DNA of 64,000 nt, taken from NCBI GenBank assembly GCA_965221185.1, contig OZ244866.1:2390901-2454900 (forward strand), read 5' to 3'. Both the position numbers and the translations under genes were made by a program. The first letter of the stretch is position 1. Each line of letters starts with the position of its first letter. The stretch is from Candidatus Aldehydirespirator sp. Lineage in GTDB: Bacteria; Actinomycetota; Acidimicrobiia; Acidimicrobiales; Aldehydirespiratoraceae. The notes below the pieces were generated by a model that saw only the letters and a program-made list of their open reading frames with translations, was not told the origin of the DNA and ran no database searches. Positions 1 to 64,000 of this stretch are shown here, piece after piece.

Positions 1-829
1 CACCGAGCAGGTGACCGTCCCGGTGGACCTGGTGGTGTGGCCCGAGGACGTCGTGCACCCCAGCCCGGACTCGGCCATCACGCCGGCGCGCTGCGACCAG
101 CCGCTGCTCACCGACCGCGAGGCCCGAGACGAGCTGTCAGATCTGGCCCGCGAGCTGGACACCGTGCTCATCGCCGGCTTCTTCGAGCGCAGCGATGACG
201 GCCGGTCCAACCTCAACTACGCCCTCGCCTTCCACCCCGACGGCACTGAGGGCGACCGCTACGACAAGGTCCAGCGCGTGCCCTTCGGCGAGTACGTGCC
301 GCTGCGCTCCCGCGTGGAGCGCTTCAGCGACGAGCTGCCGCCCCGGGATCTGCGGGCCGGGCCGTCGGACGAGCCTGCCACCGTCGAGACGCCGCTCGGC
401 CCGCTGGCTGTGTCCATCTCCTGGGAGATCTTCTTCGATCACCGGGCCCGCAGCGGGGTGGGTGACGGCGACGGCCAGATCGTGCTCAACCCCACCAACG
501 GGTCCAGCTACTGGCTGACGGTGGTGCAGTCCCAGCAGATCGCCTCCAGCCGCCTGAGGGCCATCGAGACGGACCGCTGGGTGGTCCAGGCCGCTCCCAC
601 CGGCTTCTCCGCGGTGATCGACCCCGACGGCAACGTGATCGAGCGGACCGGGATCTCCGAGAGCGGGGTCATCCAGACGACCGTGGAGCTGCGCCGCGGC
701 GATACGCTCGCGGTCCGGCTGGGGGCGTGGCCTGTGGCTGTGGCCGCAGTCCTGACGCTCTCGCTGGCGCTCGGCCGCGGCCGTGTGTTGCACAGATCCA
801 GAGGCCGAGCGGATAGGCGCAGTCGATGA
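1..829 (+). CDS. lnt: Apolipoprotein N-acyltransferase-like carbon-nitrogen hydrolase domain, C-terminal part (5' end outside window)
   Basis: The frame is open to the window edge. VVWPED (Glu) and YDKVQRVPFGEYVP (Lys) match the Lnt/CN-hydrolase pattern recalled from E. coli Lnt. There is a terminal hydrophobic helix AWPVAVAAVLTLSLAL. The position expected to be ICYE reads ISWE. Confidence 0.6.
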   Translation, partial: TEQVTVPVDLVVWPEDVVHPSPDSAITPARCDQPLLTDREARDELSDLARELDTVLIAGFFERSDDGRSNLNYALAFHPDGTEGDRYDKVQRVPFGEYVPLRSRVERFSDELPPRDLRAGPSDEPATVETPLGPLAVSISWEIFFDHRARSGVGDGDGQIVLNPTNGSSYWLTVVQSQQIASSRLRAIETDRWVVQAAPTGFSAVIDPDGNVIERTGISESGVIQTTVELRRGDTLAVRLGAWPVAVAAVLTLSLALGRGRVLHRSRGRADRRSR

Positions 830-858
830 CAAGCTTCCACCAGGGGCTTAGCGAGGCC

Positions 859-932
859 GTGGCCCGAGCGGCCCGTGAGCGCAGCGAACAAGAGCGGGAG
901 ACAGTGCGCCGCTCCGCGAGGCGGCGGCACCT
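859..932 (+). repeat. Copy of dispersed intergenic repeat (R part, 74 nt)
   Basis: GTGGCCCGAGCGGCCCGTGAGCG..GCGAACAAGAGCGGGA...GAGGCGGCGGCACCT aligns without gaps to 39289-39362 (roughly 85-90% identical by eye). Its 5' half resembles the 44-bp unit of the 62113-62552 array. Confidence 0.8.
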
Positions 933-973
933 GCCCGCGCCGCCGCTAGGGCCCGGGAGAAAGCTCTAGAGCC

Positions 974-2287
974 ATGCCCGCCCCCGCGGACCAGCACGCA
1001 CCGCTGCGCGTGGCCATGCTCGCCTACCGGGGAAAGCCCCATGTTGGCGGGCAGGGCGTGTACGTGAGCCGCCTGTCGGCCGCCCTCACCAACCTCGGCC
1101 ACCGAGTCACCGTGCTCGGCGGACCCCCCTACCCCGAACTCGACCCGCGCGTCTCGCTGGTGAAGCTCGGCGGGCTCGACATCTGGTCTCCGCCACATCC
1201 GATGCGCAAGCCCAGGGCCTGGGAACTGAAGGACTGGATCGACCTGGCCGAGCACGTGTCCTTCGTGACAGGCAACTTCAGCGAGCCGATGGCGTTCAGC
1301 CTGCGGGCGTGGCGGCATCTGCGCCGGCGCCGGGGCGAGTTCGACGTGGTCCACGACAACCAGACCCTGGGGTGGGGGATCCTGGCCATGCTGCGCCAGG
1401 GCTGGCCGCTGCTGGAGACCATCCACCATCCGATCACCGTGGACCGCCGCCTCGAGCTGGCCCACGCCCGCACCCTCGCAGAGCAGTTGGGCAAGCGCCG
1501 CTGGTATGCGTTCACCAAGATGCAGACCCAGGTGGCCAAGCGGCTGCCCCGGGTGCTGACCGTGTCGGAGTCGTCCAAGCGCGACATCTCCAACGACCAC
1601 TGCGTGCCGCCGGAGCGGATCCACGTGGTGCCCGTGGGCGTGGACCCGGAGCTGTTCGCGCCCAGGCCCGAAGTGGCCCGGGTGCCGGGCCGGCTGATAA
1701 CCACGGCCAGCGCCGACGTCACCATGAAGGGTCTCAGCTTCCTGCTGGAGGCGGCGGCCAAGTTGCGCACCGAGCGGCATGTGGAGCTGACCATCATCGG
1801 GAGGGCCAAGTCCGACTCCGCGGCCAGCCGGGCCATCTCGGAGCTGGGCCTCGCCGACGCGATCACGTTCGTCTCGGGAGTCTCCGACGACCGCATCGTG
1901 GAGCTCTACGCCGAGGCGGAGCTGGCTGTGGTGCCCTCGCTGTACGAGGGCTTCTCGCTGCCGGCCATAGAGGCCATGGCGTGCGGGGTGCCGCTGGTGG
2001 CCACCACCGGCGGGGCGCTGCCCGAGGTGGCCGGCACCCACGGCGAGACCTGCTTCTCGACCGAGCCCGGCGACGCCGAGGCGCTGGCCGCGGTGCTGCG
2101 GGACGCGCTGGACGATCCCGAGGCCCGGGCGCGGGTGGGCGACGCCGGGCGCCGGCGGGTCATCAACCAGTGGTCCTGGCGCCACACCGCGGAACGGACC
2201 GTCGAGCAGTACCGCTCCGTGATGGAGGATGCGGCGAGATCCGCCGCGGCGGGCAGCGCGGCCGGGGCTAGGGCGGCGGGACGCTGA
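974..2287 (+). CDS. GT4-family (group 1) glycosyltransferase
   Basis: 437-aa ORF. The N-terminus RVAMLAYRGKPHVGGQGVYV and the C-terminal PSLYEGFSLPAIEAMACGVPLVAT block are typical of GT-B group 1 transferases. Confidence 0.8.
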   Translation: MPAPADQHAPLRVAMLAYRGKPHVGGQGVYVSRLSAALTNLGHRVTVLGGPPYPELDPRVSLVKLGGLDIWSPPHPMRKPRAWELKDWIDLAEHVSFVTGNFSEPMAFSLRAWRHLRRRRGEFDVVHDNQTLGWGILAMLRQGWPLLETIHHPITVDRRLELAHARTLAEQLGKRRWYAFTKMQTQVAKRLPRVLTVSESSKRDISNDHCVPPERIHVVPVGVDPELFAPRPEVARVPGRLITTASADVTMKGLSFLLEAAAKLRTERHVELTIIGRAKSDSAASRAISELGLADAITFVSGVSDDRIVELYAEAELAVVPSLYEGFSLPAIEAMACGVPLVATTGGALPEVAGTHGETCFSTEPGDAEALAAVLRDALDDPEARARVGDAGRRRVINQWSWRHTAERTVEQYRSVMEDAARSAAAGSAAGARAAGR

Positions 2288-3066
2288 TGCTCACCGTCAA
2301 CTACGACCGACTCGACGTGCACGCCGGTGAGCGGCTGCTGGACCTGGGCTGCGGCTTCGGCCGCCACTCCTACGAGGCGCTCAAGCGGGGCGCTGAGGTC
2401 GTGGCCTGCGACCTGGCCCGCCCGGAGGTCGAGCAGGTTCGCAACCTGGCCCGGCTGCTCGTGGCCGAGGGCGAGTTGAACGAGTCGGTGATGGCCGCGC
2501 CGGTTCAGGGCGACGCGATCGGGCTGCCCTTCGACGATGACTCCTTCGACAAGGTGATCGCGTCGGAAGTCCTCGAGCACATCGACGACGACAAGTCAGC
2601 CTTCGCCGAGCTGGCCCGGGTCCTGCGCCCCGGAGGCCGGCTGGCCGTGACCATCCCGTCGTGGCTGCCCGAGACCGTGTGCTGGAAGCTGTCGAGCGAC
2701 TATCACGCACCGGCGGTGCCGGGGGGCCACGTGCGCATCTACCGCCGGCGAGACGTGAGTCGCAAGCTCGCGGCCGCGGGCCTGCGGCCGGGCCGCTGGC
2801 ACCGGGCCCACGCCCTGCACACGCCGTACTGGTGGCTGCGGTGCACGGTTGGCCCCAACCGCGACGTCAGCGAGAACCGGCTGGTAAGCGCCTACAACCG
2901 GGTGCTCGAATGGGACATCGTCAAGCAACCGTTCGTCACCTCGGCCGCGGAGAGACTGCTCAACCCGCTGCTGGGCAAGAGCCTCGTCGTGTACGCGGAC
3001 AAGCCAGTTCGGGTGTCGGGCTCGGCGCAAGCCCTCAGCAGTGAGGACATGGCTCATGCCGCCTGA
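2287..3066 (+). CDS. Class I SAM-dependent methyltransferase
   Basis: Motif I LLDLGCGFGRHS, followed by DDSFDKVIASEVLEHI and LRPGGRL. The ATG overlaps the upstream TGA by 1 nt. Confidence 0.8.
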   Translation: MLTVNYDRLDVHAGERLLDLGCGFGRHSYEALKRGAEVVACDLARPEVEQVRNLARLLVAEGELNESVMAAPVQGDAIGLPFDDDSFDKVIASEVLEHIDDDKSAFAELARVLRPGGRLAVTIPSWLPETVCWKLSSDYHAPAVPGGHVRIYRRRDVSRKLAAAGLRPGRWHRAHALHTPYWWLRCTVGPNRDVSENRLVSAYNRVLEWDIVKQPFVTSAAERLLNPLLGKSLVVYADKPVRVSGSAQALSSEDMAHAA

Positions 3067-4207
3067 ACCGCTCAGGCCCATGCGCACTCGCTCGGCCAAC
3101 GGGAAGGCGGCCGCGCCGACGGAGCCGCTCCGAGCGGCGCCGAAGACTCCGGAGGTCGCAGGGCTGCTGTCCCGATCCGACGCACACCTGACTGCCGACA
3201 CCATCGCCGTCTGCCAACTGCCCAGCGGCATGATCCCGCGTTTCGACGGAGGCGTGGCCGACCCATGGAACCACGTGGAGGCGGCCATGGCCCTGGCGGT
3301 GGCCGGACGCCGGGCGGAGGCCGAGGCCGCCTACGAGTGGCTGGCCCGAATCCAGCGACCCGACGGCTCGTGGCACCAGTACTACACCGCGGACGGGGTC
3401 GACCAGGACAAGCTCGACGCCAACACCGTCGCCTACGTCGCCACCGGCGTGTGGCATCACTGGCTGCGCTTCGGCGACGCCGGGTTCCTGGCCGAGATGT
3501 GGCCGGTGGTGCAGCGCGCCCTCGACTTCGTGCTCGCCTTGCAGACGCCCCGGGGCGAGATCTTGTGGGCCCGACACGCCGACGGCACCCCGTGGCCGTT
3601 CGCGCTGCTCACCGGATCGTCGTCGATCAGCCACAGCCTGCGGTGCGGCCTGGCCGCTGCCCATCAGGTGGGCGAGGAGCGGCCCAGCTGGGAGCTGGCC
3701 CTGGCCCGGCTGGTGCACACCATCCGCAATTTCGGCCATCAGGCGTTCGCGCCCAAGGATCGCTGGGCCATGGACTGGTACTACCCGGTGCTGGCTGGGG
3801 TGCTGCGCGGGGCCGAGGCCCGGGACCGTCTGGCGTCGCGGCGCGAGGTGTTCGTCCACGAGGGCGAGGGCGTGCGCTGCGTCGGCAACCAGGACTGGGT
3901 GACAACCGCCGAGACCTGCGAATGCGCCTTGGCCCATCTCGCGGCGGGCGACGGAGCCGCGGCCCTGGCGCTGTTCGAGTGGGCCCAGCGGCTGCGCGAG
4001 CCCGATGGCAGCTACCTGACCGGCCGGGCCTTTCCGGGCAACGTGAGCTATCCCGACCGGGAGCGCACCACCTACTCCGCGGCCGCGGTGCTGCTGGCCG
4101 CCGACGCGCTGGCCGGCGACAGCGAGACCTCGGGCCTGTTCACCGGCTGCGGCTCGCTGCCCGCCCCGCTCGATCTCGACCCGGTGGAGGAACCCGCCCG
4201 CGACTAG
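3041..4207 (+). CDS. Prenyltransferase / terpene-cyclase-fold (alpha-alpha toroid) protein
   Basis: Repeated aromatic/DGSW-type motifs (RPDGSWHQYY, EPDGSYLTG, RGEILWARH) as in squalene-cyclase/prenyltransferase repeats. The start is uncertain (alternative ATG at 3056). It is operonic with the GT and MT genes. Confidence 0.5.
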   Translation: MRTWLMPPEPLRPMRTRSANGKAAAPTEPLRAAPKTPEVAGLLSRSDAHLTADTIAVCQLPSGMIPRFDGGVADPWNHVEAAMALAVAGRRAEAEAAYEWLARIQRPDGSWHQYYTADGVDQDKLDANTVAYVATGVWHHWLRFGDAGFLAEMWPVVQRALDFVLALQTPRGEILWARHADGTPWPFALLTGSSSISHSLRCGLAAAHQVGEERPSWELALARLVHTIRNFGHQAFAPKDRWAMDWYYPVLAGVLRGAEARDRLASRREVFVHEGEGVRCVGNQDWVTTAETCECALAHLAAGDGAAALALFEWAQRLREPDGSYLTGRAFPGNVSYPDRERTTYSAAAVLLAADALAGDSETSGLFTGCGSLPAPLDLDPVEEPARD

Positions 4208-4348
4208 CGGCCGGTCAGCTGCGGTCCCCGGAGGCGCCGTAGTCGCCGAGGGGCTTGTCGCGCTCGGCGATCACTTGAGCCTTCGCTGGTGGGCACTGGC
4301 CTAGAGTCGGGCATCGACGGGCAGGGCTCGATCAGGAGGCAGGCAGCC

Positions 4349-5815
4349 ATGTGGCATGAGGAGCGGCTGCTTATCGACGGTGAGCTGGTGGAGGCCGCTG
4401 GCGGGGCTGTGTTCCCGACGATCAACCCGGCCACCGAGGAGGTGCTGGGGGTGGCTGCCGACGCCGGGCCCGACGCCGCTGAGGCTGCGGTGGCTGCCGC
4501 CCGCCGGGCCTTCGACACCACCGGCTGGTCCCGCGACCACGCCTATAGATCGCACTGCCTGCGCCAGTTGCACGAGGCGCTGGTCGGCTGCGTCGAGGAG
4601 ATGCGGGCCATGACCGTGGCCGAGGCGGGCGCGCCGATCATGCTCACCCGGGGCGGTCCCCAGCTGGAAGCTCCGGTGGAGATGGTGCGCTGGCACGCGG
4701 AGTTGCTCGACTCCTACCAGTGGAGCGAGGACTTGGGCGTGGCCGACTCGGTGTACGGCTCGCACCGGCGCTGGATCGAGCGGGAGGCGGCCGGCGTGGT
4801 GGGGGCTATCACCCCTTACAACTTCCCCACCCAGATCAACCTGGCCAAGCTGGCGCCCGCGCTGGCCGCGGGATGCACGGTGGTGCTCAAAGGGGCGCCC
4901 GACACGCCGTGGTCGGCGCTGGCCCTGGGGCGCCTGATCGCCGAGCGCACCGACATCCCTGCGGGGGTGGTGAACGTCCTGTCGGCGTCGGGCGCGGCCG
5001 TGGGCGAGGCGCTGACCACCCATCCGGGAGTGGACATGATCAGCTTCACCGGGTCCACGGCGGTGGGGCGGCGGGTGATGGCCGCGGCGTCGGCCACCGT
5101 CAAGAGGGTGTTCCTTGAGCTGGGCGGTAAGAGCGCCTACGTGGTGCTCGACGACGCCGATGTGGCGACGGTGGGGCTGATGGCCGCGGCCATGGTCTGC
5201 ACCCACGCCGGCCAGGGCTGCGCCATCACCACCCGCCTGCTGGTGCCGGCGGCCATGCACGACGCGGTGGTGGACGCGGTGGGAGCGACCCTCGACGGCA
5301 TGCCCTACGGCGACCCGAACGACGAGTCGCACTTGATGGGGCCGCTGATAAGCGACCGGCAGCGAGCCAAGGTGGAGGGCCTGGTGGCGACCGCGCGGTC
5401 CGAGGGCGCGGTGGTGGTGAGGGGCGGGCGCCGGCCCGAGCACCTTCGGAGGGGCTATTTCTACGAGCCGACGGTGCTGGTCGGCGTGGGCGAGGACGAC
5501 ACCATCGCCCAGCAGGAGGTCTTCGGCCCGGTGCTGTCGGTGATCGCCTACGACGGCGGCGACGACGAGGCGGTGCGCATCGCCAACAACTCGGTGTTCG
5601 GCCTGTCGGGCGCGGTGGCCAGCGCTGACGGTGAGCGGGCCCGGTCAGTGGCCCGGCGCATCCGCACCGGAACGGTGAGCGTGAACGGCGGCGTGTACTA
5701 CGGCCCCGACGCCCCCTTCGGCGGCTACAAGCAGTCGGGCATCGGCCGGGAGATGGGCCTGGCCGGGTTCGAGGAGTTCCTGGAGCTCAAGACCCTGGCC
5801 GAGCCCGCCGGCTGA
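4349..5815 (+). CDS. NAD(P)-dependent aldehyde dehydrogenase
   Basis: Motifs FTGSTAVGR, LELGGKSA and HAGQGCAITTR (catalytic Cys region). An AGGAGG lies 8 nt upstream of the ATG at 4349, so the first 20 codons of the tracked ORF are dropped. Confidence 0.85.
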   Translation: MWHEERLLIDGELVEAAGGAVFPTINPATEEVLGVAADAGPDAAEAAVAAARRAFDTTGWSRDHAYRSHCLRQLHEALVGCVEEMRAMTVAEAGAPIMLTRGGPQLEAPVEMVRWHAELLDSYQWSEDLGVADSVYGSHRRWIEREAAGVVGAITPYNFPTQINLAKLAPALAAGCTVVLKGAPDTPWSALALGRLIAERTDIPAGVVNVLSASGAAVGEALTTHPGVDMISFTGSTAVGRRVMAAASATVKRVFLELGGKSAYVVLDDADVATVGLMAAAMVCTHAGQGCAITTRLLVPAAMHDAVVDAVGATLDGMPYGDPNDESHLMGPLISDRQRAKVEGLVATARSEGAVVVRGGRRPEHLRRGYFYEPTVLVGVGEDDTIAQQEVFGPVLSVIAYDGGDDEAVRIANNSVFGLSGAVASADGERARSVARRIRTGTVSVNGGVYYGPDAPFGGYKQSGIGREMGLAGFEEFLELKTLAEPAG

Positions 5816-5877
5816 CCAACGTGTCTCACGAGTCTGCAACGCTGGCGGCGTGCCAGTGAGAAACGACGGTCGCTAAC

Positions 5878-8800
5878 TTGCAGAACACGTTCGTGACCGT
5901 GCTGGCAACCGTGATGGGGGCTCTGCTCGGAGCGGCGCTCGGCGGGCTGCCCGGATTCTTCATCGGTGGATTGCTCGGCTTCGTGGTCACCCGGGAGATG
6001 TCCCTGCGGGACCAGCGGCAGAGCCTCAAGGACGCCGAGGCGCGGCTGGCCCAGCTGCGGGCCTGGGCCACAGAGATGAAGGCCTGGTCCGAGCAGGCCT
6101 ACGCCCGGATGTCGAGCCTCGAGGACTCCGAAGAGTCCATGGATCCCCAGCCCGGCACCGACACCACCCCAGACACCGACACCATCCCAGACACCGACAC
6201 CCAGCAGGGAGTGCCTGCCCGGCCGGAACCGGTTCCCAGGCCAGTCGCCTCCGAACCGCAGGCGGCAGCGCGCGTCGACATCCCCGCCCCCGAGACGCCC
6301 GCTCCCCCCGATCCCGCGACCCGGGCACCCCACCCGGCCGAACCCACACCAGCCCAACCCACACCCACCGAAGCAACACCAGCCCAACCCACCCCAGCCG
6401 AACCCGCACCAGCTCGCGCCGAGGCGACCTGGGCTTCGGAACCGGTTTCGCCCACCGCCGCAGCCGGGTCATGGTCCGACGACGTCGATGCCGGCGAGCC
6501 CGCTCGCGGCGCGCCGCCGCGGCAGCCGCTCGCTCCCATCGCCCGGCTCGTCGGCGCAGCCAAGGAATGGATCACCACCGGCAACGCTCCGGTCAAGGTG
6601 GGGGTGCTGGTGTCGCTGATCGGGGTGGGGTTGCTGCTGCGAGAGGCCAGCCGGCGAGGCGTCGTCAACATCACGCTCGAGATGCGCCTCATCGCGGTGG
6701 CGCTGTTCGGGCTGGCGCTGCTGGCCATCGGCTGGCGGCTGCGGCGCAAGAACCCGGTCTACGGGGTCAGCCTCCAGGGCGGCGGTGTGGCCGTGCTGTA
6801 TCTCACGACCTACGCCTCCTTCGGGGTCTACGACGTGCTCCCAGTCGCTCCCGCGGCGGTGGCGGTGATCGCGGTGACGGTAGGCGCCGGACTCCTGTCC
6901 GTCACCCAGGACAGCCCACCCCTGGCGGTGCTCGGCATCATCGGCGGGTTCCTGGCCCCGGTGCTCACCTACACGAGCCCCCACGACCACGTTTGGGTGT
7001 TCGGCTTCTACGCCGTGCTGAGCGCGACCATCGTGGCCGTCGCCTGGTACAAGACCTGGCCCCTGCTGAACCTGCTGGGCCTCGGCTTCACGTTCGGGAT
7101 CGCGGCCTTCTGGCTGTGGCGTCGCTTCGACGAGGACAAGTGGGCCGACGTGCAGCCACTCATCGGGGTGCTGATCCTGCTGTACCTGGCCATACCGGTG
7201 TTGTTCGCCATCCGGGAGGCGCCCGATCTGAGGCGGCCGTCGACCGCGCCGCTGGTGTTCGGCACCCCCTTGTTGGGATTCGGCCTCCAGTACCTGGCCG
7301 TCGGCCACACCGACCACGGCATGGCGATCAGCGCGGCTGCCCTGGCGCTGGTGCATGGCGTGCTGGCGGCCGTCGCCCACAGGCTCGGCCGCGAGTGCCG
7401 CTCGCTGGCGGAGGCCAACGTCGGGCTCGGGATCACCTTCGCCGTGATCGCGGTGCCCTTGGCCTTCGACGCCCATCTGACGGCTGTCGTGTGGGCGGCC
7501 CAGGGCGGTCTGCTGGTGTGGATCGGCTGCCGGCGCATCCGGGTGCCGGCTGTGGTCGCGGGCGGTTTCCTGCAAGTGGTGGCCGCGGCGGTCTTTCTCC
7601 GGCACCTGCTGGAGTCCCTCCCCTACCCGCAGGATGCGCTGCCGGTCGCCAACGAGTTCTTCCTCGGCTCGGCAGTGCTGGCCGGAACCGGCCTGATGAC
7701 GGGTCGGATGGTCCACGGTCTGCGCGGCCGGGTTCGGGTGGACGCAGCTGTTCCGTGGATTGCGCTGGTGTGGGGCTCCAGTTGGTGGATCGCCAGCGGA
7801 CTCGCCGAGATCGGCTACCAGCTGACGGCGCATCGGCTGTCAGTGTCGCTGTGCTTCGTCGTGCTGTCCTTCGGTGCGGCTTCGCTGTTGGCCGACCGCG
7901 TCCGATGGCCCCACCTTCACGCCCTGGGGGTGGCCATCGGTCCGACGCTGTGGCTGGCCGCCCCGGTCTCGCTCATCAGCCAGGAGCTGCATCCGCTCGA
8001 CCGCTTCGGCTGGGCGGCCTGGCCCGTGTCGTTCGCCGTGTTCTACTGGTTCCTGCGGTCCGCCGAGCGCCGGTTCCTGCGGGCGGGGAAGGACCGGTTC
8101 CGGCTGCTGGCGGGGGTACTTCATGCCGGGGCTTACTGGCTGCTGGCCGTGCTGGCAGTCTCGGAGGTGTACTGGCAGATCGACAGGACGGCCGAGGACG
8201 TCTGGCTCATCGTGGCGCCGGCCGCGGCGGGAGCCGCACTCGCGGCCGCTGCGCTGCTGGGTGGCCGGTGGCTGCGATGGCCGCTGCTGGCCCACCGGAG
8301 CGTCTATTTGTCGGCCTGCGCCGGCCCAACGCTGCTGCTGGCCGGGGCGGCGGTGGCCGTGTCGTGCCTGGTGTCGGCGGCGGACCCGTCGCCTCTGCCC
8401 TATCTGCCTCTGCTGAACCCGCTGATCGTGCTGCTCGCCGCGCTGGCGTGGCTCGGGTCCCGGTGGGTGACGGCGGTGCGCCCGGAGTGGGAGGAGCCGA
8501 CGACGGGCGAGGGACCGCCGGTGCGGGCTCTGGCAATCGCCGCTGGCGGCGTCGCGGTGGCGACTATGGAATTGGCCCGCACCATCCACCATTGGTGGGA
8601 CGTGCCGTGGGACCCCGCGGCGCTGGTCGACTCGACGGCCTTCGGTGCGTCGCTGTCGATCCTGTGGACGCTGATCGCAGTGGCCGCGATGGTCGTGGGT
8701 GCCCGATCGGGGCGCCGGGCCGTTTGGGTGTGGGGCGGGTGGTGGATGGCCGTGGTCCTCGTGAAGCTGTTGGCCGTCGATCTCAACAACCTGACCGCGC

Positions 8801-11379
8801 CGGGGCGGGCGGTTTCGTTCATCGCCGCGGGAGTTCTGCTTCTGGTCGTCGGATACCTGGCGCCCGTCGCGCCCGGGGTGCGGGCGGACACAGGGACACA
8901 ATTCGACGTCGACAGTGGCGACTGGCTGTTGGACTGGCTGACCGCCGGCAACTGGCCGGCGAGGGTCGGCGTGGTGGTCTCATCGGTGGGAGCCGGACTG
9001 CTGTTGACGGAGGACGCCGGGAGGGACCTGCTCGAGTCATCGATCGAGACCCGCCTCGCGGCGGTGACCGCGGCCAGTGCGGTGCTGCTTGCGATCGGAT
9101 GGCTCCAGCGGCGGGCCCGGCCGGTGTTCGGGCTGAGCCTGCAGGGCGGAGGGATCGCCCTGCTGCACATCGCCGTCTATGCGGGGTACCCGGTCCACGG
9201 CGTGTTCGGGGCTGCGCCGGCCGGCGCAGCGGTGGTCGTGGTGACCGCGGGGGCGGTGGTGCTGTCGGTCGTGCAGGACTCCCGTGTGCTGGCCGTGCTC
9301 GCCACCGTGGGCGGGTTCCTGGCGCCGGTGCTGACCTACACGAACTCCGACGATCACCTCCTGTTGTTCGGCTTCTACGCCATCTTGAGCGCGGCCGTCG
9401 TCACGGTGGCGTGGTTCAAGGCCTGGCCCGAACTCAACCTGCTGGGCCTGGTGTCCACCTTCGGCATCGCGGCCTGGTGGCTGCAGTTCCGCTTCGATCC
9501 CGACGACTGGGTGGCCGTGCAGCCCCTCATCGCCGTGCTGGTGCTGCTCTACATGTCGATTCCGGCGATCTCGGCCCGGCGGCGCGCCGCCGAGATGCAC
9601 GAGGCGTGGATGCACCCGCTGGTGTTCGGCACCCCGTTCTTCGCGCTGGGCATCCAGCAGCTGCTGGTGGGCCATGTCGACTACGGGCTGGCCATCAGCG
9701 CCGCTGCACTGGCAGTCATTCTGGGCGCGCTGTTGGCGGTCGTCCGCGGCCTGGGCGAGGGCAGCCGCGAGCTGACGGCCACCTACGCCGGCCTGAGCAC
9801 GGCGTTCGTCGCCATCGCGGTCCCGTTGGCACTCGACGGCCCCTACGGGGCCACGGTGTGGTCCGCTCAAGGCGCCCTGCTGGTGTGGATCGGCTGCCGG
9901 CGGGGCCGGTTGCTGCCCATCGCCGGGGGCGGTGTCCTTCAGGCTCTGGCCGGGGGCTGGTTCGCGGTCCGGCTGGCGGAGTCAGTGCCCTATGAGCCCT
10001 CTGTCGCGGTGGTTGTCAACGAGTTCCTGCTTGCCGCGGCGGTGCTGGCGGTGGCCGGCCTGGTGACGGGATGGCGGATGCACCTGGCCTCTGAGCGGGT
10101 CGGCATCACCGCCGCCGCCGGGTGGCCAGTCCTGGCGTGGGGCACGGCCTGGTGGCTGACCGGCGGCCTGGTCGAGATCGGCTCGCAGATCCCCGAGCAC
10201 TGGCTGCCGGCGTCGATGGTCTTTGTGGTGGCCTCATCCGCGGCGGCGGTGGCGGCGACCGGCCCGTTGCGATGGCCCCGCCTGGACGCGCTCGGATTGC
10301 TGATCCCGCCGGCGTTGGTGGCTGCGGTGATCGTCGCGCTCGCCACCCAGGACCACCCCCTCGACCGCTTCGGCTGGGCCGCATGGCCGGTCTCAATAGC
10401 GATCTTCTACGGATGCCTGGGCCCGCGCGAGCAGGCGTTGGGGAGGCTGGCCGCCCGGTGGCACACCAGCCTGTACGGAGATCCGCCGGTCTCCGGCACA
10501 GCCCGCGGGCCGATTCCGCTTGCGGCCTGGCTGCACGCCGCCGGCTTCTGGATGTTGACGGTGATCGTCGTGGCGGAGGTTCTCTGGCAGCTCGACCAGG
10601 TTGCCGAGGGCATCTGGCCGCTGGTTGTGACGGCGGCGGCTGCCATGGCGCTGGCGGCCGCGCCGATGGCCGCTCGACGCTGGCTGGCCTGGCCGTTCGA
10701 TGTGCACAGGCGGTCGTACACGCTGGCCTGCAGCGGCCCGCTCCTATTGGCGCTGTCGGTGGTGGTGCTCGGTGCCGCTGTGTTCTCCGACGGCGACCCG
10801 TCGCCGCTCCTGTTCCTGCCGGTGGCTAATCCGCTGGGCGTTCTGGTCGGGATGCAGTTGGTGGTGCTGCTAGCTTGGAGGAGGCAGGCCGAAGAGCAGT
10901 GGGACCATCCGTTCCAGGGGCTGGTCGATGCCCGCTGGTCGCCGACGCTGTTCGTGCTAGGCGTGATCATGACCACCGCAGAGACGGCCCGGGCGGTGCA
11001 TCACTGGCTCGACGTGTCGTGGGACCTGGAGTCGCTGTGGGAGTCCAATGCACTGCAGACGTCGCTGTCGATCCTGTGGGCCGTGATCGGCCTGTCGGGG
11101 ATGGTGGCCGGTGTGCGCATGGTCCGCCGTGCGGTGTGGGTGGCGGGAGCGTCGTGGATGGCGGTGGTGGTGGTCAAGCTGTTCCTGGTGGATCTCCGCA
11201 ACCTGACCGCGCTGGGCCGCGTCGTGTCGTTCATCGTGGTGGGGGTGCTGCTGCTGATCGTCGGCTACCTGGCCCCGGTGCCCCCGGCCGCACCCGACGA
11301 GCCGGAAGAGCCCAGCGAGGATCCCGCTCCTGACGAGCCGGCAACTCCCGAGCAACCCGCCCCCAGCGGGGAGCGATAA
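5878..11379 (+). CDS. DUF2339-type polytopic membrane protein, tandemly duplicated (two ~780-aa modules)
   Basis: N-terminal TM plus coiled segment, then a P/T/A/E-rich linker. Two modules (about 6562-8880 and 8929-11283) each start W(I/L)T(T/A)GN.P.(K/R)VGV and each end LT..GR.VSFI..GVLLL.VGYLAPV. TTG start. Confidence 0.7.
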   Translation: MQNTFVTVLATVMGALLGAALGGLPGFFIGGLLGFVVTREMSLRDQRQSLKDAEARLAQLRAWATEMKAWSEQAYARMSSLEDSEESMDPQPGTDTTPDTDTIPDTDTQQGVPARPEPVPRPVASEPQAAARVDIPAPETPAPPDPATRAPHPAEPTPAQPTPTEATPAQPTPAEPAPARAEATWASEPVSPTAAAGSWSDDVDAGEPARGAPPRQPLAPIARLVGAAKEWITTGNAPVKVGVLVSLIGVGLLLREASRRGVVNITLEMRLIAVALFGLALLAIGWRLRRKNPVYGVSLQGGGVAVLYLTTYASFGVYDVLPVAPAAVAVIAVTVGAGLLSVTQDSPPLAVLGIIGGFLAPVLTYTSPHDHVWVFGFYAVLSATIVAVAWYKTWPLLNLLGLGFTFGIAAFWLWRRFDEDKWADVQPLIGVLILLYLAIPVLFAIREAPDLRRPSTAPLVFGTPLLGFGLQYLAVGHTDHGMAISAAALALVHGVLAAVAHRLGRECRSLAEANVGLGITFAVIAVPLAFDAHLTAVVWAAQGGLLVWIGCRRIRVPAVVAGGFLQVVAAAVFLRHLLESLPYPQDALPVANEFFLGSAVLAGTGLMTGRMVHGLRGRVRVDAAVPWIALVWGSSWWIASGLAEIGYQLTAHRLSVSLCFVVLSFGAASLLADRVRWPHLHALGVAIGPTLWLAAPVSLISQELHPLDRFGWAAWPVSFAVFYWFLRSAERRFLRAGKDRFRLLAGVLHAGAYWLLAVLAVSEVYWQIDRTAEDVWLIVAPAAAGAALAAAALLGGRWLRWPLLAHRSVYLSACAGPTLLLAGAAVAVSCLVSAADPSPLPYLPLLNPLIVLLAALAWLGSRWVTAVRPEWEEPTTGEGPPVRALAIAAGGVAVATMELARTIHHWWDVPWDPAALVDSTAFGASLSILWTLIAVAAMVVGARSGRRAVWVWGGWWMAVVLVKLLAVDLNNLTAPGRAVSFIAAGVLLLVVGYLAPVAPGVRADTGTQFDVDSGDWLLDWLTAGNWPARVGVVVSSVGAGLLLTEDAGRDLLESSIETRLAAVTAASAVLLAIGWLQRRARPVFGLSLQGGGIALLHIAVYAGYPVHGVFGAAPAGAAVVVVTAGAVVLSVVQDSRVLAVLATVGGFLAPVLTYTNSDDHLLLFGFYAILSAAVVTVAWFKAWPELNLLGLVSTFGIAAWWLQFRFDPDDWVAVQPLIAVLVLLYMSIPAISARRRAAEMHEAWMHPLVFGTPFFALGIQQLLVGHVDYGLAISAAALAVILGALLAVVRGLGEGSRELTATYAGLSTAFVAIAVPLALDGPYGATVWSAQGALLVWIGCRRGRLLPIAGGGVLQALAGGWFAVRLAESVPYEPSVAVVVNEFLLAAAVLAVAGLVTGWRMHLASERVGITAAAGWPVLAWGTAWWLTGGLVEIGSQIPEHWLPASMVFVVASSAAAVAATGPLRWPRLDALGLLIPPALVAAVIVALATQDHPLDRFGWAAWPVSIAIFYGCLGPREQALGRLAARWHTSLYGDPPVSGTARGPIPLAAWLHAAGFWMLTVIVVAEVLWQLDQVAEGIWPLVVTAAAAMALAAAPMAARRWLAWPFDVHRRSYTLACSGPLLLALSVVVLGAAVFSDGDPSPLLFLPVANPLGVLVGMQLVVLLAWRRQAEEQWDHPFQGLVDARWSPTLFVLGVIMTTAETARAVHHWLDVSWDLESLWESNALQTSLSILWAVIGLSGMVAGVRMVRRAVWVAGASWMAVVVVKLFLVDLRNLTALGRVVSFIVVGVLLLIVGYLAPVPPAAPDEPEEPSEDPAPDEPATPEQPAPSGER

Positions 11380-11406
11380 CCCTGGCCGAGCCCGCCTGCT
11401 AGGGCC

Positions 11407-12276
11407 TCAGCCCGTGCGGGCTGCGCTGAGCAGCGCTCGGATCGAGGTCGCTGCCTCGCTGCCGTCGTCGCACGCCTGGGCCCAGCCGGACGCATCGGCG
11501 CCGAAGTTGGCGTCCTCCATGGTGGCCGAGGCGCCCCGGTCGAGCAGGTGCCGGACCATGTCGGACCGCTGGAACTGGATGGCAAAGTGCAGCGCGGTCG
11601 TGTTCTGGTATGGCCGCGCGTCGATGTCCGCCCCGGCGTCGAGGAGATAGTCGACGACGTCTCGACGAATGTTGAGCGCCGCGAACACGAAGGCCTCGCC
11701 CAAGATCTCGGCCGGATCGTCGGTCGGCGGCGCGCCGGCAGGCCGTCCCACATCGGCCCAGTTGGGACGGCACGGACCGGGATCGGCCAGCAGCGACCCG
11801 TCGGGCGCGACCCAGTCCCGAACCTCCTCCAGCAGCCCCGCGGCCGCGGCCAACCAAAGCGTGGGCCGGTGCAGGCCGTGTGCGACCAGCACGTCGGCGG
11901 CCTCGGTGGAGCTGTGCATTGCGGCGGACTCCAACGGCGTGATCCCAGCGTCGGCCCGGGCCGCGGGGTCGGCACCAGCAGCCAGGAGCTGCGTGCAGAG
12001 ATCGGCCAGGTTCCAGCACCCGGCAAGGTTCAGGGCCCGATCCAGATCAGCGCCGGCGCCGATGAGCGCGTCGACCATCTCAGGCGACGGCGGCCCACCC
12101 TCGGGCTGCGTCATCAGCTCAAGCATCGTGTCGTCGCCAACCTTGAGGTTCACCACCCCCGGATCAGCTTCAAGAGCCGCCCGCAGCCCATCAACGTCGC
12201 CGGTCAGGAGCGCATGCAAAGCCGGCTGCACCCGCTCATCGTCGTTCTCAGCCACGTCGCTGTAGCGCCACGCCAA
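11407..12276 (-). CDS. Ankyrin-repeat protein
   Basis: Repeats of the T.L..A......v..LL..GA type: TPLESAAMHSSTEAADVLVAHG and TALHFAIQFQRSDMVRHLLDRGAS. The apparent start is TTG, 3 nt after the stop of the upstream small ORF. Confidence 0.6.
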   Translation of the reverse strand: MAWRYSDVAENDDERVQPALHALLTGDVDGLRAALEADPGVVNLKVGDDTMLELMTQPEGGPPSPEMVDALIGAGADLDRALNLAGCWNLADLCTQLLAAGADPAARADAGITPLESAAMHSSTEAADVLVAHGLHRPTLWLAAAAGLLEEVRDWVAPDGSLLADPGPCRPNWADVGRPAGAPPTDDPAEILGEAFVFAALNIRRDVVDYLLDAGADIDARPYQNTTALHFAIQFQRSDMVRHLLDRGASATMEDANFGADASGWAQACDDGSEAATSIRALLSAARTG

Positions 12277-12279
12277 GGC

Positions 12280-12492
12280 TCATTCCGTTACCACGCCCCA
12301 AGCCTCAACTTCGTCCCAGAAGCTGTCCGGCTCCTCGGGAGTGCGTTGGTACGCGGCTCGATCCGAGAGTCCCATGGCGCGCTTCACCGCCGCGGCCGCA
12401 CCGTCATGTGCGGCCGCGCTCACATCGATGTTGAGCTTCCGGGCGATCTCAGCCAGCTCACTGTCCAGAGCGAAGGTGATCTGTGTCGACAC
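12280..12492 (-). CDS. Small RHH / CcdA-like antitoxin-type protein
   Basis: 70 aa. The N-terminus QITFALDSELAEIARKLNIDVSAAA resembles the N-terminus of CcdA-family antitoxins as recalled. The C-terminus is acidic. Confidence 0.35.
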   Translation of the reverse strand: MSTQITFALDSELAEIARKLNIDVSAAAHDGAAAAVKRAMGLSDRAAYQRTPEEPDSFWDEVEAWGVVTE

Positions 12493-12666
12493 AATCCATT
12501 AATCCAATCACTTCTGAATCAACGCTAGGCGAGCCGGGCTTCTGTTCCGCGCCTCGGCTCAGGCAGAGGGGTAGCGTCGGGTCTGCAATCGGATTCCACG
12601 GCGCGGAGGGTCCGTGGAGTCCCATATCGCCTGTGCGGTCCGGCTAGCGAGAGCATCGGAGACGGC

Positions 12667-13815
12667 ATGACAGACGTGTACCTCGATTACAACGCCTCGG
12701 CGCCGCTCGATCCCAGGGTGTTCGAGGCGATGGTGCCGGTGCTGTCAGGCGAAGTGGGAAACGCTTCCTCGGTGCACCGGTTCGGCCGCCGCCAGGCCGC
12801 GGCGGTGAACGAGGCCCGTGAGCACGTTGCGGCACTAGTGGGTGGGCGGCCGGCAGGGGTCGTCTTCACCGCGGGCGCAACAGAGGCCAACAACTTGGCT
12901 CTGCGGGGCGCGGTGGAGGCTGCCCCCGCAGGCCGGAAGCGGATGCTGGTGTCGGCAGTGGAGCACGCTTCGGTGGGCCGCACGGCGCGCTGGTTGGCCG
13001 ACTGCGGCCTAGTCAAGCTGGACGTGATCGGTGTGACCGCGGGCGGCCTCGTGACGCCCGACGCTGTGGAGGACCTGGTCGGGGACGACGTGGTGCTGGT
13101 GTCGGTGATGGCAGCCAACAGCGAGACCGGTGTGCTTAACCCAGTGGGCGAAATCGCCGAACGGGTGCGAGCCACGGGGGCACTGTTTCACTGCGACGCC
13201 ACCCAGATGGCGGGCCGCCTGCCGTTCGACATGGAGGCACTGGGGGCGGACCTGGTGTCGGTCAGCGGCCACAAGATCTGCGGACCGGGCGGGGTCGGCG
13301 CCCTGGTGGGCTCCCGCCATGCCTTGCAGAGGCTGGCGCCGGTGATCCACGGCGGTGGTCACGAGCGAGGCCTGCGCTCGGGCTCACTTAACGTCGGCGG
13401 GATTGTCGGGCTGGGCACCGCGGCACGCATCGCCGCCGACGAGCGGGAGTCGGAGTCGGCCAGGGTGAAGGTCCTGCGCGACCGACTGGTGGCCGAGTTA
13501 GAGGCAAGGCTTACCGGCGTGCGTCAGAACGGAGACCGGTCGAGACGGCTGTCGAACACAGCCAGCATCCACTTCGACGGCGCCGACGCCGAGGCGGTCA
13601 TGTCCAACATGGACCCCGTAGCCGTGTCCACCGGCAGCGCCTGCAGCGCCGGGTCGATCGAGCCGTCGGAGGTGCTGACAGCCATGGGCCTGTCCCGCGA
13701 CGCCGCCTTCGAGTCGGTGCGCTTCAGTCTCGGCCGCTTCACCACCGAAGCCGACATCGACGCGGCTGTGGAAAGCGCCGTCGGCGCCGTAGAGCGCGTC
13801 CGCGCCATGACCTGA
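12667..13815 (+). CDS. Cysteine desulfurase (class V aminotransferase; IscS/NifS/DndA type), candidate SspA/DndA partner
   Basis: PLP-lysine motif SVSGHKICGPGG and active-site loop STGSACSAGS. It lies 0.7 kb upstream of the sspBCD-like genes. Confidence 0.8.
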   Translation: MTDVYLDYNASAPLDPRVFEAMVPVLSGEVGNASSVHRFGRRQAAAVNEAREHVAALVGGRPAGVVFTAGATEANNLALRGAVEAAPAGRKRMLVSAVEHASVGRTARWLADCGLVKLDVIGVTAGGLVTPDAVEDLVGDDVVLVSVMAANSETGVLNPVGEIAERVRATGALFHCDATQMAGRLPFDMEALGADLVSVSGHKICGPGGVGALVGSRHALQRLAPVIHGGGHERGLRSGSLNVGGIVGLGTAARIAADERESESARVKVLRDRLVAELEARLTGVRQNGDRSRRLSNTASIHFDGADAEAVMSNMDPVAVSTGSACSAGSIEPSEVLTAMGLSRDAAFESVRFSLGRFTTEADIDAAVESAVGAVERVRAMT

Positions 13816-13851
13816 TCAGCCGAGGCCCGGCTCGCCGAGTTGTGTGAGCGG

Positions 13852-14037
13852 CTAGGCGGACTCGGGTGGAGGAGACGGGAACGCGAGCCTGAGAACGCGC
13901 TCGCTCTCGGCCTCATCGTAGGCATCCGCCATCCGGCGCATCCTCTCCCGCTCCTCCTTGGTCGGAGGCCGCGGCGGCACCGAAAAGTCCAGCTTGAACA
14001 CGAGGCGCTGGGGACCAAAGACGGGAATGAACTTCAT
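13852..14037 (-). CDS. Small hypothetical protein (61 aa)
   Basis: A GAGGAGGAA RBS precedes the ATG. The ATG overlaps (ATGA) the stop of the C-terminal frame of the upstream DUF3467-like gene. Confidence 0.4.
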   Translation of the reverse strand: MKFIPVFGPQRLVFKLDFSVPPRPPTKEERERMRRMADAYDEAESERVLRLAFPSPPPESA

Positions 14038-14326
14038 GATAGTTCCTCCTCATCAGGGGGGCGTGATGTGAACCTACCATATTCTTCCTCAAACTGGGCG
14101 ACGTGGTTGGATATCTGCTGGGCCAGTTCCCATGCCACCGTGGCGGAAGCTTCATCCATGCGACGTAAACCGCGTCCGGCAGTTGCGCCCCCTCGCGAAG
14201 CGACACGGCGAACTCCAAGGTGAACTCCAAGCCGGTGTGCCAGACGCTCACAACGTTGGCGTGCACGGCGCCGAGGGGAACGGAGCCGTCCACACGGATA
14301 CTCGGCGTTGAGTCACCAGATGACAT
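14034..14326 (-). pseudogene. DUF3467-like gene split by a frameshift near 14156-14164
   Basis: The N-terminal frame gives IRVDGSVPLGAVHANVVSVWHTGLEFTLEFAV. A second frame, offset by 2 nt, gives RMDEASATVAWELAQQISNHVAQFEEEYGRF and stops at 14034-14036. Together they resemble one DUF3467-type protein as recalled. Confidence 0.5.
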
Positions 14327-14494
14327 CGAAAGATATCCGATCTACCAAGACGAGGGCGAAGCGACACCTCGCGCCGCCGCGGCGCTGGACCCCACCCTCC
14401 ACCGCGGACGCGACCGCCGCGGCTGCGGTGCCGGGGGCGTCCTAGCTGCTGACTATGTTGAAGGCATGACCGAAGGGACTGCGGGGGCTGGCCG

Positions 14495-15523
14495 ATGAGG
14501 CTGGCGGACATGGCCGAGCGCTCGTTCGCCCGCCATGAGACGTTCCATCCCCGCTACGGCTGGTTCCGCAAGGCCTACGCCTTCGTCGCTGACGAGGGGA
14601 ACGACTTCAACCAGGAGGACGCCCCCATCATTATCGGCGTGGGCAAGAACATGGTGCGGGCTATCCGCTTCTGGGGCCTAGCCGCGAAGCTGATCGTCAG
14701 GGGCCAGCAATCACGGAAACCTCGAACGCCGAGTCTCGATCCCACCCGGCGCGGCCGCGCTCTCTTCGGCGAACAGGGATGGGATCCCTACATGGAGGAT
14801 CCCGGAACGCTCTGGCTGCTGCACTGGTTGCTGCTAGCACCCCCCACCCAACTTCCGGTGTGGTGGCTTGCTCTCAACGAGTTTCACGCCGTCGAATTCG
14901 AAGATGCTGACCTTGAGGAGGCCATCAGCACTCACCTGGAAGCTGTAGCAACGTGGAAGCCGCCCCACCCGTCGTCGGTCAAGAAGGACATCAGCGCACT
15001 GGTTCGCACATATGCGCCAGCGCCTCGATCCGACCGCGCCGGCATCGACGACGTCTTGGACTGCCCGCTACGCGAGTTGAACTTGCTGGGGCGCTCGGCC
15101 GCGACAGGCAAGTACCGGTTCACGCTTGGGCCGAAGCCGACGCTGCCCTCGGCAATCGTTGCGCATGCCGTGCTCGACTACATCGACCGTACCGGCACCG
15201 GCGGGAACACGGCCACCCTAAGCCGCCTCGCCCACGAGTCCGGCGCCCCCGGCCGGGCGTTCAGGCTCACCGAAGCCGAGTTGCTCGCCGCACTACAACC
15301 CACGGTGGAGCGCAATCGCGCCTTGAGCCTCGCGACTCCGGCGGGTGTGGCGCAGCTCGCCTGGTCAGGGGAACCCGCGGCTATCGCCACAACGATCCTC
15401 GACGACTACTACGGGACATCCGCAACCGAGGTCTGCTCGGGGTGCATTGGCGACGTGTCCGTCGGCAACCGCCGCGCTGTGGGGGCCATGAGCCGAGTTC
15501 GCTCCGCCGCGGGAGTTCGATGA
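14495..15523 (+). CDS. sspB: DUF4007-family protein, SspB-like
   Basis: The N-terminal FARHETFHPRYGWFRKAY signature matches the DUF4007 family as recalled. It is followed by a large ATPase and a PAPS-reductase-like gene, as in Ssp loci. Confidence 0.75.
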   Translation: MRLADMAERSFARHETFHPRYGWFRKAYAFVADEGNDFNQEDAPIIIGVGKNMVRAIRFWGLAAKLIVRGQQSRKPRTPSLDPTRRGRALFGEQGWDPYMEDPGTLWLLHWLLLAPPTQLPVWWLALNEFHAVEFEDADLEEAISTHLEAVATWKPPHPSSVKKDISALVRTYAPAPRSDRAGIDDVLDCPLRELNLLGRSAATGKYRFTLGPKPTLPSAIVAHAVLDYIDRTGTGGNTATLSRLAHESGAPGRAFRLTEAELLAALQPTVERNRALSLATPAGVAQLAWSGEPAAIATTILDDYYGTSATEVCSGCIGDVSVGNRRAVGAMSRVRSAAGVR

Positions 15524-18500
15524 TGACCATGCTCGCAGACGGCATCTCGGTGGGGAGCCGCTTCGCCCGCTCGGCGAACCTGGAACGCGACATCGCCCAA
15601 TCCGAGCCGCTCGACGGGTACGTCGTCACCGCTCGAGCCCTCGATGTGATTGAGCGAATCGCTTCTACGGCCGCTACAGGGGCTGCTGGCGGAGCCTGGT
15701 CGCTGACTGGGCCCTACGGATCGGGAAAGTCTTCGCTGGCCCTCCTGCTTGATGCTGCCCTTGGCACCCGCTCTGAAGTCCGGCACGCGGCGCTGAAGCT
15801 CATCGACGATGCCTCAGCCGCCGTCGGAGATCTGCTTCGGAAGGCCCACCATCGGTATGGAACCGAGGACTGCGGCTTCCATCGCGGACTCGTGACCGCC
15901 GGGCGGGAGCCGCTCAACCGCACGGTGCTGTGGGCACTCCACAGGGCAGTTCTGCGCAGCTACGGCAGCATTCCCTCGCCCAAGGGATTCCGGGCTGCCG
16001 AGACATTGCGAGGAGCGCTTGAAGATGCTGAGACGGACGACCCCCGACGCCCTGGCCCATCGCCCTCTGCTCTCTTGGAAGTCGCCCGCTGCCTTGCCGA
16101 AGACGCCCCGCTGCTGTTGGTCATCGATGAGTTCGGAAAGAACCTCGAGGCGATCCGCGACGGCGGCAACGCCGACCCCTACCTGTTGCAGCAGCTAGCG
16201 GAGGCGGGTCAGGGCTCCGGCTTGCCCATCTTCGTGCTGACGCTGCAACACCTGTCGTTCGAGGACCACATGGCCGGTGCAGACGGCCCGCAACGCCGAG
16301 AGTGGGCCAAGGTCCAAGGCCGCTTCGAAGACGTGACTTTCGTCGAGTCAGCCGGGCAGACGCGCGCCCTCATCGGAACTGTCTTCGACGTCCAAGATGA
16401 CTCGCTCAGGGCTCGGATCAACGGGTGGGCCAGCGTCCAGGCCAAGAGGATGCGGGCACTGGGCGTCGCCGATCTCGCTGACCCGAAGACGGTGGCGTCC
16501 TGCTACCCGCTGCATCCATTGGCGGCGCTGGTCCTGCCCGAGTTGTGCAGCCGGTACGGCCAGCACGAGCGCACGCTGTTCTCGTTCCTGACCGGACCGC
16601 ACTCCGCGAGCGCTTCTTCGTTCCTTGCCTCTACCGAGTTGCCCGTTCATGGGCGTCCTCCGTCGCTGGGCCTCGAGGCTGTGTACGACTACTTCGTCGG
16701 CAGCAGCGCGCTCAACATCGAGTCCGCCCGTCTGTCAGGCCGATGGACCGAGATCGCCACGCGACTGCGCGACTCCCACGGACTCACGCCATCGCAGGCC
16801 CGGCTGGCTAAGGCGATCGCCCTTCTCAATCTCGTGTCCACAACGGGAACGATCCGGGCATCCCGACAGCTGCTCGCGTTGACCGACAAGAGCGGAAACG
16901 GAGCTCTGGCCAAACTGGAAGACGCGGGCGTGGTCACCTACCGCGACTTCGCCGACGAATACCGGATCTGGCATGGAACAGACGTCGACATCCAACTCCT
17001 CCTTGATGCGGCCCGCCGCCGGATCGAGCGGCAGCCGCTGGTGGAGATCCTCTCCGATATCGATCAGCCGCAGCCGGTCGTCGCGGCTCGCCACAGCGCG
17101 GAGAATGACGTCCTTCGTGTGTTCCATAAGCGCTATGCCAGTTGCGAGGAGCAAGTAGAGCCCGTCGACGCCTTCTCCCGATACGACGGCGAAGTGTTGC
17201 TGGTGGTGGACTCGCACCGTCGTACACCGACCATGGCCCGGCCATCGGCGACGACCAAGCCCATCGTGGCAGCGATACCCGGCGATGTGACTGACCTAGA
17301 CGCAGCCGCCCGGGAGGTCGCTGCCGTGAAGGACGCCCTCAACGACCCCTCGGTCGCAGAAGACTGGGTGGCGCGACAAGAGCTGAGCGAGCGCCTGGCC
17401 CAAACCCGAGTCGCCTTCGACCAAGCCCTCGCCGACACCTTCCACTCAGATGCGTGCGAGTGGATTCTGCTCGGAATCGAGGATGGCCAGAAGCTCCGAC
17501 GTGGGCGGGGAACCGCCGCGCTGTCCGATGCAGCCAACCGTGCGTACTCCAACACCCCGATGATCCGCAACGAGATGCTCAACCGAACTGTGCTCACGTC
17601 GCAAGGGGCGAAGGCCCGAGCAATTCTCCTCAAAGCAATGATCGAGCACGGGTCTGACCCGGACCTCGGCTTGAAGGGCTACGGACCAGAAGTCGCCATG
17701 TACCGGGCCTTCCTGCATGGCACCGGGCTCCACGACGCCGACGCCATGGGCTTTGGTGAGCCATTTGATGACTCGCTGCAACCGGCTTGGAACATGCTTC
17801 AAGAAGAGTTCAAGCGAGCGACAACCCGGCGCGTCAATCTGAACGACATTTACGCAGCACTGCTGTCGCCAACATACGGAATGAAGTCCGGTGCCATCCC
17901 CGTATTGGTCACCGCCGCGCTGATCGCCGCTTCCGATGAGATCGCCATCTACGAGCACGGCACTTTCAAGCCGTTGCTCACATCCGAGTTGTCCGAACGG
18001 ATGGTGCGCAACCCCGGCCACTTCGACATCAAACACTTCGCCAACACGACCGGCGCCCGCGAGCAAGTCGTGCAAGCACTCGTGGACCGGCTCAAGCCGC
18101 AGTCCCACTTCCGTATGCATCGGGTCGCCAACGTGCTTACTGTCGTCGGACATCTGGTGTCCCGAATCAGCCGACTCGACAACTACACCCTCCGTACGAG
18201 GAACCTTGAGCCCAAGACGCTGAGGGCGCGGGAGGCACTGCTAGCCGCTGTCGAGCCCGATGAGTTGCTCTTCATGGCCCTTCCCGAGGCTCTCGGATTC
18301 CGCCCGGTGCCCGCCCACACAAAGACCTACTCGAAGGCAAGCGCCTACGCCGTCGAGGTGGCAGTCGTAGTGGACGAACTAACCAGCAACTACGAGCGGC
18401 TCCTGAGCCAACTCCTGAAGCTGCTGCTCGATGCCAGCGCCGAGACCACCCGCTTGGCCGTGATGGGCCAGGCCGACGCTCTAGAGGGCGAGGTCCTCGA

Positions 18501-18993
18501 TCCCGACATGCGGGCGTTCGTGCTCACTCTGGCAAGCGACAGCATCAAGGCCGATTTCGACTGGGCGAAGGCTGTCGCCACCGTCGTCGCCAAGAAAGCG
18601 CCGGCGGAATGGACTGACCACGACCTGCTGCACTTCCGACGCGAGATCACCGAGCAGTTCGGCGCATTTCACCGGCTCATGGCTCTCCACGCCGAACACC
18701 GGGCCTGCGGTGGCGGCGCCTTCAAGCCCTTCCGCGTGACAGTGACCAGCGCCGACGGCAACGAGCACGCCCGCCTCGTCGGGGTCGACCAGGCGCTGCG
18801 TCCGGAGGCCGAGAGAGTTCTGAAGACCGTCCTCCAAGAACTCACCAAGATCACAGGATCCCCCTTACGAGCGCACCACGCCCTGCTAGCGCTGCTGGGG
18901 GAGCGCCTGCTACCCGACACGGCCACACCCGCCGAAGAGTTGCTACTATCCGAAATATCCGATCTATCCGGGAGTCGATTGGGCCATGGCTGA
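15520..18993 (+). CDS. sspC: Large P-loop NTPase, SspC-like (1157 aa)
   Basis: The ATG at 15520 overlaps the sspB stop (ATGA). Walker A GPYGSGKSS and Walker B LLLVIDEFGK are present. The tracked ORF's 189 upstream codons overlap sspB and are discarded. Confidence 0.7.
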   Translation: MMTMLADGISVGSRFARSANLERDIAQSEPLDGYVVTARALDVIERIASTAATGAAGGAWSLTGPYGSGKSSLALLLDAALGTRSEVRHAALKLIDDASAAVGDLLRKAHHRYGTEDCGFHRGLVTAGREPLNRTVLWALHRAVLRSYGSIPSPKGFRAAETLRGALEDAETDDPRRPGPSPSALLEVARCLAEDAPLLLVIDEFGKNLEAIRDGGNADPYLLQQLAEAGQGSGLPIFVLTLQHLSFEDHMAGADGPQRREWAKVQGRFEDVTFVESAGQTRALIGTVFDVQDDSLRARINGWASVQAKRMRALGVADLADPKTVASCYPLHPLAALVLPELCSRYGQHERTLFSFLTGPHSASASSFLASTELPVHGRPPSLGLEAVYDYFVGSSALNIESARLSGRWTEIATRLRDSHGLTPSQARLAKAIALLNLVSTTGTIRASRQLLALTDKSGNGALAKLEDAGVVTYRDFADEYRIWHGTDVDIQLLLDAARRRIERQPLVEILSDIDQPQPVVAARHSAENDVLRVFHKRYASCEEQVEPVDAFSRYDGEVLLVVDSHRRTPTMARPSATTKPIVAAIPGDVTDLDAAAREVAAVKDALNDPSVAEDWVARQELSERLAQTRVAFDQALADTFHSDACEWILLGIEDGQKLRRGRGTAALSDAANRAYSNTPMIRNEMLNRTVLTSQGAKARAILLKAMIEHGSDPDLGLKGYGPEVAMYRAFLHGTGLHDADAMGFGEPFDDSLQPAWNMLQEEFKRATTRRVNLNDIYAALLSPTYGMKSGAIPVLVTAALIAASDEIAIYEHGTFKPLLTSELSERMVRNPGHFDIKHFANTTGAREQVVQALVDRLKPQSHFRMHRVANVLTVVGHLVSRISRLDNYTLRTRNLEPKTLRAREALLAAVEPDELLFMALPEALGFRPVPAHTKTYSKASAYAVEVAVVVDELTSNYERLLSQLLKLLLDASAETTRLAVMGQADALEGEVLDPDMRAFVLTLASDSIKADFDWAKAVATVVAKKAPAEWTDHDLLHFRREITEQFGAFHRLMALHAEHRACGGGAFKPFRVTVTSADGNEHARLVGVDQALRPEAERVLKTVLQELTKITGSPLRAHHALLALLGERLLPDTATPAEELLLSEISDLSGSRLGHG

Positions 18994-19834
18994 AGCAGTC
19001 CGTCACATCTGCGGTATCTCCGGCGGTAAAGACTCCAGCGCGCTCGCCGTCTACTTGCGGAACCGAGTGCCCGACATGGAGTACTTCTTCTGCGACACCG
19101 GCGCCGAGTTGCCCGAGACCTACGAGTATCTGACCCGCCTGGAGGTGATCCTCGCCAAGTCCATCGTGCGGCTAAACGCGTCGCGGGGGTTCGACCACTG
19201 GTTCGAGGTGTTCCGGGGGACGCTGCCGTCGCCCCAGATGCGGTGGTGCACCAAGAATATGAAGATCAAGCCCATCGAAGAGTGGATCGGCGACGAGCCA
19301 GCCGTGTCCTACGTGGCGATCAGGGCCGACGAGTCCAACCGCAAGGGCTACATCTCCACCAAGCCCAACATCGAGACCCGCTTCCCGTTCGTGGAGGACA
19401 GCGTCGATCACGCAGGTGTGATGAGGATCCTCCACGACGCCGGCATCGGCCTGCCCGCCTACTACGAGTGGCGGACTCGCTCAGGCTGCTACTTCTGCTT
19501 CTACCAGCGCAAGGCCGAGTGGATCGGCCTCGCCGAGCGCCACCCCGACCTCTTCGACCGGGCGGTAGCCATCGAGCAGAAGGTCCTCCAAGACGCCGGA
19601 GTCAACGGAGACGCCGACTTCGGCGACCGGGCCATGCGAGGCCGCCAGTACACATGGTCCGGCGGGGAGACCTTGCTCCAACTCCGCTCCCGACGTGAGC
19701 AGATCCTCGAGCGCCATGACGCAGCCATGGCCCGAGCCAACAAGACAAGGGCCAACCTCCCCCTCATCGAAGCGCTTGCCGACGCCTTCAACGAAGATGA
19801 CGACACCGAGGCCTGCACCGTCTGCGCGCTATGA
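18986..19834 (+). CDS. sspD: PP-loop / PAPS-reductase-family protein, SspD (DndC-like)
   Basis: SGGKDS PP-loop at about 19016-19036. Cys pairs CYFC and CTVC are present. There is an 8-nt overlap with sspC. Confidence 0.75.
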   Translation: MAEAVRHICGISGGKDSSALAVYLRNRVPDMEYFFCDTGAELPETYEYLTRLEVILAKSIVRLNASRGFDHWFEVFRGTLPSPQMRWCTKNMKIKPIEEWIGDEPAVSYVAIRADESNRKGYISTKPNIETRFPFVEDSVDHAGVMRILHDAGIGLPAYYEWRTRSGCYFCFYQRKAEWIGLAERHPDLFDRAVAIEQKVLQDAGVNGDADFGDRAMRGRQYTWSGGETLLQLRSRREQILERHDAAMARANKTRANLPLIEALADAFNEDDDTEACTVCAL

Positions 19835-22380
19835 CAGGCGCTGCCTCACCCGTACGACAGGACTCCGACGGCAATCACTACTGGACCTTCATTGTCAGCA
19901 ACACCCACCTCCAGAGCAATCGTCGGATAGCGTTTCCGCAAGACGTGGCAGAGGCTCTTGGTTGCAAGCCAGATGCTGTCACTCGCATAGCGGTGGAGAA
20001 CCCTGCGGGCTGCCGCAAGCTAATGGTGCTCTTGGAGCGGAGACCATCTGCAAGAACGATCATTCTCCATCTCGCCGAACCTCTCAGGAGACTGAACGCC
20101 GCCCAGGAGCAGTTGATCGATCTTGTGGTCGCTGGTCCAAGACGAGTGGTATTGAGGCCGAGCACACGCTCAATGCCATTGACCTGGGGAGCTAGACCCA
20201 GAAACTCCAATCCAGGGACTCCGGGGCCAACTCGGACCGCAGCACCTGCGCGGCCAGCACCATGGGGCAGTCCACCTACGCCCCTCCTGCCGGCCTGGCA
20301 CTTGGACGCGCTAGCGGCGGTCTCTCTACCGTCCGACCTAGTGACTCTGCTGGACGGCGAGGCCGGCGAGACCCAGTTACGCTCCATCGGCGATCTTGTC
20401 GGTTTCTGGGAGTCGCGAACGGAACCCGTCGGAATAGAAGCCCGCCGCGCTCTGTCGCGCATAGTGAGGCAGCAGCGCTGGCCGCCGAAAGACCACATAG
20501 TAATTCCCAGCGAAGCCGAGGCCGTCCATCTATTGGAATGCCCTCTCGGGCAGCGTGCGACAAACTGCGTCAGCAGAGCGGTGGCTGACAGAAGACTCAA
20601 GACCGAACAGCCTGTGACAGTTGGTTGGCTCTTGTCGTTGCAGAACTTCGGCATCGCCTCCTTGCTGGAGGTCATGTGTGTCGCAGAAGCTGCCGTCGAG
20701 AGCGGATTCTTGACAGGGCGGCCCGCATCGGCACCCGATCAACCGGCTACGTCACCGAAGCCCTCCGAGCCTCCAGACCCATCGATAACCACATGGAGTT
20801 TCGCGATCCCCCTGCTGAAGAGGCTTCTCGCTGGCTCGGCTGAGTTCTACGGCGCACACACCCTAACCGACGCACTCACCTGCGATCTCGGAAGGATCAT
20901 CTCCGAACTGCACATGGAGGACCCTCTCAACGGCCTTCTCATCTGCGACCTTGCCGACAGGCGAACCTTCGCGGAAGAAGCGGTTTCTGCCGTGACAGAG
21001 TTCTGGGAAGCGCTGTCACCGATAGAACGACTCATCCTCGAGGAGCGCGTACTCGCGCCAGAGCCGCTAAGCCTTGTAGAGATCGGCCGGAAGACAAGCC
21101 TCTCTCGGGAACGGATTCGTCAGATACAGAAGCCCCTAGAGGCCAGGTTGCGCCAATCCCGCGATGTTGACGGTGACGTCCGATCCTGGGTGAGCTTCGT
21201 CGGGGCCACGATTCGCCATCATGTCGGCCCGATCGTGGCCGAGAGGGATCTGGAGGAGCGCATTACGCGGGCGTTCCCGGATGTGGAGACCGCGGAGGCG
21301 GACAAGTCTGTCATGCCCATCGCGCGGCAACTGCTTCGAAGGGAACTTGGATACGCCTGCCATGGTGGAGTCTGTTTCGACGACGCGGCGTCCGAAGTAG
21401 TCAAGGGTCTCAAGGACTCAGCCCGCTGTATTGCGGATGATACCGGGCTCATCGACGAGCGAGATCTGCGAGCTCGCCTGCCCGAGGAGACGTGGCAGCA
21501 GCACTGGGCCGTCCTCTTGGCGCGGTGCGGCCTCTTGCGCCTTAGCGGCCGGCTGGCACTGCGGGACACAGCGAAGGCCCGGGCTAGGGCGGCGCTGATT
21601 TCGATTGGCCGGCCGGCAACAAAGGAAGAAGTAGCGCAACAGAGCGGGCTGGACTCCGCCCGCGCTGGTGCACAACTGTCGGCAATGGACGGCGTGGTGC
21701 GGGCCGACAAGAACCGGTGGGGCCTTGCAGAGTGGATCGACGACGAGTACGAGGGAATCGCCGCAGAGATCGTGCAGCGCATCGAAGAGGACGGCGGAGC
21801 GACGCGCCTAGAGAGGCTGCTCGAAGAGTTGCCCCGTATGTTCGAAGTGAGCGAGAATAGCGTTCGTTCATATATCGCGACGCCGAAATTCTCACTCAAG
21901 GACGGCTACGTCAGCGCAGCCGATTCATCTTCCATCAGGCTTCGGTCCCTCGCTGACGCCGTCCACGGTCACACGGTTGACGGGCGGCCATACTGGCAAT
22001 TCAGAGTGGAGGACCGATACTTCGATGGCTACAGCCTGACCGGACTGCCACCTGAGATAGTAAAGGCACTTGGCTGTGAGCCGGACGGGCGGGTACGCGT
22101 TCCGATCTCGGAACCCACTGACTGCAAGCCCATTTCGGTGAGCTGGCCGCTCGCCTCTAACGCCGGCGCCAACATTGGATATCTCTCTGAGCCGCTGCGC
22201 CGGCTCGGCGCGCGCGGCGGCGAGCGTGCCCTGTTCGTCATCGACAGCCCCGAGAGCGTCTCGATACGGCTCGAGACCCCCGTCATCGACGAGGAGGCCA
22301 CCAAAGAAGTAGACGCGGCATCCTTCGAACGGGGGCATAACTTCCTAGAGCGGATGAAGAACAGGCGCCGGGCGCTGTGA
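19831..22380 (+). CDS. 849-aa multi-domain DNA-binding protein (sigma-70 region-4-like HTH, HARE-HTH-like winged helix, duplicated terminal domains)
   Basis: ATGA overlap with sspD. LSLVEIGRKTSLSRERIRQIQKPLEARL resembles sigma region 4. VVRADKNRWGLAEW resembles the HARE-HTH C-terminal strand. The N- and C-terminal ~95-aa segments share YW.F.V, ALGC.PD and EPLRRL. Confidence 0.55.
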   Translation: MTGAASPVRQDSDGNHYWTFIVSNTHLQSNRRIAFPQDVAEALGCKPDAVTRIAVENPAGCRKLMVLLERRPSARTIILHLAEPLRRLNAAQEQLIDLVVAGPRRVVLRPSTRSMPLTWGARPRNSNPGTPGPTRTAAPARPAPWGSPPTPLLPAWHLDALAAVSLPSDLVTLLDGEAGETQLRSIGDLVGFWESRTEPVGIEARRALSRIVRQQRWPPKDHIVIPSEAEAVHLLECPLGQRATNCVSRAVADRRLKTEQPVTVGWLLSLQNFGIASLLEVMCVAEAAVESGFLTGRPASAPDQPATSPKPSEPPDPSITTWSFAIPLLKRLLAGSAEFYGAHTLTDALTCDLGRIISELHMEDPLNGLLICDLADRRTFAEEAVSAVTEFWEALSPIERLILEERVLAPEPLSLVEIGRKTSLSRERIRQIQKPLEARLRQSRDVDGDVRSWVSFVGATIRHHVGPIVAERDLEERITRAFPDVETAEADKSVMPIARQLLRRELGYACHGGVCFDDAASEVVKGLKDSARCIADDTGLIDERDLRARLPEETWQQHWAVLLARCGLLRLSGRLALRDTAKARARAALISIGRPATKEEVAQQSGLDSARAGAQLSAMDGVVRADKNRWGLAEWIDDEYEGIAAEIVQRIEEDGGATRLERLLEELPRMFEVSENSVRSYIATPKFSLKDGYVSAADSSSIRLRSLADAVHGHTVDGRPYWQFRVEDRYFDGYSLTGLPPEIVKALGCEPDGRVRVPISEPTDCKPISVSWPLASNAGANIGYLSEPLRRLGARGGERALFVIDSPESVSIRLETPVIDEEATKEVDAASFERGHNFLERMKNRRRAL

Positions 22381-24653
22381 GTGCTTTGGCCTCTGAGCCC
22401 ACTATGCAGCCCGGGCTATATCGCCTGCCCGAAGCCCCTATCGGAGAGAACGTGCTCATTCCGGGATTCCGCGCTGCGAAGTCGGTTCGCGGGGCGTTCG
22501 GATGGTTCACCGCAGGATGGATTAGGCAACTCGCGCACGGCCTAGCTGAGTACCTCAACCGGCAAGACACAACACCGATTACCTTCACCGTGGCGCCAAT
22601 CATGTACCCGAGAGAGCGTGATGCGATCGAGGCTGCGCAGACGATGACGGCCGAAGAGGCCGCCCAGCGCGTTGCCGAGGTGTTCATTGACGGGCGGCTT
22701 GAAGCGGACGCCCTCGGCCGCCACGCCTTGGACTGCCTGGCTTGGATGCTCGCCGCAGGCCGCCTTTACTTGCGGGTCGCGATTCCCAGGCCCGGATCGA
22801 ACTACCATCCCAAGCTCTGGCTCTTCGACGACGGCGAGCACCAAGTCCTAGTCAGAGGATCCGCCAACGCCACCGGCCGCGGCCTCGACGGCGCCGTGGA
22901 GCACATGGACGTCGATGTCTCCTGGAGCGAGCACGGGCAAAGACGTGTCAGGGCCGGAGTCGCAATGCTCGACGACTGGGAGCACGGAAGAAGCCTCGGC
23001 ATAGAACGCGTCGTGGGCATGCCGGACGCCCTCAAAGAAGGAATCGTCAAGACCGCGCCCACAACGCCACCCTGCATCGAGGACTACTACTGGGCCCTTC
23101 CCAAGGCCGCGCCCCCTCCCAGCAGCCGAGACTCGAGCGCAGAGCGACTGGAGAAGCTGCGCTCCCGGTTCGGTCCTCGGCTCGCCCAAGATCCGCCTCG
23201 GCTGCGCATACCCGATTGGCTGGAGTGGCAGACCGGCGACTATGCGCACCAAGGAGAGGCCGTCGCCGCGTGGGAGTCGGCCGGCGAGCGCGGGACACTC
23301 GCCATGGCTACCGGCGCAGGCAAGACACTCACAGCTCTCGTGTGCGTAGCACGCGCTCAGGAGCGCATAGACGAAGCGCTTCTTGTCATCGTTTCGGCGC
23401 CGTCAGTGCCTCTCATCAGCCAATGGCGCGAAGAGATCCAACACTTCGGCGTAGAAGCGGCCACCCCCACCCTTGCAGCGAACACCAACAGTGCGATCAC
23501 CAACCTGCTCCGCTCCCTTGGCGCGGGCGGCACACACATAGCGGTGGTCACTAACAACCTGCTGTGCGATCCCGCCTTCCAGAGAACAGCAGTTGGCCTG
23601 ATCGACAACGCGCCCGGCCCGGTCGCCACCATGCTGATAGCCGACGAAGCGCACACACTCGGAGCCAAGAGCTTCGTCGCGAACAAGCCTGAGTTCTTTG
23701 AGCGGCGCCTCGCATTATCAGCCACCCCGGAACGCCAGCACGACCCCGACGGCACCGAGGAGATATTCGAGTTCTTCGGCCCGCAGGTCTACGAGTTCGG
23801 GCTCGGCCGGGCCATCGGGTTCTGTCTCACGCCATACGACTACCACGTGCACGCCACAGTTCTCGACGACGACGAGCTGGACGAGTTTCACGAGTTGACG
23901 AAACGGATAGGACGAATAGCATCCCGACTTCGGGACCAACTCCAAGACGACACCGCCCTCAAGGGCCTGCTAATCAGGAGACGCAGAATCATTGAGACCG
24001 CCGAGGCGAAGCTCCCTTTGTTGCGAGAGGTCCTGAATCGCCGAGGGCCACGGTCCCTCAGACACGCCCTCGTGTATGCGTCCGCGAAGAACCCCGAACA
24101 ATTCGACCGCATCGCCGCGGCCCTCACGGACCTAGGGGTCCATTGGGCGTCCGTAACTCAGGAGACGACGGCAAGGCCCCGCAAACTCGACGACACGCTG
24201 AAGCTGTTCGCAGACGGTGGCTTGCAGATCCTGCTTGCAAAGAGAGTACTCGACGAAGGCGTGGACATTCCAAGCACCCGGGAAGCGTTCATCGTCGCAT
24301 CGTCTACGGTCGAGCGGGAATGGATCCAGCGGCGCGGCCGGATCCTGCGCCGGCATCCTGGGAAAGCGCACGCAGTTCTACACGACTTCCTCGCGCTGCC
24401 CCCGGTGCAGTTGGTCCGAAGCGCGGGCGACTCTGACAAGGATCTCAAGCGGATCGTCCGCAGCGAGTTGTCCCGCGCGTTCGCCTTCGCCGCGCATGCC
24501 CGCAACGGCGCAGGCAGCGACGGCGTCCTCGCTCACCTTGAACTAATCAAGAGCGCCTACTGGCCGGGACCTGAGCACCGGGCCCTGTCGATCCTGCAGG
24601 CCCCGGGCGATCATCTGATCGACCCGTCCACACCCGAGGGGACACCATGGTAA
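22377..24653 (+). CDS. HKD phospholipase-D-family nuclease domain fused to SF2 DEAH helicase (758 aa)
   Basis: GTGA overlap with the upstream gene. Single HKD motif HPKLWLFD...GSANAT (codons from 22806). Helicase motif I MATGAGKTLTAL and motif II LIADEAH are present, with a C-terminal RecA-like domain (ILLAKRVLDEGVDIP, QRRGRILR). Confidence 0.75.
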   Translation: MSALASEPTMQPGLYRLPEAPIGENVLIPGFRAAKSVRGAFGWFTAGWIRQLAHGLAEYLNRQDTTPITFTVAPIMYPRERDAIEAAQTMTAEEAAQRVAEVFIDGRLEADALGRHALDCLAWMLAAGRLYLRVAIPRPGSNYHPKLWLFDDGEHQVLVRGSANATGRGLDGAVEHMDVDVSWSEHGQRRVRAGVAMLDDWEHGRSLGIERVVGMPDALKEGIVKTAPTTPPCIEDYYWALPKAAPPPSSRDSSAERLEKLRSRFGPRLAQDPPRLRIPDWLEWQTGDYAHQGEAVAAWESAGERGTLAMATGAGKTLTALVCVARAQERIDEALLVIVSAPSVPLISQWREEIQHFGVEAATPTLAANTNSAITNLLRSLGAGGTHIAVVTNNLLCDPAFQRTAVGLIDNAPGPVATMLIADEAHTLGAKSFVANKPEFFERRLALSATPERQHDPDGTEEIFEFFGPQVYEFGLGRAIGFCLTPYDYHVHATVLDDDELDEFHELTKRIGRIASRLRDQLQDDTALKGLLIRRRRIIETAEAKLPLLREVLNRRGPRSLRHALVYASAKNPEQFDRIAAALTDLGVHWASVTQETTARPRKLDDTLKLFADGGLQILLAKRVLDEGVDIPSTREAFIVASSTVEREWIQRRGRILRRHPGKAHAVLHDFLALPPVQLVRSAGDSDKDLKRIVRSELSRAFAFAAHARNGAGSDGVLAHLELIKSAYWPGPEHRALSILQAPGDHLIDPSTPEGTPW

Positions 24654-24862
24654 GCAACTATGACCGCATTTACCTTGAAATACAGAAGGAGGCCAAGCGT
24701 GTCGAGCGAGAACATGGCGTGCCAGCAGATCCGCTAACCGAGCTGGTGATGGGGATAGTGGACACCGAGGACCGCAATCGGATTAGACCGCTGGGAAACG
24801 TCAAGCAGCGAATAGAGAACATGATTGCCGACGCCTCTCGTGCGCATACGCGGGACCCGTAG
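24647..24862 (+). CDS. Small hypothetical protein (71 aa)
   Basis: Its ATG overlaps the helicase stop by 7 nt, and it ends 8 nt before the next gene. No motif was recognised. Confidence 0.4.
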   Translation: MVSNYDRIYLEIQKEAKRVEREHGVPADPLTELVMGIVDTEDRNRIRPLGNVKQRIENMIADASRAHTRDP

Positions 24863-24870
24863 GAACGGCC

Positions 24871-27108
24871 ATGCTGACAATACACCGCGTCGAGATCAAG
24901 GACTTCGTGTGCTTTGATCGTCTCGTCATCGAACCGTCCGCTGTCTCCGACAAGCCCTTGACGGTCATACGCGCCGAGAACAGTTCCGGCAAGACGACCT
25001 TCTTGCGGGCCGTCCGTTGGGGCATGTACGGCGAGAAGGGACTTCCGGGCATCGCGTCGCGGTTCCCTCTGCATCCAGCCTGGTGGAGCCCAGACCGACC
25101 CGCCATGGAAACCAGCGTGTCAATAGAATTCGAGACAGACGGATCCAGCCGCAACTTCGAGGCGACAGGGGCTACACCGTCACGGTACCTGCTCTGCCGG
25201 ACTGTGAGAACAATCGGAAAGCCCGAAGCGAGAGATGACGAACCCGACTTCCACCGTATCGAAGAAAAGGCCACCCTTATGGTGCGGGCTCTCGACGGCC
25301 AGTGGGGCACGCATGAGCAGTCCCCGGACGCGGTAGTCGCTGAACTGCTGCCATGGGAGTTGAGAGACTTCTTCATCATGAACGCCGATGAGGCCGCCGA
25401 CTTTGTCGGCGGTAGCGAGAACAAGCCCGTATCTCGGCAGGAATATCGGGCCAAGACAACTGACGCGATCAATAGCTTGCTCGGTCTAGAGGTGTTCAAG
25501 AAGGCCCGCGACCGGGTTGAGGAAATCGCCCGAGGATTTGCAAAGAAAGCCACCAACGCCATTGGCGATCGCGATCTAATCGAACTCCAAGAAAAGCTGG
25601 ATGAGAGGAGAGCACGCAAGCAGAAGACCGAGGAAGCGATCCAAGAGTTGAAGGGCACGGAGGCAGACCTAGCCGACAGTCTCGAACAACTTGAGTCGGA
25701 TCTCGAGGAAGAGATCGGGCGGCTAAGCGCCTACGACACCTGGAGTGAACGGCTCGGCAAGAACCGTGAGGAGCACAAGTCGGCAGTTTCCGAACGCGCC
25801 AACTTCGTCGCCGACCTTGCAGGCAGCCTTGAGTCGCCCGACTTACTCGCTCGATTGGCGTCTGTGGCGATTATGTCGACCCACAGGTTCCTCGAACCGC
25901 TGCATGAACAGGGGCGTATACCCGTCGCCCATCTCTCGTTCGTCCGCAGCCTGCTGCAGCAGGGCCGATGCGTCTGCGGACAGGACCTCTCAGAAGATAG
26001 CGATCATCGGCGCTGCGTGGAGCGAAGGGTCGCTGAAGCAGATCAAGAGGCAGCTAGAGCCGGTTACCTGTACCACCTCTATCAGGCGACGCTGTCGCTG
26101 CACGGCCTGGCAGAGACCTCTGATTGGAAGAACAAGCGCGCCCGCCATGCCGCCAATCTCGCCCTCTGCGATAAGCGAATCTCTGACTTGGAAACTGAAG
26201 AGAAGGATCTCGATTCTAGGCTGGCCGACATCGAAGAGGAGAAGGTACAGACCGCCAGGGACGAGATAGCAGCCTACAAGATTCAACTCGAAACAGTAAG
26301 ACGGGATCTGACGCTTCTCGAAGCGACAAGGCGGCAACTGGAACAAGAAATAGACCCGCTTGTAAAAGAGATCGCCCAGCGGCAACGCAACGAGCAAGCG
26401 GCAACTGACCTTCGTATCGCAGAGGAAATGGCACAATATGCGGTCGATCTTCTCGACCGGGCCTACTCAACCATCGAACAAGACCAAGTGAACGCCTTGT
26501 CAGAGCGGATGAACCTGCTCTTTCAGCAGATGGCCGCCAACGTCTCAGACGCGGACTTCTCTGAGGCCCACCACAGCAAAGCCAATCTCCGTATGATCAC
26601 AAGAGTGGGCGTGCGACCTGTTGAAGGCAGGATCGGGAGCTTCGAGATCTACGCATTGAATAACCGTGCACGTGCCATGACGCCAGTCCAAATCAACGGT
26701 GCTTCGCGGCGCGTACTTGCTCTCTCCTTCGTGCTAGCGCTCTGTGACGAATCGAATACGCAGGCACCGCTCATCGCTGACTCACTACTCAATTTCTTGT
26801 CCGGTTCAGTGCGGCATAACACCCTGAGAGTGACTTCGGAGCACTCCCGGCAGCCGATCCTATTACTCACAAACTCAGACCTAGAGGCGTCCACAGAGGT
26901 AGCGGTAGTAGAAAGACACGCCGGAGCCACTTACACACTTACCGGCCAATGGGACGCTATTGAAGCCGGTACGGGCGGGGACGTAGTTCGTCGGACCCAA
27001 GACAAGTTGGTAGCGCTACTGTGCTCATGCGGGCCTCGCCAGCATTGCGACATCTGTGAGCGCACCGGACAAGCGGAAGCTGTCGGCTGGACAAGACGAC
27101 ACAACTAA
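24871..27108 (+). CDS. DndD-like SMC/ABC-type ATPase with long coiled coil (745 aa)
   Basis: An AGGAA RBS is present. The N-terminus IHRVEIKDFVCFD...AENSSGKTTFLRAVRWGMYG carries Walker A. A central coiled coil follows. The C-terminal PLIADSLLNFLSGSVRHN...PILLLTNSDLE parallels the DndD P.IIDTPLgRLD..HR...vilLsTDeE block as recalled. A CSCG...CDIC cluster sits at the C-terminus. Confidence 0.65.
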   Translation: MLTIHRVEIKDFVCFDRLVIEPSAVSDKPLTVIRAENSSGKTTFLRAVRWGMYGEKGLPGIASRFPLHPAWWSPDRPAMETSVSIEFETDGSSRNFEATGATPSRYLLCRTVRTIGKPEARDDEPDFHRIEEKATLMVRALDGQWGTHEQSPDAVVAELLPWELRDFFIMNADEAADFVGGSENKPVSRQEYRAKTTDAINSLLGLEVFKKARDRVEEIARGFAKKATNAIGDRDLIELQEKLDERRARKQKTEEAIQELKGTEADLADSLEQLESDLEEEIGRLSAYDTWSERLGKNREEHKSAVSERANFVADLAGSLESPDLLARLASVAIMSTHRFLEPLHEQGRIPVAHLSFVRSLLQQGRCVCGQDLSEDSDHRRCVERRVAEADQEAARAGYLYHLYQATLSLHGLAETSDWKNKRARHAANLALCDKRISDLETEEKDLDSRLADIEEEKVQTARDEIAAYKIQLETVRRDLTLLEATRRQLEQEIDPLVKEIAQRQRNEQAATDLRIAEEMAQYAVDLLDRAYSTIEQDQVNALSERMNLLFQQMAANVSDADFSEAHHSKANLRMITRVGVRPVEGRIGSFEIYALNNRARAMTPVQINGASRRVLALSFVLALCDESNTQAPLIADSLLNFLSGSVRHNTLRVTSEHSRQPILLLTNSDLEASTEVAVVERHAGATYTLTGQWDAIEAGTGGDVVRRTQDKLVALLCSCGPRQHCDICERTGQAEAVGWTRRHN

Positions 27109-27120
27109 AGGACCGCCACC

Positions 27121-27615
27121 ATGAGCTACTTTGTTCAACTGCTATCCCAGAAGGCACATACGCTGCGCCTGCCGCGCAAGTACACGGCTGAAGTTCAACG
27201 GTATGTGCTAACACACCAGACCGCAGCGACCCACGACAGAGCGCCCTTCCGCCGCCAGCTCGACTTCTGGGCCTTCAGCGTTGCCACTGCGCTTGCCCGA
27301 GAACTGGCACCACTCAATGGGCCGTCATCACAGTGGGGGGACAAGTTCGTCGACACCCGCAACGTTGAGATGCCCAAGGAACTGTGCGACCTGCTCGCCG
27401 TCGCAGCCTTCCACCAACTGGGTGCGGAACACGACCAAATCAACGACGCTGCACAGATCATCGAGATAGGCAACCGCCTCGCCGGAGCGGGATGCCCTGG
27501 AGTACTGGAACAACTCGGCAGCCGCGATCTTCGCCTGACTCCGTTGGAGAAGGCCCTTAACCACGCCGCATTAACGCTTGCAGACGTCGTCACCTACCCT
27601 GAGCCAAGCATATAG
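27121..27615 (+). CDS. 164-aa helical protein, possibly DndE-superfamily / dnd-associated small protein
   Basis: AAGGA RBS and a 12-nt gap after the ATPase. The pattern APFRRQLDFWAFSVATAL ... LLAVAAF ... IIEIGNRLAGAGCPGVLEQL resembles small helical proteins found next to DndD-like ATPases. This recollection is weak. Confidence 0.3.
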   Translation: MSYFVQLLSQKAHTLRLPRKYTAEVQRYVLTHQTAATHDRAPFRRQLDFWAFSVATALARELAPLNGPSSQWGDKFVDTRNVEMPKELCDLLAVAAFHQLGAEHDQINDAAQIIEIGNRLAGAGCPGVLEQLGSRDLRLTPLEKALNHAALTLADVVTYPEPSI

Positions 27616-27619
27616 GCGG

Positions 27620-28468
27620 TTACTTTCCCATTTGACGATCAAGAGTCTCTAGTACTAGTTGAACTACGCTGCAGGCTTCGCGAACCACAAAGTGCGCGAC
27701 ACTCGGCCCAACCGCAGTTGGCAAAATCCTCCCATGTCCTGTTCCCTCATCGTTTCGAAGTCTGTTCGTCATCTGAGCGATCTCCCACGATGACTGGAGA
27801 ATGGCACGAAGCTCCTTGGCTCCGACCTCATTCAACTTCACCTGCTGAGGCAATATGCCTAACCGATCTCGGGCATGATGCCACAATTCATCAAACGATG
27901 TGCTCGGTCGATATGGGACGCTGAAAGCCTTGCACACATACTTCGCAGTCGACTCAAGCATTTCTTTCGCCGTGCCTAACATCAGAGCTGGATCATCCGA
28001 GGCACGCCGAAGACGATTGAGTTGATCCTCAATTGCTGGACGACCTGTCGTAGCCACAACAGAGGCCACGCCAGCAGGATGAAGCTCACCTTCGTCGGTT
28101 AACTCCCAACTGATCCGCGCGAAGGCTGCCCTAGCCCGCTGGCGGAGGCTCTCAAGCCTAGAGTCCGATGTCTCGTCTCCTTCGAAGAAACCGACGGCTC
28201 GATATTCCGCGAGGAGCCCTTCGACGAGTTCGCGCGATCCTTCAGGTTCGCGCACCGCTGCAAGGATCGTCCGTCGAACGCGGTCTTCTTTGTTAGGTTG
28301 CAGGTTCGGGTCATTGCGATCATAGGGCGCGGCAGCTCCGAAGCCCGATCGCGTGAATACTCCGGTTAGGACACTATGGGTTGGGCCAACGCCACCGGAC
28401 ACGAAAGCACCGAGCGTTGCCCCAACCTCATTACTCACAGGGTGCCGTGCCAACGAGACCCTCCTCAT
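27620..28468 (-). CDS. Abortive-infection C-terminal (Abi_C) domain protein
   Basis: ALMLGTAKEMLESTAKYVCK ... LQSSWEIAQMTNRLRNDEGTGHGR ... AHFVVREACSVVQLV matches the Abi_C pattern (..aKellEs..K......l....RN..g.aHG...A....a) as recalled. The gene is AT-richer than its surroundings and is convergent with the Ssp operon. Confidence 0.6.
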   Translation of the reverse strand: MRRVSLARHPVSNEVGATLGAFVSGGVGPTHSVLTGVFTRSGFGAAAPYDRNDPNLQPNKEDRVRRTILAAVREPEGSRELVEGLLAEYRAVGFFEGDETSDSRLESLRQRARAAFARISWELTDEGELHPAGVASVVATTGRPAIEDQLNRLRRASDDPALMLGTAKEMLESTAKYVCKAFSVPYRPSTSFDELWHHARDRLGILPQQVKLNEVGAKELRAILQSSWEIAQMTNRLRNDEGTGHGRILPTAVGPSVAHFVVREACSVVQLVLETLDRQMGK

Positions 28469-28919
28469 CGTCCTGCACTCGTCGGCCGCGTGTCAGAAAG
28501 AGCCGCCTGCGAACTCTCCAGGAGACTATCGGGCTGTCTTTTGATTCGTGAGGCATCTTGGCCACGTCGTCGCCGTTCGAGTCCTCCACCCTCCACAGCT
28601 CCCGGCTCGTTGCGAGGCACACGAACGGGAACCCAACCCGGACACTGCGGCCCAGGCGATACCTGTGCATCAGCAGCTTCAGGTCGAGTTCGGCCTCGCT
28701 GAACGACACCCGGGTGGGCCGCCCCCCGGCCAGGCGTCCGATCAGCCACAGCAGGAGCAGCGGCTTGTACGGGGCCGGGCGTCCTTGTCCCTGCTGGCGA
28801 ACCGCCCGATCGACTCGACCTTGCCGACCCTGTTAGCGCTCACAGACCCAGTAGTCGGCCCGCTCCGGCACATCCACATCGTCGGTCCACCATCGGTCCA
28901 CTGCCCTACCAGCCGGAGG
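28431..28919 (-). pseudogene. Decayed ORF with KPLLLLW...FPF..L...ELW domain (N-terminal module of modification-dependent HNH-type endonucleases?)
   Basis: One frame reads WWTDDVDVPERADYWVCER, then a stop (TAA, plus-strand 28833-28835), then QGRQGRVDRAVRQQGQGRPAPYKPLLLLWLIGRLAGG...VGFPFVCLATSRELWRVEDSNGDDV. The frame then runs into the Abi gene start, and no catalytic domain follows. Confidence 0.35.
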
Positions 28920-28959
28920 CTAAGGCGCCGATCATACCCACGGCCGCCCCACCGCTTCG

Positions 28960-29214
28960 CTACAACGGAATGGGCCGGAGCCGGGTACGGGTGGCCCGAT
29001 AGATGTAAGGGCCGGGAAGGTTGACGAGCCGCTCGATGTCTCGCCACTGGCGCATGAGTACTTCGAGTTGCGCCCAGACCGTTCCCGCATCAGCACTGCT
29101 GAGCACGACGAGCCGTGCGCCACTCTCGACTACCGCCTCGATCTCGGCGATTCGCCTCGATATCGGGGCATCGCGGGAGGTCTCGTAGGCCGCGGCCCAG
29201 CGGACGCTCTCCAC
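28960..29214 (-). CDS. Short orphan ORF (84 aa), possibly a gene fragment
   Basis: GTG start and no clear RBS. The sequence ARLVVLSSADAGTVWAQLEVLMRQWRDIERLV was not recognised. It is flanked by non-coding-looking DNA. Confidence 0.2.
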   Translation of the reverse strand: MESVRWAAAYETSRDAPISRRIAEIEAVVESGARLVVLSSADAGTVWAQLEVLMRQWRDIERLVNLPGPYIYRATRTRLRPIPL

Positions 29215-29343
29215 GGCGAGGTTGGCACGCAGCGTTCACGGACGGGAACAGCCGAGAATGGCCGCTTACAGACGCGGGGCGATGGCAGCCAACGCAGGCG
29301 TGTCCCGAGATGTCGACTCCGAGTCGCTTCGCTAGCGAGACGG

Positions 29344-30768
29344 CTACGTTGAGAGTTGCTGATCCGCTGAGGGCCCGGCGCTCTCGGGCTCCGCGTCGGG
29401 ACGGCGTTCGAGGCGGGGCGCCGCTGGCGTGACTGCTCGGAGGTTCTGGAGGACGTCGCCGTAGAAGACTGTCACGGCGTCGAGAATCCCGTCGATGAAG
29501 CCGGGCTTGCGGGCGGAGCGCCGGCCATGCCCCATCTCCGAGCGTCGCAGGACACGAAACCGGACAGGGTCCTTCCGGGACTCACCGAGCCCGGCCTTCG
29601 GGTCTTGGAGCAGCTGTTCCAAAGTCGCGACGACAGGCGCTCTGGCTCCATGGGCATACGTCTCGACGATCAGTGACCCCTCGGTTTCACGCAACTGCCT
29701 GGTGAGCCAGGTGACGCGAGCCCGGCCACCCCGGTCACGGGGAGCATCGAACCCAGCACTCGTCGTCACGAGACGGGCCCGCAAATCGGCGGTGACGGTC
29801 ATGTCAGCGATCGCGTCGGGCACACGGAGCGTCCCCGAGAGGGTGCCGTCGTCGCAGACAGACTCGACGAAGGCCCGGTTGCGCTGTTGCACATCATCCC
29901 GATGCGCCCTCGGTATGACCTCCCGCACTTCGGATCCGATCTCGACGCCCAGCTTCAGCGCCGCGTACCTCAGGAGCTGGTCCCAACGCTGACAGACCTC
30001 CACAACGGCGCTGTCTCGCCGGTCGAGGGTTCCCTCCCGTGCGCCGTCGCGCACCGCCGTCCAGTTGGCGCCCATGTCGGAGAACGCCAACGCGCCCGAG
30101 TTCGGATGCTCGAGATATCGGATCAGCTCGTTGAGGATCCATGCCTGCTCCGGGTCATCCACGCCACGATGCGTGTGCTCCTTGACCGCCTCGGCAAGGA
30201 TCATCGTCCACGACATGTGGTGAACCTGAACCTTGGAGTTCGACCTCAACCGCAATCCGTCGGTCGGATGAACACCCGGCGACGGTGCGATCTCATTGGA
30301 GATGGTGATCACGCAATCATGGTTGTTCAGGCGAGCGATCTCGATGTACGCATTGATCTGTTCAGCGTCGAGCTTGGCATCGCCGGTCTTCACCTCGACC
30401 AGGGCCTCGAACCTGCTCATGCGGCCGAACGACACCCGCACGAGCCCGTCCGGTCGCACCGTGCGCCCGTCCGGGGTGTCGTAAGCGACTTCGGTGAACG
30501 CCTCGACCGTCGCCCTGTCAGCCCGGGTGGCCCCCAACGGCGTGAGCAGCGCCTTCGAATACGGCCGCACGATCGTCAACACCGCCAACAGCGCAGACGT
30601 GGCGCGAGCCTCAGCCTCCTTGTCGCCGGAAATCCCCGCCACGGGGATCAGCCGTGCCGGTTGTGCCTCGAATTCCACAGCCCCTCCCGGTGCAGCCCCA
30701 AGTTTCGGAGCCACGGTAGCCCCCTCAGCACGACCCGATAGCCGCAACAATCGACAATATCGAAGCAT
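29344..30768 (-). CDS. Hypothetical protein with N-terminal PD-(D/E)xK-like nuclease motif (474 aa maximum)
   Basis: RPDGLVRV...FEALVEVKTG...ITISNE fits a D...E.K restriction-endonuclease-like core. A more likely start is the GTG at 30714, which is preceded by GAGGGGG. Confidence 0.45.
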   Translation of the reverse strand: MLRYCRLLRLSGRAEGATVAPKLGAAPGGAVEFEAQPARLIPVAGISGDKEAEARATSALLAVLTIVRPYSKALLTPLGATRADRATVEAFTEVAYDTPDGRTVRPDGLVRVSFGRMSRFEALVEVKTGDAKLDAEQINAYIEIARLNNHDCVITISNEIAPSPGVHPTDGLRLRSNSKVQVHHMSWTMILAEAVKEHTHRGVDDPEQAWILNELIRYLEHPNSGALAFSDMGANWTAVRDGAREGTLDRRDSAVVEVCQRWDQLLRYAALKLGVEIGSEVREVIPRAHRDDVQQRNRAFVESVCDDGTLSGTLRVPDAIADMTVTADLRARLVTTSAGFDAPRDRGGRARVTWLTRQLRETEGSLIVETYAHGARAPVVATLEQLLQDPKAGLGESRKDPVRFRVLRRSEMGHGRRSARKPGFIDGILDAVTVFYGDVLQNLRAVTPAAPRLERRPDAEPESAGPSADQQLST

Positions 30769-30776
30769 AGAGTCCC

Positions 30777-31496
30777 ATGCTCATGGCTCTCAGCGACACC
30801 GCGGCGGATCGGGTGGAGCGGTTCCTGGCTGCACATCCGACCGGGCCGCTGGTGGTGTGCGTGGGGTCGGCGAGTGTGGCGGGGATCGGGTGGCTCGCCC
30901 AGCGCTCCCGCGGACGGCGGGTGACTCTGTTCATCGGCGACATGAAGAGCCGCAACTTCGCCCTAGCCACAGGCCGCGACCGCTCTGCCGCCCTCGCCTT
31001 CGTGAGCCGCACCGACGTAGATGTGCGCAACTGGTACCGCACCGGGCGCTCCAGCCAGGGGCGCTCCGAGGCCCACCTCAAGGTCTGGGCGGCCTGCGAC
31101 GACACCGGAGCTCCGCAGGCCTTCCTAGTCGGGTCGGCCAACCTCACCATCGCTGGATTGCACGAGAACATCGAGCTGATGGCCCTCGCCGACGCCTCAG
31201 AGCATGGCTATCTGTGCAGCACCCTCCAACATCTCCTCGACAAGTCATGGGACGCCAAGGAGCGGCTAGAGAAATGGATCGAGCACGGCGACTCACCCGA
31301 CCGCTCCCATCCCCCGACACGCCGCCGGCCCGACCACAAACCGTCCACGCGAGGCAAGCAACGACAGCACGCCCCCTCAGCATCCACCGGCTGCGGGCCA
31401 CAAGTACTAGCGATGGTCTCCCTGACAGCGGCCGCAGCCGCTCTACTCATCAGCCGCGGGCGCCGCAGGCCTGCGAGACACTTCGCTCACGGCTAG
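30777..31496 (+). CDS. PLD-family (HKD-like) nuclease-type protein with C-terminal hydrophobic helix
   Basis: AHLKVWAACDD...FLVGSANLT resembles the Nuc/NgoFVII-type H.K...D...GS.N motif, although the spacing is one residue longer than canonical. The basic tail ends in VLAMVSLTAAAAALLI. Confidence 0.5.
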   Translation: MLMALSDTAADRVERFLAAHPTGPLVVCVGSASVAGIGWLAQRSRGRRVTLFIGDMKSRNFALATGRDRSAALAFVSRTDVDVRNWYRTGRSSQGRSEAHLKVWAACDDTGAPQAFLVGSANLTIAGLHENIELMALADASEHGYLCSTLQHLLDKSWDAKERLEKWIEHGDSPDRSHPPTRRRPDHKPSTRGKQRQHAPSASTGCGPQVLAMVSLTAAAAALLISRGRRRPARHFAHG

Positions 31497-31915
31497 CTGC
31501 CGGCGGCGCTGGTGAAGAGGGCTATCCAGATCGAGATGGTGGCCACTGCGATGGTGGAGACGATGACGTAGAGCTGCTTGGCCTGGCTCTTGATGATCTC
31601 GGCTCGCTCCTTGGTCGCCTGAGCGAAGCCGTCGTGCATCTCGACTCGCAAAGCGGCATAGCTCTCAACGAGCTTGCCGTGGCTCTCGACAAGGCTTGCG
31701 CGACTTTCGGCGAGCTTGACGTTGGTCTCAGCGATCGCCTCCGTGAAGGCGGCCCTCAAGCGCAGCTCGACTCCGGCGAGGTCCTCCTTCGTGGCGACCT
31801 GGTCCCAGCCGCTGGGCGGGAGCTGGTCCATGAGGGTGTCTGCGGCTTCTTCGCCCATCGAGTCCACCAGGCTTGCGTACAGAGCGGCGCGCTGTGCTTG
31901 GGTCGCGGCCACCAC
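31493..31915 (-). CDS. Coiled-coil protein with C-terminal TM anchor (DUF1640-like), paralog 1
   Basis: A GTG start at 31915 is preceded by GGAGG. AAT.AQRAALYASLVDSMGEEAADTLMDQLPPSGWDQVATKEDL parallels the protein encoded at 33297-33722. Confidence 0.6.
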   Translation of the reverse strand: MVAATQAQRAALYASLVDSMGEEAADTLMDQLPPSGWDQVATKEDLAGVELRLRAAFTEAIAETNVKLAESRASLVESHGKLVESYAALRVEMHDGFAQATKERAEIIKSQAKQLYVIVSTIAVATISIWIALFTSAAGS

Positions 31916-32100
31916 GAGACCTCCGTCCGTTCGAGTTGATCGGCTGGGGGCGCCCGTGGGGGCTGCTCCGAGGCCGCCGGTCAGGCCCCGCAGGCCCAAC
32001 GCGACAAGCGTGACTACTCTACACCCTCGTATCTGTTATTTCAATCCAACTGATGATGACAAGTATAATTCCGAGTATCTCAATGGATGGCGAGCAAAGC

Positions 32101-32463
32101 TTAGGCAGGGATGGGGGTCTGGGCGGTCAGGCCGCCGTCGATGGTGAACAGGCTGCCGGACACGAACGACGCCTCGTCGCTGGCCAGCCACAGCACTAGG
32201 GCGGCCACATCCTGCGGGCGGCCCAGCCGGCCCACCGGATGACGCTCCACCGTCGCGGTCCGGGCCGCCACCGGATCGGCGGCCACATCGAAGACGGAGT
32301 CGGCCACATCCGTGCGGACCCAGCGGCCCAGCCCGTCCGGCGGCTCGCTGCGACTGCCGGTCATCACCCGAGCACCCGAGGCCGCGAAGCGCTCTGCCAC
32401 CGCAAGCCCGATCCCCGAGCTGGCACCCGTCACCACCACCGCTGCGCCCTTCAACGAGACCAT
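32101..32463 (-). pseudogene. Short-chain dehydrogenase remnant with internal deletion (120 aa)
   Basis: The Rossmann motif VVVTGASSGIGLA joins almost directly to the SDR C-terminus GRLGRPQDVAALVLWLASDEASFVSGSLFTIDGG. The NNAG and S...YxxxK catalytic regions are absent. Confidence 0.55.
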
Positions 32464-32592
32464 CGCCAACTCCCCCTTCATCGGCCGCTGCCATAGCTTG
32501 CGACAGCCCGCGTGACACTGCATAGACGCGTCTCCAGCACCAGCCGGTCAACGCCGCAGCGGCGAAGGTGAGGGTGCGATGGGGTCGGGGAA

Positions 32593-33057
32593 TCAGTCGG
32601 TGGTGCCGTGCTCGATGGCGTCCAGCAGTGCGTCCTTCTCGGCCCTCGGCAGTTCCAGCACTTCGCCCGAAGGAGCGTCCATCGTCGGGTATATGGCCAC
32701 TCCCACGGCAGCCAAGCGGGTCAGCAGGACATTGGCGAGGTGATCGAGGGCGTACAGGGCCGCCTGCATCTGGCTGGAAGCCGCAGAGGGCAGCTTGTCG
32801 GTGTTCTCTGAGAAACTCCCCAGCAGGTCGAACCTGGCGTCGTAGACCCTCCCCAGCCTGTGGGTCACGGAGTACTCCTCGTGTCGGTCGCGCCAGCCCC
32901 GGTCGACCGCTCTGATGGCTTCGATGGCGCGAGAACGGTCAGTGTGACTGCCGTCGGCAATCACCCGGGCCAGCGCGTCCCTGGCACCGGCGACGGCTTC
33001 CTGCTCCTGCGTGTCCATTGCCTTCTGGTTCGATGCCCTCTGCTTGGATCGCAACAT
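32593..33057 (-). CDS. Hypothetical protein (154 aa)
   Basis: ORF with plausible coding character. No motif was recognised. An alternative start is at 33018. Confidence 0.35.
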   Translation of the reverse strand: MLRSKQRASNQKAMDTQEQEAVAGARDALARVIADGSHTDRSRAIEAIRAVDRGWRDRHEEYSVTHRLGRVYDARFDLLGSFSENTDKLPSAASSQMQAALYALDHLANVLLTRLAAVGVAIYPTMDAPSGEVLELPRAEKDALLDAIEHGTTD

Positions 33058-33296
33058 CAGGACCCTCCTGCGGTTCGGCGGATAAGGGAATAGGAGCCAC
33101 GGCGACCGCTTCGCTTCGGGGCTACGGATTCACCCTACCGCAGTGCTTTGATTTTTCAAGTCACTTCATGATAGAGTGCTGCTACCGGCATCGTCCGGTA
33201 CACTAAAATCATCACAGCGTGGTCGCCAGTAAATCGGGAGCACCTTTGGAGGCTCCCCGCTAATCGAGAGTATTATCGAGTAGAGGGGACGCCACC

Positions 33297-33722
33297 ATGG
33301 CTATGACCGAGACGCAACGCACGACGCTGTACAGCCAGCTGACCGACGCGATCGGCCAGGACGCAGCTAGGACCCTCATGGAGCAGCTACCCCCGAGCGG
33401 GTGGGACCAAGTCGCCACCAAGGACGACGTCAAGGCCAGCGAGCGGCTGCTCCAGCGCGAACTCAAGGCCAGCGAGAAGATGCTTCACGGGGAGCTAAAG
33501 GAGACCGAGGGGCGGCTCATGGCCCAGATGGCAGCCTCCGAGTTGAGGCAGGGAGCCCGCATCGACGAGACGAACCGGGAACTGTCCAAGCTCAAGGGCG
33601 AGGTTCAAACCGGGTTCGCCGAACTGCAGCTCACGCTGGCCAAGCACACTCGATGGATGGCGGCTGTGCTGCTCGGGTTCGCGGTCTCGATATCGGTGCC
33701 GCTGACGATCGCCCTCCTCTGA
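33297..33722 (+). CDS. Coiled-coil protein with C-terminal TM anchor (DUF1640-like), paralog 2
   Basis: TETQRTTLYSQLTDAIGQDAARTLMEQLPPSGWDQVATKDDV, then heptad-like repeats, then the TM helix WMAAVLLGFAVSISVPLTIALL. Confidence 0.6.
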   Translation: MAMTETQRTTLYSQLTDAIGQDAARTLMEQLPPSGWDQVATKDDVKASERLLQRELKASEKMLHGELKETEGRLMAQMAASELRQGARIDETNRELSKLKGEVQTGFAELQLTLAKHTRWMAAVLLGFAVSISVPLTIALL

Positions 33723-33748
33723 CACGCGGCGCAGCGTGCGGTGCAAGC

Positions 33749-33835
33749 TCACGGGAGAGGGGTCTGGGCGGTCAGGCCACCATCTATGATGAACAGGCTG
33801 CCCGACACCAACGACGCCTCGCCGTCGCAATCACG
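33749..33835 (-). pseudogene. Second copy of SDR 3' end (fragment)
   Basis: It translates to DGEASLVSGSLFIIDGGLTAQTPLP-stop. About 65 nt are roughly 85% identical by eye to 32104-32175. Confidence 0.55.
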
Positions 33836-33906
33836 ACGCACATAGTGGCACGGCACCGCGCCACGCCGCCGTAGCCGCGGCAGGCACACCGCGCCATGAT
33901 GGGGGC

Positions 33907-35043
33907 ATGGAGATCCATGGGACCTGCAAGCCGGGCTTCGAGGCCGCGCGCGACGCGTTCGAGGCCAACTTCGCCGCCGGGCTGGAGATCGGCGCGGCCG
34001 CGGCGGTGACCGTCGACGGCGAGTTCGTCGTCGACGTCTGGGCCGGCGACGCCGACACCGAAGGCACCCCCTGGCAGCGCGACACCATCGTCAACGTCTA
34101 CTCCACCACCAAGACCATGGCCGCGACCTGCATGCTGATGCTGGCCGACCGGGGCGAGCTCGACTTCGACGCCCCGGTGGCCCAGTACTGGCCCGAGTTC
34201 GCCCAGAACGGCAAGGAGGGCGTGCTGGTGCGCCATGTGATGGCCCACACCGCCGGGGTGCCCGGCTTCGACCCGCCCATCGCCGTCGAGCAGCTCTACG
34301 ACCTCGACGCCGTCGCCGCCAACCTGGCTGCCCAAGCCCCCTGGTGGGAACCGGGCACCGCCTCCGGCTACCACGCAATCACCCAGGGCAACCTCGAGGG
34401 CGAGATCCTCTATCGCATCACCGGCCGCCGCATGGCCGACTGGTTCCGCACCGAGGTGGCCGAGCCGCTCGATGCCGACTTCTGGATGAGCCTGCCCGCC
34501 ACCGAGGACCACCGGGTGGCCGAGCTGCAACCCCCGGTGTTCAGCGGCGACAGGCTCACGGTCAACGGCGTGGAGGTCGCGGCCGACTCCATCGCGGTGA
34601 GGACCCTGCTCAGCGCGCCCATGACCGCCGCCGAGCCGGCCACCCGCGAGTGGCGGGCCGCGGAGATCCCCGCCGCGGGCGGGTTCGGCAACGCCCGCTC
34701 GATCGCCCGCATCCATGCCGCGCTGGCCTGCGGAGGCGCCCTCGACGGGATCCGGCTGATGTCAGAGGCCGGAGTCCACCGGGCGCTCGAGGAACAGACC
34801 GACGGCGTCGACCACGTGCTGATGGTGCGGCTGCGCCACGGGCTCGGATTCGGGCTGCAGCTAGGCGACAGTTTCACCACCGAGCCGGGCCAGATGTTCT
34901 GGGGCGGCTGGGGCGGCTCCCTCTCCGCGGTCGACCTGAATGCCCGCGTCAGCATCGCCTACGTGATGAACCGCATGGACGCCGATCTCACGGGGGACAT
35001 CCGCGCCCGCAACATCGTCGAAGCCGCCCTGGCGCGCCTGTAG
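33907..35043 (+). CDS. Beta-lactamase-family serine hydrolase (class C / esterase type)
   Basis: SxxK motif YSTTKT near the N-terminus. The overall pattern is that of beta-lactamase-related esterases. Confidence 0.75.
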   Translation: MEIHGTCKPGFEAARDAFEANFAAGLEIGAAAAVTVDGEFVVDVWAGDADTEGTPWQRDTIVNVYSTTKTMAATCMLMLADRGELDFDAPVAQYWPEFAQNGKEGVLVRHVMAHTAGVPGFDPPIAVEQLYDLDAVAANLAAQAPWWEPGTASGYHAITQGNLEGEILYRITGRRMADWFRTEVAEPLDADFWMSLPATEDHRVAELQPPVFSGDRLTVNGVEVAADSIAVRTLLSAPMTAAEPATREWRAAEIPAAGGFGNARSIARIHAALACGGALDGIRLMSEAGVHRALEEQTDGVDHVLMVRLRHGLGFGLQLGDSFTTEPGQMFWGGWGGSLSAVDLNARVSIAYVMNRMDADLTGDIRARNIVEAALARL

Positions 35044-35056
35044 ACGCTCCCCGCCC

Positions 35057-35572
35057 TCAGGATATTTCAGCAGTTCTACACGCTATACGGGCACAATTAC
35101 TGAAATATCGCAGAGAGGGCCTAGTCCTCGCCGATGTCCTCGTTCCAGAGGTGGGGCTCGGCGCGATGAAGTCCCGCATCATGGCCACGCATGTCTCGTC
35201 GTCGAGCACGGTGACCCTCACGCCCCGCTCGGCCAGCAGGGCCTCCTCGCCCATGAACGTGCGGTTCTCGCCCTCCACCACCTCGCCGATGCCGTACAGC
35301 AGGATCGCCCCGGTGCACATGGCGCACGGCGACAGCGTGGTGTACGTCACCGAGTCGCGGTAGACGCCCGCCGGGAGCCGTCCGGCGTTCTCCAGGGCGT
35401 CGGTCTCGCCGTGGCGGATGGCCGAGCCCATCTGCACCCGCCGGTTGTGGCCCCGGCCGATTATCTCGCCGCCGTGCACGAGCACCGCCCCGATCGGGAT
35501 ACCGCCCTCGGCCCGACCCCTCAACGCCTCATCGATCGCCGCCTGCATGAACTGGTCGGTCCATCGCCCCAT
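35057..35572 (-). CDS. FCY1-type cytosine deaminase (CMP/dCMP deaminase zinc-binding fold), 3' end apparently frameshifted
   Basis: HGETDALE and TLSPCAMCTGAIL zinc motifs are present, and the sequence tracks yeast Fcy1 along its length. The expected C-terminus AEPHLWNEDIGED-stop is encoded in another frame that ends at 35121. Confidence 0.75.
   Translation of the reverse strand: MGRWTDQFMQAAIDEALRGRAEGGIPIGAVLVHGGEIIGRGHNRRVQMGSAIRHGETDALENAGRLPAGVYRDSVTYTTLSPCAMCTGAILLYGIGEVVEGENRTFMGEEALLAERGVRVTVLDDETCVAMMRDFIAPSPTSGTRTSARTRPSLRYFSNCARIACRTAEIS
35061..35109. repeat. Hairpin element A: 10-bp perfect stem, 29-nt loop with ATACGGGCACAA core
   Basis: GATATTTCAG (35061-35070) pairs with CTGAAATATC (35100-35109). 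The loop shares a 12-nt core at the same offset with the element at 43332-43382. Confidence 0.7.
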
Positions 35573-35814
35573 TCAACCCGTGATGTCCTCGCGATCGGCA
35601 ACCGGCCCGGACCGGGGCCGGCGCCTCCTGCAGATAGCTTCCCGACATCGACAACCAACTCGAAGTCCTGATCGATCGCTGGCGGCGTCAGATCGCCGAC
35701 GACGAGCTTGAGAGTCGCCTGCGAGACCAGGTCAGCGAACTCGCCGGCGCCGGGCTCGCATCCGACGAGGCCTTCCTGATCGCGGCCAAACGGGTAGGGG
35801 CGCTCGACGAGGCG

Positions 35815-37059
35815 ATGGCGGCCATGTCCGATGCCGCCACGGCCGCATCCGACACCACCGCGGCCACGCCCCCCATCGCGGAGCCCGACAGAGTCGAGCG
35901 GTCGGACGCCGCCGACGAGCGGCCCGAGGGACTGTGGCGGCGGCTTTCGCTGATGCCAGGCTCCGGCAACGTCGAGGCCAGGCGCGAGTTCGTCGCCATG
36001 GGCTCTCTGGCGTGCGCGGCCGCGGTCGCCGTCAAGGCGCCCGAGTTGTTCGGCCTCGAACTCGAGGACTTCGACCAGTTCTACGCACGCAACCTCAGCC
36101 TGCTCGTGCTGCCGTTCCTGGCCGGATACTTCGCCTGGAAGCGCAGGCTCGCCCCGAAGCGATCGGCCCTGCTGGCAGCGCCGTTCGTTGCGGCCGCGGT
36201 GATCATCAACGTCTACCCGTTCGAACCAGGCTCCGACGTACCCGACACGGAGATACTCGCGGCGCTGCACCTGCCCATCCTGCTGTGGCTGGTGGTCGGG
36301 TTCGCCCATGCAGCCGGCGACTGGCGCTCCCACGAGAAGCGGATGGACTTCGTGCGCTTCACCGGCGAGTGGTGCATCTGCTACGGGCTGATCGCGCTCG
36401 GCGGCGGCGTCTTCGCCGGGTCCGCAGCAGGGATATTCGCCGCCATCGGACTCGACGCCGGCCAGTTCATCGGGCTCTGGCTGGTGCCGTGCGGAGCGGC
36501 CGGCGCCGTGGTGGTGGCCGCGTGGCTGGCCGAGTCGAGGCAGGGCGTGCTCGAGAGGATCGCCCCCGTGCTGACGAGGCTGTTCACGCCGATGTTCGCG
36601 GCACTACTGGCCGCTTTCCTCATCGCCGTGGCCCTAACCGGCAGGGGCATAGACGTCGGCCGGGGCGTGCTGATCTTCTTCGACCTGCTACTGGCGCTGA
36701 TCCTTGGCCTAGCGATCTACTCCATAGCGGTCCGAGATCGGCAGGCCCCTCCCGGCCTGTTCGACATTCTGCAACTGGCACTCGTGGTCGCGGCCCTGCT
36801 CGTCGACCTGCTGGTGCTGGGCGCCATCGTGGGCCGCCTGTCCGACTTCGGCACCACCCCCAATCGGATTGCGGCCTTGGGCGAGAACCTGGTGCTCTTG
36901 GTCAACCTGGCCTGGTCGGCCTGGCTCTATTCCGGCTTCTGGCGGGGCCGTCGCCCGTTCTCAGCACTCGAGCGCTGGCAGACGGCCTACGCGCCGGTCT
37001 ACGCGGTGTGGGCTGCCGGGGTGGTGGTGGTCTTCCCGCTTGCGTTCGGCTTCTCCTGA
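35815..37059 (+). CDS. Polytopic membrane protein; a helical prefix domain is encoded in frame upstream of the first ATG
   Basis: There are at least 8 predicted TM segments. Positions 35638-35814 are open in the same frame and encode LEVLIDRWRRQIADDELESRLRDQVSELAGAGLASDEAFLIAAKRVGALDEAM, which looks like the prefix domain of this protein class. That stretch contains no ATG, GTG or TTG. Confidence 0.55.
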   Translation: MAAMSDAATAASDTTAATPPIAEPDRVERSDAADERPEGLWRRLSLMPGSGNVEARREFVAMGSLACAAAVAVKAPELFGLELEDFDQFYARNLSLLVLPFLAGYFAWKRRLAPKRSALLAAPFVAAAVIINVYPFEPGSDVPDTEILAALHLPILLWLVVGFAHAAGDWRSHEKRMDFVRFTGEWCICYGLIALGGGVFAGSAAGIFAAIGLDAGQFIGLWLVPCGAAGAVVVAAWLAESRQGVLERIAPVLTRLFTPMFAALLAAFLIAVALTGRGIDVGRGVLIFFDLLLALILGLAIYSIAVRDRQAPPGLFDILQLALVVAALLVDLLVLGAIVGRLSDFGTTPNRIAALGENLVLLVNLAWSAWLYSGFWRGRRPFSALERWQTAYAPVYAVWAAGVVVVFPLAFGFS

Positions 37060-37141
37060 GCGCCCGGCCGCACGGGCGCCGTTCGGCTTCTCCTGGGCGC
37101 CCGGCCACCGAGGGCTGCCAGGCCGCACGGGCGCGGACAAG

Positions 37142-37180
37142 GCTCGGCGGCCCAGTCCCCTCCAGACCGGGCCGCCGAGC
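37142..37180. terminator. Bidirectional terminator-like hairpin between convergent genes
   Basis: 12-bp perfect stem GCTCGGCGGCCC / GGGCCGCCGAGC with a 15-nt loop. Confidence 0.55.
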
Positions 37181-37238
37181 CCCGTTACGGGCCCCTCCAG
37201 GGGTGAGTCACAGGGAGTCGGAGGAGCCCTTGTCGCCG

Positions 37239-39062
37239 CTAGCGGCGGCGGATGCGCCTAGCGGTGTCGATCAGGCCAGCCAGCTCCTCGGCGTCGTCGT
37301 CGCGGCGCAGGTCGTCGGCCACCCGATCGGCCTGGTAGCTGAGCTCCTCCATGCTGCGGTCCTCCACGAAGGGGCTGTCCCGCAGGACTTCGGCGAACTC
37401 GGCGGCCACCACGGCCAGCCGGAAGTGGGCGCCGGCATCGCGGAACGAGCCTTCCACGTCGTCGGCGTTCAGGCTGGCCCACGTCTCGGTGATCCGCTCG
37501 CTGGCCGGTCGCTGGTAGCGCAGCGTGGCGGTGGCGATCGGGCCCCGGCTGCGGTCCCAACCCCGGTCCAGGGTCAGCTCGTAGAGGGCGGTCGAACTCT
37601 GGCCCGCGCCGACCTCGCCGGCATCGCGGGTGTCGTCGCGGAAGTCCTCATCCGCGATGGCCCGGTTCTCGAACCCGAGCAGCCGGTAGGAGATCACCTT
37701 GTCCCGGTCGAACTCGACCTGGATCTTGGCGTCGCGGGCCACCGAGGCCAGCAGGCTGGTGAGGTTCTCCACGAAGATGCGATGGGCCTCGTCGACGGTG
37801 TCGATGTAGTGGTAGGTGCCGTCGGCCTTGTTGGCCAGCTGCTCCATGAGCTCGTCGTTGAACGGGCCCAGGCCCACGCCGATGGTGGTCAGGCCGATGT
37901 CGCCCCGCTCGCCGATCTCCTCGAGGAGGTCGTCGGTGCGGGTGGCGCCCACATTGGCGACGCCGTCCGACAGCAGGATCACCAGCACCGCTCGGCCGTC
38001 GTCGGCCTCGCGCAGGGCCATGTCATAGCCCCGCACCAACCCGGCCTCGGCGTTGGTGCTGCCGCCGGGTTGCACCCGGCTGCGGATCTCGTCGATGATC
38101 CAGTCGGCGTTGCCCGACACCCTGGTCGGGTCGAGGATCGTGGTGGACCTGTCGTTGTAGGCGACCACGCCCACTCTGGTGCGCCCCGGCAGGCCCGAGA
38201 CCAGCAGCTCGGCCGCCTCATGGACCAGAGTCATGCGCTCCATCGGCCGGTCGGACGGCCCGGCCGTCTCGCCCATCGAGCCGGAGCGGTCAATGACCAG
38301 CACCACGCTCTCGGGGATCACCAGATCCGACAGCACCTCAGGAGCCTGCACGCCCACCCGCAGCATCAACCGGTCGGGATCGCTGAACGGGGAGGGGGCC
38401 GCCTCCATCGTGATGTTGAACTCGTCGATGAGCGGCTGGTAGCCGCCGTCGAAGTAGTTGACGAACTCCTCCACCCGCACGGCCTCGATGGGCGGCAGTT
38501 GGTCGCCCTCCAGGTAGTTGCGGGTCACGACGTAGGAGGCAGTGTCGACATCGAGGGCGAAGGTGGACAGATCATCCTCGTAGGTGTCCACGAACGGGTT
38601 GACGCCGTAGTCCTCGAAGGTGTTGGACTGGCACTCCGGGCAACGGCGACGAGCCTCCTCGGAACGCTCACGGTCCGACTGGGCCGCCTCCTCCCGGGAC
38701 ACGCCGCTGCTGGCTGCAGAGGCCGTAGTTGTCGGCGCGGCGGACTCTTCATAGGCGTAGTCGGCGGCCTCCTCGGACATCGGCTCCTCCTCGACCATCG
38801 GCTCCTCGACGGCCGCTCTGCCAGGGGTCGTGGTCACCGCATCGAAGTCCTGGCTGCCCGAACTCTCGCGTTCTCCGCTGACATCGGCCGCAGAGTCCAC
38901 GGCAGGGCCCTCGGACTCGGCTGGCGCCGGACTTGCCGTTTCGCCGTCGTCGCCGGGGCCGCTGCATGCCACCGCCAGCAGCCCCAGCACCAACACTGCG
39001 CCCAGCCACGCCCTGCGACGCTTCGGTCTCGTCTCGAGTCTCTTGAATCCCGTGGTTCCCAT
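37239..39062 (-). CDS. von Willebrand factor type A lipoprotein (YfbK-like architecture)
   Basis: Lipobox LLAVAC. N-terminal NPFVDTYEDDLSTFALDVDTASY module. MIDAS motif VLVIDRSGSM. A C-terminal extension is present. Confidence 0.75.
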   Translation of the reverse strand: MGTTGFKRLETRPKRRRAWLGAVLVLGLLAVACSGPGDDGETASPAPAESEGPAVDSAADVSGERESSGSQDFDAVTTTPGRAAVEEPMVEEEPMSEEAADYAYEESAAPTTTASAASSGVSREEAAQSDRERSEEARRRCPECQSNTFEDYGVNPFVDTYEDDLSTFALDVDTASYVVTRNYLEGDQLPPIEAVRVEEFVNYFDGGYQPLIDEFNITMEAAPSPFSDPDRLMLRVGVQAPEVLSDLVIPESVVLVIDRSGSMGETAGPSDRPMERMTLVHEAAELLVSGLPGRTRVGVVAYNDRSTTILDPTRVSGNADWIIDEIRSRVQPGGSTNAEAGLVRGYDMALREADDGRAVLVILLSDGVANVGATRTDDLLEEIGERGDIGLTTIGVGLGPFNDELMEQLANKADGTYHYIDTVDEAHRIFVENLTSLLASVARDAKIQVEFDRDKVISYRLLGFENRAIADEDFRDDTRDAGEVGAGQSSTALYELTLDRGWDRSRGPIATATLRYQRPASERITETWASLNADDVEGSFRDAGAHFRLAVVAAEFAEVLRDSPFVEDRSMEELSYQADRVADDLRRDDDAEELAGLIDTARRIRRR

Positions 39063-39220
39063 TGGTCACCCTCCTCCAGGTGGCAGGCGCCCCGTGCGCC
39101 CGATCGCTACCTACGACGACGCGAACCGGCAGCCGGTTCCCGGGCACCCGAATAAGAATCCACCGTCGCGAGATCCCGCGGCTCACCCCGCGGCGGCTAG
39201 GCGCGGACGCGAGGTATGTG

Positions 39221-39362
39221 AAGCTCGCCTCAAATCTGCACGAGTATTGCTCCTATATGACGGGTTTCTCTACATATTTCGGCAGAGCGTGGCCCGAGCG
39301 GCCCGTGAGCGTGGCGAACAAGAGCGGGAAGCACAACGCTGCGCCGCGAGGCGGCGGCACCT
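39221..39362 (+). repeat. Composite dispersed repeat (C part 39221-39288 plus R part 39289-39362)
   Basis: The first 91 nt (39221-39311: the C part plus the start of the R part) match 63379-63468 with about 10 mismatches and 1 indel. The R part (39289-39362) matches 859-932 without gaps. Confidence 0.8.
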
Positions 39363-39376
39363 ATCCGCGTGGCCCC

Positions 39377-40549
39377 TTAGGCGCGGGACGCGGCGAGGGC
39401 CTGGTCGACCAGCTCGAGGGGGTGGCACACATCCAGGCCGGCGGCCGCGAGATGCAGAGAGCAGCCCGGGTTGGCGCTGGCCACGACCGACGCTCCGGAG
39501 CGGGCCACGGCTGCGGTCTTGCGCTCACGGATCGCCTTGGACAGCTCGGCCTCCATCACCGAGTAGGCGCCGCCCGCCCCGCAGCACAGGCCGTCGTCGT
39601 CGAGGGCCACCACCCGAGCCACGAACGGGGCCAGCACCTCGGACACGGCCAGGTGGGCCCGCTGCACGTGGCGCAGATGGCACGGGTCCTGCACGGCCAC
39701 GGTCATCTCCAGCGGAGCGACCGGCCGCCGGGCTCGCAGCTCGCCGAGGTGCTCGGCCAGCCATTCGTGAACATCGAACACCCGGGCCGAGAAGGCCTTG
39801 GCCTCGTCGGTGCCCAGCAGGTGGCCGTAGTCCTTGAGCGCGGCGCCGCACCCGGCTGCGTCCACGAGGATCGGGCGGTCGTCGCCGGAGAGTCCTGCCA
39901 TCACCTGCCGGGCCATGTCCTTGGTCTCTGACTCCAGCCCGGCATGGATATGCAGCGCCCCGCAGCACGGCGCGACCGCGCCCGTGGGCTCCACGCCCGC
40001 GCCGGCCGCCTCCAGCACCCGCTGCACGGCCAGGTGAACGTCACGCTGCCAGGCGTCCATCACGCAGCCGGTGAACAGCCACACGTCGTCTCCGGAGGTG
40101 CGCAGCCGCGGGCGCCGCAGCGGCATCCGGGCGGGCAGGCCCAGGCGCTGGGTCGGCACCAGCCGCAGCCGGATGGCCAGCGCCAGCAGGGTGGAGCCGG
40201 CCAGCAGCAGCCGGCGATGGCGCAGCCCCTTCAAAGCCAAGCGCTGCCAGCGGGGGGTGATCCGGCCCGCGGCCGCCAGCGCGGTCCGGGTGCCCTCCAT
40301 CAGATGGCCGAACGGCACCGCGCTCGGGCAGGCCGTCTCGCAGCCACGGCACTGAACGCAGGTCTCCATGGAGCGCAGCACGTCGTCGGTCACCGGCGCG
40401 TCCTCGTTCTGCACGGCCCGCATGAGCGCGATGCGGCCCCTCGGCGACTCCGTGTCGCGCCCGGTGATCACAAACGTCGGGCAGTGGGGCAGGCACAGCC
40501 CGCAGGCGACGCACGCAACCAGCTCGTCGTCGTCGAGGCCGAGGTGCAT
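39377..40549 (-). CDS. glcF: (Fe-S)-binding subunit of glycolate/lactate-type oxidase
   Basis: Two ferredoxin-type clusters, CVACGLCLPHCP and CVQCRGCETACP, plus CCG motifs (CCGALH, LCCGAGG). Confidence 0.65.
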   Translation of the reverse strand: MHLGLDDDELVACVACGLCLPHCPTFVITGRDTESPRGRIALMRAVQNEDAPVTDDVLRSMETCVQCRGCETACPSAVPFGHLMEGTRTALAAAGRITPRWQRLALKGLRHRRLLLAGSTLLALAIRLRLVPTQRLGLPARMPLRRPRLRTSGDDVWLFTGCVMDAWQRDVHLAVQRVLEAAGAGVEPTGAVAPCCGALHIHAGLESETKDMARQVMAGLSGDDRPILVDAAGCGAALKDYGHLLGTDEAKAFSARVFDVHEWLAEHLGELRARRPVAPLEMTVAVQDPCHLRHVQRAHLAVSEVLAPFVARVVALDDDGLCCGAGGAYSVMEAELSKAIRERKTAAVARSGASVVASANPGCSLHLAAAGLDVCHPLELVDQALAASRA

Positions 40550-40649
40550 CAGGGTCTCCCCAGCGGAGCCGAACTCAAATTGTCGACCAAAGCGCCCTCA
40601 CAGGTCCAATAGTCGCACCAATTTCGCCGCGGGTGCGTCGGATCATGCA

Positions 40650-41600
40650 TCAGGGCTTCCGGAGCGGGTCGCGGCCGGGGTTGAGGCGGCCGTCAGGGTC
40701 GAAGCGCTCCTTGAAACGGCGGTTCAACTCCGCTACGCCGGGACCGACCGGGCGGGAAGGCCGCGGCTCGGAGGCGTGCACCACCCCCACCCCGATCTCG
40801 GCCACGAACCGGCCCGCGGCTCCGGTGCCGGCATCGAAGGCCGCGGCCTCCGCGGGAGTGCACGACCAGCGGTGCGGCGGAAGGTCGGGCGGTCCGTCCA
40901 CGTCCTCTTGCGAGCCGGCGGCGAGCGCGGCCAGCCGAGCGAGATCCTCCTCCACGTCCACGCCGTAGCCGCCCAGCCGCAACCACGCCGCGGTTCCGTC
41001 CCACAGGATCGACATAGCGGTGCGGCAGGCCTGCGCAGCCCTCAGGTCGGCACCCTCGACACGCACCCAGCGCTCCACCTCCCCCACCGGCACGGTGCGC
41101 AGCAGCACCTCGCCCACCAAGCCGATTGTGCCCAGCGAGCCAACCAGCAGCCGGCACAGGTCGAAGCCGCTCACGTTCTTGACGGTGCCCGCGCCCGCGC
41201 TTGCGATCCGGCCGTCGGCGCACACGTAGCGGGCCTGCAGCAGCGCGTCGCGCACCGGTCCCAGCCCGAGGCAGGCGATGCTGGACTCTCCCGCCATCAG
41301 CGCTCCGCCCACCGTGCCGCCCGGACGCTCGGGCAGGGCGGTGCGCTGACCCGCGCCGGCCAGAACCTCGTGGAGTCCGGCCACCAGCGTGCCGACCCGC
41401 ACCCGCACCGTCATCTCGGCCGGCTCGAAGGCGACGATGCCCGCCGGGGCCCGCACCTCGCGAGTGCCCGGCGCGGCCTCCCCGCCCAGGCGCCAGCGGG
41501 TGCCGCCGCCCCGCACGCACACCGGCCCATCCGCTCCCACCTCGGCCGCGAAGCCGGTCAGGGCCTCATCGAACACGAATCGTCCGTTGGACGCGGTCAT
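40650..41600 (-). CDS. glcE: FAD-binding oxidase subunit
   Basis: FAD-binding PCMH-type pattern (VRGGGT, GGTVGG). It lies between the glcD-like and glcF-like genes. Confidence 0.55.
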   Translation of the reverse strand: MTASNGRFVFDEALTGFAAEVGADGPVCVRGGGTRWRLGGEAAPGTREVRAPAGIVAFEPAEMTVRVRVGTLVAGLHEVLAGAGQRTALPERPGGTVGGALMAGESSIACLGLGPVRDALLQARYVCADGRIASAGAGTVKNVSGFDLCRLLVGSLGTIGLVGEVLLRTVPVGEVERWVRVEGADLRAAQACRTAMSILWDGTAAWLRLGGYGVDVEEDLARLAALAAGSQEDVDGPPDLPPHRWSCTPAEAAAFDAGTGAAGRFVAEIGVGVVHASEPRPSRPVGPGVAELNRRFKERFDPDGRLNPGRDPLRKP

Positions 41601-41751
41601 CGGGCCCGCTCCAGGCGGATTGCGCTTCCGGTCCGGCCGCGGCCCCAGTCGCCAAGCTCAGGCCTGGGACGCAACACCGAGATTCTGGGCCTCGCCACTG
41701 TGGCAGCGTGCGACCGGTGCATAGCAGCCCTCGAGACTGGACATCCAGCGC

Positions 41752-43281
41752 TCATCCCCACACGCCGGCGGCGTCGGAGGCCCGCAGCGCGGCGATGTCG
41801 GAGCAGCTGTGAGCGCTGGGCAGCACCTTGCCGGGGTTCATGCGGCAGTGCGGGTCGAACGACGCCCGCAGCCGGCTCTGCTGATCGAGGTCCACGGGGC
41901 TGAACATGCGGTGCATGTAGTCGCGCTTCTCCACGCCGATGCCGTGCTCGCCGGTCAGTGCTCCGCCCATGTCCAGCGACATCTCGATGATCTCGCGGCC
42001 CGCGGCGTGCACCCGCTCGTCCGCGCCGGGCACCCTGGAGTCGTAGGCCAGGATCGGGTGCAGGTTTCCGTCGCCCGCGTGGAACACGTTGAGGACGATC
42101 AGGTCATAGCGATCGACGATCTCGTACACCCGCTCCAGAACCTCTGTGAGCCGGGTGCGGGGCACCACAGTGTCGTGCAGGTAGTAGTCGGGCATCACGT
42201 TGGCCACCGCCCCGAAGGCGCTCTTGCGGCCCTTCCAGAGACGGGCCCGCTCGTCGTCGTCAGCGGCGGTGCGCACGCTGATGGCTTTGTTGCGGCGGGC
42301 GATGTCGGCGATCCGCTCGGCCGCGAGGGCTACTCCACCGGGCTGCCCGTCCACCTCGGTCAGCAGCACCGCAGCGGCGTCGGTGGGGTAGCCGGCCTGG
42401 GCGAAGTCCTCTATCGCAGCCACGCAGCGCTGGTCCATCATCTCGACGGCCGCGGGCACGATCCCGGCCGCGATGATGGCGCTGACGGTGGCCGCCGCGT
42501 CCGACACGTCGTCGTAGCACAGCAGCATGGTGCGCACCGCGGGCGGGTTGGGAGTGAGCCGCACGGCCACCGAGGTGGCGATGCCGCACATCCCCTCCGA
42601 GCCGACGAACGCGCCGCGAAGGTCGTAGCCGGCCGGCTCGGCGCTCAGGTCGCCGAGCGTGACCACCGAGCCGTCGGAGAGTACAACCTCCAGGGCCAGC
42701 ACATGGGCGCTGGTAACGCCGTAGGCCAGGCAGTGCGGCCCGCCGGAGTTGTTGGCCACGTTGCCGCCGATCGTGCAGGCCGCCTGGCTGGAGGGGTCGG
42801 GCGCATAGTGCACCCCGTGGGGGGCCAGCGCCCGCGACAGGTTCAGGTTCACCATGCCGGGCTGCACCCAGGCCACACCGTTGTCGAGGTCGATCTCGAG
42901 CAGCTTGTCCATGCGGGTCATGGCCAGCACCACGGGTCGGCCCACCGGCGCGGCGCCGCCGGCCAGCCCGGTGCCGGCGCCCCGCGGGGCCACAGCCCGG
43001 CCGTGGCGAGCGGCGGCCTTCACGCAGGCGACCACATCGGAGGTGGATTCCGGGAAGCACACGGGGCCAGCGTTGCCCTCGCGGTAGATGGAGGCGTCGC
43101 GGGAGGCCAGGTAGCGGGCGGCTGCGTCGGCGCGGACCCGGTCGGCCCCGACGGCCGCGATCAGGTCGGCCACCAGTGCGGCGTCGTCGGCCTCGACCGA
43201 CGGGGCCTCAGCAGTCGGGCGCCCGTCGCGGCGACGCGATCCCAGCACCCGGCGGGTGGCGGCAACAAGCGTCCTGGCCAC
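41752..43281 (-). CDS. glcD: FAD-linked oxidase (glycolate oxidase subunit D-like)
   Basis: Motifs PRGAGTGLAGGA and GEHGIGVEKR. The N-terminal start is uncertain. Confidence 0.7.
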   Translation of the reverse strand: MARTLVAATRRVLGSRRRDGRPTAEAPSVEADDAALVADLIAAVGADRVRADAAARYLASRDASIYREGNAGPVCFPESTSDVVACVKAAARHGRAVAPRGAGTGLAGGAAPVGRPVVLAMTRMDKLLEIDLDNGVAWVQPGMVNLNLSRALAPHGVHYAPDPSSQAACTIGGNVANNSGGPHCLAYGVTSAHVLALEVVLSDGSVVTLGDLSAEPAGYDLRGAFVGSEGMCGIATSVAVRLTPNPPAVRTMLLCYDDVSDAAATVSAIIAAGIVPAAVEMMDQRCVAAIEDFAQAGYPTDAAAVLLTEVDGQPGGVALAAERIADIARRNKAISVRTAADDDERARLWKGRKSAFGAVANVMPDYYLHDTVVPRTRLTEVLERVYEIVDRYDLIVLNVFHAGDGNLHPILAYDSRVPGADERVHAAGREIIEMSLDMGGALTGEHGIGVEKRDYMHRMFSPVDLDQQSRLRASFDPHCRMNPGKVLPSAHSCSDIAALRASDAAGVWG

Positions 43282-43331
43282 GGCTCAGACCCTAACGCGG
43301 CCCGTGGGAAGCCAGGTAGCTCGGCCCGGAG

Positions 43332-43382
43332 CGAACTTCCGGCGGTTTTCGGTCACATACGGGCACAACTCCCGGAAGTTCG
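43332..43382. repeat. Hairpin element B: 11-bp perfect stem, 29-nt loop with ATACGGGCACAA core
   Basis: CGAACTTCCGG (43332-43342) pairs with CCGGAAGTTCG (43372-43382). It lies in the divergent glcD / P450 intergenic region. Confidence 0.7.
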
Positions 43383-43472
43383 GCGCCGGTGGATCCTGGC
43401 ACGACACCACCGCTGGCGCCCGACCGCCGCGCCGCGCGAAGATGGGCGACCAGAGTGGCTGCAGAGGAAGAC

Positions 43473-44759
43473 ATGACCCAGACCGAGGCGTCCTACCACC
43501 GAGTGCCCGACGAGGTGCCGCCGCCGCCGCCGGGCTGCCCCGTCACCGGCTTCACCCCGTTCGCGGCCAACTATCTCGCCGACCCCTACGCGGTGCTCGA
43601 CGGGCTGCGGGACACACCGGTGTTCTATTCCAGCGAGCTCGGCTATCTGGTGGTCACTCGGATGGAGGACCTCAGCGAGGTGTTCCTGGATCCCGAGACG
43701 TTCGGCTCCCAGAACGTGCAGGACCCGGTGTTCCCCCTCAGCGGCGCCGCCCACGCCGTGCTGGCCGCGCCGGACTTCAACCCGGTGGCGGTCATGTCCA
43801 ACCGCCAGCCGCCGGACCACGGCCGGATCCGCAACCACACCAAGCAGGGGTTCTCCAACCGGCGCATGCGGATCCTGGAGCCCTACATCCGCGGCCGCAG
43901 CCACGTTCTTGCCGACGCCTTGCTGGGCGCCGGCTCGCCGGCGGACTTCGTGCCGGTGTTCGCGCACCCGCTGCCGGGCGAGACCATCTTCCGGTTCATC
44001 GGCTTCCCCGAGAGCGACGACGAGAAGCTCAAGGAGTGGTGCTCGGACCGGCTGGCCTTCAGCTGGGGCAAGCCCGACGAGGCCGAGCAGGTACAGATCG
44101 CCCACAAGATGTTGGCCTACTGGCGCTACTGCCGCGACTTCGTGGCCTCCAAGGTGGACGACCCCGGCGACGACTTCACCTCCGAGCTCTTGGCCGTGCA
44201 CCACAGCGACCCCGGCGAGCTCTCCTACCGCGAGGTGGAGTCGATCACCTACGGCCTGTCGTTCGCAGGCCACGAGATCGTCAGCCACTTCCTGTCGAAT
44301 TCGCTGATCTGCCTGCTGTCGCGGCCCGCCCAATGGGACGAACTGTGCGCGGACCGCTCGCTCATCGGCGCCGCGCTGGAGGAGGTGCTGCGCTTCGAGT
44401 CGCCGCAGACGAGCTGGCGGCGCGTCGCCAACACCGACGCCGAGGTGGCCGGAGTGCGGGTTCCCGCGGGGACCAACATCTTCTTGAGCCTGGCCGCGGC
44501 CAACCACCAGCCCGACTGCTTCGACAGCCCGGGCGACTTCGACATCCACCGGTCCAATGCCCGCAACCACATCTCCTTCGGCAAGGGCATCCACTTCTGC
44601 CTGGGCGCCCGCCTCGCCCGCCTGGAAGCCACCGTGGCCCTGGAGGTGCTCACCGAGCGCATCCCGTCGCTGAGGCTGGTCGAGGGCCAGAGCCTGCAGC
44701 GCTTCGCGAACATCACCTTCCGCGGCCCCCGCGAGCTGCTGGTCGCCTGGGACGCGTGA
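43473..44759 (+). CDS. Cytochrome P450
   Basis: Heme loop FGKGIHFCLGARLA and EXXR motif EEVLRFESP. A GAGGAAG RBS precedes the ATG at 43473. Confidence 0.85.
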   Translation: MTQTEASYHRVPDEVPPPPPGCPVTGFTPFAANYLADPYAVLDGLRDTPVFYSSELGYLVVTRMEDLSEVFLDPETFGSQNVQDPVFPLSGAAHAVLAAPDFNPVAVMSNRQPPDHGRIRNHTKQGFSNRRMRILEPYIRGRSHVLADALLGAGSPADFVPVFAHPLPGETIFRFIGFPESDDEKLKEWCSDRLAFSWGKPDEAEQVQIAHKMLAYWRYCRDFVASKVDDPGDDFTSELLAVHHSDPGELSYREVESITYGLSFAGHEIVSHFLSNSLICLLSRPAQWDELCADRSLIGAALEEVLRFESPQTSWRRVANTDAEVAGVRVPAGTNIFLSLAAANHQPDCFDSPGDFDIHRSNARNHISFGKGIHFCLGARLARLEATVALEVLTERIPSLRLVEGQSLQRFANITFRGPRELLVAWDA

Positions 44760-46318
44760 CCACCATCGGTGCTCTGGTCGCGGATGCCGCCGCCCGCTTC
44801 GGCGCGGCGGAGGCTCTGGTGGACGGCGAGGTGCGGATTTCGTTCGCCCAACTGGGGGACCGGGTCGGCGAGATGGCTGCCGCGCTGGGCGCATGGGGAC
44901 TGTCGCCGGGCGACAGGGTGGGCGTGTGGGGACCCAACTGGTGGGAGTGGGCCGTGGCCGCCCTGGGTGTTCACGCCGCGGGCGGGGTGGTGGTGCCGAT
45001 CAACACCCGCTTCAGGGGCGACGAGGCCGCCTTCGTGCTCGACCGGTCCGGGGCCCGCCTGCTGTTCTGCTCCACCGACTTCCTGGGCACCGACCACCTG
45101 GGCCTGCTGCGCGCCGCCGACGGGGGCGTGCCCTCGTGCGTCGAGCAGGTCGTGGCCTTGCGGGAGCCGGTGCCGCCCGGCGCGGCCGGGTTCTCCGAGT
45201 TCATCGCCCAAGCCCGACCGGGCGCTCCCCCCGACTCGAAGCCGGCGCTCGTCTCGGAACACGACCCGTGCCACATCATGTTCACCTCGGGCACCACGGG
45301 CCGGCCCAAGGGAGTGGTGCTCAAGCACGCACCGGTGTGCCGGGCCTACCGGAGCTGGGCCTCGGTGATCGGGCTGCGCCACGACGACCGCTACCTGATC
45401 GTCAACCCGTTCTTCCACTCCTTCGGCCTCAACGCCGGGATCCTGGCCTGCCTGATGACCGGGGCGACGATGGTGCCCCACCCCGTGTTCGACGTGCCGT
45501 CGGTGATGGCCCGCGTGCCGCAGGAGCGGATCTCGATGCTGCCCGGCCCGCCCGCCATCTACCAGACCATCCTGAACCATCCCGACCTCGACAGCTTCGA
45601 CATGTCGACCCTGCGGCTGGCGGTGACCGGCGCCGCCCCGGTGCCGGTGCCGATGATCGAGGCCATGCGGGAGCGCCTCGGCTTCGAGGTGGTGGTCACC
45701 GGCTACGGGCTCACCGAGTCGTCGGGCATCGCCACCATGTGCCGCCACGACGATCCGCCCGAGACGATCTCGGCCACCTCGGGCCGGGCCATCGACGACG
45801 TGGAGGTGCGGGTCGCCGGCCCCGACGGCACCGAGGTGCGGCCCGGCGAGCCGGGCGAGATCGTGGTGCGGGGCTACAACGTGATGGACGGCTACTTCGA
45901 CGACCCCGAGGCCACCGAGGCCGCCATCGGCGCCGACGGGTGGCTGCACACCGGCGACATCGGCACCATGGACGCAGCCGGGTATGTAGCCATCACCGAC
46001 CGGCTCAAGGACATGTTCATCTGCGGCGGTTTCAACGCCTACCCGGCCGAGATCGAGGCGGCCATGCTGGCCCACCCCGCGGTGGGCCAGGTGGCTGTGG
46101 TGGGCCGGCCCGACGACCGCTTGGGGGAGGTGGGCCACGCCTTCGTAGTGCCCGCCCCCGGCGCCGCTGCCGACGAGGCCGCCGGGGCCGAGCTGGTGGC
46201 GTGGTGCCGGGAGCGGATGGCCAACTACAAGGCCCCGCGCGGCATCACCCTCGTCACCGAGCTTCCGCTCAACGCGTCGGGCAAGGTGCTCAAGCACGAG
46301 CTGCGGGCCCGACTCTGA
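44756..46318 (+). CDS. AMP-dependent acyl-CoA synthetase/ligase (FadD-like)
   Basis: The GTG start overlaps the P450 stop (GTGA). AMP-binding motif MFTSGTTGRPKGV. C-terminal GKVLKHELR. Confidence 0.8.
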   Translation: MTTIGALVADAAARFGAAEALVDGEVRISFAQLGDRVGEMAAALGAWGLSPGDRVGVWGPNWWEWAVAALGVHAAGGVVVPINTRFRGDEAAFVLDRSGARLLFCSTDFLGTDHLGLLRAADGGVPSCVEQVVALREPVPPGAAGFSEFIAQARPGAPPDSKPALVSEHDPCHIMFTSGTTGRPKGVVLKHAPVCRAYRSWASVIGLRHDDRYLIVNPFFHSFGLNAGILACLMTGATMVPHPVFDVPSVMARVPQERISMLPGPPAIYQTILNHPDLDSFDMSTLRLAVTGAAPVPVPMIEAMRERLGFEVVVTGYGLTESSGIATMCRHDDPPETISATSGRAIDDVEVRVAGPDGTEVRPGEPGEIVVRGYNVMDGYFDDPEATEAAIGADGWLHTGDIGTMDAAGYVAITDRLKDMFICGGFNAYPAEIEAAMLAHPAVGQVAVVGRPDDRLGEVGHAFVVPAPGAAADEAAGAELVAWCRERMANYKAPRGITLVTELPLNASGKVLKHELRARL

Positions 46319-46338
46319 GTGGCGCGGCAGCCGCCCCC

Positions 46339-46387
46339 AAAATCCCTGTGGTTGAGGACACTACAGGTCGCTAACCACAGGGATTTT
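46339..46387. terminator. Bidirectional terminator-like hairpin between convergent genes
   Basis: 15-bp perfect stem AAAATCCCTGTGGTT / AACCACAGGGATTTT with a 19-nt loop, flanked by C-run and G-run extensions. Confidence 0.6.
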
Positions 46388-46409
46388 CGGGGTTTGGGGG
46401 CGAAGGTCC

Positions 46410-46772
46410 CTATGCCGCCCGGCCCCGATGGTCGGGCGTGTCCAGGTCGAACGACTTGCGGATGTGCTCGTCGGACAGCCAGGGGCTGACCTGTTCGGGG
46501 GCTGGCGTCGCACCGACATTGAACACGGGCCTCAGAGTTGCAGGCCGATCCTTGGTGCGGGTGCGCGAGCCGGACGCATCGCCGTGGACCTGCATCGAGG
46601 GGTGCCGGGCACGGACGTAGGCCTCGGCCGGCCTCAGGTCCCTCGTGTGGCCCGACTCGAGGTCGGGCCGGCCGTGCCCTCCACCGCGGTAGTAGGTGGC
46701 GATCCGGGCCGCCGCGGCCACCGCTGGCAGAGCCAGGAACACCACGACGGCGATCAGGAGTGTGTATGTCAT
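46410..46772 (-). CDS. Small membrane-anchored hypothetical protein (120 aa)
   Basis: The ATG at 46772 is preceded by GAGGAGAAGAGGAA. The N-terminal TM helix is TLLIAVVVFLALPAVAAAA. Confidence 0.45.
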   Translation of the reverse strand: MTYTLLIAVVVFLALPAVAAAARIATYYRGGGHGRPDLESGHTRDLRPAEAYVRARHPSMQVHGDASGSRTRTKDRPATLRPVFNVGATPAPEQVSPWLSDEHIRKSFDLDTPDHRGRAA

Positions 46773-46911
46773 TTCCTCTTCTCCTCTTCTTGCCTTCCAA
46801 TCGGACCTGCCATGAGCCGGTACGCCCGTTTCGTTCGTTTTCTCTGTTATCGAACATATGGCCGGAAGCGCTCGTCGCATTCGTGATCTTGGTCACATAG
46901 CGTCTCCCTCC

Positions 46912-48531
46912 ATGACCTCCGGTCGCGTTCCCGGATCGTCGCCGTTCGTGCCGGTGCCATTGACGCCGGTGTCCTTCCTGGACCGGGCCCGGGTGGTGCA
47001 CGGCGACCGCCCCGCGGTGGTGGACGGGCCCCTGACCCGCAACTACGAGGACCTCGCCGAGCGCTGCGAGCGGCTGGCCGGAGCCACGCTGGACCTGGGC
47101 CTGGAGCCCGGCGACGCGGTGTCGGTGCTGGCCCCCAACGTGTCCATGGCCCTGGAGGCGACGTTCGGGTTTCCTATGGCCGGGGTGGTGTTCAACGCCC
47201 TCAACTCCAGGCTCTCGGCACCAGAGCTGGCCTGGATCGTGGCCCACGCCGAGTCCAGGGTGCTCTTCGCCGACCACGCTCTGGCCGATGTGGCCCGATC
47301 GATCCAGCAGCAGGTACCGGGGTTGCGACTGGTGGTGTCGAGCGATGCCGGCGTGTCAGGCGCCTCCGACTGCGCGTACGAGGCGCTGCTGGCCGCGGCC
47401 GAGCCCCACCGGGCCGGCATCGCCGACGAGCATGCGGTTCTGAGCCTCAACTACACGTCGGGCACGACGGGCAACCCCAAGGGCGTCATGTACTCGCACC
47501 GGGGCGCCAACCTCAATGCCCTGGCGATGGCTGCCCAGTGCGACCTCGACAGCGACACCGCGTTCCTGTGGACGCTGCCCATGTTCCACTGCAACGGCTG
47601 GTGCTTCCCGTGGGCGGTCACCGCGGTGGGCGCGACGCACCTGATGCTGCGGGCCCTGGAGCCGGGCACGGTGTGGCGCCACATCCGCGAGGACGGAGCG
47701 ACCCACTTCAACGCGGCCCCCACCGTGCTGATCGGCCTGGTCAACCACCCCGACGCCGCGCCGGCGCCCCGCACTGTGCGGGTGGCCACCGGCGGCGCGC
47801 CCCCGTCGCCCACGCTGCTGGCGCAGATGGCCGAGCTCAACATCGACGTGACCCACTTGTACGGATTGACCGAGACCTACGGCCCGTCGCTGATCTGCGA
47901 CTGGCGCAGCGAGTGGGACGGCCTGCCCGCGGGCGAGCAGGCCCGGATCAAGGCCCGCCAGGGAGTGGGCACGCTGGTGACGTCCTCGGTGCGGGTGGTC
48001 GACGCCGACGGTGCCGACGTGCCCGCCGACGCCACCACCCAGGGCGAGATCGCCATCAGGGGCAACAACGTGATGCTGGGCTACTACAAGGATCCCAACG
48101 CCACCGCGGCGGCGTCGGTGGAGGGCCCCGACGGCACATGGTTCCGCACCGGGGACGTGGCCGTGATGCACGACCACGGCTATGTGGAGGTGCGGGACCG
48201 GGCCAAGGACGTGATCATCTCCGGCGGCGAGAACATCGCCTCCATCGAGGTGGAGCAGGCCCTGGCGTCGCACCCCGACGTGGTGGAGTGCGCAGTGGTG
48301 GCCGCCCCCGACGACACCTGGGGCGAGGTGCCCGCCGCCTTCGTGGTGCTGCGGCCCGGCGCGGCCGTCACCGAGACCGACCTCGTCGAGCACGTGAAGA
48401 CCCGCATCGCTCGCTTCAAGGCCCCCAAGTCGGTGACGTTTGGCGATCTGCCCAAGACCGCCACCGGCAAGATCCAGAAGTTCGCCCTGCGCGACCAGCT
48501 CTGGGGCGGCCGCGACCGCCGGGTCAACTAG
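46912..48531 (+). CDS. AMP-dependent acyl-CoA synthetase (medium-chain type)
   Basis: Motifs NYTSGTTGNPKGV, YGLTETYGP and GKIQKFALR. The start could instead be at 46858. Confidence 0.8.
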   Translation: MTSGRVPGSSPFVPVPLTPVSFLDRARVVHGDRPAVVDGPLTRNYEDLAERCERLAGATLDLGLEPGDAVSVLAPNVSMALEATFGFPMAGVVFNALNSRLSAPELAWIVAHAESRVLFADHALADVARSIQQQVPGLRLVVSSDAGVSGASDCAYEALLAAAEPHRAGIADEHAVLSLNYTSGTTGNPKGVMYSHRGANLNALAMAAQCDLDSDTAFLWTLPMFHCNGWCFPWAVTAVGATHLMLRALEPGTVWRHIREDGATHFNAAPTVLIGLVNHPDAAPAPRTVRVATGGAPPSPTLLAQMAELNIDVTHLYGLTETYGPSLICDWRSEWDGLPAGEQARIKARQGVGTLVTSSVRVVDADGADVPADATTQGEIAIRGNNVMLGYYKDPNATAAASVEGPDGTWFRTGDVAVMHDHGYVEVRDRAKDVIISGGENIASIEVEQALASHPDVVECAVVAAPDDTWGEVPAAFVVLRPGAAVTETDLVEHVKTRIARFKAPKSVTFGDLPKTATGKIQKFALRDQLWGGRDRRVN

Positions 48532-48549
48532 AACTGGGCGCAGCCCCAG

Positions 48550-49503
48550 TCAGGTCTGGTCAACCAGGGGGACGACCGACTCAGCGAAGGCGTCGAACTG
48601 CTCCAGGTACTCCTCGAGGGTGCGGGCCCGGAACTTGAGATGGAAGGTGTTGGCTCCGGCGGCTCGCGCCGAGCGGATGCTGGCCGCAACAGGCTCGACG
48701 CCACACGCCATCACCGGGGGCAGCCCCTCGGGGGCGGTGTCGGCCAGCAGGTAGCACCACGGCGGCATGAAGCCCACATCGAAGCGGGCGCCGTCGCGCC
48801 CGGCGGCGGCCGCGGCCGCGTTCATGGTGTCGATGATCTGGCCGTACTGCGCAACGGGGTTGCCCATCGGCACGTAGCCGTCGCCCAGTCGCCCGGCGCG
48901 CCTCCAGGCGGCCCGGCCACTTCCGCCCACCCAGATGGGCAACTCGCGCGCCGGCGCGGGGCCGACCCCCACGTCGGAATAGCTGAACGCCTCGCCCGAG
49001 TGGCTGACGTAGCGGTCGGCGAAGGCTCCCCTGACTGCCTCCAAGGTTTCGTCGAGCAGCCGGCCCCTAGCAGCGAAGTCCACTCCCAGAGCCTCGAACT
49101 CGGCCTCCACGTGCCCGGCTCCCACGCCGAGAATGGCCCGCCCTCCCGAGAGGTGGTCGAGCGTGGCGAAGGACTTGGCGGTCTGCAGCGGGTGCCGGTA
49201 GGCGGCGATCCACACCGCGGAGGCCAGGTTGACAGTGTCGGTGCGGGCGGCCAGGTACGACAGGGTCGCCACGGTGTCGTACCAGGTGGTGCCCATGCGG
49301 GCCGCGTAGTCGTTGTCGGGAATGGCCACGTGATCGCACACCCCCACGAAGTGATGGCCGGTGGCCTCGGCCTTGCGGGCGATGCGCACCAGGTCGTCGA
49401 CGGTGGCGGTGTGCTCCCAGAGGTCGGCCAGCGTCGCGGTGAGAGTCTGGATCGGCAGCCCGACGCCGTGAGTCCATCCGCCCGGCGGTGTGATCGCAGC
49501 CAT
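48550..49503 (-). CDS. Luciferase-like monooxygenase family (probably F420-dependent) oxidoreductase
   Basis: The length and the motifs LDHLSGGRAILGVGAGH and PIWVGG are typical of LLM-class oxidoreductases. Confidence 0.65.
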   Translation of the reverse strand: MAAITPPGGWTHGVGLPIQTLTATLADLWEHTATVDDLVRIARKAEATGHHFVGVCDHVAIPDNDYAARMGTTWYDTVATLSYLAARTDTVNLASAVWIAAYRHPLQTAKSFATLDHLSGGRAILGVGAGHVEAEFEALGVDFAARGRLLDETLEAVRGAFADRYVSHSGEAFSYSDVGVGPAPARELPIWVGGSGRAAWRRAGRLGDGYVPMGNPVAQYGQIIDTMNAAAAAAGRDGARFDVGFMPPWCYLLADTAPEGLPPVMACGVEPVAASIRSARAAGANTFHLKFRARTLEEYLEQFDAFAESVVPLVDQT

Positions 49504-49556
49504 CGTCGCCCGATGCTACGGCGCGCCGGCGCGCCGTGGGCGGGCGCCCGGGCCGG

Positions 49557-49949
49557 CTAGTTGCGGCAGCCGCTGAAGCCTGGATCGGGGCCGGGGCGCC
49601 GGGGCGGGGCGAAGAAGTCGTTCTCGCTGTCAGCGAGCAGACTGCGCTTGCGCATGATCGCCCTGCGCTCGGCTTCCAGATACAGGTAGCGCTGGACGTC
49701 TTCGGGAGTGCCGTCGCTCATGAACATGTTGACGGCCACGGGGTCGCGGCACAGCTCCTCGCGGATGTCGTCCTTGGTGATCCTGCCGTTGCCGCGGCCG
49801 GCGCGCTCGCGCTTCATCCGCCAGCGGTACCACTTGTTCCGGGCGATGGGGACGATCAGCCCCAGGTTGAACATCGCCAGTCCGAAACACGCGAACTCTG
49901 CGGTCATCAACAGCGGCGCCATGCTGCTCTCTCCTGCTTGAGCGGACAT
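49557..49949 (-). CDS. Small membrane protein, hypothetical
   Basis: TM helix AEFACFGLAMFNLGLIVPI followed by a basic stretch. A likelier start is at 49922. Confidence 0.4.
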   Translation of the reverse strand: MSAQAGESSMAPLLMTAEFACFGLAMFNLGLIVPIARNKWYRWRMKRERAGRGNGRITKDDIREELCRDPVAVNMFMSDGTPEDVQRYLYLEAERRAIMRKRSLLADSENDFFAPPRRPGPDPGFSGCRN

Positions 49950-50085
49950 CTGGCGCCCGGACGACTGGGTCGCGATACTTGTCTGATTTCAGTATATCCG
50001 ATGCTGTCTGGGGTTTCGGCATCGGGCTGTCTACGGCTGCCTGCCTATGCCGCTGCGGCCCACCCGTCGTTAGCATCGGCGGACC

Positions 50086-50748
50086 ATGAGCTTTCGCACT
50101 GCCTTCCTCGACGAAGCGCTCGCGGCCTACGTCGCGGCTCACTCCACCGGCCCCGACGAGGTGCAGCGGGAACTGATCGCGGCCACGGCCGGGCTCGGCG
50201 GCGCCAGCATCATGCAGATCGGTACGGCCCAGGGCGCCCTGATGACGCTGCTCACCACCCTGCTGAGGCCCCGCTTCGCGGTGGAGGTGGGCACATTCAC
50301 CGGCTACTCGGCCCTGGCCGTGGCCAAAGCGCTGCCTCCGGGTGGACGGCTCCTGTGCTGCGACATCTCGGAGGAGTGGACCGCCATGGCCCGCGAGCAC
50401 TGGGAGCGGGCGGGCGTCAGCGATCGCATCGACCTGCGCATCGCTCCAGCCATGGACACGTTGCGCTCCCTCCCCCCGGAGCCGGCCGTCGACCTCGCGT
50501 TCATCGACGCCGACAAGGCGTCCTACATCACCTACTACGAGGAGCTGGTTCCCCGGCTGTCGGCGAGGGGCGTGATCCTGGTGGACAACGCGCTGTGGGA
50601 CGGGCATGTGGCCGACCCCGCCCAGACCGACTCAACCACCGAGGACCTGCGCAACTTCAACGCCCACGTCATCGCAGACGAACGGGTGATGGTGGCACTG
50701 CTGCCGGTGGGTGACGGCCTCTCGGTGATCACACGCCGTCCTGCCTGA
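50086..50748 (+). CDS. Class I O-methyltransferase (caffeoyl-CoA OMT-like)
   Basis: Motifs VEVGTFTGYSALAVA, DLAFIDADK and ILVDNALW. Confidence 0.8.
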   Translation: MSFRTAFLDEALAAYVAAHSTGPDEVQRELIAATAGLGGASIMQIGTAQGALMTLLTTLLRPRFAVEVGTFTGYSALAVAKALPPGGRLLCCDISEEWTAMAREHWERAGVSDRIDLRIAPAMDTLRSLPPEPAVDLAFIDADKASYITYYEELVPRLSARGVILVDNALWDGHVADPAQTDSTTEDLRNFNAHVIADERVMVALLPVGDGLSVITRRPA

Positions 50749-50806
50749 CCCGGGGCCGGCCCACGACCGGGAGGGGTGGCGCGGCCGGACGAGCCGCGGT
50801 GTCCGG

Positions 50807-51586
50807 TCAGCCAGTGTCGAGTCGAACAGGATTCGACAGCACGCCTATGCCCGTGACCTCGATATCCACGACGTCCCCTGGCGCGATCTGGCAGTTCGAA
50901 TCGGCGCCCATCCACAGCACGTCGCCAGGATGGAGCGTGATGTAGCGCGACGCCTCGACGATGAAGTCCCATGGGTCGAACACCATGTCGCCGGTCGCGA
51001 ATTCTGCCCGGGCCTCGCCGTTCACCCGGACGACGGTGGTCTGGGCCATGGGGTCGACGTCAGTCTCGATCCAGGGGCCCATCGGCTTGAAGGTGTCGCT
51101 GTTCTTGCTGCGCCAGAAAGACCGGTCGGCGCGCTGCCATTCGCGAGCGCTCACGTCGTTGCCGATCGTCCAGCCGAACACCGACTCCTGCGCCTCCGCC
51201 CGCGACGCGTTGCGGACACGGCGGCCGAGAACGGCCACCACCTCGCCCTCGGCCTCGAAGGGGCCCGTCACGTCGGGCGGCACGACTATGGCCTCGCCGT
51301 GCCCGATCAACGCATTATTCGCCCGGTAGCCCACCTCGGGACGCTCAGGAACCGTGACCGTCCTGCCCGCAGCCCTCTGGTGCTCAACATGGCGTCGGTA
51401 GTTCAGACCTACCGCGTAGAACACGAACGGCACCACCGGCGGCAGAAGGCCCACTCCTTCTCGGGGGAGGGATTTCTCGACGCCGGTGTCGCCCTCTAAC
51501 GGGGAGCCGCGCAGCACGTGGACCGCGTCGTCGTCCATCCGGACCCAGCGGGGCTCGCCGTCGAGAGATATTCGGCCGTACCGCAT
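50807..51586 (-). CDS. Fumarylacetoacetate hydrolase (FAH) family protein
   Basis: Motifs GLNYRRH, EGEVVAVLG and IGNDVSAREWQ. Confidence 0.75.
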   Translation of the reverse strand: MRYGRISLDGEPRWVRMDDDAVHVLRGSPLEGDTGVEKSLPREGVGLLPPVVPFVFYAVGLNYRRHVEHQRAAGRTVTVPERPEVGYRANNALIGHGEAIVVPPDVTGPFEAEGEVVAVLGRRVRNASRAEAQESVFGWTIGNDVSAREWQRADRSFWRSKNSDTFKPMGPWIETDVDPMAQTTVVRVNGEARAEFATGDMVFDPWDFIVEASRYITLHPGDVLWMGADSNCQIAPGDVVDIEVTGIGVLSNPVRLDTG

Positions 51587-51606
51587 CGGAAGTCAGCCAG
51601 CCTAAG

Positions 51607-53238
51607 CCTGAATCCACCGACGGGTTTGTGGGATCGACGGTTTGGGGCTGGGTGGCCGCTGGGTTGGTGCGTGTGTGCGGGCCGGCGCGTTTTGGGGCGT
51701 GCGGGGCTGGAGTGCGGGGCTGGTGTGGTTGGTGGCGGGTGGGGTGCGGCTGCGCTGCGCCGGGCGCTGTGGGCGGGTCAGATGAGTTGGGGCAGGCTGC
51801 GGGTCCGGTCGAGGGCGGTGGTAAAGGTTTTTGCCCATGGCCAGTTGAGCGGCAGGCGCAGTTTGTGGCGGCCGCTGTGGTTGACGAGGCGGCCTGGCAC
51901 GGTGAGGAGCCGGTTGCGGATGGTGGCGGTGACGGTGAGCTGGCGCGTGGGGTGGGCGCGGCCGAGGCGGGCGGTCCAGCGCGCGAGGTTGTGCGCGAGC
52001 ACGCAGCAGGCGAGCCAGGCGCCGTTGGCGGGGAACCGTCCTGAGGGGCAGCGGCTGAGCCCGGCGCTCTCTTTGAGGTCACGAATGGCGAGTTCCACGG
52101 TGGCGTGGGCTCGGTGGTAGGTGTCGGCGGCACAGGTGTCGAGGTCGGCTCTGTCGGTGACGAAGCAGTGGTGGCGCCAGTTGGGCCACAGTTCGCGTTG
52201 GGCGCCGATGAGGCGGGTGCGGCGCACGATGAGCCGCAGCTTCGCGGGCGCGCCGTCGCGGCCGCGGAGCTTGTCGCCGCGGCGGCCGGCATCGATGGTG
52301 CTCTCAGCGACTTGCGCCTCGCCGCCGCGGGTGTATTCGATGCTTGCCCAGTCGTTGTCGCCGATGGCCGCTATGGCTGCTTTGACCTTGGCGTTCTGTG
52401 GGATCGTGATCGAGTAGGACGCGCCGTGGGCGCCGATGGCCGCGATCATCCCATAGGAGAAGAACCCCGCGTCGGCGCGCACCGTCACGCTCGCGTCCGC
52501 CCCCAGGCGCCGCAGGCGCGCCAGCGCCTCGCGAGCGAAGTGCTCGTTGCCGCGCTGAGACGATCCCGACCGCATCCGAGAGTGCAGCACCTCGCCGGTG
52601 TCTGAGCGCACCGCCACCAGCGGGTGATAGCCCAACACGCCGGTGTGGCCGTACGCGGCGCCGTGCTTGGCCTTGCCGCACACCTCACACACCGTGGAGT
52701 CCAGATCCAGCGTCATCTCCGCGACGTCGGGCGCGGCGCCAACAGACCACGCCCGCGTCTGTGCCGACTCCAGAGCCTTGTCGAGCTGGCGCACATGCCC
52801 GAACGTGAACGACCTCAAGAACGTCCCCAGCGTCGACGGCGCCAACGGCGCGAACGGCAGCACCGCCGCCGCTGAGCCCGACCGCAGCCGCTGCGCGTCG
52901 TTGATGCAGCAGCCGCCCACCAGCATCGACGCCACCAAAGACAGCACCTTGCGGCCCGAGCCCGCCGACCCGCCCGGACGCACCACCTCGTCGATCAGCG
53001 CCTCCAGGCCCAGTCTCGACATCACCGTGCCCGCCAGCAACAACCCCGCGTCCCCCACCAGCGAAGCGTCGTCGAACACCGCCTCCAACCCGTCGATCCC
53101 CCCTGATACGCTCCTCACAGGAAGTGCCTCCTCACATGGCCAGAATGATCGCTATTGACAACGGCATTCTCCCATGTCAGGAGGCCTTTCTGGTGGTCGC
53201 GCCACACCCAGAGACCTCACCGCGTCGGTGGATTCAGG
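51607..53238 (-). mobile_element. IS1380-family insertion sequence, apparently intact
   Basis: 16-bp perfect terminal inverted repeats CCTGAATCCACCGACG (51607-51622) and CGTCGGTGGATTCAGG (53223-53238), flanked by direct CTAAG at 51602-51606 and 53239-53243. Confidence 0.75.
51778..53118 (-). CDS. IS1380-family DDE transposase
   Basis: 446 aa. The pattern LDLDSTVCEVCGK...GAAYGHTGVLGYHPL...VRADAGFFS...CFVTD matches IS1380/Tnp_DDE as recalled. Confidence 0.75.
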   Translation of the reverse strand: MRSVSGGIDGLEAVFDDASLVGDAGLLLAGTVMSRLGLEALIDEVVRPGGSAGSGRKVLSLVASMLVGGCCINDAQRLRSGSAAAVLPFAPLAPSTLGTFLRSFTFGHVRQLDKALESAQTRAWSVGAAPDVAEMTLDLDSTVCEVCGKAKHGAAYGHTGVLGYHPLVAVRSDTGEVLHSRMRSGSSQRGNEHFAREALARLRRLGADASVTVRADAGFFSYGMIAAIGAHGASYSITIPQNAKVKAAIAAIGDNDWASIEYTRGGEAQVAESTIDAGRRGDKLRGRDGAPAKLRLIVRRTRLIGAQRELWPNWRHHCFVTDRADLDTCAADTYHRAHATVELAIRDLKESAGLSRCPSGRFPANGAWLACCVLAHNLARWTARLGRAHPTRQLTVTATIRNRLLTVPGRLVNHSGRHKLRLPLNWPWAKTFTTALDRTRSLPQLI

Positions 53239-53291
53239 CTAAGAGACTGAGCGGACAGGCGACAGTTCACGAGGATCTTCTGGACTGATGG

Positions 53292-54056
53292 TCAGACGCG
53301 CAAGTCCGGGCGCCGGGCCGCGGCCGCTGCGCCGACGACGCCGGCATGGACACCGAGATGGGCCACCGAGATGGGCTTCGACAGCTTGAGCCTCGACGCG
53401 AACCGGTCGAAGTTCTCGCTCAGCCCGCCGCCCACCACCCAGCGGGACGGATTGAGCATCGCTTCGAGCTCGTCGAAGAAGGGCTGGGCCCGGCGGGCCC
53501 ACGCGACGGGGGTGAGCTCCTCGTTGGAGATCGCCCGGCCCGACGCGATCTCCTCGAAGCGCCCGTTCGTGCCGACGAGTCCGCCCAGTTCGGAGTTGGC
53601 GATGAGATCGCCGTTGTGGAGCAGGGCGCTGCCGATGCCTGTCCCGAACGTGAGCACGATGGTGAGCCCGGCCCGATCGAGTCCGGCGTCGCCGTAGGTC
53701 AGCTCGGCCAGTCCGGCTGCGTCGGCGTCGTTGATAAGCACCGCGTGGGCGCCCTCGGGGGCTCTCAGGCACGCGAGCGCGCCGTCCTTCTTCCATGCGG
53801 TGGACAGATTGGGAGCATGGCGCAGCGACGACCCGTCTATCACGCCCGGCAGGGCCACACCGACCGGGCCCGACCAGGCCGCGGCGTCGGCGATGCGGCC
53901 GATCGCGGCCACCACGTCGCCGGGTGTCGCCGTCGGCGGTGTCGGCTCGGTGTGGATGCCTCCGGCCAACTCGCCTGCGCCCAGATCGACGACGGCGCCC
54001 TTGATGCTGGTGCCCCCGACATCGACGCCGAGCTGCACGGCGGACCGTCGGCTCAT
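53292..54056 (-). CDS. ROK-family sugar kinase (polyphosphate/ATP glucokinase-like)
   Basis: The ATG at 54056 overlaps the upstream stop (ATGA). Motifs LGVDVGGTSIKGAVVD and TFGTGIGSAL. Confidence 0.7.
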   Translation of the reverse strand: MSRRSAVQLGVDVGGTSIKGAVVDLGAGELAGGIHTEPTPPTATPGDVVAAIGRIADAAAWSGPVGVALPGVIDGSSLRHAPNLSTAWKKDGALACLRAPEGAHAVLINDADAAGLAELTYGDAGLDRAGLTIVLTFGTGIGSALLHNGDLIANSELGGLVGTNGRFEEIASGRAISNEELTPVAWARRAQPFFDELEAMLNPSRWVVGGGLSENFDRFASRLKLSKPISVAHLGVHAGVVGAAAAARRPDLRV

Positions 54057-54838
54057 GGGTCCGAGTCGCCGGTCTTGGCACCGGTGATGTAGGCCACGAG
54101 ATCGTCCTTTGTCACGTCGCCCACCTCGACCTCCACCGTCTTGCGACCCTGGCGCAGCACCACAGCCCGGTCGCACACCTCGGTGACGCGGTCCATGTTG
54201 TGGGTGATGAGCAGCACCGCGACGCCCGAGTCGCGCAAGCTTCGGATCAGGTCCAGCACCCGGGCCGCCTGCTCCACCCCGAGCGCGGCGGCGGGCTCGT
54301 CGAGCAGGACGATCTGCTGGCCCCAGGCGACGGCCCGGCCGATGGCCACCGCCTGGCGCTGGCCTCCCGACAGTGCGTTCATAGGCCGGCGCAGCGACGG
54401 GATGCGGATGTCGAGGCGTCCCAGGATCTCGCCGGACTCCACCCGCATGCGCTTCTTGTCGAGCACCCCGAGCCATGCGCCGAGCCGCCCGCCCCGGGTG
54501 TGCTCGCGGTTCATGAACAGGTTCTCGACCACGTCGAGAGGATCGATGACAGCCAGGGTCTGGTGGACGGTCTCGATGCCGAGCGACCGGGCGACCTCCG
54601 GCGAGGGGACGACCTGCTCGACGCCGTTGACCCGAATCACCCCCGAGTCGGGCGCATAGATGCCGGAGATGCACTTGACGAGCGTCGACTTGCCCGCGCC
54701 GTTGTCGCCGAGAAGGGCAGTCACCCGTCCGTAGCGCAGGTCCATGGCCACATCCTCAAGCGCCCGAACCGCCCGGAACGACTTCGACAGGCCGGACACC
54801 TCGAGCGCGGCCCGATCAGTCGTCGCCACGGATGTCAC
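54053..54838 (-). CDS. Sugar-type ABC transporter ATP-binding protein
   Basis: Walker A GDNGAGKST, signature LSGGQRQ and Walker B VLLDEP. The GTG at 54838 overlaps the upstream stop. Confidence 0.8.
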   Translation of the reverse strand: MTSVATTDRAALEVSGLSKSFRAVRALEDVAMDLRYGRVTALLGDNGAGKSTLVKCISGIYAPDSGVIRVNGVEQVVPSPEVARSLGIETVHQTLAVIDPLDVVENLFMNREHTRGGRLGAWLGVLDKKRMRVESGEILGRLDIRIPSLRRPMNALSGGQRQAVAIGRAVAWGQQIVLLDEPAAALGVEQAARVLDLIRSLRDSGVAVLLITHNMDRVTEVCDRAVVLRQGRKTVEVEVGDVTKDDLVAYITGAKTGDSDP

Positions 54839-56043
54839 CGCCAAGTCCCAAACGGTGCAGCGTCGCCGAAGCCGTTCCACACTCCCGTGACTCGGGGCTG
54901 GCCCTCAGACACGCCTGCCAGGCCGACGATCGACGCCCTGGTGACGAAGGCCTGCACGCGGAAGCCGAAGACCACCGTCGCTCCCTCGGCCACCATCCGG
55001 TGGCCGCCGGGATGCATACGGGCGTAGTAGTCGATACCGGCGGGATCGGGCATGTCCACCGGCACCGGCTCGGTCGAGGCCTCCGACGGGTCATGGGCCA
55101 CGACGGCTCGCACTCCGTAGTCGCCGAACACCGGATCGACGTACAGCCCTCCGCCGAAGCACAGCGGCACGCCCTGGTGGATGTGGGCCACCTCGCTGAG
55201 ATAGAGCACGGCGGGGCGCTCGGGGAGCTCCTGCACCGCATGCAGCGGGGTGGTGCCGGTGAGCCCGTGGCCCGGCTCGACCTGGGTGGCGCCGGACTCG
55301 GCCAGCATCGCGAGCACCTCGGTGGAGGTGGTGCCCGGCGCGTTGATCTCCAGCCGCTCGGGACAGGCCGGGTGGCGGCGGGCGATCTCCGCGGCCCGGG
55401 CCAGGGTCTCGACGTTCGGGGTGAGCCTGGCCCCGCCGGTGGAGGCGTCGAAGAGCAGGGCCGGGAAGGTGGTCAGCCCGGCGAACTCCGCACCCTCCAT
55501 CCCGGTGATGCGATCGATCATCGCGGGCAGGTCGGCTAGAGCCACGCCGCCCTCGTGGCCGGCGTAGAACTGATCGCCGTCAGCGAACACCCGGACCAGC
55601 AGACGCTGGGACCTGCCCCGGGCGCGGGCCGCGGCTGCAGCTTCCGCGCCTTTGTTCTCGGAGAAGACCGTCCAATAATCGGGTTCCAGTCCAGCGGCTT
55701 CGACAGCTTCGGCCCTAGGCACCTGCACCAGATGGCCGAGATGGCCAAGGTTGTGCCCGTTGCCGACGATGGGGCGGGCGCCAGCCATGTCGACGGCGAC
55801 GAAGCCGTCGACGCCACCGGCGGCCATGGCCGCCAGCGCCCCCGGAGCCCGGCCGATCTGTTTGGTCATGGCATAAACGGTTAGGCCCAGCCGGTGGGCC
55901 TGCTGGCACAGCCCGGCTGTGTTCGATTCGATCGTGTCGAGGTCGAGAACGCAGCTGTTGACCGGAATCTGGCCCGCCTGATGAAGCTCGACCGCGGCCT
56001 GCACGAACTGCGGGTTGCGCGCCAGCAGGGACCGAAGAAACAC
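54835..56043 (-). CDS. YhfX-like alanine-racemase-fold (PLP barrel) protein
   Basis: 402 aa. The N-terminus LDLDTIESN...YAMTKQ is typical of the Ala-racemase N-terminal domain Lys region. The architecture resembles E. coli YhfX as recalled. Confidence 0.5.
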   Translation of the reverse strand: MFLRSLLARNPQFVQAAVELHQAGQIPVNSCVLDLDTIESNTAGLCQQAHRLGLTVYAMTKQIGRAPGALAAMAAGGVDGFVAVDMAGARPIVGNGHNLGHLGHLVQVPRAEAVEAAGLEPDYWTVFSENKGAEAAAAARARGRSQRLLVRVFADGDQFYAGHEGGVALADLPAMIDRITGMEGAEFAGLTTFPALLFDASTGGARLTPNVETLARAAEIARRHPACPERLEINAPGTTSTEVLAMLAESGATQVEPGHGLTGTTPLHAVQELPERPAVLYLSEVAHIHQGVPLCFGGGLYVDPVFGDYGVRAVVAHDPSEASTEPVPVDMPDPAGIDYYARMHPGGHRMVAEGATVVFGFRVQAFVTRASIVGLAGVSEGQPRVTGVWNGFGDAAPFGTWR

Positions 56044-56044
56044 G

Positions 56045-57046
56045 TCAGGTCTCCTTCTGCTCTCGCATGCTCAGCGCCACCGCCAAGATGATGATGGCGC
56101 CCCGGGCGATGAGCTGGTCGGCGACCCGCAGGCCCATCAGGATCAGGCCATTGTTGAGCATTGCCATCACCACCGACCCCGCTATGGCGCCGGCTACCGA
56201 GGCCCGGCCACCGAACAGGTTGGTGCCGCCGATGACCACGGCCGCGATAACCGTGAGCAGCAGGTTCTCGCCTAGGTCGTGGCGCCCTATGGCCAGCCGG
56301 CCCGCCAACAGCACGCCCGCGAACGAGGCCGCGGCCGCGCTGGTCATCAGCGCCGTGATGCGTATCCGGGCGGTGTTGATGCCGAGCGCCCCGGCTGCGG
56401 CGCGGTCGGCGCCCACCGACAGCACGTGGCGGCCCCAGCGGAGCTGGTGCAGCACGAGATGCCCGATCAGGCCGACCACGACAGTCCAGATGAGCAGCGA
56501 CGAGATCGGCCCAGCCGATCCGGCGCCGAAGACGGCCAAAAAGGTGTCGTTGCGGATCGGCAGCGACTGAAGGTTGTTCATGTTGCGGGCGATGCCGCTG
56601 ACGATGCCGAGCATCCCCAAGGTCACGAGAAACGAAGGGATGCGCACTCTCACGGTTATCAGGCCGTTGACGAGCCCGATGCAGGCTCCGACCGCCAACG
56701 CCGCGGCCGCGCCGGCCGCGAACCCGTAGCTGCCCACCGCCTCGGCCGCCACCAGCGACGACAGGGCAGCGACCGATCCGACCGACAGGTCGATCTCCGC
56801 CGCGGCCAGGGCGAAGGCCATTCCCACCGCCATCACCGCGATCGGGGCCGCCTGCCGGCCGATGTTGAGAAGGTTGGAGGCGGTCAGGAACCCGTCGTCT
56901 CGCAGGATCACCGCGAACAGACCGAAGATGAGCGCCGCGGCCGCGTACACCACGTACTGGCGCGGCCCCGCGTCCTGGCGCCGCCGTGCCAGCCATTGAT
57001 GGGCGGCTGCCGGCAGCAGCCCGGCCGCGGCGGAGTCTTCAGTCAT
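56045..57046 (-). CDS. ABC transporter permease (ribose/xylose-type)
   Basis: About 9 hydrophobic segments and a conserved region similar to the RbsC class. Confidence 0.7.
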   Translation of the reverse strand: MTEDSAAAGLLPAAAHQWLARRRQDAGPRQYVVYAAAALIFGLFAVILRDDGFLTASNLLNIGRQAAPIAVMAVGMAFALAAAEIDLSVGSVAALSSLVAAEAVGSYGFAAGAAAALAVGACIGLVNGLITVRVRIPSFLVTLGMLGIVSGIARNMNNLQSLPIRNDTFLAVFGAGSAGPISSLLIWTVVVGLIGHLVLHQLRWGRHVLSVGADRAAAGALGINTARIRITALMTSAAAASFAGVLLAGRLAIGRHDLGENLLLTVIAAVVIGGTNLFGGRASVAGAIAGSVVMAMLNNGLILMGLRVADQLIARGAIIILAVALSMREQKET

Positions 57047-57098
57047 GGGTCCCTCACTGAGCCTGCCTTCATCTCCGGCGGCGGTCCAACCCTGGCCG

Positions 57099-57162
57099 CC
57101 GCCGGAGCTTCAGGCAAGTGTGCCGCTTAGCCGCCGGAGCTTCAGGCAAGTGTGCTGCTTAG
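57099..57162. repeat. 32-bp tandem duplication spanning the 3' end of the binding-protein gene
   Basis: CCGCCGGAGCTTCAGGCAAGTGTGC(C/T)GCTTAG occurs twice back to back with one mismatch. The second copy carries the real stop codon. A 10-bp stem hairpin sits at 57075-57105. Confidence 0.8.
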
Positions 57163-58340
57163 CCGCCGAGGGCGTCGAGAACCTCTTGGGGAGGATCTGC
57201 GACCAGCGACTGGCGGTAGCCCTCGACAATGTTGTCGGCGGTGACGCCGATGGCCGGCACAACCGCGAACGCCGGGGCCGGCTTCCCGAGCAGCCCGTAG
57301 GCACCCTCGATGGCCATGGTGCGGCCGAGGTTGTAGGCCTCGTCGGCGGCTATGCCCACGACATTGCCGCCCTCCACCAGGTCGAGCGACACGTTGGTGT
57401 CGAGGTCCATGGTCACCAGAGCCACATCGGAGGCACCGGCGGCCCGCAGCGCGGCCAGCACGCCGTCGGCCGGTCCCGCCGACCACGGAGCGTAGATGCC
57501 GTCGAGGTCGGGGTTGCGGATCAGCATCGCCGACGCGATCTCCTCCGCCGCGGCCGGGTCGGCCAAGCCCTGCTCGGCAACGATCTCGATGCCGGGATAG
57601 TTGATCTCGATCCAGGACTTGAAGGCCTGGTCGCGCTGGTTGGTGACGTAGTAGGCCGCGTCGTGGAAGATGTAGCCGACCTCACCTTCGCCGCCGAGCG
57701 CGTCGGCGAGCAGGTCCGCGGCGGTGATGCCCATGGCCGCGAGGTCGTCGGTGACGATGCCCACGTAGTCCTGGCCGTGGACGTAGCCCTGGGGCACGTT
57801 GGACAGGAACACGAGCTGCACGCCCGCGTCGACGGCCGGGCGGAACGCCTCGGCGCCGGCGTCGGGGCCGATGGCCAGACTGACGATGATGTCGGGGTTC
57901 TGAGCCATGACCGTCTCCACGTCGTTGGCCTGCTGGGCCGCGTCGAAGTTGGCGTTGGTCTCGGCGACGACCTCGATCCCGAGCTCCTCGAAGGCATCGC
58001 GGGCGCCCTGGCTCACCGCATCGGTGAACGCCCCCGCGGTGTGCCACAGCAGCGCGGCGCTGTAGCCGCCCTCCTGAACCTCGGCGATCTCGGCGTTACT
58101 CAGCGTGATCTCGCTGGACGGCACGGCCTCCTCGCCCCCGGGCCCCTGGGTCTGGGGCGGCTCAGGCGCCGGCTCCGGCGCGGCCGTCGTGGTGGGCGCG
58201 GCTGTGGTCGTAGGTGCGGCTGTAGTGGTGGTCGGCGCGGCGTCGTCATCATCGTCGCCGCACGCGGCCGCAAGGACCGCGAACACGGCTAGCACTGACG
58301 CGAGTAGCAGCCACGGAGGCTTCTTGCATTTGGTTGTCAT
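57159..58340 (-). CDS. Sugar ABC transporter substrate-binding lipoprotein
   Basis: An AGGGAGGGG RBS precedes the ATG at 58340. Lipobox LAAAC, then a low-complexity linker, then a periplasmic-binding-protein type I pattern. Confidence 0.7.
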   Translation of the reverse strand: MTTKCKKPPWLLLASVLAVFAVLAAACGDDDDDAAPTTTTAAPTTTAAPTTTAAPEPAPEPPQTQGPGGEEAVPSSEITLSNAEIAEVQEGGYSAALLWHTAGAFTDAVSQGARDAFEELGIEVVAETNANFDAAQQANDVETVMAQNPDIIVSLAIGPDAGAEAFRPAVDAGVQLVFLSNVPQGYVHGQDYVGIVTDDLAAMGITAADLLADALGGEGEVGYIFHDAAYYVTNQRDQAFKSWIEINYPGIEIVAEQGLADPAAAEEIASAMLIRNPDLDGIYAPWSAGPADGVLAALRAAGASDVALVTMDLDTNVSLDLVEGGNVVGIAADEAYNLGRTMAIEGAYGLLGKPAPAFAVVPAIGVTADNIVEGYRQSLVADPPQEVLDALGG

Positions 58341-58362
58341 GACCCCTCCCTTTGGGTCCGGT

Positions 58363-59613
58363 TTATAGATCGCGGGCACCGCACCATTCGGCGATGAAGT
58401 GCGCCAGGGTGCGGGTCGCCGTCACCAGATCGTCAATAGCGAGCCGCTCGAACGGGGTGTGGCAGTTGGAGATGTCGCCGGGGCCGAAGTACACGCCGGG
58501 GATCTGCAGATCCCGCAGGAACGGCTTCTCCGACCAGTACGGCGCACCCTCCACCCGGGCCGGTTCGCCGGTCACCGACTCGATCGACCGGGCCAGCGCA
58601 GCCACTCCTGGATGGTCGGCCGATATCTCGTCGGGTGTGCCCCCGAACTGGTGGTCGCGGGGCGCGCTGAACTCCACGGCGCAGTCCACGCCGTGGTCGC
58701 CCGCGACCTCTTCGGCGATGGCCCGGATGGTCTCGGCTGCGGCGTCGAGGCTCTCAGCGGGCAAGACCTTGCGGATCAGGGACAGCTCGAAGCGGCCCGG
58801 CACCGCGATGTTGCCTCCGGAGGTGACCAATGTGACCAGCAGGAAGGCCTCGCCCAGCAGCTCGTGGGCGGGCACCGACGCCCGCAGATGGTCGGAGTGC
58901 TGCCACAGCCGGTCGAGCAGGCCGTGCCCGGCCCGCAGCGCGTCGACGCCGAGCTCGGGCCGGCCGAAGTAGGCGGAGACGCCCGTATAGGCGATGTCGG
59001 CGATGAGGAAGCCCATCTGGGCGGTGTAGATCGCCGAGGTCGTCGGCTCGGTGTAGATCGCGAAGTCCGCGTCAGGTTGCGGGCCGGCGCGGCCCTCGAC
59101 CGCGGCCCGCATCCCGGCCGAGACTCCGCTGCCGGGCTGGCCCGATTCCTCGTCGCAGACGAAAAGCATCGACACCCGGCCGGCAGGCCGCAGGCCTGCC
59201 CGGCTGAAGGCCCGGACCGCCTCGATGGTGGCGCAGATGCCTGCCTTCTGGTCGGCTACCCCCCGACCCCATATCTCGCCGTCGATCACGTGGGCTCCGA
59301 AGGGATCCTGCCGATCGGTTCCTCTCCAGTGCTGACGCCAGTCGTCGGTCGCCACGGTGTCGAGGTGGCCGGCGAGCAGCAGCGACCTTCCCGGGCCGTC
59401 CCCCGCGGTGGCGCACACATTGGGCCGGCCCGGCTCGCACTCGAAGAGTTCGGCAGAGTCGAAGGCGTCCGACTCTGCCATGTGGCGCCAGGCCCAGCGT
59501 GCGAAGGCTTCTTCGTTGGGCGTGACGCTGGGAATGCGGGTGGCCTCGCGGGCGAGTTCGGTGACCGCCGCGCCGTCTACTGCCTCCGCGACCCGCGTGG
59601 CGCCGCTCGTCAT
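58363..59613 (-). CDS. M20-family metallopeptidase / deacylase (ArgE/DapE type)
   Basis: Motifs LLAGHLDTV, GRGVADQKAG and CDEESG. The ATG at 59613 overlaps the regulator stop (ATGA). Confidence 0.7.
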   Translation of the reverse strand: MTSGATRVAEAVDGAAVTELAREATRIPSVTPNEEAFARWAWRHMAESDAFDSAELFECEPGRPNVCATAGDGPGRSLLLAGHLDTVATDDWRQHWRGTDRQDPFGAHVIDGEIWGRGVADQKAGICATIEAVRAFSRAGLRPAGRVSMLFVCDEESGQPGSGVSAGMRAAVEGRAGPQPDADFAIYTEPTTSAIYTAQMGFLIADIAYTGVSAYFGRPELGVDALRAGHGLLDRLWQHSDHLRASVPAHELLGEAFLLVTLVTSGGNIAVPGRFELSLIRKVLPAESLDAAAETIRAIAEEVAGDHGVDCAVEFSAPRDHQFGGTPDEISADHPGVAALARSIESVTGEPARVEGAPYWSEKPFLRDLQIPGVYFGPGDISNCHTPFERLAIDDLVTATRTLAHFIAEWCGARDL

Positions 59614-60800
59614 TGCTGGTCTCCGAGGATCTCGGGCACGAGAGACTCGTGGATCAACCGCAACGACATGGACACCGCCCCGACCAGAGCTGCCTGCCTG
59701 CCCAACGTGGAGGCAGCCAACTCCGGGGGCGCGGCGACGAGTTGGGCCAGGTGGTCTCGGACGGCGTCCACGAACACGGGGTTGGCCCCGACTCCACCAC
59801 CGAACACGATCCGAGTCGGATCGGCGATGAGGCACAGATGCGACACCGCCAGGGCCATCGCGGCCGCCACCTCGTCGAGCACCACGGCCGCGGCACCGTC
59901 ACCGGAGCCCGCCGCCGCGAAGATCTCGGGAACGTCGGCGCTCGCGTCCAACCCCGAGTGGTAGCCGTCCTCGATGGCCCGGCCGAACCGCTTGCGGATC
60001 GACGGCGCGGAGGCCACATCCTCCAGGGTCACCGGAGCTGCGCCCGGCTGGGGTCGCGAAAGGTGCAGAGAGCCCAGCTCGCCCGCCGATCCGGTGCCGC
60101 CCCGGTAGAGATCGCCACCGACCACCATGCCCAGGCCGATGCCGGTGCCCACCGAGACCGCCGCGAAGTCGCCGTCGGCCTGCTCATCTCCCATTCGGGT
60201 CAGCTCGCCCAGGGCGGCCAGGTTGACGTCGTTCTCCACGTGGATGCGGCCGTCGAAGCGCTCGGCAAGATAGGCGCGCAGGGCCAGATTGTCGAAACCC
60301 GGCAGGTTGAACGCCTGCTCAACGCGGTCGCGGTCGGGCCGGTAGATCCCGGGCACCCCTACGCACACTGCGTCGCATCCGCCGTCGATGTCTTGCAGCA
60401 TCTCGGAGGCTGCGTCGATGAGATTCGCCAGGGCGCTGCGGGCGTCGGGTCCTGTGGTGAGTTCCCGTTCGGCCACGAGGTTGCCGAACAGGTCCGACAG
60501 GCCGACCAGGATCTTGGTCGCGCCGATGTCGGCCACCACCGAATGGCGGGCCGTGGGGACGAGCTCGTAGAGGGCGGCCGGGCGGCCGATCGATCCGGAG
60601 TTGGGACTCTCATCGGAGACCCGCACCAGCCCCGCCGACTCCATGTCGGCGACGAGTGCCGACACGGTGGGCTTGGACAAGCCGGTGGCGCGAGCGATGC
60701 CGGCGCGAGACATCCGCTGGGGATGCGCGGCGAACAGGGCGTCGATTATCCGCTGCCCGCTTAGCAGCCTCAGAACGCCCGAACCTGACCCCTCCGCCAT
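59610..60800 (-). CDS. ROK-family transcriptional regulator (NagC/XylR type)
   Basis: N-terminal wHTH MSRAGIARATGLSKPTVSALV plus a ROK sugar-kinase-like body. Confidence 0.75.
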   Translation of the reverse strand: MAEGSGSGVLRLLSGQRIIDALFAAHPQRMSRAGIARATGLSKPTVSALVADMESAGLVRVSDESPNSGSIGRPAALYELVPTARHSVVADIGATKILVGLSDLFGNLVAERELTTGPDARSALANLIDAASEMLQDIDGGCDAVCVGVPGIYRPDRDRVEQAFNLPGFDNLALRAYLAERFDGRIHVENDVNLAALGELTRMGDEQADGDFAAVSVGTGIGLGMVVGGDLYRGGTGSAGELGSLHLSRPQPGAAPVTLEDVASAPSIRKRFGRAIEDGYHSGLDASADVPEIFAAAGSGDGAAAVVLDEVAAAMALAVSHLCLIADPTRIVFGGGVGANPVFVDAVRDHLAQLVAAPPELAASTLGRQAALVGAVSMSLRLIHESLVPEILGDQQ

Positions 60801-60940
60801 ATTGTTAGTAACATTACCTTACAAACCTTGGCTGTCAAGGGGTTCCGTTCATCCACCCCGTTCATCGGCCTCGTCTCAAGGGTCGGCTCCGAAGGTCCGC
60901 CTCCGCGCGCCGAGGTGGCGGCCCGCCGCTGCGAGCGGGC

Positions 60941-62035
60941 CTAATGCTCCGCGTCGTCGGGCATCGGGGCATGCTTCTCGTCCCAGAGGGCGCGTAGGGC
61001 AGCCTGCTCGGCCTCCGACAGCTTGGACCCGGACTCTTCGCCCGGGTTGCGGAACCACACCGTCTGCTGCGGGAACGGGATCTCGATGCCGGCCTCGTCG
61101 AAGGCCTCCTTGAGACGCAGCCGCAGCTCGCGTTCCACGCTCCACTGCATCGACGGCTCGGTCTTCACCGCTACCCGTAGAGCGATGCCTGACGCGCCCA
61201 GGGACTGCACTCCCAACACGCCGGGACACTCGGTCAGCTCGTCGCCGCCCCACTCCGGGTCCTCCCAGAAATCGTTGGCCACCTGCTGCATCACGCCCAT
61301 GGCCAGGCGCAGGTCGGTGTCGTAGGCCACCTCGATCTCGATCAGCGCCTTCGACCACAGCTGCGAGAAGTTCCCGACCCGGGCGATCTCGCCGTTGGGG
61401 ACGTGCCACACGGTGCCTTTGATGTCTCGGATTGTGGTGGACCGCAAAGACACCTCCTCCACAGTGCCGATGGCATATCCGACGTCCACCACGTCGCCCA
61501 CCCCGTAGTGGTCCTCGATCAGCATGAACAGACCCGACAGGAAGTCCTTCACGATCGACTGGGCTCCGAAGCCCAGCGCCACGCCGCCGATGCCCGCGCC
61601 CGCGATCAGCGGCCCGAGGTTCACGCCGATCTCGCCCAGCACTATCAGCGCCGCGAACGTCCACACCGTGAACACGACAATGCTGCGCAGAACGTGTCCG
61701 AGCGTCTCGGCCCGCGACTCGGCCCGGACCCGGGCCACATCGTCGGTCAGCATCTTGCCCGGCCCGCGCTCACGCAACATGTGCAGACGCGAATGGCTCG
61801 ACGCCGAGGCAATGCGCTTGGTGAACCGCACGATGGCCCGCTTGGCGAACCGGGTGACGATCCACGCCACCACCAGGATGAGCGCGATGCGGATGGGCCG
61901 GTCGAGCAGCCAGTCGGCCGCGGTGGCCAGACCACCGTTCTCGGTCCAGTCGTAGACCAGCTCGCAGACGAAGCCGCGGTTCGTCTCACCGCAAGCGTCT
62001 GCGAGTCCGGTGGATGTTTGAGCAAGTGTGAGCAT
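60941..62035 (-). CDS. mscS: MscS-family mechanosensitive channel
   Basis: GAQSIVKDFLSGLFMLIEDHYGVGDVV pore/beta-domain junction. The start is set at the ATG at 62035 (MLTLAQ). The tracked 534-aa ORF continues upstream only by reading through the tandem array. Confidence 0.75.
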   Translation of the reverse strand: MLTLAQTSTGLADACGETNRGFVCELVYDWTENGGLATAADWLLDRPIRIALILVVAWIVTRFAKRAIVRFTKRIASASSHSRLHMLRERGPGKMLTDDVARVRAESRAETLGHVLRSIVVFTVWTFAALIVLGEIGVNLGPLIAGAGIGGVALGFGAQSIVKDFLSGLFMLIEDHYGVGDVVDVGYAIGTVEEVSLRSTTIRDIKGTVWHVPNGEIARVGNFSQLWSKALIEIEVAYDTDLRLAMGVMQQVANDFWEDPEWGGDELTECPGVLGVQSLGASGIALRVAVKTEPSMQWSVERELRLRLKEAFDEAGIEIPFPQQTVWFRNPGEESGSKLSEAEQAALRALWDEKHAPMPDDAEH

Positions 62036-62112
62036 CGTCACACCATAGGGGCCGAGCGGACAGGCCTGACCGGGAAGATCTTGATCGTCAACGAGCGAGG
62101 CCCCGGGCCCGA

Positions 62113-62560
62113 GCGGCCCGAGAGCACAGCGAACCAGAGCGGAAGACACGACCCAAGCGGCCCGAGAGCACAGCGAACAAAAGCGGAAGACACGACCCAA
62201 GCGGCCCGAGAGCACAGCGAACAAAAGCGGAAGACACGACCCAAGCGGCCCGAGAGCACAGCGAACAAAAGCGGAAGACACGACCCAAGCGGCCCGAGAG
62301 CACAGCGAACAAAAGCGGAAGACACGACCCAAGCGGCCCGAGAGCACAGCGAACAAAAGCGGAAGACACGACCCAAGCGGCCCGAGAGCACAGCGAACAA
62401 AAGCGGAAGACACGACCCAAGCGGCCCGAGAGCACAGCGAACAAAAGCGGAAGACACGACCCAAGCGGCCCGAGAGCACAGCGAACAAAAGCGGAAGACA
62501 CGACCCAAGCGGCCCGAGAGCACAGCGAACAAGAGCGGAAGACACGACCCGAGCGGCCCC
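62113..62560. repeat. Tandem array: 10 x 44-bp units plus partial unit
   Basis: Units start at 62113, 62157, 62201 ... 62509. The unit is GCGGCCCGAGAGCACAGCGAACAAAAGCGGAAGACACGACCCAA. The eight inner units are identical and the first and last carry 2-3 substitutions. The 44-nt period is not divisible by 3. Confidence 0.95.
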
Positions 62561-62624
62561 AAAGTAGATTCAGCCGTCTATGGGGGCGGGCAGCGTCACC
62601 GGCGACCGCCACATCTGGCGGGCT

Positions 62625-63365
62625 ATGCGGTGGCCGGCGGCGACCGTCCTGACCGCAGTGTTGATGCTCGGGTTGAGCTGTAGCGGCGCCGGAAGCAGCG
62701 AGACCGACGGTGACCGCGAAGTCGTGGTGATGGCGGCCTCGTCGCTCACCAACGTGGTCGAAGCCGTGTCGGCGAGCCATCCGGACGTCACTGCGGTTCT
62801 CTCGGGCAGCTCCACCCTGGTGGCCCAGCTCTCGGCCGGGATCGACGCCGATGTGCTGATCACTGCCAATGCGGCCACCATGGAGCGAGCCACCGCCGAC
62901 GGATCGATTCGGGGAACGCCTGTCATGATCGCCACCAACACGATCGTGCTCGCCACCGCACCCGGCAATCCGGGCCGTGTGTCCGCCCTCACCGACCTCG
63001 CCCGCCGAGACCTGCTGGTCGGCCTGTGCGCCGCCGAGGTCCCCTGCGGCGCGCTGGCCCGGCAGGCTCTCGATGGAGCCCAGATCGCGCCCTCGGTGGA
63101 CACGCTCGAGTTCAACGTGCGCGCCCTGGTTGCCAAGCTCTCGCTCGGAGAGCTCGACGCCGGACTGGTCTACGGCACCGACGCGGCTACGGCAGGACTG
63201 CCCATTGTCGACTCCCCGGAGTTGGACGGCCATACCAACCGCTACTACATCGCCTCGGTGTCGGCCGAACCCTCACCGCCGGTTCAGGCCGTGATCGCTG
63301 ACTTCACCGAGCCCGGCAGCGTGGGCGCCGAGGCTCTGCGGGCGTACGGGTTCGGACCACCGTGA
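62625..63365 (+). CDS. modA: Molybdate ABC transporter substrate-binding lipoprotein
   Basis: Lipobox LGLSC, then VMAASSLTN...GELDAGLVYGTDA. A modB-like permease follows. Confidence 0.7.
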   Translation: MRWPAATVLTAVLMLGLSCSGAGSSETDGDREVVVMAASSLTNVVEAVSASHPDVTAVLSGSSTLVAQLSAGIDADVLITANAATMERATADGSIRGTPVMIATNTIVLATAPGNPGRVSALTDLARRDLLVGLCAAEVPCGALARQALDGAQIAPSVDTLEFNVRALVAKLSLGELDAGLVYGTDAATAGLPIVDSPELDGHTNRYYIASVSAEPSPPVQAVIADFTEPGSVGAEALRAYGFGPP

Positions 63366-63378
63366 GTCGCCCTATGTC

Positions 63379-63468
63379 AAGCTCGCCTCAAATCTGCATG
63401 GGTATTGCTGCTATATGACGGGTTTCTCTACTGATTTCGGTCGAGCGGGTCCGAGCGGCCCGTGAGCG
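63379..63468 (+). repeat. Dispersed repeat copy (C part plus start of R part) between modA and modB
   Basis: About 88% identical by eye to 39221-39311. The GTG proposed as the modB start (63462) lies inside the shared GGCCCGTGAGCG motif. Confidence 0.8.
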
Positions 63469-64000
63469 CTCCGGGCGACACCAGCGCTCCGGGCCCCGAT
63501 CCGGGAGTCAGCCGGCCTCCCGCGGCCCTGACGGCGGTGGGTTTCGTGGCCCTGGGCCTGCTGGCGCTGCCTCTGGTAGGGCTGTTGCAGCGGGCGCCGT
63601 GGTCGGCACTGCCCGCGCTGCTGGGCCAGTCCGAGGTGCTGGAGGCGCTGCGAGTGTCGCTGATCGTCAGCCTGGCCGCGACTGCGGCGTGCGTGGTGCT
63701 GGGCCTGCCGCTGGCGTTCGTGCTGGCCCGTCGGCGGCTGCGGTTCCCCCGGCTGGTGCGAGCGGTGGTGATGCTGCCCATGGTGCTGCCGCCGGTGGTG
63801 GCCGGCACTGCCCTGCTGTTCGCGCTGGGACGGCGGGGCCTGGTCGGCCAGTGGCTCGACTCCTGGTTCGGCGTGCGCCTGCCGTTCACCACCGCTGGAG
63901 CCGTGGTGGCCGCGGCGTTCGTGGCCCTGCCGTTCTTCGTGATCACTGTCGAAGCCGCCCTGCGTCAGGCCGGCGACGACCTCGACGAAGCGGGCGCGAC
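63462..64000 (+). CDS. modB: Molybdate ABC transporter permease, N-terminal part (3' end outside window)
   Basis: Open frame to the window end, absent from the ORF track because it has no stop. TM-rich, with LRVSLIVSLAAT...MLPMVLPPVVAG...FVITVEAALRQ typical of ModB/CysT-type permeases. Confidence 0.65.
   Translation, partial: MSAPGDTSAPGPDPGVSRPPAALTAVGFVALGLLALPLVGLLQRAPWSALPALLGQSEVLEALRVSLIVSLAATAACVVLGLPLAFVLARRRLRFPRLVRAVVMLPMVLPPVVAGTALLFALGRRGLVGQWLDSWFGVRLPFTTAGAVVAAAFVALPFFVITVEAALRQAGDDLDEAGA

Follow-up and report, generated by a model that had tools for sequence, protein, structure and literature searches.

An operon linking the sulfur-marking SspABCD genes to a probable sulfur-dependent antiviral PbeABCD module through an uncharacterized gene

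Introduction

Systems that couple SspABCD to SspE or SspFGH were reportedly described by Xiong in 2020, and within Ssp the SspB protein is the nickase and DNA-recognition subunit. SspABCD–SspE and SspABCD–SspFGH (Wang 2021, PMC8092258) have their phosphorothioate (PT)-writing module in common with the locus analyzed here, whereas the five proteins encoded downstream of that module here lack the features of SspE (DUF262/DUF1524) and of SspFGH (a Walker-A protein and an FtsK-like protein). Among the closest known systems is DndCDEA–PbeABCD of Haloterrigena jeotgali (PMC6459918), which is the CxC ABC-ATPase/DndE system of PMC10853773. PbeABCD was first published by Xiong 2019 (PMC6459918) and re-annotated by Rakesh 2024 (PMC10853773); it also occurs where PT genes are absent or where methylases accompany it (PMC6459918). 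A further precedent is provided by NgoAVII, CglI, and BfiI, in which a PLD/HKD nuclease is reportedly combined with a helicase-type motor and a B3-like barrel (PMC4267653, PMC4267654, PMC5861437). The operon described here links the known SspABCD and PbeABCD modules via an uncharacterized gene, designated X.

Results

A re-check of open reading frames in the window (the whole 64-kb stretch of DNA analyzed) found nine intact genes, each at the coordinates given by an earlier note on this DNA. The predicted genes are as follows.

12667..13815, plus strand: sspA, class-V PLP cysteine desulfurase, 382 aa (PADLOC SspA 3.6e-130, DndA 4.8e-126; Pfam Aminotran_5 1.4e-72)
14495..15523, plus strand: sspB, DUF4007 protein, 342 aa (PADLOC SspB 4.4e-99, full length; Pfam DUF4007 1.4e-81)
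15520..18993, plus strand: sspC, P-loop ATPase, 1157 aa (PADLOC SspC E=0)
18986..19834, plus strand: sspD, PAPS-reductase-like PP-loop protein, 282 aa (PADLOC SspD 2.9e-108, full length; Pfam PAPS_reduct)
19831..22380, plus strand: X, multi-DNA-binding protein, 849 aa (ORF; AF2, Foldseek, Pfam)
22377..24653, plus strand: pbeA, HKD (PLD) nuclease and SF2 helicase fusion, 758 aa (PADLOC PbeA 1.7e-156)
24647..24862, plus strand: pbeB, small protein, 71 aa (place and size as PbeB, 66 aa, PMC6459918)
24871..27108, plus strand: pbeC, CxC ABC-ATPase, 745 aa (PADLOC PbeC 8.2e-41; Pfam AAA_23)
27121..27615, plus strand: pbeD, helical protein, 164 aa (place and size as PbeD, 152 aa, PMC6459918)

The eight same-strand genes from sspB to pbeD either overlap or lie no more than 12 nt apart, just as the earlier note had recorded (in order −4 with ATGA, −8, −4 with ATGA, −4 with GTGA, −7, +8, and +12 nt), and there are no plus-strand terminator-like sites within the operon. 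The desulfurase gene, previously placed 0.7 kb upstream, lies 679 nt from sspB; two small reverse-strand ORFs occupy the gap and thus set sspA outside the transcription unit of sspB. The operon sits in a low-GC island (0.56–0.66 versus about 0.70). The locus was compared with 80 non-redundant related loci from several phyla, most of them in metagenome-assembled genomes whose names point to sponges. In 35 of the 80 the nine genes stand in the same order, which excludes a chance ORF pattern; this order is conserved in, among others, Acidimicrobiia, Gemmatimonadota, Binatia, Latescibacteria, Rhodothermales, and Gammaproteobacteria.

The writer genes correspond to full-length Ssp models in PADLOC, in agreement with their earlier identification as sspA to sspD; SspC residues 17–1105 align to positions 2–1104 of the 1104-residue model. 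The catalytic motifs of the encoded proteins are intact, and those quoted before are all present: HETF..RYGWFRK in SspB, Walker A GPYGSGKS and Walker B VIDEFGK (within LLLVIDEFGK) in SspC, and SGGKDS, CYFC, and CTVC in SspD. None of the nine proteins matched SspE, SspF, SspG, or SspH in PADLOC, which may hold no SspE or SspFGH models, and Pfam found no DUF262, DUF1524, or FtsK-like domain in any of them. SspE and SspFGH thus appear to be absent from the locus, as had been proposed for SspE. DndB-like queries found no match in the 64-kb window.

The earlier note took the partner module to be undescribed and saw a mixture of Ssp-type and Dnd-type parts. Four of its five genes are instead PbeABCD, which was published as a PT-dependent module in 2019 (PMC6459918), so that the mixture is one of Ssp and Pbe; this identification follows from the model matches of PbeA and PbeC together with a gene order and gene sizes equal to those published (PMC6459918, PMC10853773). 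PbeA residues 15–712 align to 11–666 of the 672-residue PADLOC PbeA model, and NCBIfam TIGR04095 is matched at 1.5e-101 and 340.6 bits, under that model's 600-bit cutoff. The protein has the Pfam domains ResIII, DEAD, and Helicase_C and the motifs HPKLWLFD, ATGAGKT, and DEAH. PbeC, which many PADLOC PbeC models score better than DndD does, carries Walker A SSGKTT and a CVC at aa 367–369. PbeB and PbeD are too diverged for any PADLOC, NCBIfam, or Pfam model; PbeB, with zero matches in all three, is 48–62% identical across relatives. For PbeD (AF2 model, pLDDT 86.5), a proposed DndE cognate, the best Foldseek matches repeatedly include DndE chains, below significance, and a sequence-level DndE match was not found.

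As in Haloterrigena, an HKD–SF2 helicase, a protein of roughly 70 aa, a CxC coiled-coil ABC ATPase, and a protein of roughly 150 aa follow one another in the same order and at similar sizes, straight after a PT-writing module and in one operon with it. Unlike in Haloterrigena, the writer is SspABCD (the single-strand PT type) rather than DndCDEA, and X is inserted between writer and effector. The literature searched yielded no description of an Ssp–Pbe operon; this coupling remains new, as does the fifth gene, X. The Ssp–Pbe arrangement is present in public genomes, including two plasmids from cultured bacteria.

X overlaps sspD (ATGA) and pbeA (GTGA). It has no PADLOC match, and Pfam yields Sigma70_r4 alone; it belongs to an unannotated family, with 894 representative proteins at E<=1e-30. 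Its AF2 model (pLDDT 81.4) and Foldseek searches delimit the following predicted domains.

19855..20160, plus strand: N-terminal B3-like beta-barrel, aa 9–110 (AF2, Foldseek)
20779..21153, plus strand: helical segment ending in a sigma-70 region 4 helix-turn-helix, aa 317–441 (Pfam Sigma70_r4 9.9e-7, aa 394–434)
21178..21918, plus strand: four tandem winged helices, aa 450–696 (AF2 secondary structure; Foldseek matches to SelB WH1–4, 1lva and 2uwm)
21976..22272, plus strand: C-terminal B3-like beta-barrel, aa 716–814 (Foldseek)

X is, as modeled, made up almost wholly of predicted DNA-binding domains. Profiles from the PDB likewise match at sigma region 4 (best 2.7e-12). The C-terminal barrel, found in all family members examined (occupancy 1.0), matches VRN1 (4i1k, probability 1.0, TMt 0.55), FUS3, LEC2, and VAL1, as well as the restriction-enzyme domains of LlaJI.R1 (N-domain, 6c5d) and BfiI (C-domain, 3zi5); E-values of the B3 matches are modest (4e-3 to 0.3, at probabilities of 0.96–1.0). 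The N-terminal barrel, its paralog (32% identity over 100 aa, E 1e-19), is an accessory domain that the clade of the window and most class-2 relatives possess. By domain, conservation peaks in the last two winged helices.

Across the 80 loci X is flanked by a sulfur-modification module on one side and a nuclease/helicase module on the other, and it lies about −13 to +18 nt from the next gene in nearly all of them. Within 24 Ssp–X–Pbe loci its identity matrix correlates with those of PbeA (0.90), PbeD (0.88), and PbeC (0.77; Mantel p<=0.001), versus no correlation with SspB (rho 0.06, p 0.28) or SspC (rho 0.09, p 0.18); between the Ssp and Pbe modules rho is about 0–0.25. X is thus inherited with the Pbe module and not with Ssp, and the five downstream genes evolve as a single unit, which bears out their earlier treatment as one module, while Ssp and Pbe shuffle independently. 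X and Pbe occur without Ssp in 28 loci, and Ssp–Pbe operons without X exist. In 12 loci X is followed by GIY-YIG, DndB, and SNF2 helicase genes, and the one such neighborhood examined also encodes a weakly PLD-like protein; comparison of these loci with the Pbe loci indicates that a helicase and a PLD-type nuclease neighbor X in both arrangements.

Discussion

We regard it as moderately probable that this genomic island carries a modular PT restriction-modification hybrid, in which X serves the Pbe effector as a DNA-recognition accessory. The host is probably a member of the Acidimicrobiia with kinship to sponge symbionts. Judging from family membership, SspA would draw sulfur out of cysteine, and SspB, SspC, and SspD would put single-strand PT on host DNA. 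If the published properties of PbeABCD hold here, the PbeA HKD nuclease-helicase, PbeB, the CxC ABC-ATPase PbeC, and PbeD would form an effector that reads PT, sparing self DNA and blocking invading DNA. The dependence of Pbe on Ssp marks we infer from a single observation, the conserved operon fusion. By analogy, X may position or license the PLD-nuclease/helicase effector on DNA, acting in trans, much like the B3-like domains that the PLD nucleases BfiI, R.NgoAVII, and R.CglI carry as fusions. X is not a core requirement, since Haloterrigena PbeABCD functions without any X (PMC6459918), and the absence of co-variation with SspB and SspC argues against its being a reader of an Ssp-written sequence motif. 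Compared with what is reported of NgoAVII, CglI, and BfiI, nuclease and helicase are here fused in PbeA, and a separate sigma-4/winged-helix protein carries the B3 domains; there is no cytosine methylase, self-marking being presumably by PT, and an ABC ATPase, a small protein, and PbeD are additional.

Alternatively, X could be a DndB- or BrxR-like transcription regulator of the operon that binds the promoter via its sigma-4 and winged helices, outside any effector complex. Sigma-70 region 4 is indeed its sole sequence-recognizable domain, and PGAP calls analogous companions "sigma factor-like helix-turn-helix DNA-binding protein". However, with about seven DNA-binding modules and two B3 barrels, X is far above the usual size of defense regulators; its intra-operonic position, overlapping both neighbors, implies co-translation; and it evolves faster than any other large protein of the locus (mean identity 0.417), which is atypical for a binder of a fixed operator. 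Moreover, three loci (L017, L018, and L027) have a DndB-like gene in addition to X. We consider such a regulatory role unlikely.

Similarly improbable is that Ssp and X–PbeABCD are two independent systems sharing a defense island, Ssp being a solitary epigenetic mark and Pbe PT-independent. The independent shuffling of the modules fits this account, as do the 84% of sspBCD clusters for which a known partner is missing (PMC8092258) and the occurrence of PbeABCD without PT genes or with methylases, published previously (PMC6459918) and seen also in genomes examined here. Against it, start/stop overlaps fuse the modules here and in 35 loci from several phyla, Ssp lies next to Pbe also on plasmids of distantly related Sphingomonadaceae and Rhizobium, and PT was needed for published Pbe activity (PMC6459918). 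X is very unlikely to be part of the Ssp writer, such as a specificity factor or a loading factor in PT modification: that role would account for its overlap with sspD, its position immediately 3′ of sspD in all 47 non-redundant Ssp-containing loci (barring three with a DndB-like insert), and the restriction of its N-terminal B3 domain mainly to loci whose SspD is ~86–94% identical to that of the window, but X co-varies with Pbe and not with SspB or SspC, sspBCD is missing from 33 of the 80 X loci, and characterized SspABCD systems do without a protein of this kind (PMC8092258).

Large sigma-4 proteins, like X, also occur in Pbe operons of the RefSeq plasmids NZ_CP049815.1 (Pontibrevibacter) and NZ_CP015441.1 (Aurantiacibacter), where the modification partners are Dnd and a methylase, not Ssp. 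They show homology to X in the sigma-4 region alone, over 75–100 columns (hhalign Prob 94.7 and 96.7). One, of 437 aa, is encoded after pbeD; the other, of 1017 aa, overlaps the pbeA start and has alpha-CTD/HhH-like matches, as do some relatives of X.

An Ssp writer and a Pbe effector share one operon

The ORF list and direct translation recovered all nine genes where the earlier note had placed them, with the gene junctions as it described and every motif that it quoted intact. From sspB onward, eight genes follow one another tightly: sspB/sspC (ATGA), sspD/X (ATGA) and X/pbeA (GTGA) each overlap by 4 nt, sspC/sspD by 8 nt and pbeA/pbeB by 7 nt, and pbeB/pbeC and pbeC/pbeD are separated by 8 and 12 nt. 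X, between sspD and pbeA (19831-22380, plus strand), encodes an 849-aa protein. A promoter/terminator scan, which returned fewer sites than in shuffled sequence, found no plus-strand terminators inside the operon. The end of sspA lies 679 nt from the start of sspB, and this gap holds two small ORFs (window 13852-14293, minus strand: one of 61 aa, the other a frame-broken version of an 86-aa DUF3467-like ORF known from a relative); sspA is therefore a separate transcription unit. The same pair fills the gap in L001 and L007 (such labels denote related loci carrying X homologues).

All four proteins of the SspABCD module are encoded here. SspA, a class-V PLP cysteine desulfurase, matched the PADLOC SspA model at 3.6e-130 over about its full length and Pfam Aminotran_5 at 1.4e-72; SspB matched PADLOC SspB at 4.4e-99 (residues 10-306 against 2-295 of 295) and Pfam DUF4007 at 1.4e-81; SspC, of the roughly 1100-aa P-loop ATPase class, matched its PADLOC model over the full length (E=0) and has Walker A and B motifs; and SspD, a PAPS-reductase-like PP-loop protein with SGGKDS, matched PADLOC SspD at 2.9e-108 over the full length as well as Pfam PAPS_reduct. 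From what is known of the family, the module would write single-strand phosphorothioate (PT).

No features of the described partners of this writer were found, in line with what the earlier note had said of SspE. PADLOC, Pfam and NCBIfam found no SspE features (a DUF262 DndB/ParB-like NTPase and a DUF1524 nuclease) in the nine proteins, and DndB-like queries gave chance matches only within the 64-kb window. In the SspFGH module, SspF has a Walker A motif and the C terminus of SspH is FtsK/SpoIIIE-like (PMC8092258); the nine proteins contain no FtsK/HerA-like domain by Pfam and no SspF, SspG or SspH match by PADLOC. The presence of SspE and SspFGH models in PADLOC 2.0.0 is unconfirmed, and for SspFGH it is the domain-level comparison that carries the weight. 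Moreover, SspFGH has three genes, whereas the partner module here has five. On the PADLOC, Pfam and DndB-like searches, both SspE and SspFGH were rejected as the identity of the five partner genes.

Two of the five are instead PbeA and PbeC, and two more are candidates for PbeB and PbeD. PbeA (758 aa), a fusion of an HKD/PLD nuclease with an SF2 helicase, matched the PADLOC PbeA model over its full length at 1.7e-156 and the NCBIfam model "DNA phosphorothioation system restriction enzyme" at 1.5e-101, where its score of 340.6 bits is short of the 600-bit cutoff; it contains one HKD motif (HPKLWLFD), the helicase motif I ATGAGKT and DEAH, with Pfam ResIII, DEAD and Helicase_C matches. PbeC (745 aa; Pfam AAA_23) matched many PADLOC PbeC models, the best at 8.2e-41, ranked above DndD, and its mid-protein CVC (residues 367-369) fits the CxC Zn-hook that Rakesh et al. 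described as the defining trait of this ATPase clade (PMC10853773). The PbeB candidate, a 71-aa ORF between pbeA and pbeC, had no PADLOC, Pfam or NCBIfam match and is 48-62% conserved in relatives; the PbeD candidate, a 164-aa ORF likewise conserved in relatives, had no sequence-model match, and its position and size fit PbeD. In the published Pbe operon, the fast-evolving PbeB has 66 aa and PbeD 152 aa (PMC6459918), and the two ORFs here agree with them in place and size. A profile and an AF2 model (pLDDT 86.5) were built for PbeD. No match to DndE was found at the sequence level in PDB or Pfam; in Foldseek the DndE chains 5wtu and 4lrv recur in the top 26 (best TMt 0.66, for 5wtu_C), all at nonsignificant E>=2.3, a suggestive result that only weakly supports PbeD as a DndE relative.

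The PbeABCD first described is paired with a DndCDEA writer, whereas here the writer is SspABCD, and DndC and DndD models match only weakly and partially in PADLOC. As in its family, PbeABCD would be expected to block non-PT invaders in a PT-dependent way. The earlier note took the locus for what looked like an undescribed PT-linked architecture, a view that is supported in part: its Ssp assignment and the lack of an SspE-like gene stand, but the partner is the Pbe effector, and the architecture is not categorically new. The locus is a variant of a known PT defense, with an Ssp writer, a Pbe effector and a new accessory protein.

X is an array of predicted DNA-binding domains

X had no PADLOC match; sigma-70 region 4 was its sole match in Pfam, NCBIfam and PDB sequences, the last searched with an X profile. 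No catalytic domain was detectable. The AF2 model, made with 30 homologues as input, is confident (pLDDT 81.4) and multidomain, with the following parts:

Residues 9-110: N-terminal beta-barrel (AF2)
After this barrel: disordered linker (AF2)
Residues 145-295: helical domain, whose counterpart in relatives gave weak RNA-polymerase alpha-CTD/HhH matches
Residues 317-441: helical segment ending in the sigma-4 HTH (AF2)
Residues 450-696: four tandem winged helices (AF2)
Residues 716-814: second beta-barrel (AF2)

The alpha-CTD match was obtained with relatives of X only, not with X of the window. In Foldseek, the barrels matched the B3 pseudobarrels of plant VRN1, FUS3, LEC2 and VAL1 as well as domains from the restriction enzymes LlaJI.R1 and BfiI, and the winged-helix array matched SelB WH1-4. 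The B3 assignment is putative, the matches being of modest significance. The two barrels are paralogues (32% identity, E 1e-19).

A word-indexed search found 32 relatives of X, all annotated "hypothetical," and an exhaustive HMM search 894 representative proteins at E<=1e-30; thus the family is sizeable and unannotated. X is the fastest-evolving large protein of the locus (mean identity 0.417 vs 0.625 for PbeA). Within it, the last two winged helices form a conserved core together with the C-terminal barrel, the variable part is made up of the sigma-like, helical and first winged-helix regions, and the N-terminal barrel is an accessory domain. Compared with L004, L007 and L008, which carry a different effector set (class 2), the N-terminal B3 domain (window 19855-20160) is 53-61% identical and the remainder of X 25-42%, with about 58% in the last two winged helices. 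This contrast hints at recombination inside X near its sspD side.

X lies at the seam between modification and effector genes

In six look-ups of X relatives, X was directly 3′ of sspD in 7/7 loci. A scan of species-representative genomes with X as the only seed gave 104 relatives, and 79 loci were retained from them; a tblastn census comprised 80 nonredundant loci in four groups.

Table. Groups of nonredundant X loci in the tblastn census
Class 1: sspABCD-X-pbeABCD (window type); 35 of 80
Class 2: sspABCD-X-GIY-YIG-DndB-SNF2 helicase (plus a weakly PLD-like protein in L004); 12 of 80
Class 3: X-pbeABCD without sspBCD; 28 of 80
Incomplete: 5 of 80

In nearly all loci, X is about -13 to +18 nt from the next gene. 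Taken with the census, this spacing puts X in every case where a sulfur-modification module meets its effector genes, which include those for a helicase and, in the loci inspected, for a nuclease of the PLD type. In L004 (12619-17139) the class-2 partner genes encode a 161-aa weakly GIY-YIG-like protein, a 466-aa DndB-family protein, a DrmD/ZorD/DpdE-like SNF2 helicase and a 299-aa weakly DrmC-like PLD protein, the gene for which was found only in L004 and its duplicates. The other class-2 loci are L007, L008, L023, L025, L026, L028, L033, L042, L066, L082 and L087. ScoMcrA-type SBD-HNH genes often lie near class-2 loci.

About 25 class-3 loci have another conserved block 5′ of X-pbeABCD. This block (L056, 1912-9631) encodes a 445-aa PAPS-reductase-like protein with weak SspD/BrxP matches, a DndA-like cysteine desulfurase (1e-140), a 714-aa PDC-M33A (GHKL-ATPase-like) protein, a 291-aa PDC-M33B protein, a 347-aa DUF6339 protein and, in some loci, an unknown protein of 505 aa; it recurs in L047, L049, L053, L057, L060-L065, L067, L071, L076, L077, L079, L083, L085 and L086, with distant versions in L045, L050, L051, L069, L070 and L084. 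It has the look of a third sulfur-based module for DNA modification, perhaps one not yet described.

Carriers of X include Acidimicrobiia (among them Ca. Aldehydirespirator, Poriferisocius and Poriferisodalis), Gemmatimonadota, Gamma- and Alphaproteobacteria, Thermoanaerobaculia, Binatia, Latescibacteria, Rhodothermales and Tepidiformaceae, and sponge-associated names are frequent among these genomes. The Aldehydirespiratoraceae include a sponge-symbiotic lineage rich in defense genes and ankyrin proteins (PMC11706023). The occurrence of the same module in MAGs of many phyla with sponge-associated names suggests that defense modules are exchanged among sponge-associated communities. Against plasmids, tblastn of X gave only partial remote matches on actinobacterial plasmids, in unrelated or unannotated contexts.

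X is inherited with the effector module

Co-variation was assessed from pairwise-identity matrices of 24 nonredundant class-1 loci.

Table. Co-variation of protein pairs (Spearman rho; Mantel p)
X and PbeA: 0.90; p <=0.001
X and PbeD: 0.88; p <=0.001
X and PbeC: 0.77; p <=0.001
X and SspB: 0.06; p 0.28
X and SspC: 0.09; p 0.18
X and SspD: 0.30; p 0.014
SspB and SspC: 0.89; no Mantel p
Ssp genes and Pbe genes: about 0-0.34; no Mantel p

These matrices resolve two independently shuffling units, SspBCD and X plus PbeABCD, and X is inherited with the latter. That X is an Ssp accessory, as its place beside sspD might suggest, is unlikely and was rejected on this test together with the 33 loci that have X and no Ssp. 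The independent shuffling parallels the weak correlation published for DndCD and PbeAC (rho 0.107; PMC6459918). Mere adjacency of the Ssp and X-Pbe genes, a less likely reading, would be compatible with such shuffling; on the other side stand the overlapping junctions and the many class-1 loci.

In the literature searched, PbeABCD is known with Dnd, with methylases or alone (PMC6459918; PMC10853773), and a 2025 review lists dndFGH/sspFGH, sspE and pbeABCD as the three restriction branches, with Pbe not paired with Ssp (PMC12707154). The open-access literature searched yielded no description of an Ssp-Pbe pairing, nor one that links a "sigma factor-like" protein to phosphorothioation; the pairing does exist in public sequences. 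GenBank records nevertheless show it: on a Sphingomonadaceae plasmid, the genes desulfurase-DUF4007-SspC-PAPS reductase-PbeA-B-C-D overlap in a single operon that lacks X, and on a Rhizobium indigoferae plasmid pbe and ssp clusters are convergent. On two further plasmids, a Pbe operon includes a gene whose product PGAP calls a "sigma factor-like helix-turn-helix DNA-binding protein"; in the Dnd-linked case this gene overlaps pbeA, and in the methylase-linked case it lies 3′ of pbeD. Homology of the two proteins to X was detectable over sigma-4 only. For about 84% of sspBCD clusters, no restriction partner is known (PMC8092258). PbeABCD is a recurrent Ssp partner in the same operon, a type added to SspE and SspFGH, and many Pbe modules encode an extra, undescribed, fast-evolving protein made of DNA-binding domains.

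Possible roles of X

In the reading that we favor, X would, by analogy with B3-like domains, supply DNA recognition for the PLD-helicase effector. Such domains are reported to recognize DNA in BfiI, NgoAVII and CglI (PMC4267653, PMC4267654, PMC5861437), and the B3-like barrels of X are of the kind that gives sequence recognition to PLD restriction enzymes. CglI and NgoAVII unite a B3-like DNA-recognition domain with a PLD nuclease and a motor of the DEAD family; here PLD and helicase are in PbeA and the B3-like barrels in X. In those enzymes, however, B3 is fused to the PLD nuclease, whereas here it is on a separate protein, and their Z1-domain helicase subunit and cognate C5-methylase have no counterpart by Pfam in the nine proteins. 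For these reasons the locus is not a member of the CglI/NgoAVII family, and the likeness is a works-like comparison only. Published accounts of how PbeABCD finds its target differ (PMC6459918 vs PMC10853773), and X is a concrete candidate for that role in Pbe systems. X does not track SspB or SspC and so probably does not read the Ssp motif. This point, the activity of Haloterrigena PbeABCD without X (PMC6459918) and the modest B3 matches all count against a strong claim.

Less likely, X might be a regulator, a role compatible with its sigma-70 region 4 and winged helices, although at 849 aa and with two B3-like barrels it is far larger than defense regulators usually are. Less probable still, and in our judgment very unlikely, is that X is a putative integrated decoy or sensor, whose sigma-70 region 4 would mimic RNA-polymerase surfaces hijacked by phage, such that binding of a phage takeover protein would release PbeA. 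The preceding helical domain, alpha-CTD-like in relatives, would perhaps also be part of the mimic. If true, the sensing of infection would be connected with PT-based self-marking, and the reading might also explain the absent DNA cleavage of published PbeABCD in the resting state.

The operon occupies a variable island

GC content is 0.56-0.66 over about 12-34 kb, compared with about 0.70 in the flanks. Besides the operon, the window contains:

5878-12276: left flank, DUF2339 membrane protein (2e-241) and ankyrin-repeat protein
27620-28468, minus strand: 282-aa Abi_C (abortive infection C-terminus) protein, 2.5e-14, converging on pbeD with a 4-nt gap
28527-28901, minus strand: ScoMcrA-type sulfur-binding-domain HNH fragment, residues 7-125 of 314, 64% identity, ORFs broken
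30777-31496, plus strand: 239-aa weakly PLD/DrmC-like protein (PADLOC 3e-7; Pfam PLDc_2 0.004)
32107-32517 and 33752-33820: fragmented short-chain-dehydrogenase remnants
33907-35043: right flank, beta-lactamase-family protein
62108-62559: 44-bp tandem repeat, 10.3 copies, 98% identity, in a stretch whose AT skew is unusual (0.28)

The tandem repeat has no spacers and is therefore not a CRISPR array. A scan for tRNAs at island boundaries found none. The ScoMcrA-type fragment is probably what is left, as a pseudogene, of a PT-dependent nuclease. About 2.8 kb around the Abi_C gene has no counterpart in syntenic L001, and the 239-aa PLD/DrmC-like gene has an equivalently placed counterpart there (85% identity). 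Synteny of the flanks extends to L001, L007 and L008. Nucleotide identity to L001 is 88-90% in the flanks and only 71% in the operon, a gap consistent with defense cargo that was replaced, or diverged fast, in a fixed hotspot. At this hotspot, related genomes carry the class-2 variant.

Follow-up and report, generated by a model that had tools for sequence, protein, structure and literature searches.

The protein encoded between the PT-writer genes and a Pbe-type restriction cassette in a 64,000-nucleotide stretch of Candidatus Aldehydirespirator sp. DNA (GCA_965221185.1 OZ244866.1:2390901-2454900; the window), here called X, may well be a non-catalytic DNA-recognition or scaffold subunit of the Pbe-type restriction complex, coupled in this locus to SspABCD. 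We propose that X would contact duplex DNA by several modules together (one or both of its B3-like barrels, a sigma-70 region 4 helix-turn-helix (HTH), a helix-hairpin-helix (HhH) like that of the RNA polymerase (RNAP) alpha-subunit C-terminal domain (alpha-CTD), and four winged helices), that it would dock onto the effector via a short C-terminal tail, and that it would thereby position or license the nuclease-helicase on DNA without the host mark. On this reading X would bind DNA and would touch PbeA or PbeC, and it might also tell PT-modified from unmodified DNA. The role of PT-status sensor put forward in the original prediction found no direct support: the sulfur-binding domain (DNA-SBD_ScoMcrA) was not among the Pfam matches of X and its homologs, no SBD structure was among the best 50 Foldseek matches of either model of X, and some SspABCD-Pbe loci do without X.

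The ORF of the original prediction (849 aa, ATG start) and every peptide quoted there were recovered in the translation of the window (Table 1). The start of X overlaps the stop of sspD (ATGA, 19831-19834), and its stop overlaps the GTG start of the downstream PbeA-type gene (GTGA, 22377-22380); X is translationally coupled to both. SspA, SspB, SspC and SspD are all present and form a complete PT-writer module by PADLOC; SspC lies in an ORF spanning 14953-18993, and its start was placed by reference to the gene of 1156 aa in a syntenic locus (L163). The PbeA-type protein carries an NYHPK motif and scores 340.6 bits against TIGR04095, under the 600-bit cutoff, and the PbeC-type protein has, as expected of a DndD-like ABC ATPase with a CxC zinc hook, a CVC motif in its coiled-coil region. 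The 71-aa ORF at the PbeB position has no sequence match to any model, and a gene of 66-72 aa occupies this position in three other loci (L160, L161 and L163). The 164-aa protein at the PbeD position, where a DndE cognate would be expected, gave no match in Pfam, PADLOC or the PDB and does not resemble, in pairwise comparison, the PF27807 protein found in distant cassettes. SspE, SspF, SspG and SspH had no PADLOC match among the nine proteins scanned, which included X and its downstream neighbours. The block from SspB to PbeD diverges as a unit against its flanks. X itself is not one of PbeA-D, a possibility that we rejected because it has no match to the PADLOC Pbe models even at E ≤ 10 and is absent from the published component lists.

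Table 1. Features of the Ssp-Pbe region, in coordinates of the window (residue numbers are those of X)
Feature	Coordinates	Strand	Basis
SspA, cysteine desulfurase	12667..13815	+	PADLOC SspA E=3.6e-130, Pfam Aminotran_5
SspB (DUF4007)	14495..15523	+	PADLOC SspB E=4.4e-99
SspC, BrxC-like ATPase	15523..18993 (start approximate)	+	PADLOC SspC 1035 bits
SspD, PAPS reductase	18986..19834	+	PADLOC SspD E=2.9e-108
X, non-catalytic multi-domain predicted DNA-binding protein	19831..22380	+	ORF, AlphaFold model, 32 homolog clusters
N-terminal B3-like pseudobarrel, residues ~8-112	19852..20166	+	model, Foldseek, paralogy
Short linear motif WGSPPTPLLPAW, residues 145-156	20263..20298	+	near-invariant in alignment A1
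RNAP alpha-subunit CTD-like HhH domain, residues ~230-297	20518..20721	+	family profile vs PDB
Sigma-70 region 4 HTH, residues ~380-445	20968..21165	+	PF04545, profile vs PDB
Four tandem winged-helix domains, residues ~447-700	21169..21930	+	domain model, Foldseek
C-terminal B3-like pseudobarrel, residues ~712-816	21964..22278	+	model, Foldseek, alignment A2
C-terminal tail with final basic helix FLERMKNRRRAL	22279..22377	+	tail types vs downstream genes
PbeA-type HKD nuclease + SF2 helicase	22377..24653	+	PADLOC PbeA E=1.7e-156, Pfam ResIII + Helicase_C
Small 71-aa ORF, PbeB position	24647..24862	+	ORF listing
PbeC-type (CxC) ABC ATPase	24871..27108	+	PADLOC PbeC E=8.2e-41, Pfam AAA_23
164-aa protein, PbeD position	27121..27615	+	kept 3' of PbeC in most loci

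The order of domains in X was read from an AlphaFold model (mean pLDDT 81, called confident) together with profile searches. From the N terminus it runs: a B3-like pseudobarrel, a helical region with the alpha-CTD-like HhH, sigma-70 region 4, four tandem winged helices, a second B3-like pseudobarrel and a short basic tail. No catalytic or enzyme family was detected in X with Pfam, NCBIfam or PADLOC; sigma region 4 is the sole family matched by the first two, and PADLOC gives no match. The homologs of X fall into 32 clusters, every one of them unnamed ('hypothetical'), and no description of this large family was found in the literature searched. In line with the original prediction, no characterised family matches X from end to end.

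That the two termini are duplicated, as had been predicted, is supported by a single BLASTP comparison in which residues 13-112 and ~727-826 align without gaps over 100 residues at 32% identity (E = 4e-18); the similarity is far beyond chance, and by this measure the terminal domains of ~100 residues are paralogs. In the AlphaFold model each has seven strands and two helices (b-b-a-b-b-b-a-b-b in the N-terminal domain), the barrel topology being predicted with a pLDDT of 80-92. Foldseek matches the model to plant B3 domains with TM scores of 0.48-0.56 and a probability of ~1.0 (0.99-1.0), the B3-type matches being 4i1k, 1yel, 7et6, 6j9b, 6j9c, 6c5d and 2c1l; it also matches the terminal domains to the N-domain of LlaJI.R1 (6c5d) and to BfiI (2c1l, 3zi5). 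Since the full-length protein served as query, the E-values are no more than modest (5e-3 to 0.3). The modelled structure supports the view that the terminal domains are B3-like pseudobarrels of the DNA-binding type. Of the 'B3 / EcoRII-N / AbrB-like' fold put forward in the original prediction, it is the B3-like part that held. An AbrB/MazE swapped-hairpin barrel, expected to give an HMM match and to form a homodimeric half-barrel of ~50 residues, was rejected; each terminus is a single-chain barrel of ~105 residues that matches B3 structures, and the AbrB/MazE-type matches are marginal (MazE_antitoxin in 2/32 homologs, E = 0.15; 7xi6 C56, E = 0.3). Among 79 related genome loci, the N-terminal copy is optional (~9) and the C-terminal copy near-universal in the X clade (~73).

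B3-like pseudobarrels are the recognition heads of EcoRII, BfiI, NgoAVII and LlaJI, and in BfiI and NgoAVII they are combined with an HKD/PLD nuclease. The restriction domains (EcoRII N, BfiI C, NgoAVII R, LlaJI.R1 N) and plant B3 have the same seven-stranded, two-helix fold as the model of X, and the partner nuclease of X is, like those of BfiI and NgoAVII, of the HKD/PLD type. A sequence relationship between X and these proteins is, however, undetectable by Pfam and PDB profile searches: the Pfam B3 and EcoRII-N models have no match in X or its homologs, and a profile of the B3-like domain finds nothing significant in the PDB. Moreover, unlike the domains of the B3 restriction enzymes, that of X lies on a polypeptide separate from the nuclease, is duplicated at both termini and is a putative DNA binder.

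The predicted sigma-70 region 4 was confirmed on three counts. Pfam Sigma70_r4 (PF04545) matches residues 394-434 with 28.6 bits (gathering score 24.1) and is found in each of the 32 homologs examined, with E = 4.8e-11 for the best of them, and a family profile of residues 314-446 matches solved sigma-70 region 4 structures with E = 3.8e-13; RERIRQ (residues 426-431) is invariant in the alignment. Sigma region 2, which is responsible for core binding and -10 recognition, has no match in X or its homologs (Sigma70_r2; Pfam, NCBIfam), and the NCBIfam sigma models score far under their cutoffs on X and cover region 4 only. X as a sigma-70 family sigma factor was therefore rejected and, since region 2 and an alpha N-terminal domain are both missing, X does not qualify as a sigma factor or as a subunit of RNAP. 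Profile comparisons further point to an alpha-CTD-like domain that the original prediction had missed. We looked for PF03118 above threshold together with the HhH motif R-x-x-N-C ... N-x-G-x-x-S-L. Pfam RNA_pol_A_CTD (PF03118) does not match X itself and matches 4/32 homologs weakly (best E = 0.014), but it lies above cutoff in distant relatives (25-56 bits). The family profile of the region retrieves 27 distinct alpha-CTD sequences in the PDB (best E = 0.0086), the other matches being three unrelated chains with E ≥ 1.2, and R242, N245, C246 and G274 are near-invariant (alignment A1). Both RNAP domains thus appear homologous to X at the sequence level, with DNA-contact residues conserved; in RNAP they belong to separate subunits, whereas X carries them on one chain with winged-helix (wHTH) and B3-like domains.

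The winged-helix array was modelled with a pLDDT of 86.6, and its Foldseek matches include the tandem winged-helix arrays of UFL1 and SelB (E 1e-4 to 7e-4). The third and fourth winged helices (wH3 and wH4) are the best-conserved part of X, with a per-domain identity of 0.63-0.68, and it is within this part that the segment VVRADKNRWGLAEW, previously read as HARE-HTH, is present. The winged-helix fold fits that reading; the family membership is not supported. HARE-HTH (PF05066) was not among the first 25 Pfam families listed over the segment at E ≤ 10, and a PDB profile search with the segment gave no match; hhalign against B. subtilis RpoE gave a probability of 38.7% for the segment of X, and 3.6% when the distant relatives were compared. 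There is a resemblance to the HARE-HTH N-domain of RNAP delta, in that wH3 has a similar '...RWGLxEW' wing motif in register by hhalign, but Pfam and PDB matches to the HARE-HTH family (RNAP delta N-domain, ASXL, restriction-fused) were not found, and the unit of three helices and a hairpin seen in the model is generic to wHTH domains. HARE-HTH identity is accordingly not confirmed, the segment being one winged helix in an array whose top Foldseek matches are generic tandem winged helices.

Across the 79 related genome loci, X links either of two modification modules, SspABCD or a PAPS-reductase/DndA/GHKL module, to either of two effector modules: PbeA lies directly 3' of X in 49 loci, and GIY-YIG, DndB-like and SNF2 genes follow X in 16. 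The gene order is conserved in about ten phyla. Metagenome loci with a PbeA at least 53% identical have X upstream in 9/9 cases. Another 18 loci with a PbeA only 26-33% identical encode, directly upstream, a protein of 950-1340 aa that is hit by the profile built on residues 314-446 of X; among eight of these scanned, Pfam Sigma70_r4 is found in seven and RNA_pol_A_CTD in four. In all, members with the X architecture stand directly 5' of PbeA in no fewer than 76 loci, 49 of them in genomes and 27 in metagenomes, with PbeA sequences down to 26-33% identity to that of the window. By hhalign (probability 96.7%, E = 3.5e-10) the relatives of 950-1340 aa are homologous to X from sigma region 4 through wH3. 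With their alpha-CTD, sigma region 4 and winged helices they immediately precede PbeA in cassettes without PT writers, and overlaps of X with PbeA or GIY-YIG genes recur in distant loci. The X gene belongs with the downstream Pbe-type cassette and not with the PT writer; it does lie directly after the writer genes, as the original prediction had it. Against the subunit reading, an X-like gene could be detected in only some of the distant PbeA loci whose upstream sequence is long enough, about half of them showing none. Moreover, SspABCD is immediately followed by PbeA, PbeC and PbeD without X in five loci (L087, L088 and L091-L093; PbeA 38-48% identical), so that X is not universally required for Ssp-Pbe coupling. 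The winged-helix core family comprises ~1,580 clusters at 50% identity, a count that includes other architectures. Several short X genes stand alone beside housekeeping genes, another point against the subunit reading.

The tail of X covaries with the effector module and not with the writer. Where PbeA comes right after X, the tail is of the LLERMKxRRR type in 47/49 loci (all but L067 and L074); this type is found in 0/16 loci with GIY-YIG/DndB-like/SNF2 downstream, most of which have a GVRTAxPLxxRL-type tail. The motif WGSPPTPLLPAW is distributed differently, being found in 27/47 Ssp-linked loci vs 0/16 loci with the alternative modification module. The latter distribution, the overlap of the X start with the sspD stop and the inheritance of the SspBCD-X-Pbe block as a unit could be taken to place X on the modification side, as a specificity or loading factor that guides SspBCD or the PAPS-reductase/DndA/GHKL module to phosphorothioation sites, the motif (WGSPPTPLLPRW) occurring only in Ssp-linked X. 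We regard this as the least probable of the readings weighed here: the tail follows the effector, one X clade serves two unrelated writer modules, X-like proteins stand beside PbeA in cassettes without writer genes, and characterised SspABCD systems modify DNA without any X-like protein (PMC8092258).

The promoter-binding nature of sigma region 4 and of the alpha-CTD, with RERIRQ invariant and R242, N245, C246 and G274 near-invariant, and the position of X exactly between the modification and the restriction genes could suggest another role, in which X would regulate transcription of the restriction cassette as its controller or autorepressor: like the C proteins of R-M systems or the DndB of dnd operons, it would act on promoter DNA through these two domains and so time or restrain expression of the toxic nuclease with respect to that of the writer genes. 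This seems unlikely, although less so than the other alternatives. X-type proteins, with 850-1280 aa and 7-9 domains, are far above the size of known controllers; no intergenic promoter region adjoins X, because the neighbouring genes overlap (ATGA, GTGA); the overlap of the X stop with the effector start in very divergent cassettes fits a stoichiometric subunit; and the tail tracks an effector protein, not a promoter. Slightly less probable still is that X mimics the upstream promoter-reading apparatus of RNAP and acts as an infection sensor, either by serving as a decoy for phage factors aimed at sigma region 4 or the alpha-CTD or by steering the nuclease-helicase to strong promoter-like sites (-35 and UP element) on incoming DNA. 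Both domains occur in one polypeptide throughout the deep family, and the residues conserved in the alignment correspond, by E. coli numbering, to the RNAP contacts to the -35 and UP elements. Moreover, there are distant cassettes without any modification gene, which must distinguish invader from host by other means. It is conceivable, with the same low probability, that the alpha-CTD, sigma region 4 and winged-helix family, in which X forms one clade, is a defence sensor built from the promoter-reading parts of RNAP that, by either of these routes, triggers or steers PbeA, including in the modification-less Pbe/CxC cassettes. However, there is no evidence for contact with RNAP or a phage protein, sigma region 2, the core-binding part, was detected neither in X nor in its homologs, the contact residues may be kept for generic DNA binding, and X of the window sits within a classical arrangement of modification and restriction genes.

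A recognition or scaffold subunit, the reading we favour, finds precedents in modification-restriction operons. DndG/DptG, SspB/DUF4007 and BrxA, DNA-scanning subunits of PT and BREX systems, are non-catalytic winged-helix arrays read as target-recognition parts (PMC10853773; PMC12839542), and the alpha-CTD-like, wHTH and sigma-HTH modules of PglW and BrxL have been interpreted as DNA-binding parts (PMC12839542). Published Pbe comprises four components, with optional methylases and MTaX1, and an X-like protein is unmentioned (PMC10853773). The genes downstream of X match PbeA and PbeC, with a small ORF and a protein at the PbeB and PbeD positions, but this cassette is paired with SspABCD, whereas published Pbe is paired with DndCDEA. 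The Pbe model as published lacks any component for DNA recognition; the X family offers a concrete candidate for such a part or for a scaffold. X apparently connects two sulfur-modification modules to two effector modules via a swappable C-terminal docking tail. If so, X would be a fifth Pbe component, SspABCD-X-PbeABCD and SspABCD-X-GIY-YIG/DndB-like/SNF2 would be new Ssp-based defence types, in a setting in which 83.9% of sspBCD loci are without a known restriction partner (PMC8092258), and promoter-reading domains of RNAP would have been reused in immunity. Should the sensor reading be true instead, the family would supply what Pbe/CxC cassettes have so far been missing, a component that tells self from non-self or senses infection. 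In the central region of PglW, as in X, an alpha-CTD-like domain lies ahead of wHTH domains (three in PglW). In PglW, however, kinase and nuclease domains are fused to these modules, which in X form a protein of their own; and, in contrast to DndG/DptG, SspB, BrxA and PglW, to which it has no PADLOC match, X has a full sigma region 4 as well as B3-like barrels.

X, an 849-residue protein, is encoded between the SspABCD phosphorothioate (PT) writer genes and a Pbe-like nuclease-helicase/ABC ATPase restriction cassette. This order follows from the assignments made with PADLOC defence-family models and Pfam, taken together with the composition of PbeABCD, whose four components are an HKD-SF2 helicase (PbeA), a small and disordered protein (PbeB), an ABC ATPase of the CxC type (PbeC) and a cognate of DndE (PbeD) (PMC10853773). 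X is tightly coupled to both neighbours at the translational level: its ATG overlaps the stop codon of the upstream gene (ATGA, 19831-19834), and its stop codon overlaps the GTG with which the downstream gene begins (GTGA, 22377-22380), a start supported by the conservation in homologs of the residues just past the GTG. PADLOC returned nothing, even at E≤10, for X or for the 71-aa and 164-aa products, and membership of X in a known defence family was rejected on that result. The 164-aa protein was also considered as DndE or as dnd_assoc_4, but neither identity gained support: it matched nothing in the PDB, and pairwise comparison showed no similarity to the PF27807 protein found in more distant cassettes.

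Features of the window surrounding X, with the basis of each assignment
Feature	Coordinates	Strand	Basis
Very large DUF2339 membrane protein, 5' of SspA	5878-11379	+	Synteny with L163
Ankyrin-repeat protein, 5' of SspA	11407-12276	-	Synteny with L163
SspA	12667-13815		PADLOC
SspB	14495-15523		PADLOC
SspC	~15523-18993		PADLOC
SspD	18986-19834		PADLOC
X	19831-22380	+	ORF, 849 aa
PbeA-type HKD nuclease and SF2 helicase	22377-24653		PADLOC, E=1.7e-156
71-aa ORF in PbeB position	24647-24862		No match to any model
PbeC-type ABC ATPase, CVC motif	24871-27108		PADLOC, E=8.2e-41
164-aa protein in PbeD position	27121-27615		No match to any model
Abi_C (abortive infection C-terminus) domain gene	27620-28468	-	

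Relative to a closely related genome, L163, nucleotide identity falls to 67-71% across the block from SspB through PbeD (window 14453-27497), whereas its flanks (window 10354-14292, which includes SspA, and 30461-34095) are 88-98% identical; thus the block, including X, appears to have diverged or been exchanged as one unit. The ~3 kb directly past the cassette (window ~27500-30460), in which the Abi_C gene lies, is missing from L163 and could represent the insertion of a further defence element.

All of the peptides quoted in the original prediction are found in the translation of X, and the proposed paralogy of its termini is real, since residues ~13-112 and ~727-826 align ungapped with 32% identity (BLASTP, E=4e-18), far beyond chance. 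In a confident AlphaFold2 model built on 32 homologs (mean pLDDT 81), residues 8-112 and 712-816 each form seven strands and two helices, and Foldseek matches them to the plant B3 DNA-binding pseudobarrels of VRN1, At1g16640, TEM1, FUS3, LEC2, VAL1 and NGA1 (target-normalised TM 0.48-0.56, probability about 1.0), as well as to the B3-like domains that two restriction enzymes, LlaJI.R1 and BfiI, contain. Because all 849 residues of the model served as query, the E-values of these matches are modest (5e-3 to 0.3). Profile searches with the terminal domain's sequence gave nothing significant in the PDB, and a profile of the B3-like domain, used to look for it in other architectures among 5.8 billion proteins, recovered six short fragments only. 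Of the small beta-barrels suggested at the outset, the predicted model supports the B3 fold, whereas an AbrB/MazE-like barrel, for which sequence matches were marginal only, was abandoned.

Between the barrels, a PDB search with a profile of residues 140-297 picks out 27 different C-terminal domains of the RNA polymerase alpha subunit (best E=0.0086) and otherwise only three unrelated chains at E≥1.2, and more distant relatives of X exceed the Pfam threshold for RNA_pol_A_CTD. The sigma-like segment was correctly recognised from the start: the Pfam model Sigma70_r4 covers residues 394-434, scoring 28.6 bits where the gathering score is 24.1, and a complete sigma-70 region 4 spans residues 380-445 (E=3.8e-13 in comparison with solved structures). 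Across the family alignment RERIRQ (residues 426-431) never varies, and R242, N245, C246 and G274 hardly do; we take the former to match the residues with which sigma-70 region 4.2 contacts the -35 element, and the latter presumably correspond to the '265 determinant' of alpha-CTD. Residues 447-700 form four tandem winged helices, wH1 to wH4 (dedicated model, pLDDT 86.6), which Foldseek matches to the tandem arrays of UFL1 and SelB (E 1e-4 to 7e-4). The tail consists of a disordered stretch followed by a basic C-terminal helix, FLERMKNRRRAL. None of the family libraries scanned detected an enzymatic domain in X, and the viral structure library gave no significant match.

The segment VVRADKNRWGLAEW, read in the original prediction as part of a HARE-HTH domain, is the wing of wH3, which with wH4 is the most conserved part of X (mean pairwise identity 0.63-0.68). 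HARE-HTH was not among the matches listed (25 of 36 families) in a Pfam scan of this region in 32 copies at E≤10, and PDB profile searches with the candidate region gave no match. Alignment by hhalign to B. subtilis RpoE reached 38.7% probability, and 3.6% for distant relatives; neither a delta-subunit nor a sulfur-binding domain (SBD) structure occurred among the best 50 Foldseek matches of the winged-helix model. Only a generic winged helix is supported, and since HARE-HTH membership was not confirmed we refer to the segment as a winged helix in a tandem array.

A word-indexed search recovered only 32 clusters of X relatives, all unnamed, and a scan of one genome per species gave 79 X loci, in Acidimicrobiia, Gemmatimonadota, Acidobacteriota, Latescibacteria, Gamma- and Alphaproteobacteria, Rhodothermales, Chloroflexota, Spirochaetia and Planctomycetota. 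These loci (L001-L079) come from about ten phyla and almost only from MAGs with names pointing to sponge symbionts (Poriferisocius, Poriferisodalis, Spongiisociaceae, Poriferihabitaceae, Aldehydirespirator and others), which suggests that the clade spread horizontally within one habitat, as judged from record names. Mapping of the window's proteins onto the 79 loci distinguishes three types. Type I (31 loci) has the order SspABCD, X, PbeA, (B), C, D. In type II (16 loci), X-PbeABCD adjoins a PAPS-reductase-like protein, a DndA-type cysteine desulfurase, a GHKL ATPase (the PADLOC candidate PDC-M33A), M33B and DUF6339; type III (16 loci) has SspABCD and X followed by a GIY-YIG nuclease, a DndB-like protein and an SNF2 helicase. 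Among the other loci, some lie on truncated contigs and the rest are orphan or decayed copies beside housekeeping genes. Loci lacking Ssp and Pbe neighbours were considered as a further system type and rejected, being read as orphan or decaying because their neighbours are housekeeping genes or system remnants. The type II module, which takes the place of SspABCD and also includes a 505-aa protein (L043:1912-9631; also L038, L040, L044, L047, L053, L058, L059, L064, L069, L078, L082, L085 and L094), may serve as an alternative sulfur or PT writer. The type III effector set, with its small GIY-YIG nuclease (for example L014:12830-16355 and L164:12619-16127), may be a further Ssp-linked restriction module, for which we found no description in the literature. 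Two genes for SBD-HNH proteins (ScoMcrA-type, PT-dependent nucleases; L164:18792-19736 and 21840-22622 (-)) lie less than 10 kb from a type III locus.

The tail of X covaries with the effector module. 'LLERMKxRRRxL' is present in 47 of the 49 X loci followed by PbeA, the exceptions (L067 and L074) having divergent PbeA-like genes and an X without the C-terminal barrel; most loci followed by the GIY-YIG/DndB-like/SNF2 set carry 'GVRTAxPLxxRL', and none of them the LLERMK tail. A proline-rich motif, WGSPPTPLLPRW, occurs in 27 of 47 Ssp-linked loci as against 0 of 16 type II loci; the L014 homolog has two copies (L014:10022 and L014:10589). The C-terminal B3-like copy is found in about 73 of the 79 loci and the N-terminal one in only about 9.

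The pairing of X with PbeA is deeply conserved. A profile of the four winged helices collects 1,582 clusters (50% identity) at E≤1e-3, 284 of them at E≤1e-30; the members include tandem arrays of this unit as well as proteins with alpha-CTD plus sigma-4. Certain relatives (P0034, P0036, P0042, P0060, P0066 and P0068) have 5-11 tandem wH2-wH3 copies, and sigma-4 is absent from P0034, P0036 and P0060, which were scanned, and from P0066. Metagenomes were scanned with a PbeA alignment and the loci grouped by PbeA identity to that of the window. At identities of at least 53%, X lies directly upstream in 9 of 9 loci; at 38-48%, five loci combine SspABCD with PbeA, PbeC and PbeD without X; and at 26-33%, a protein of 950-1340 aa lies directly upstream of PbeA in 18 of the ~35 loci with enough upstream DNA. 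All 18 match a profile of X residues 314-446, and among the eight scanned with Pfam, Sigma70_r4 was found in seven and RNA_pol_A_CTD in four (the scan also took in a protein from L132, encoded downstream of PbeA, which proved to be an ordinary sigma factor). Homology to X extends from sigma-4 through wH3 (hhalign probability 96.7%, E=3.5e-10, 236 columns). In the distant cassettes (L160:10001-20041; L161:10001-19752) the gene for an X-like protein of 1171-1281 aa comes first and is overlapped by the start of PbeA; genes for a 66-67-aa protein, an ABC ATPase and a 'dnd_assoc_4' protein (PF27807, 154 aa) follow, and then a radical-SAM-like gene. These two annotated cassettes lack a PT writer and have toxin-antitoxin genes close by. 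Together, the profile, hhalign and gene-order evidence identifies X as one clade's version of a broad family whose genes open many Pbe/CxC cassettes. In the X-less loci the Ssp genes lead straight into PbeA (L091, L092 and L093), are on the opposite strand (L087) or lie downstream (L088); we found no name for this pairing in the PT-defence literature (compare PMC8092258).

The best-supported reading, which in our estimate has about an even chance of being correct, makes X a subunit of the restriction complex that recognises DNA and acts as a scaffold but has no catalytic role. X would bind DNA through its recognition modules and may dock on the effector. In BfiI and NgoAVII an HKD nuclease and a B3-like recognition domain are combined; here, unlike in those enzymes, the two would be split over two polypeptides, PbeA and X. 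Any part that X plays in reading modification status is conjectural: the existence of X-less SspABCD-Pbe loci rules out an obligatory Ssp-to-Pbe adaptor, and, together with the lack of SBD similarity (Pfam scan of X homologs; best 50 Foldseek matches), argues against a strict adaptor or PT-reader role.

That X is a regulator of the operon is rather unlikely given the size of X, the overlapping genes and the covariation of its tail with the effector. The joint presence of alpha-CTD and sigma-4, with contact residues retained, would fit a sensor that mimics RNA polymerase, and the writer-less cassettes need another sensor; we nevertheless hold this to be unlikely. A specificity factor acting on the writer side is more doubtful still, because characterised SspABCD functions without X and X-like genes exist without writers. 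X would take its place among the non-catalytic recognition subunits of modification-restriction systems, within a large family that links interchangeable writer and effector modules. In agreement with the original prediction that no characterised protein is known to have this architecture, neither the library models nor the literature searched describe X, whether as a protein in its own right or as a Pbe or Ssp component. Its parts, however, are all known DNA-binding modules, and their arrangement has kindred in established systems: DndG, SspB and BrxA are wHTH arrays of a similar grammar (PMC10853773), in PglW three wHTH come after an alpha-CTD-like domain, and BrxL carries a sigma-HTH (PMC12839542).
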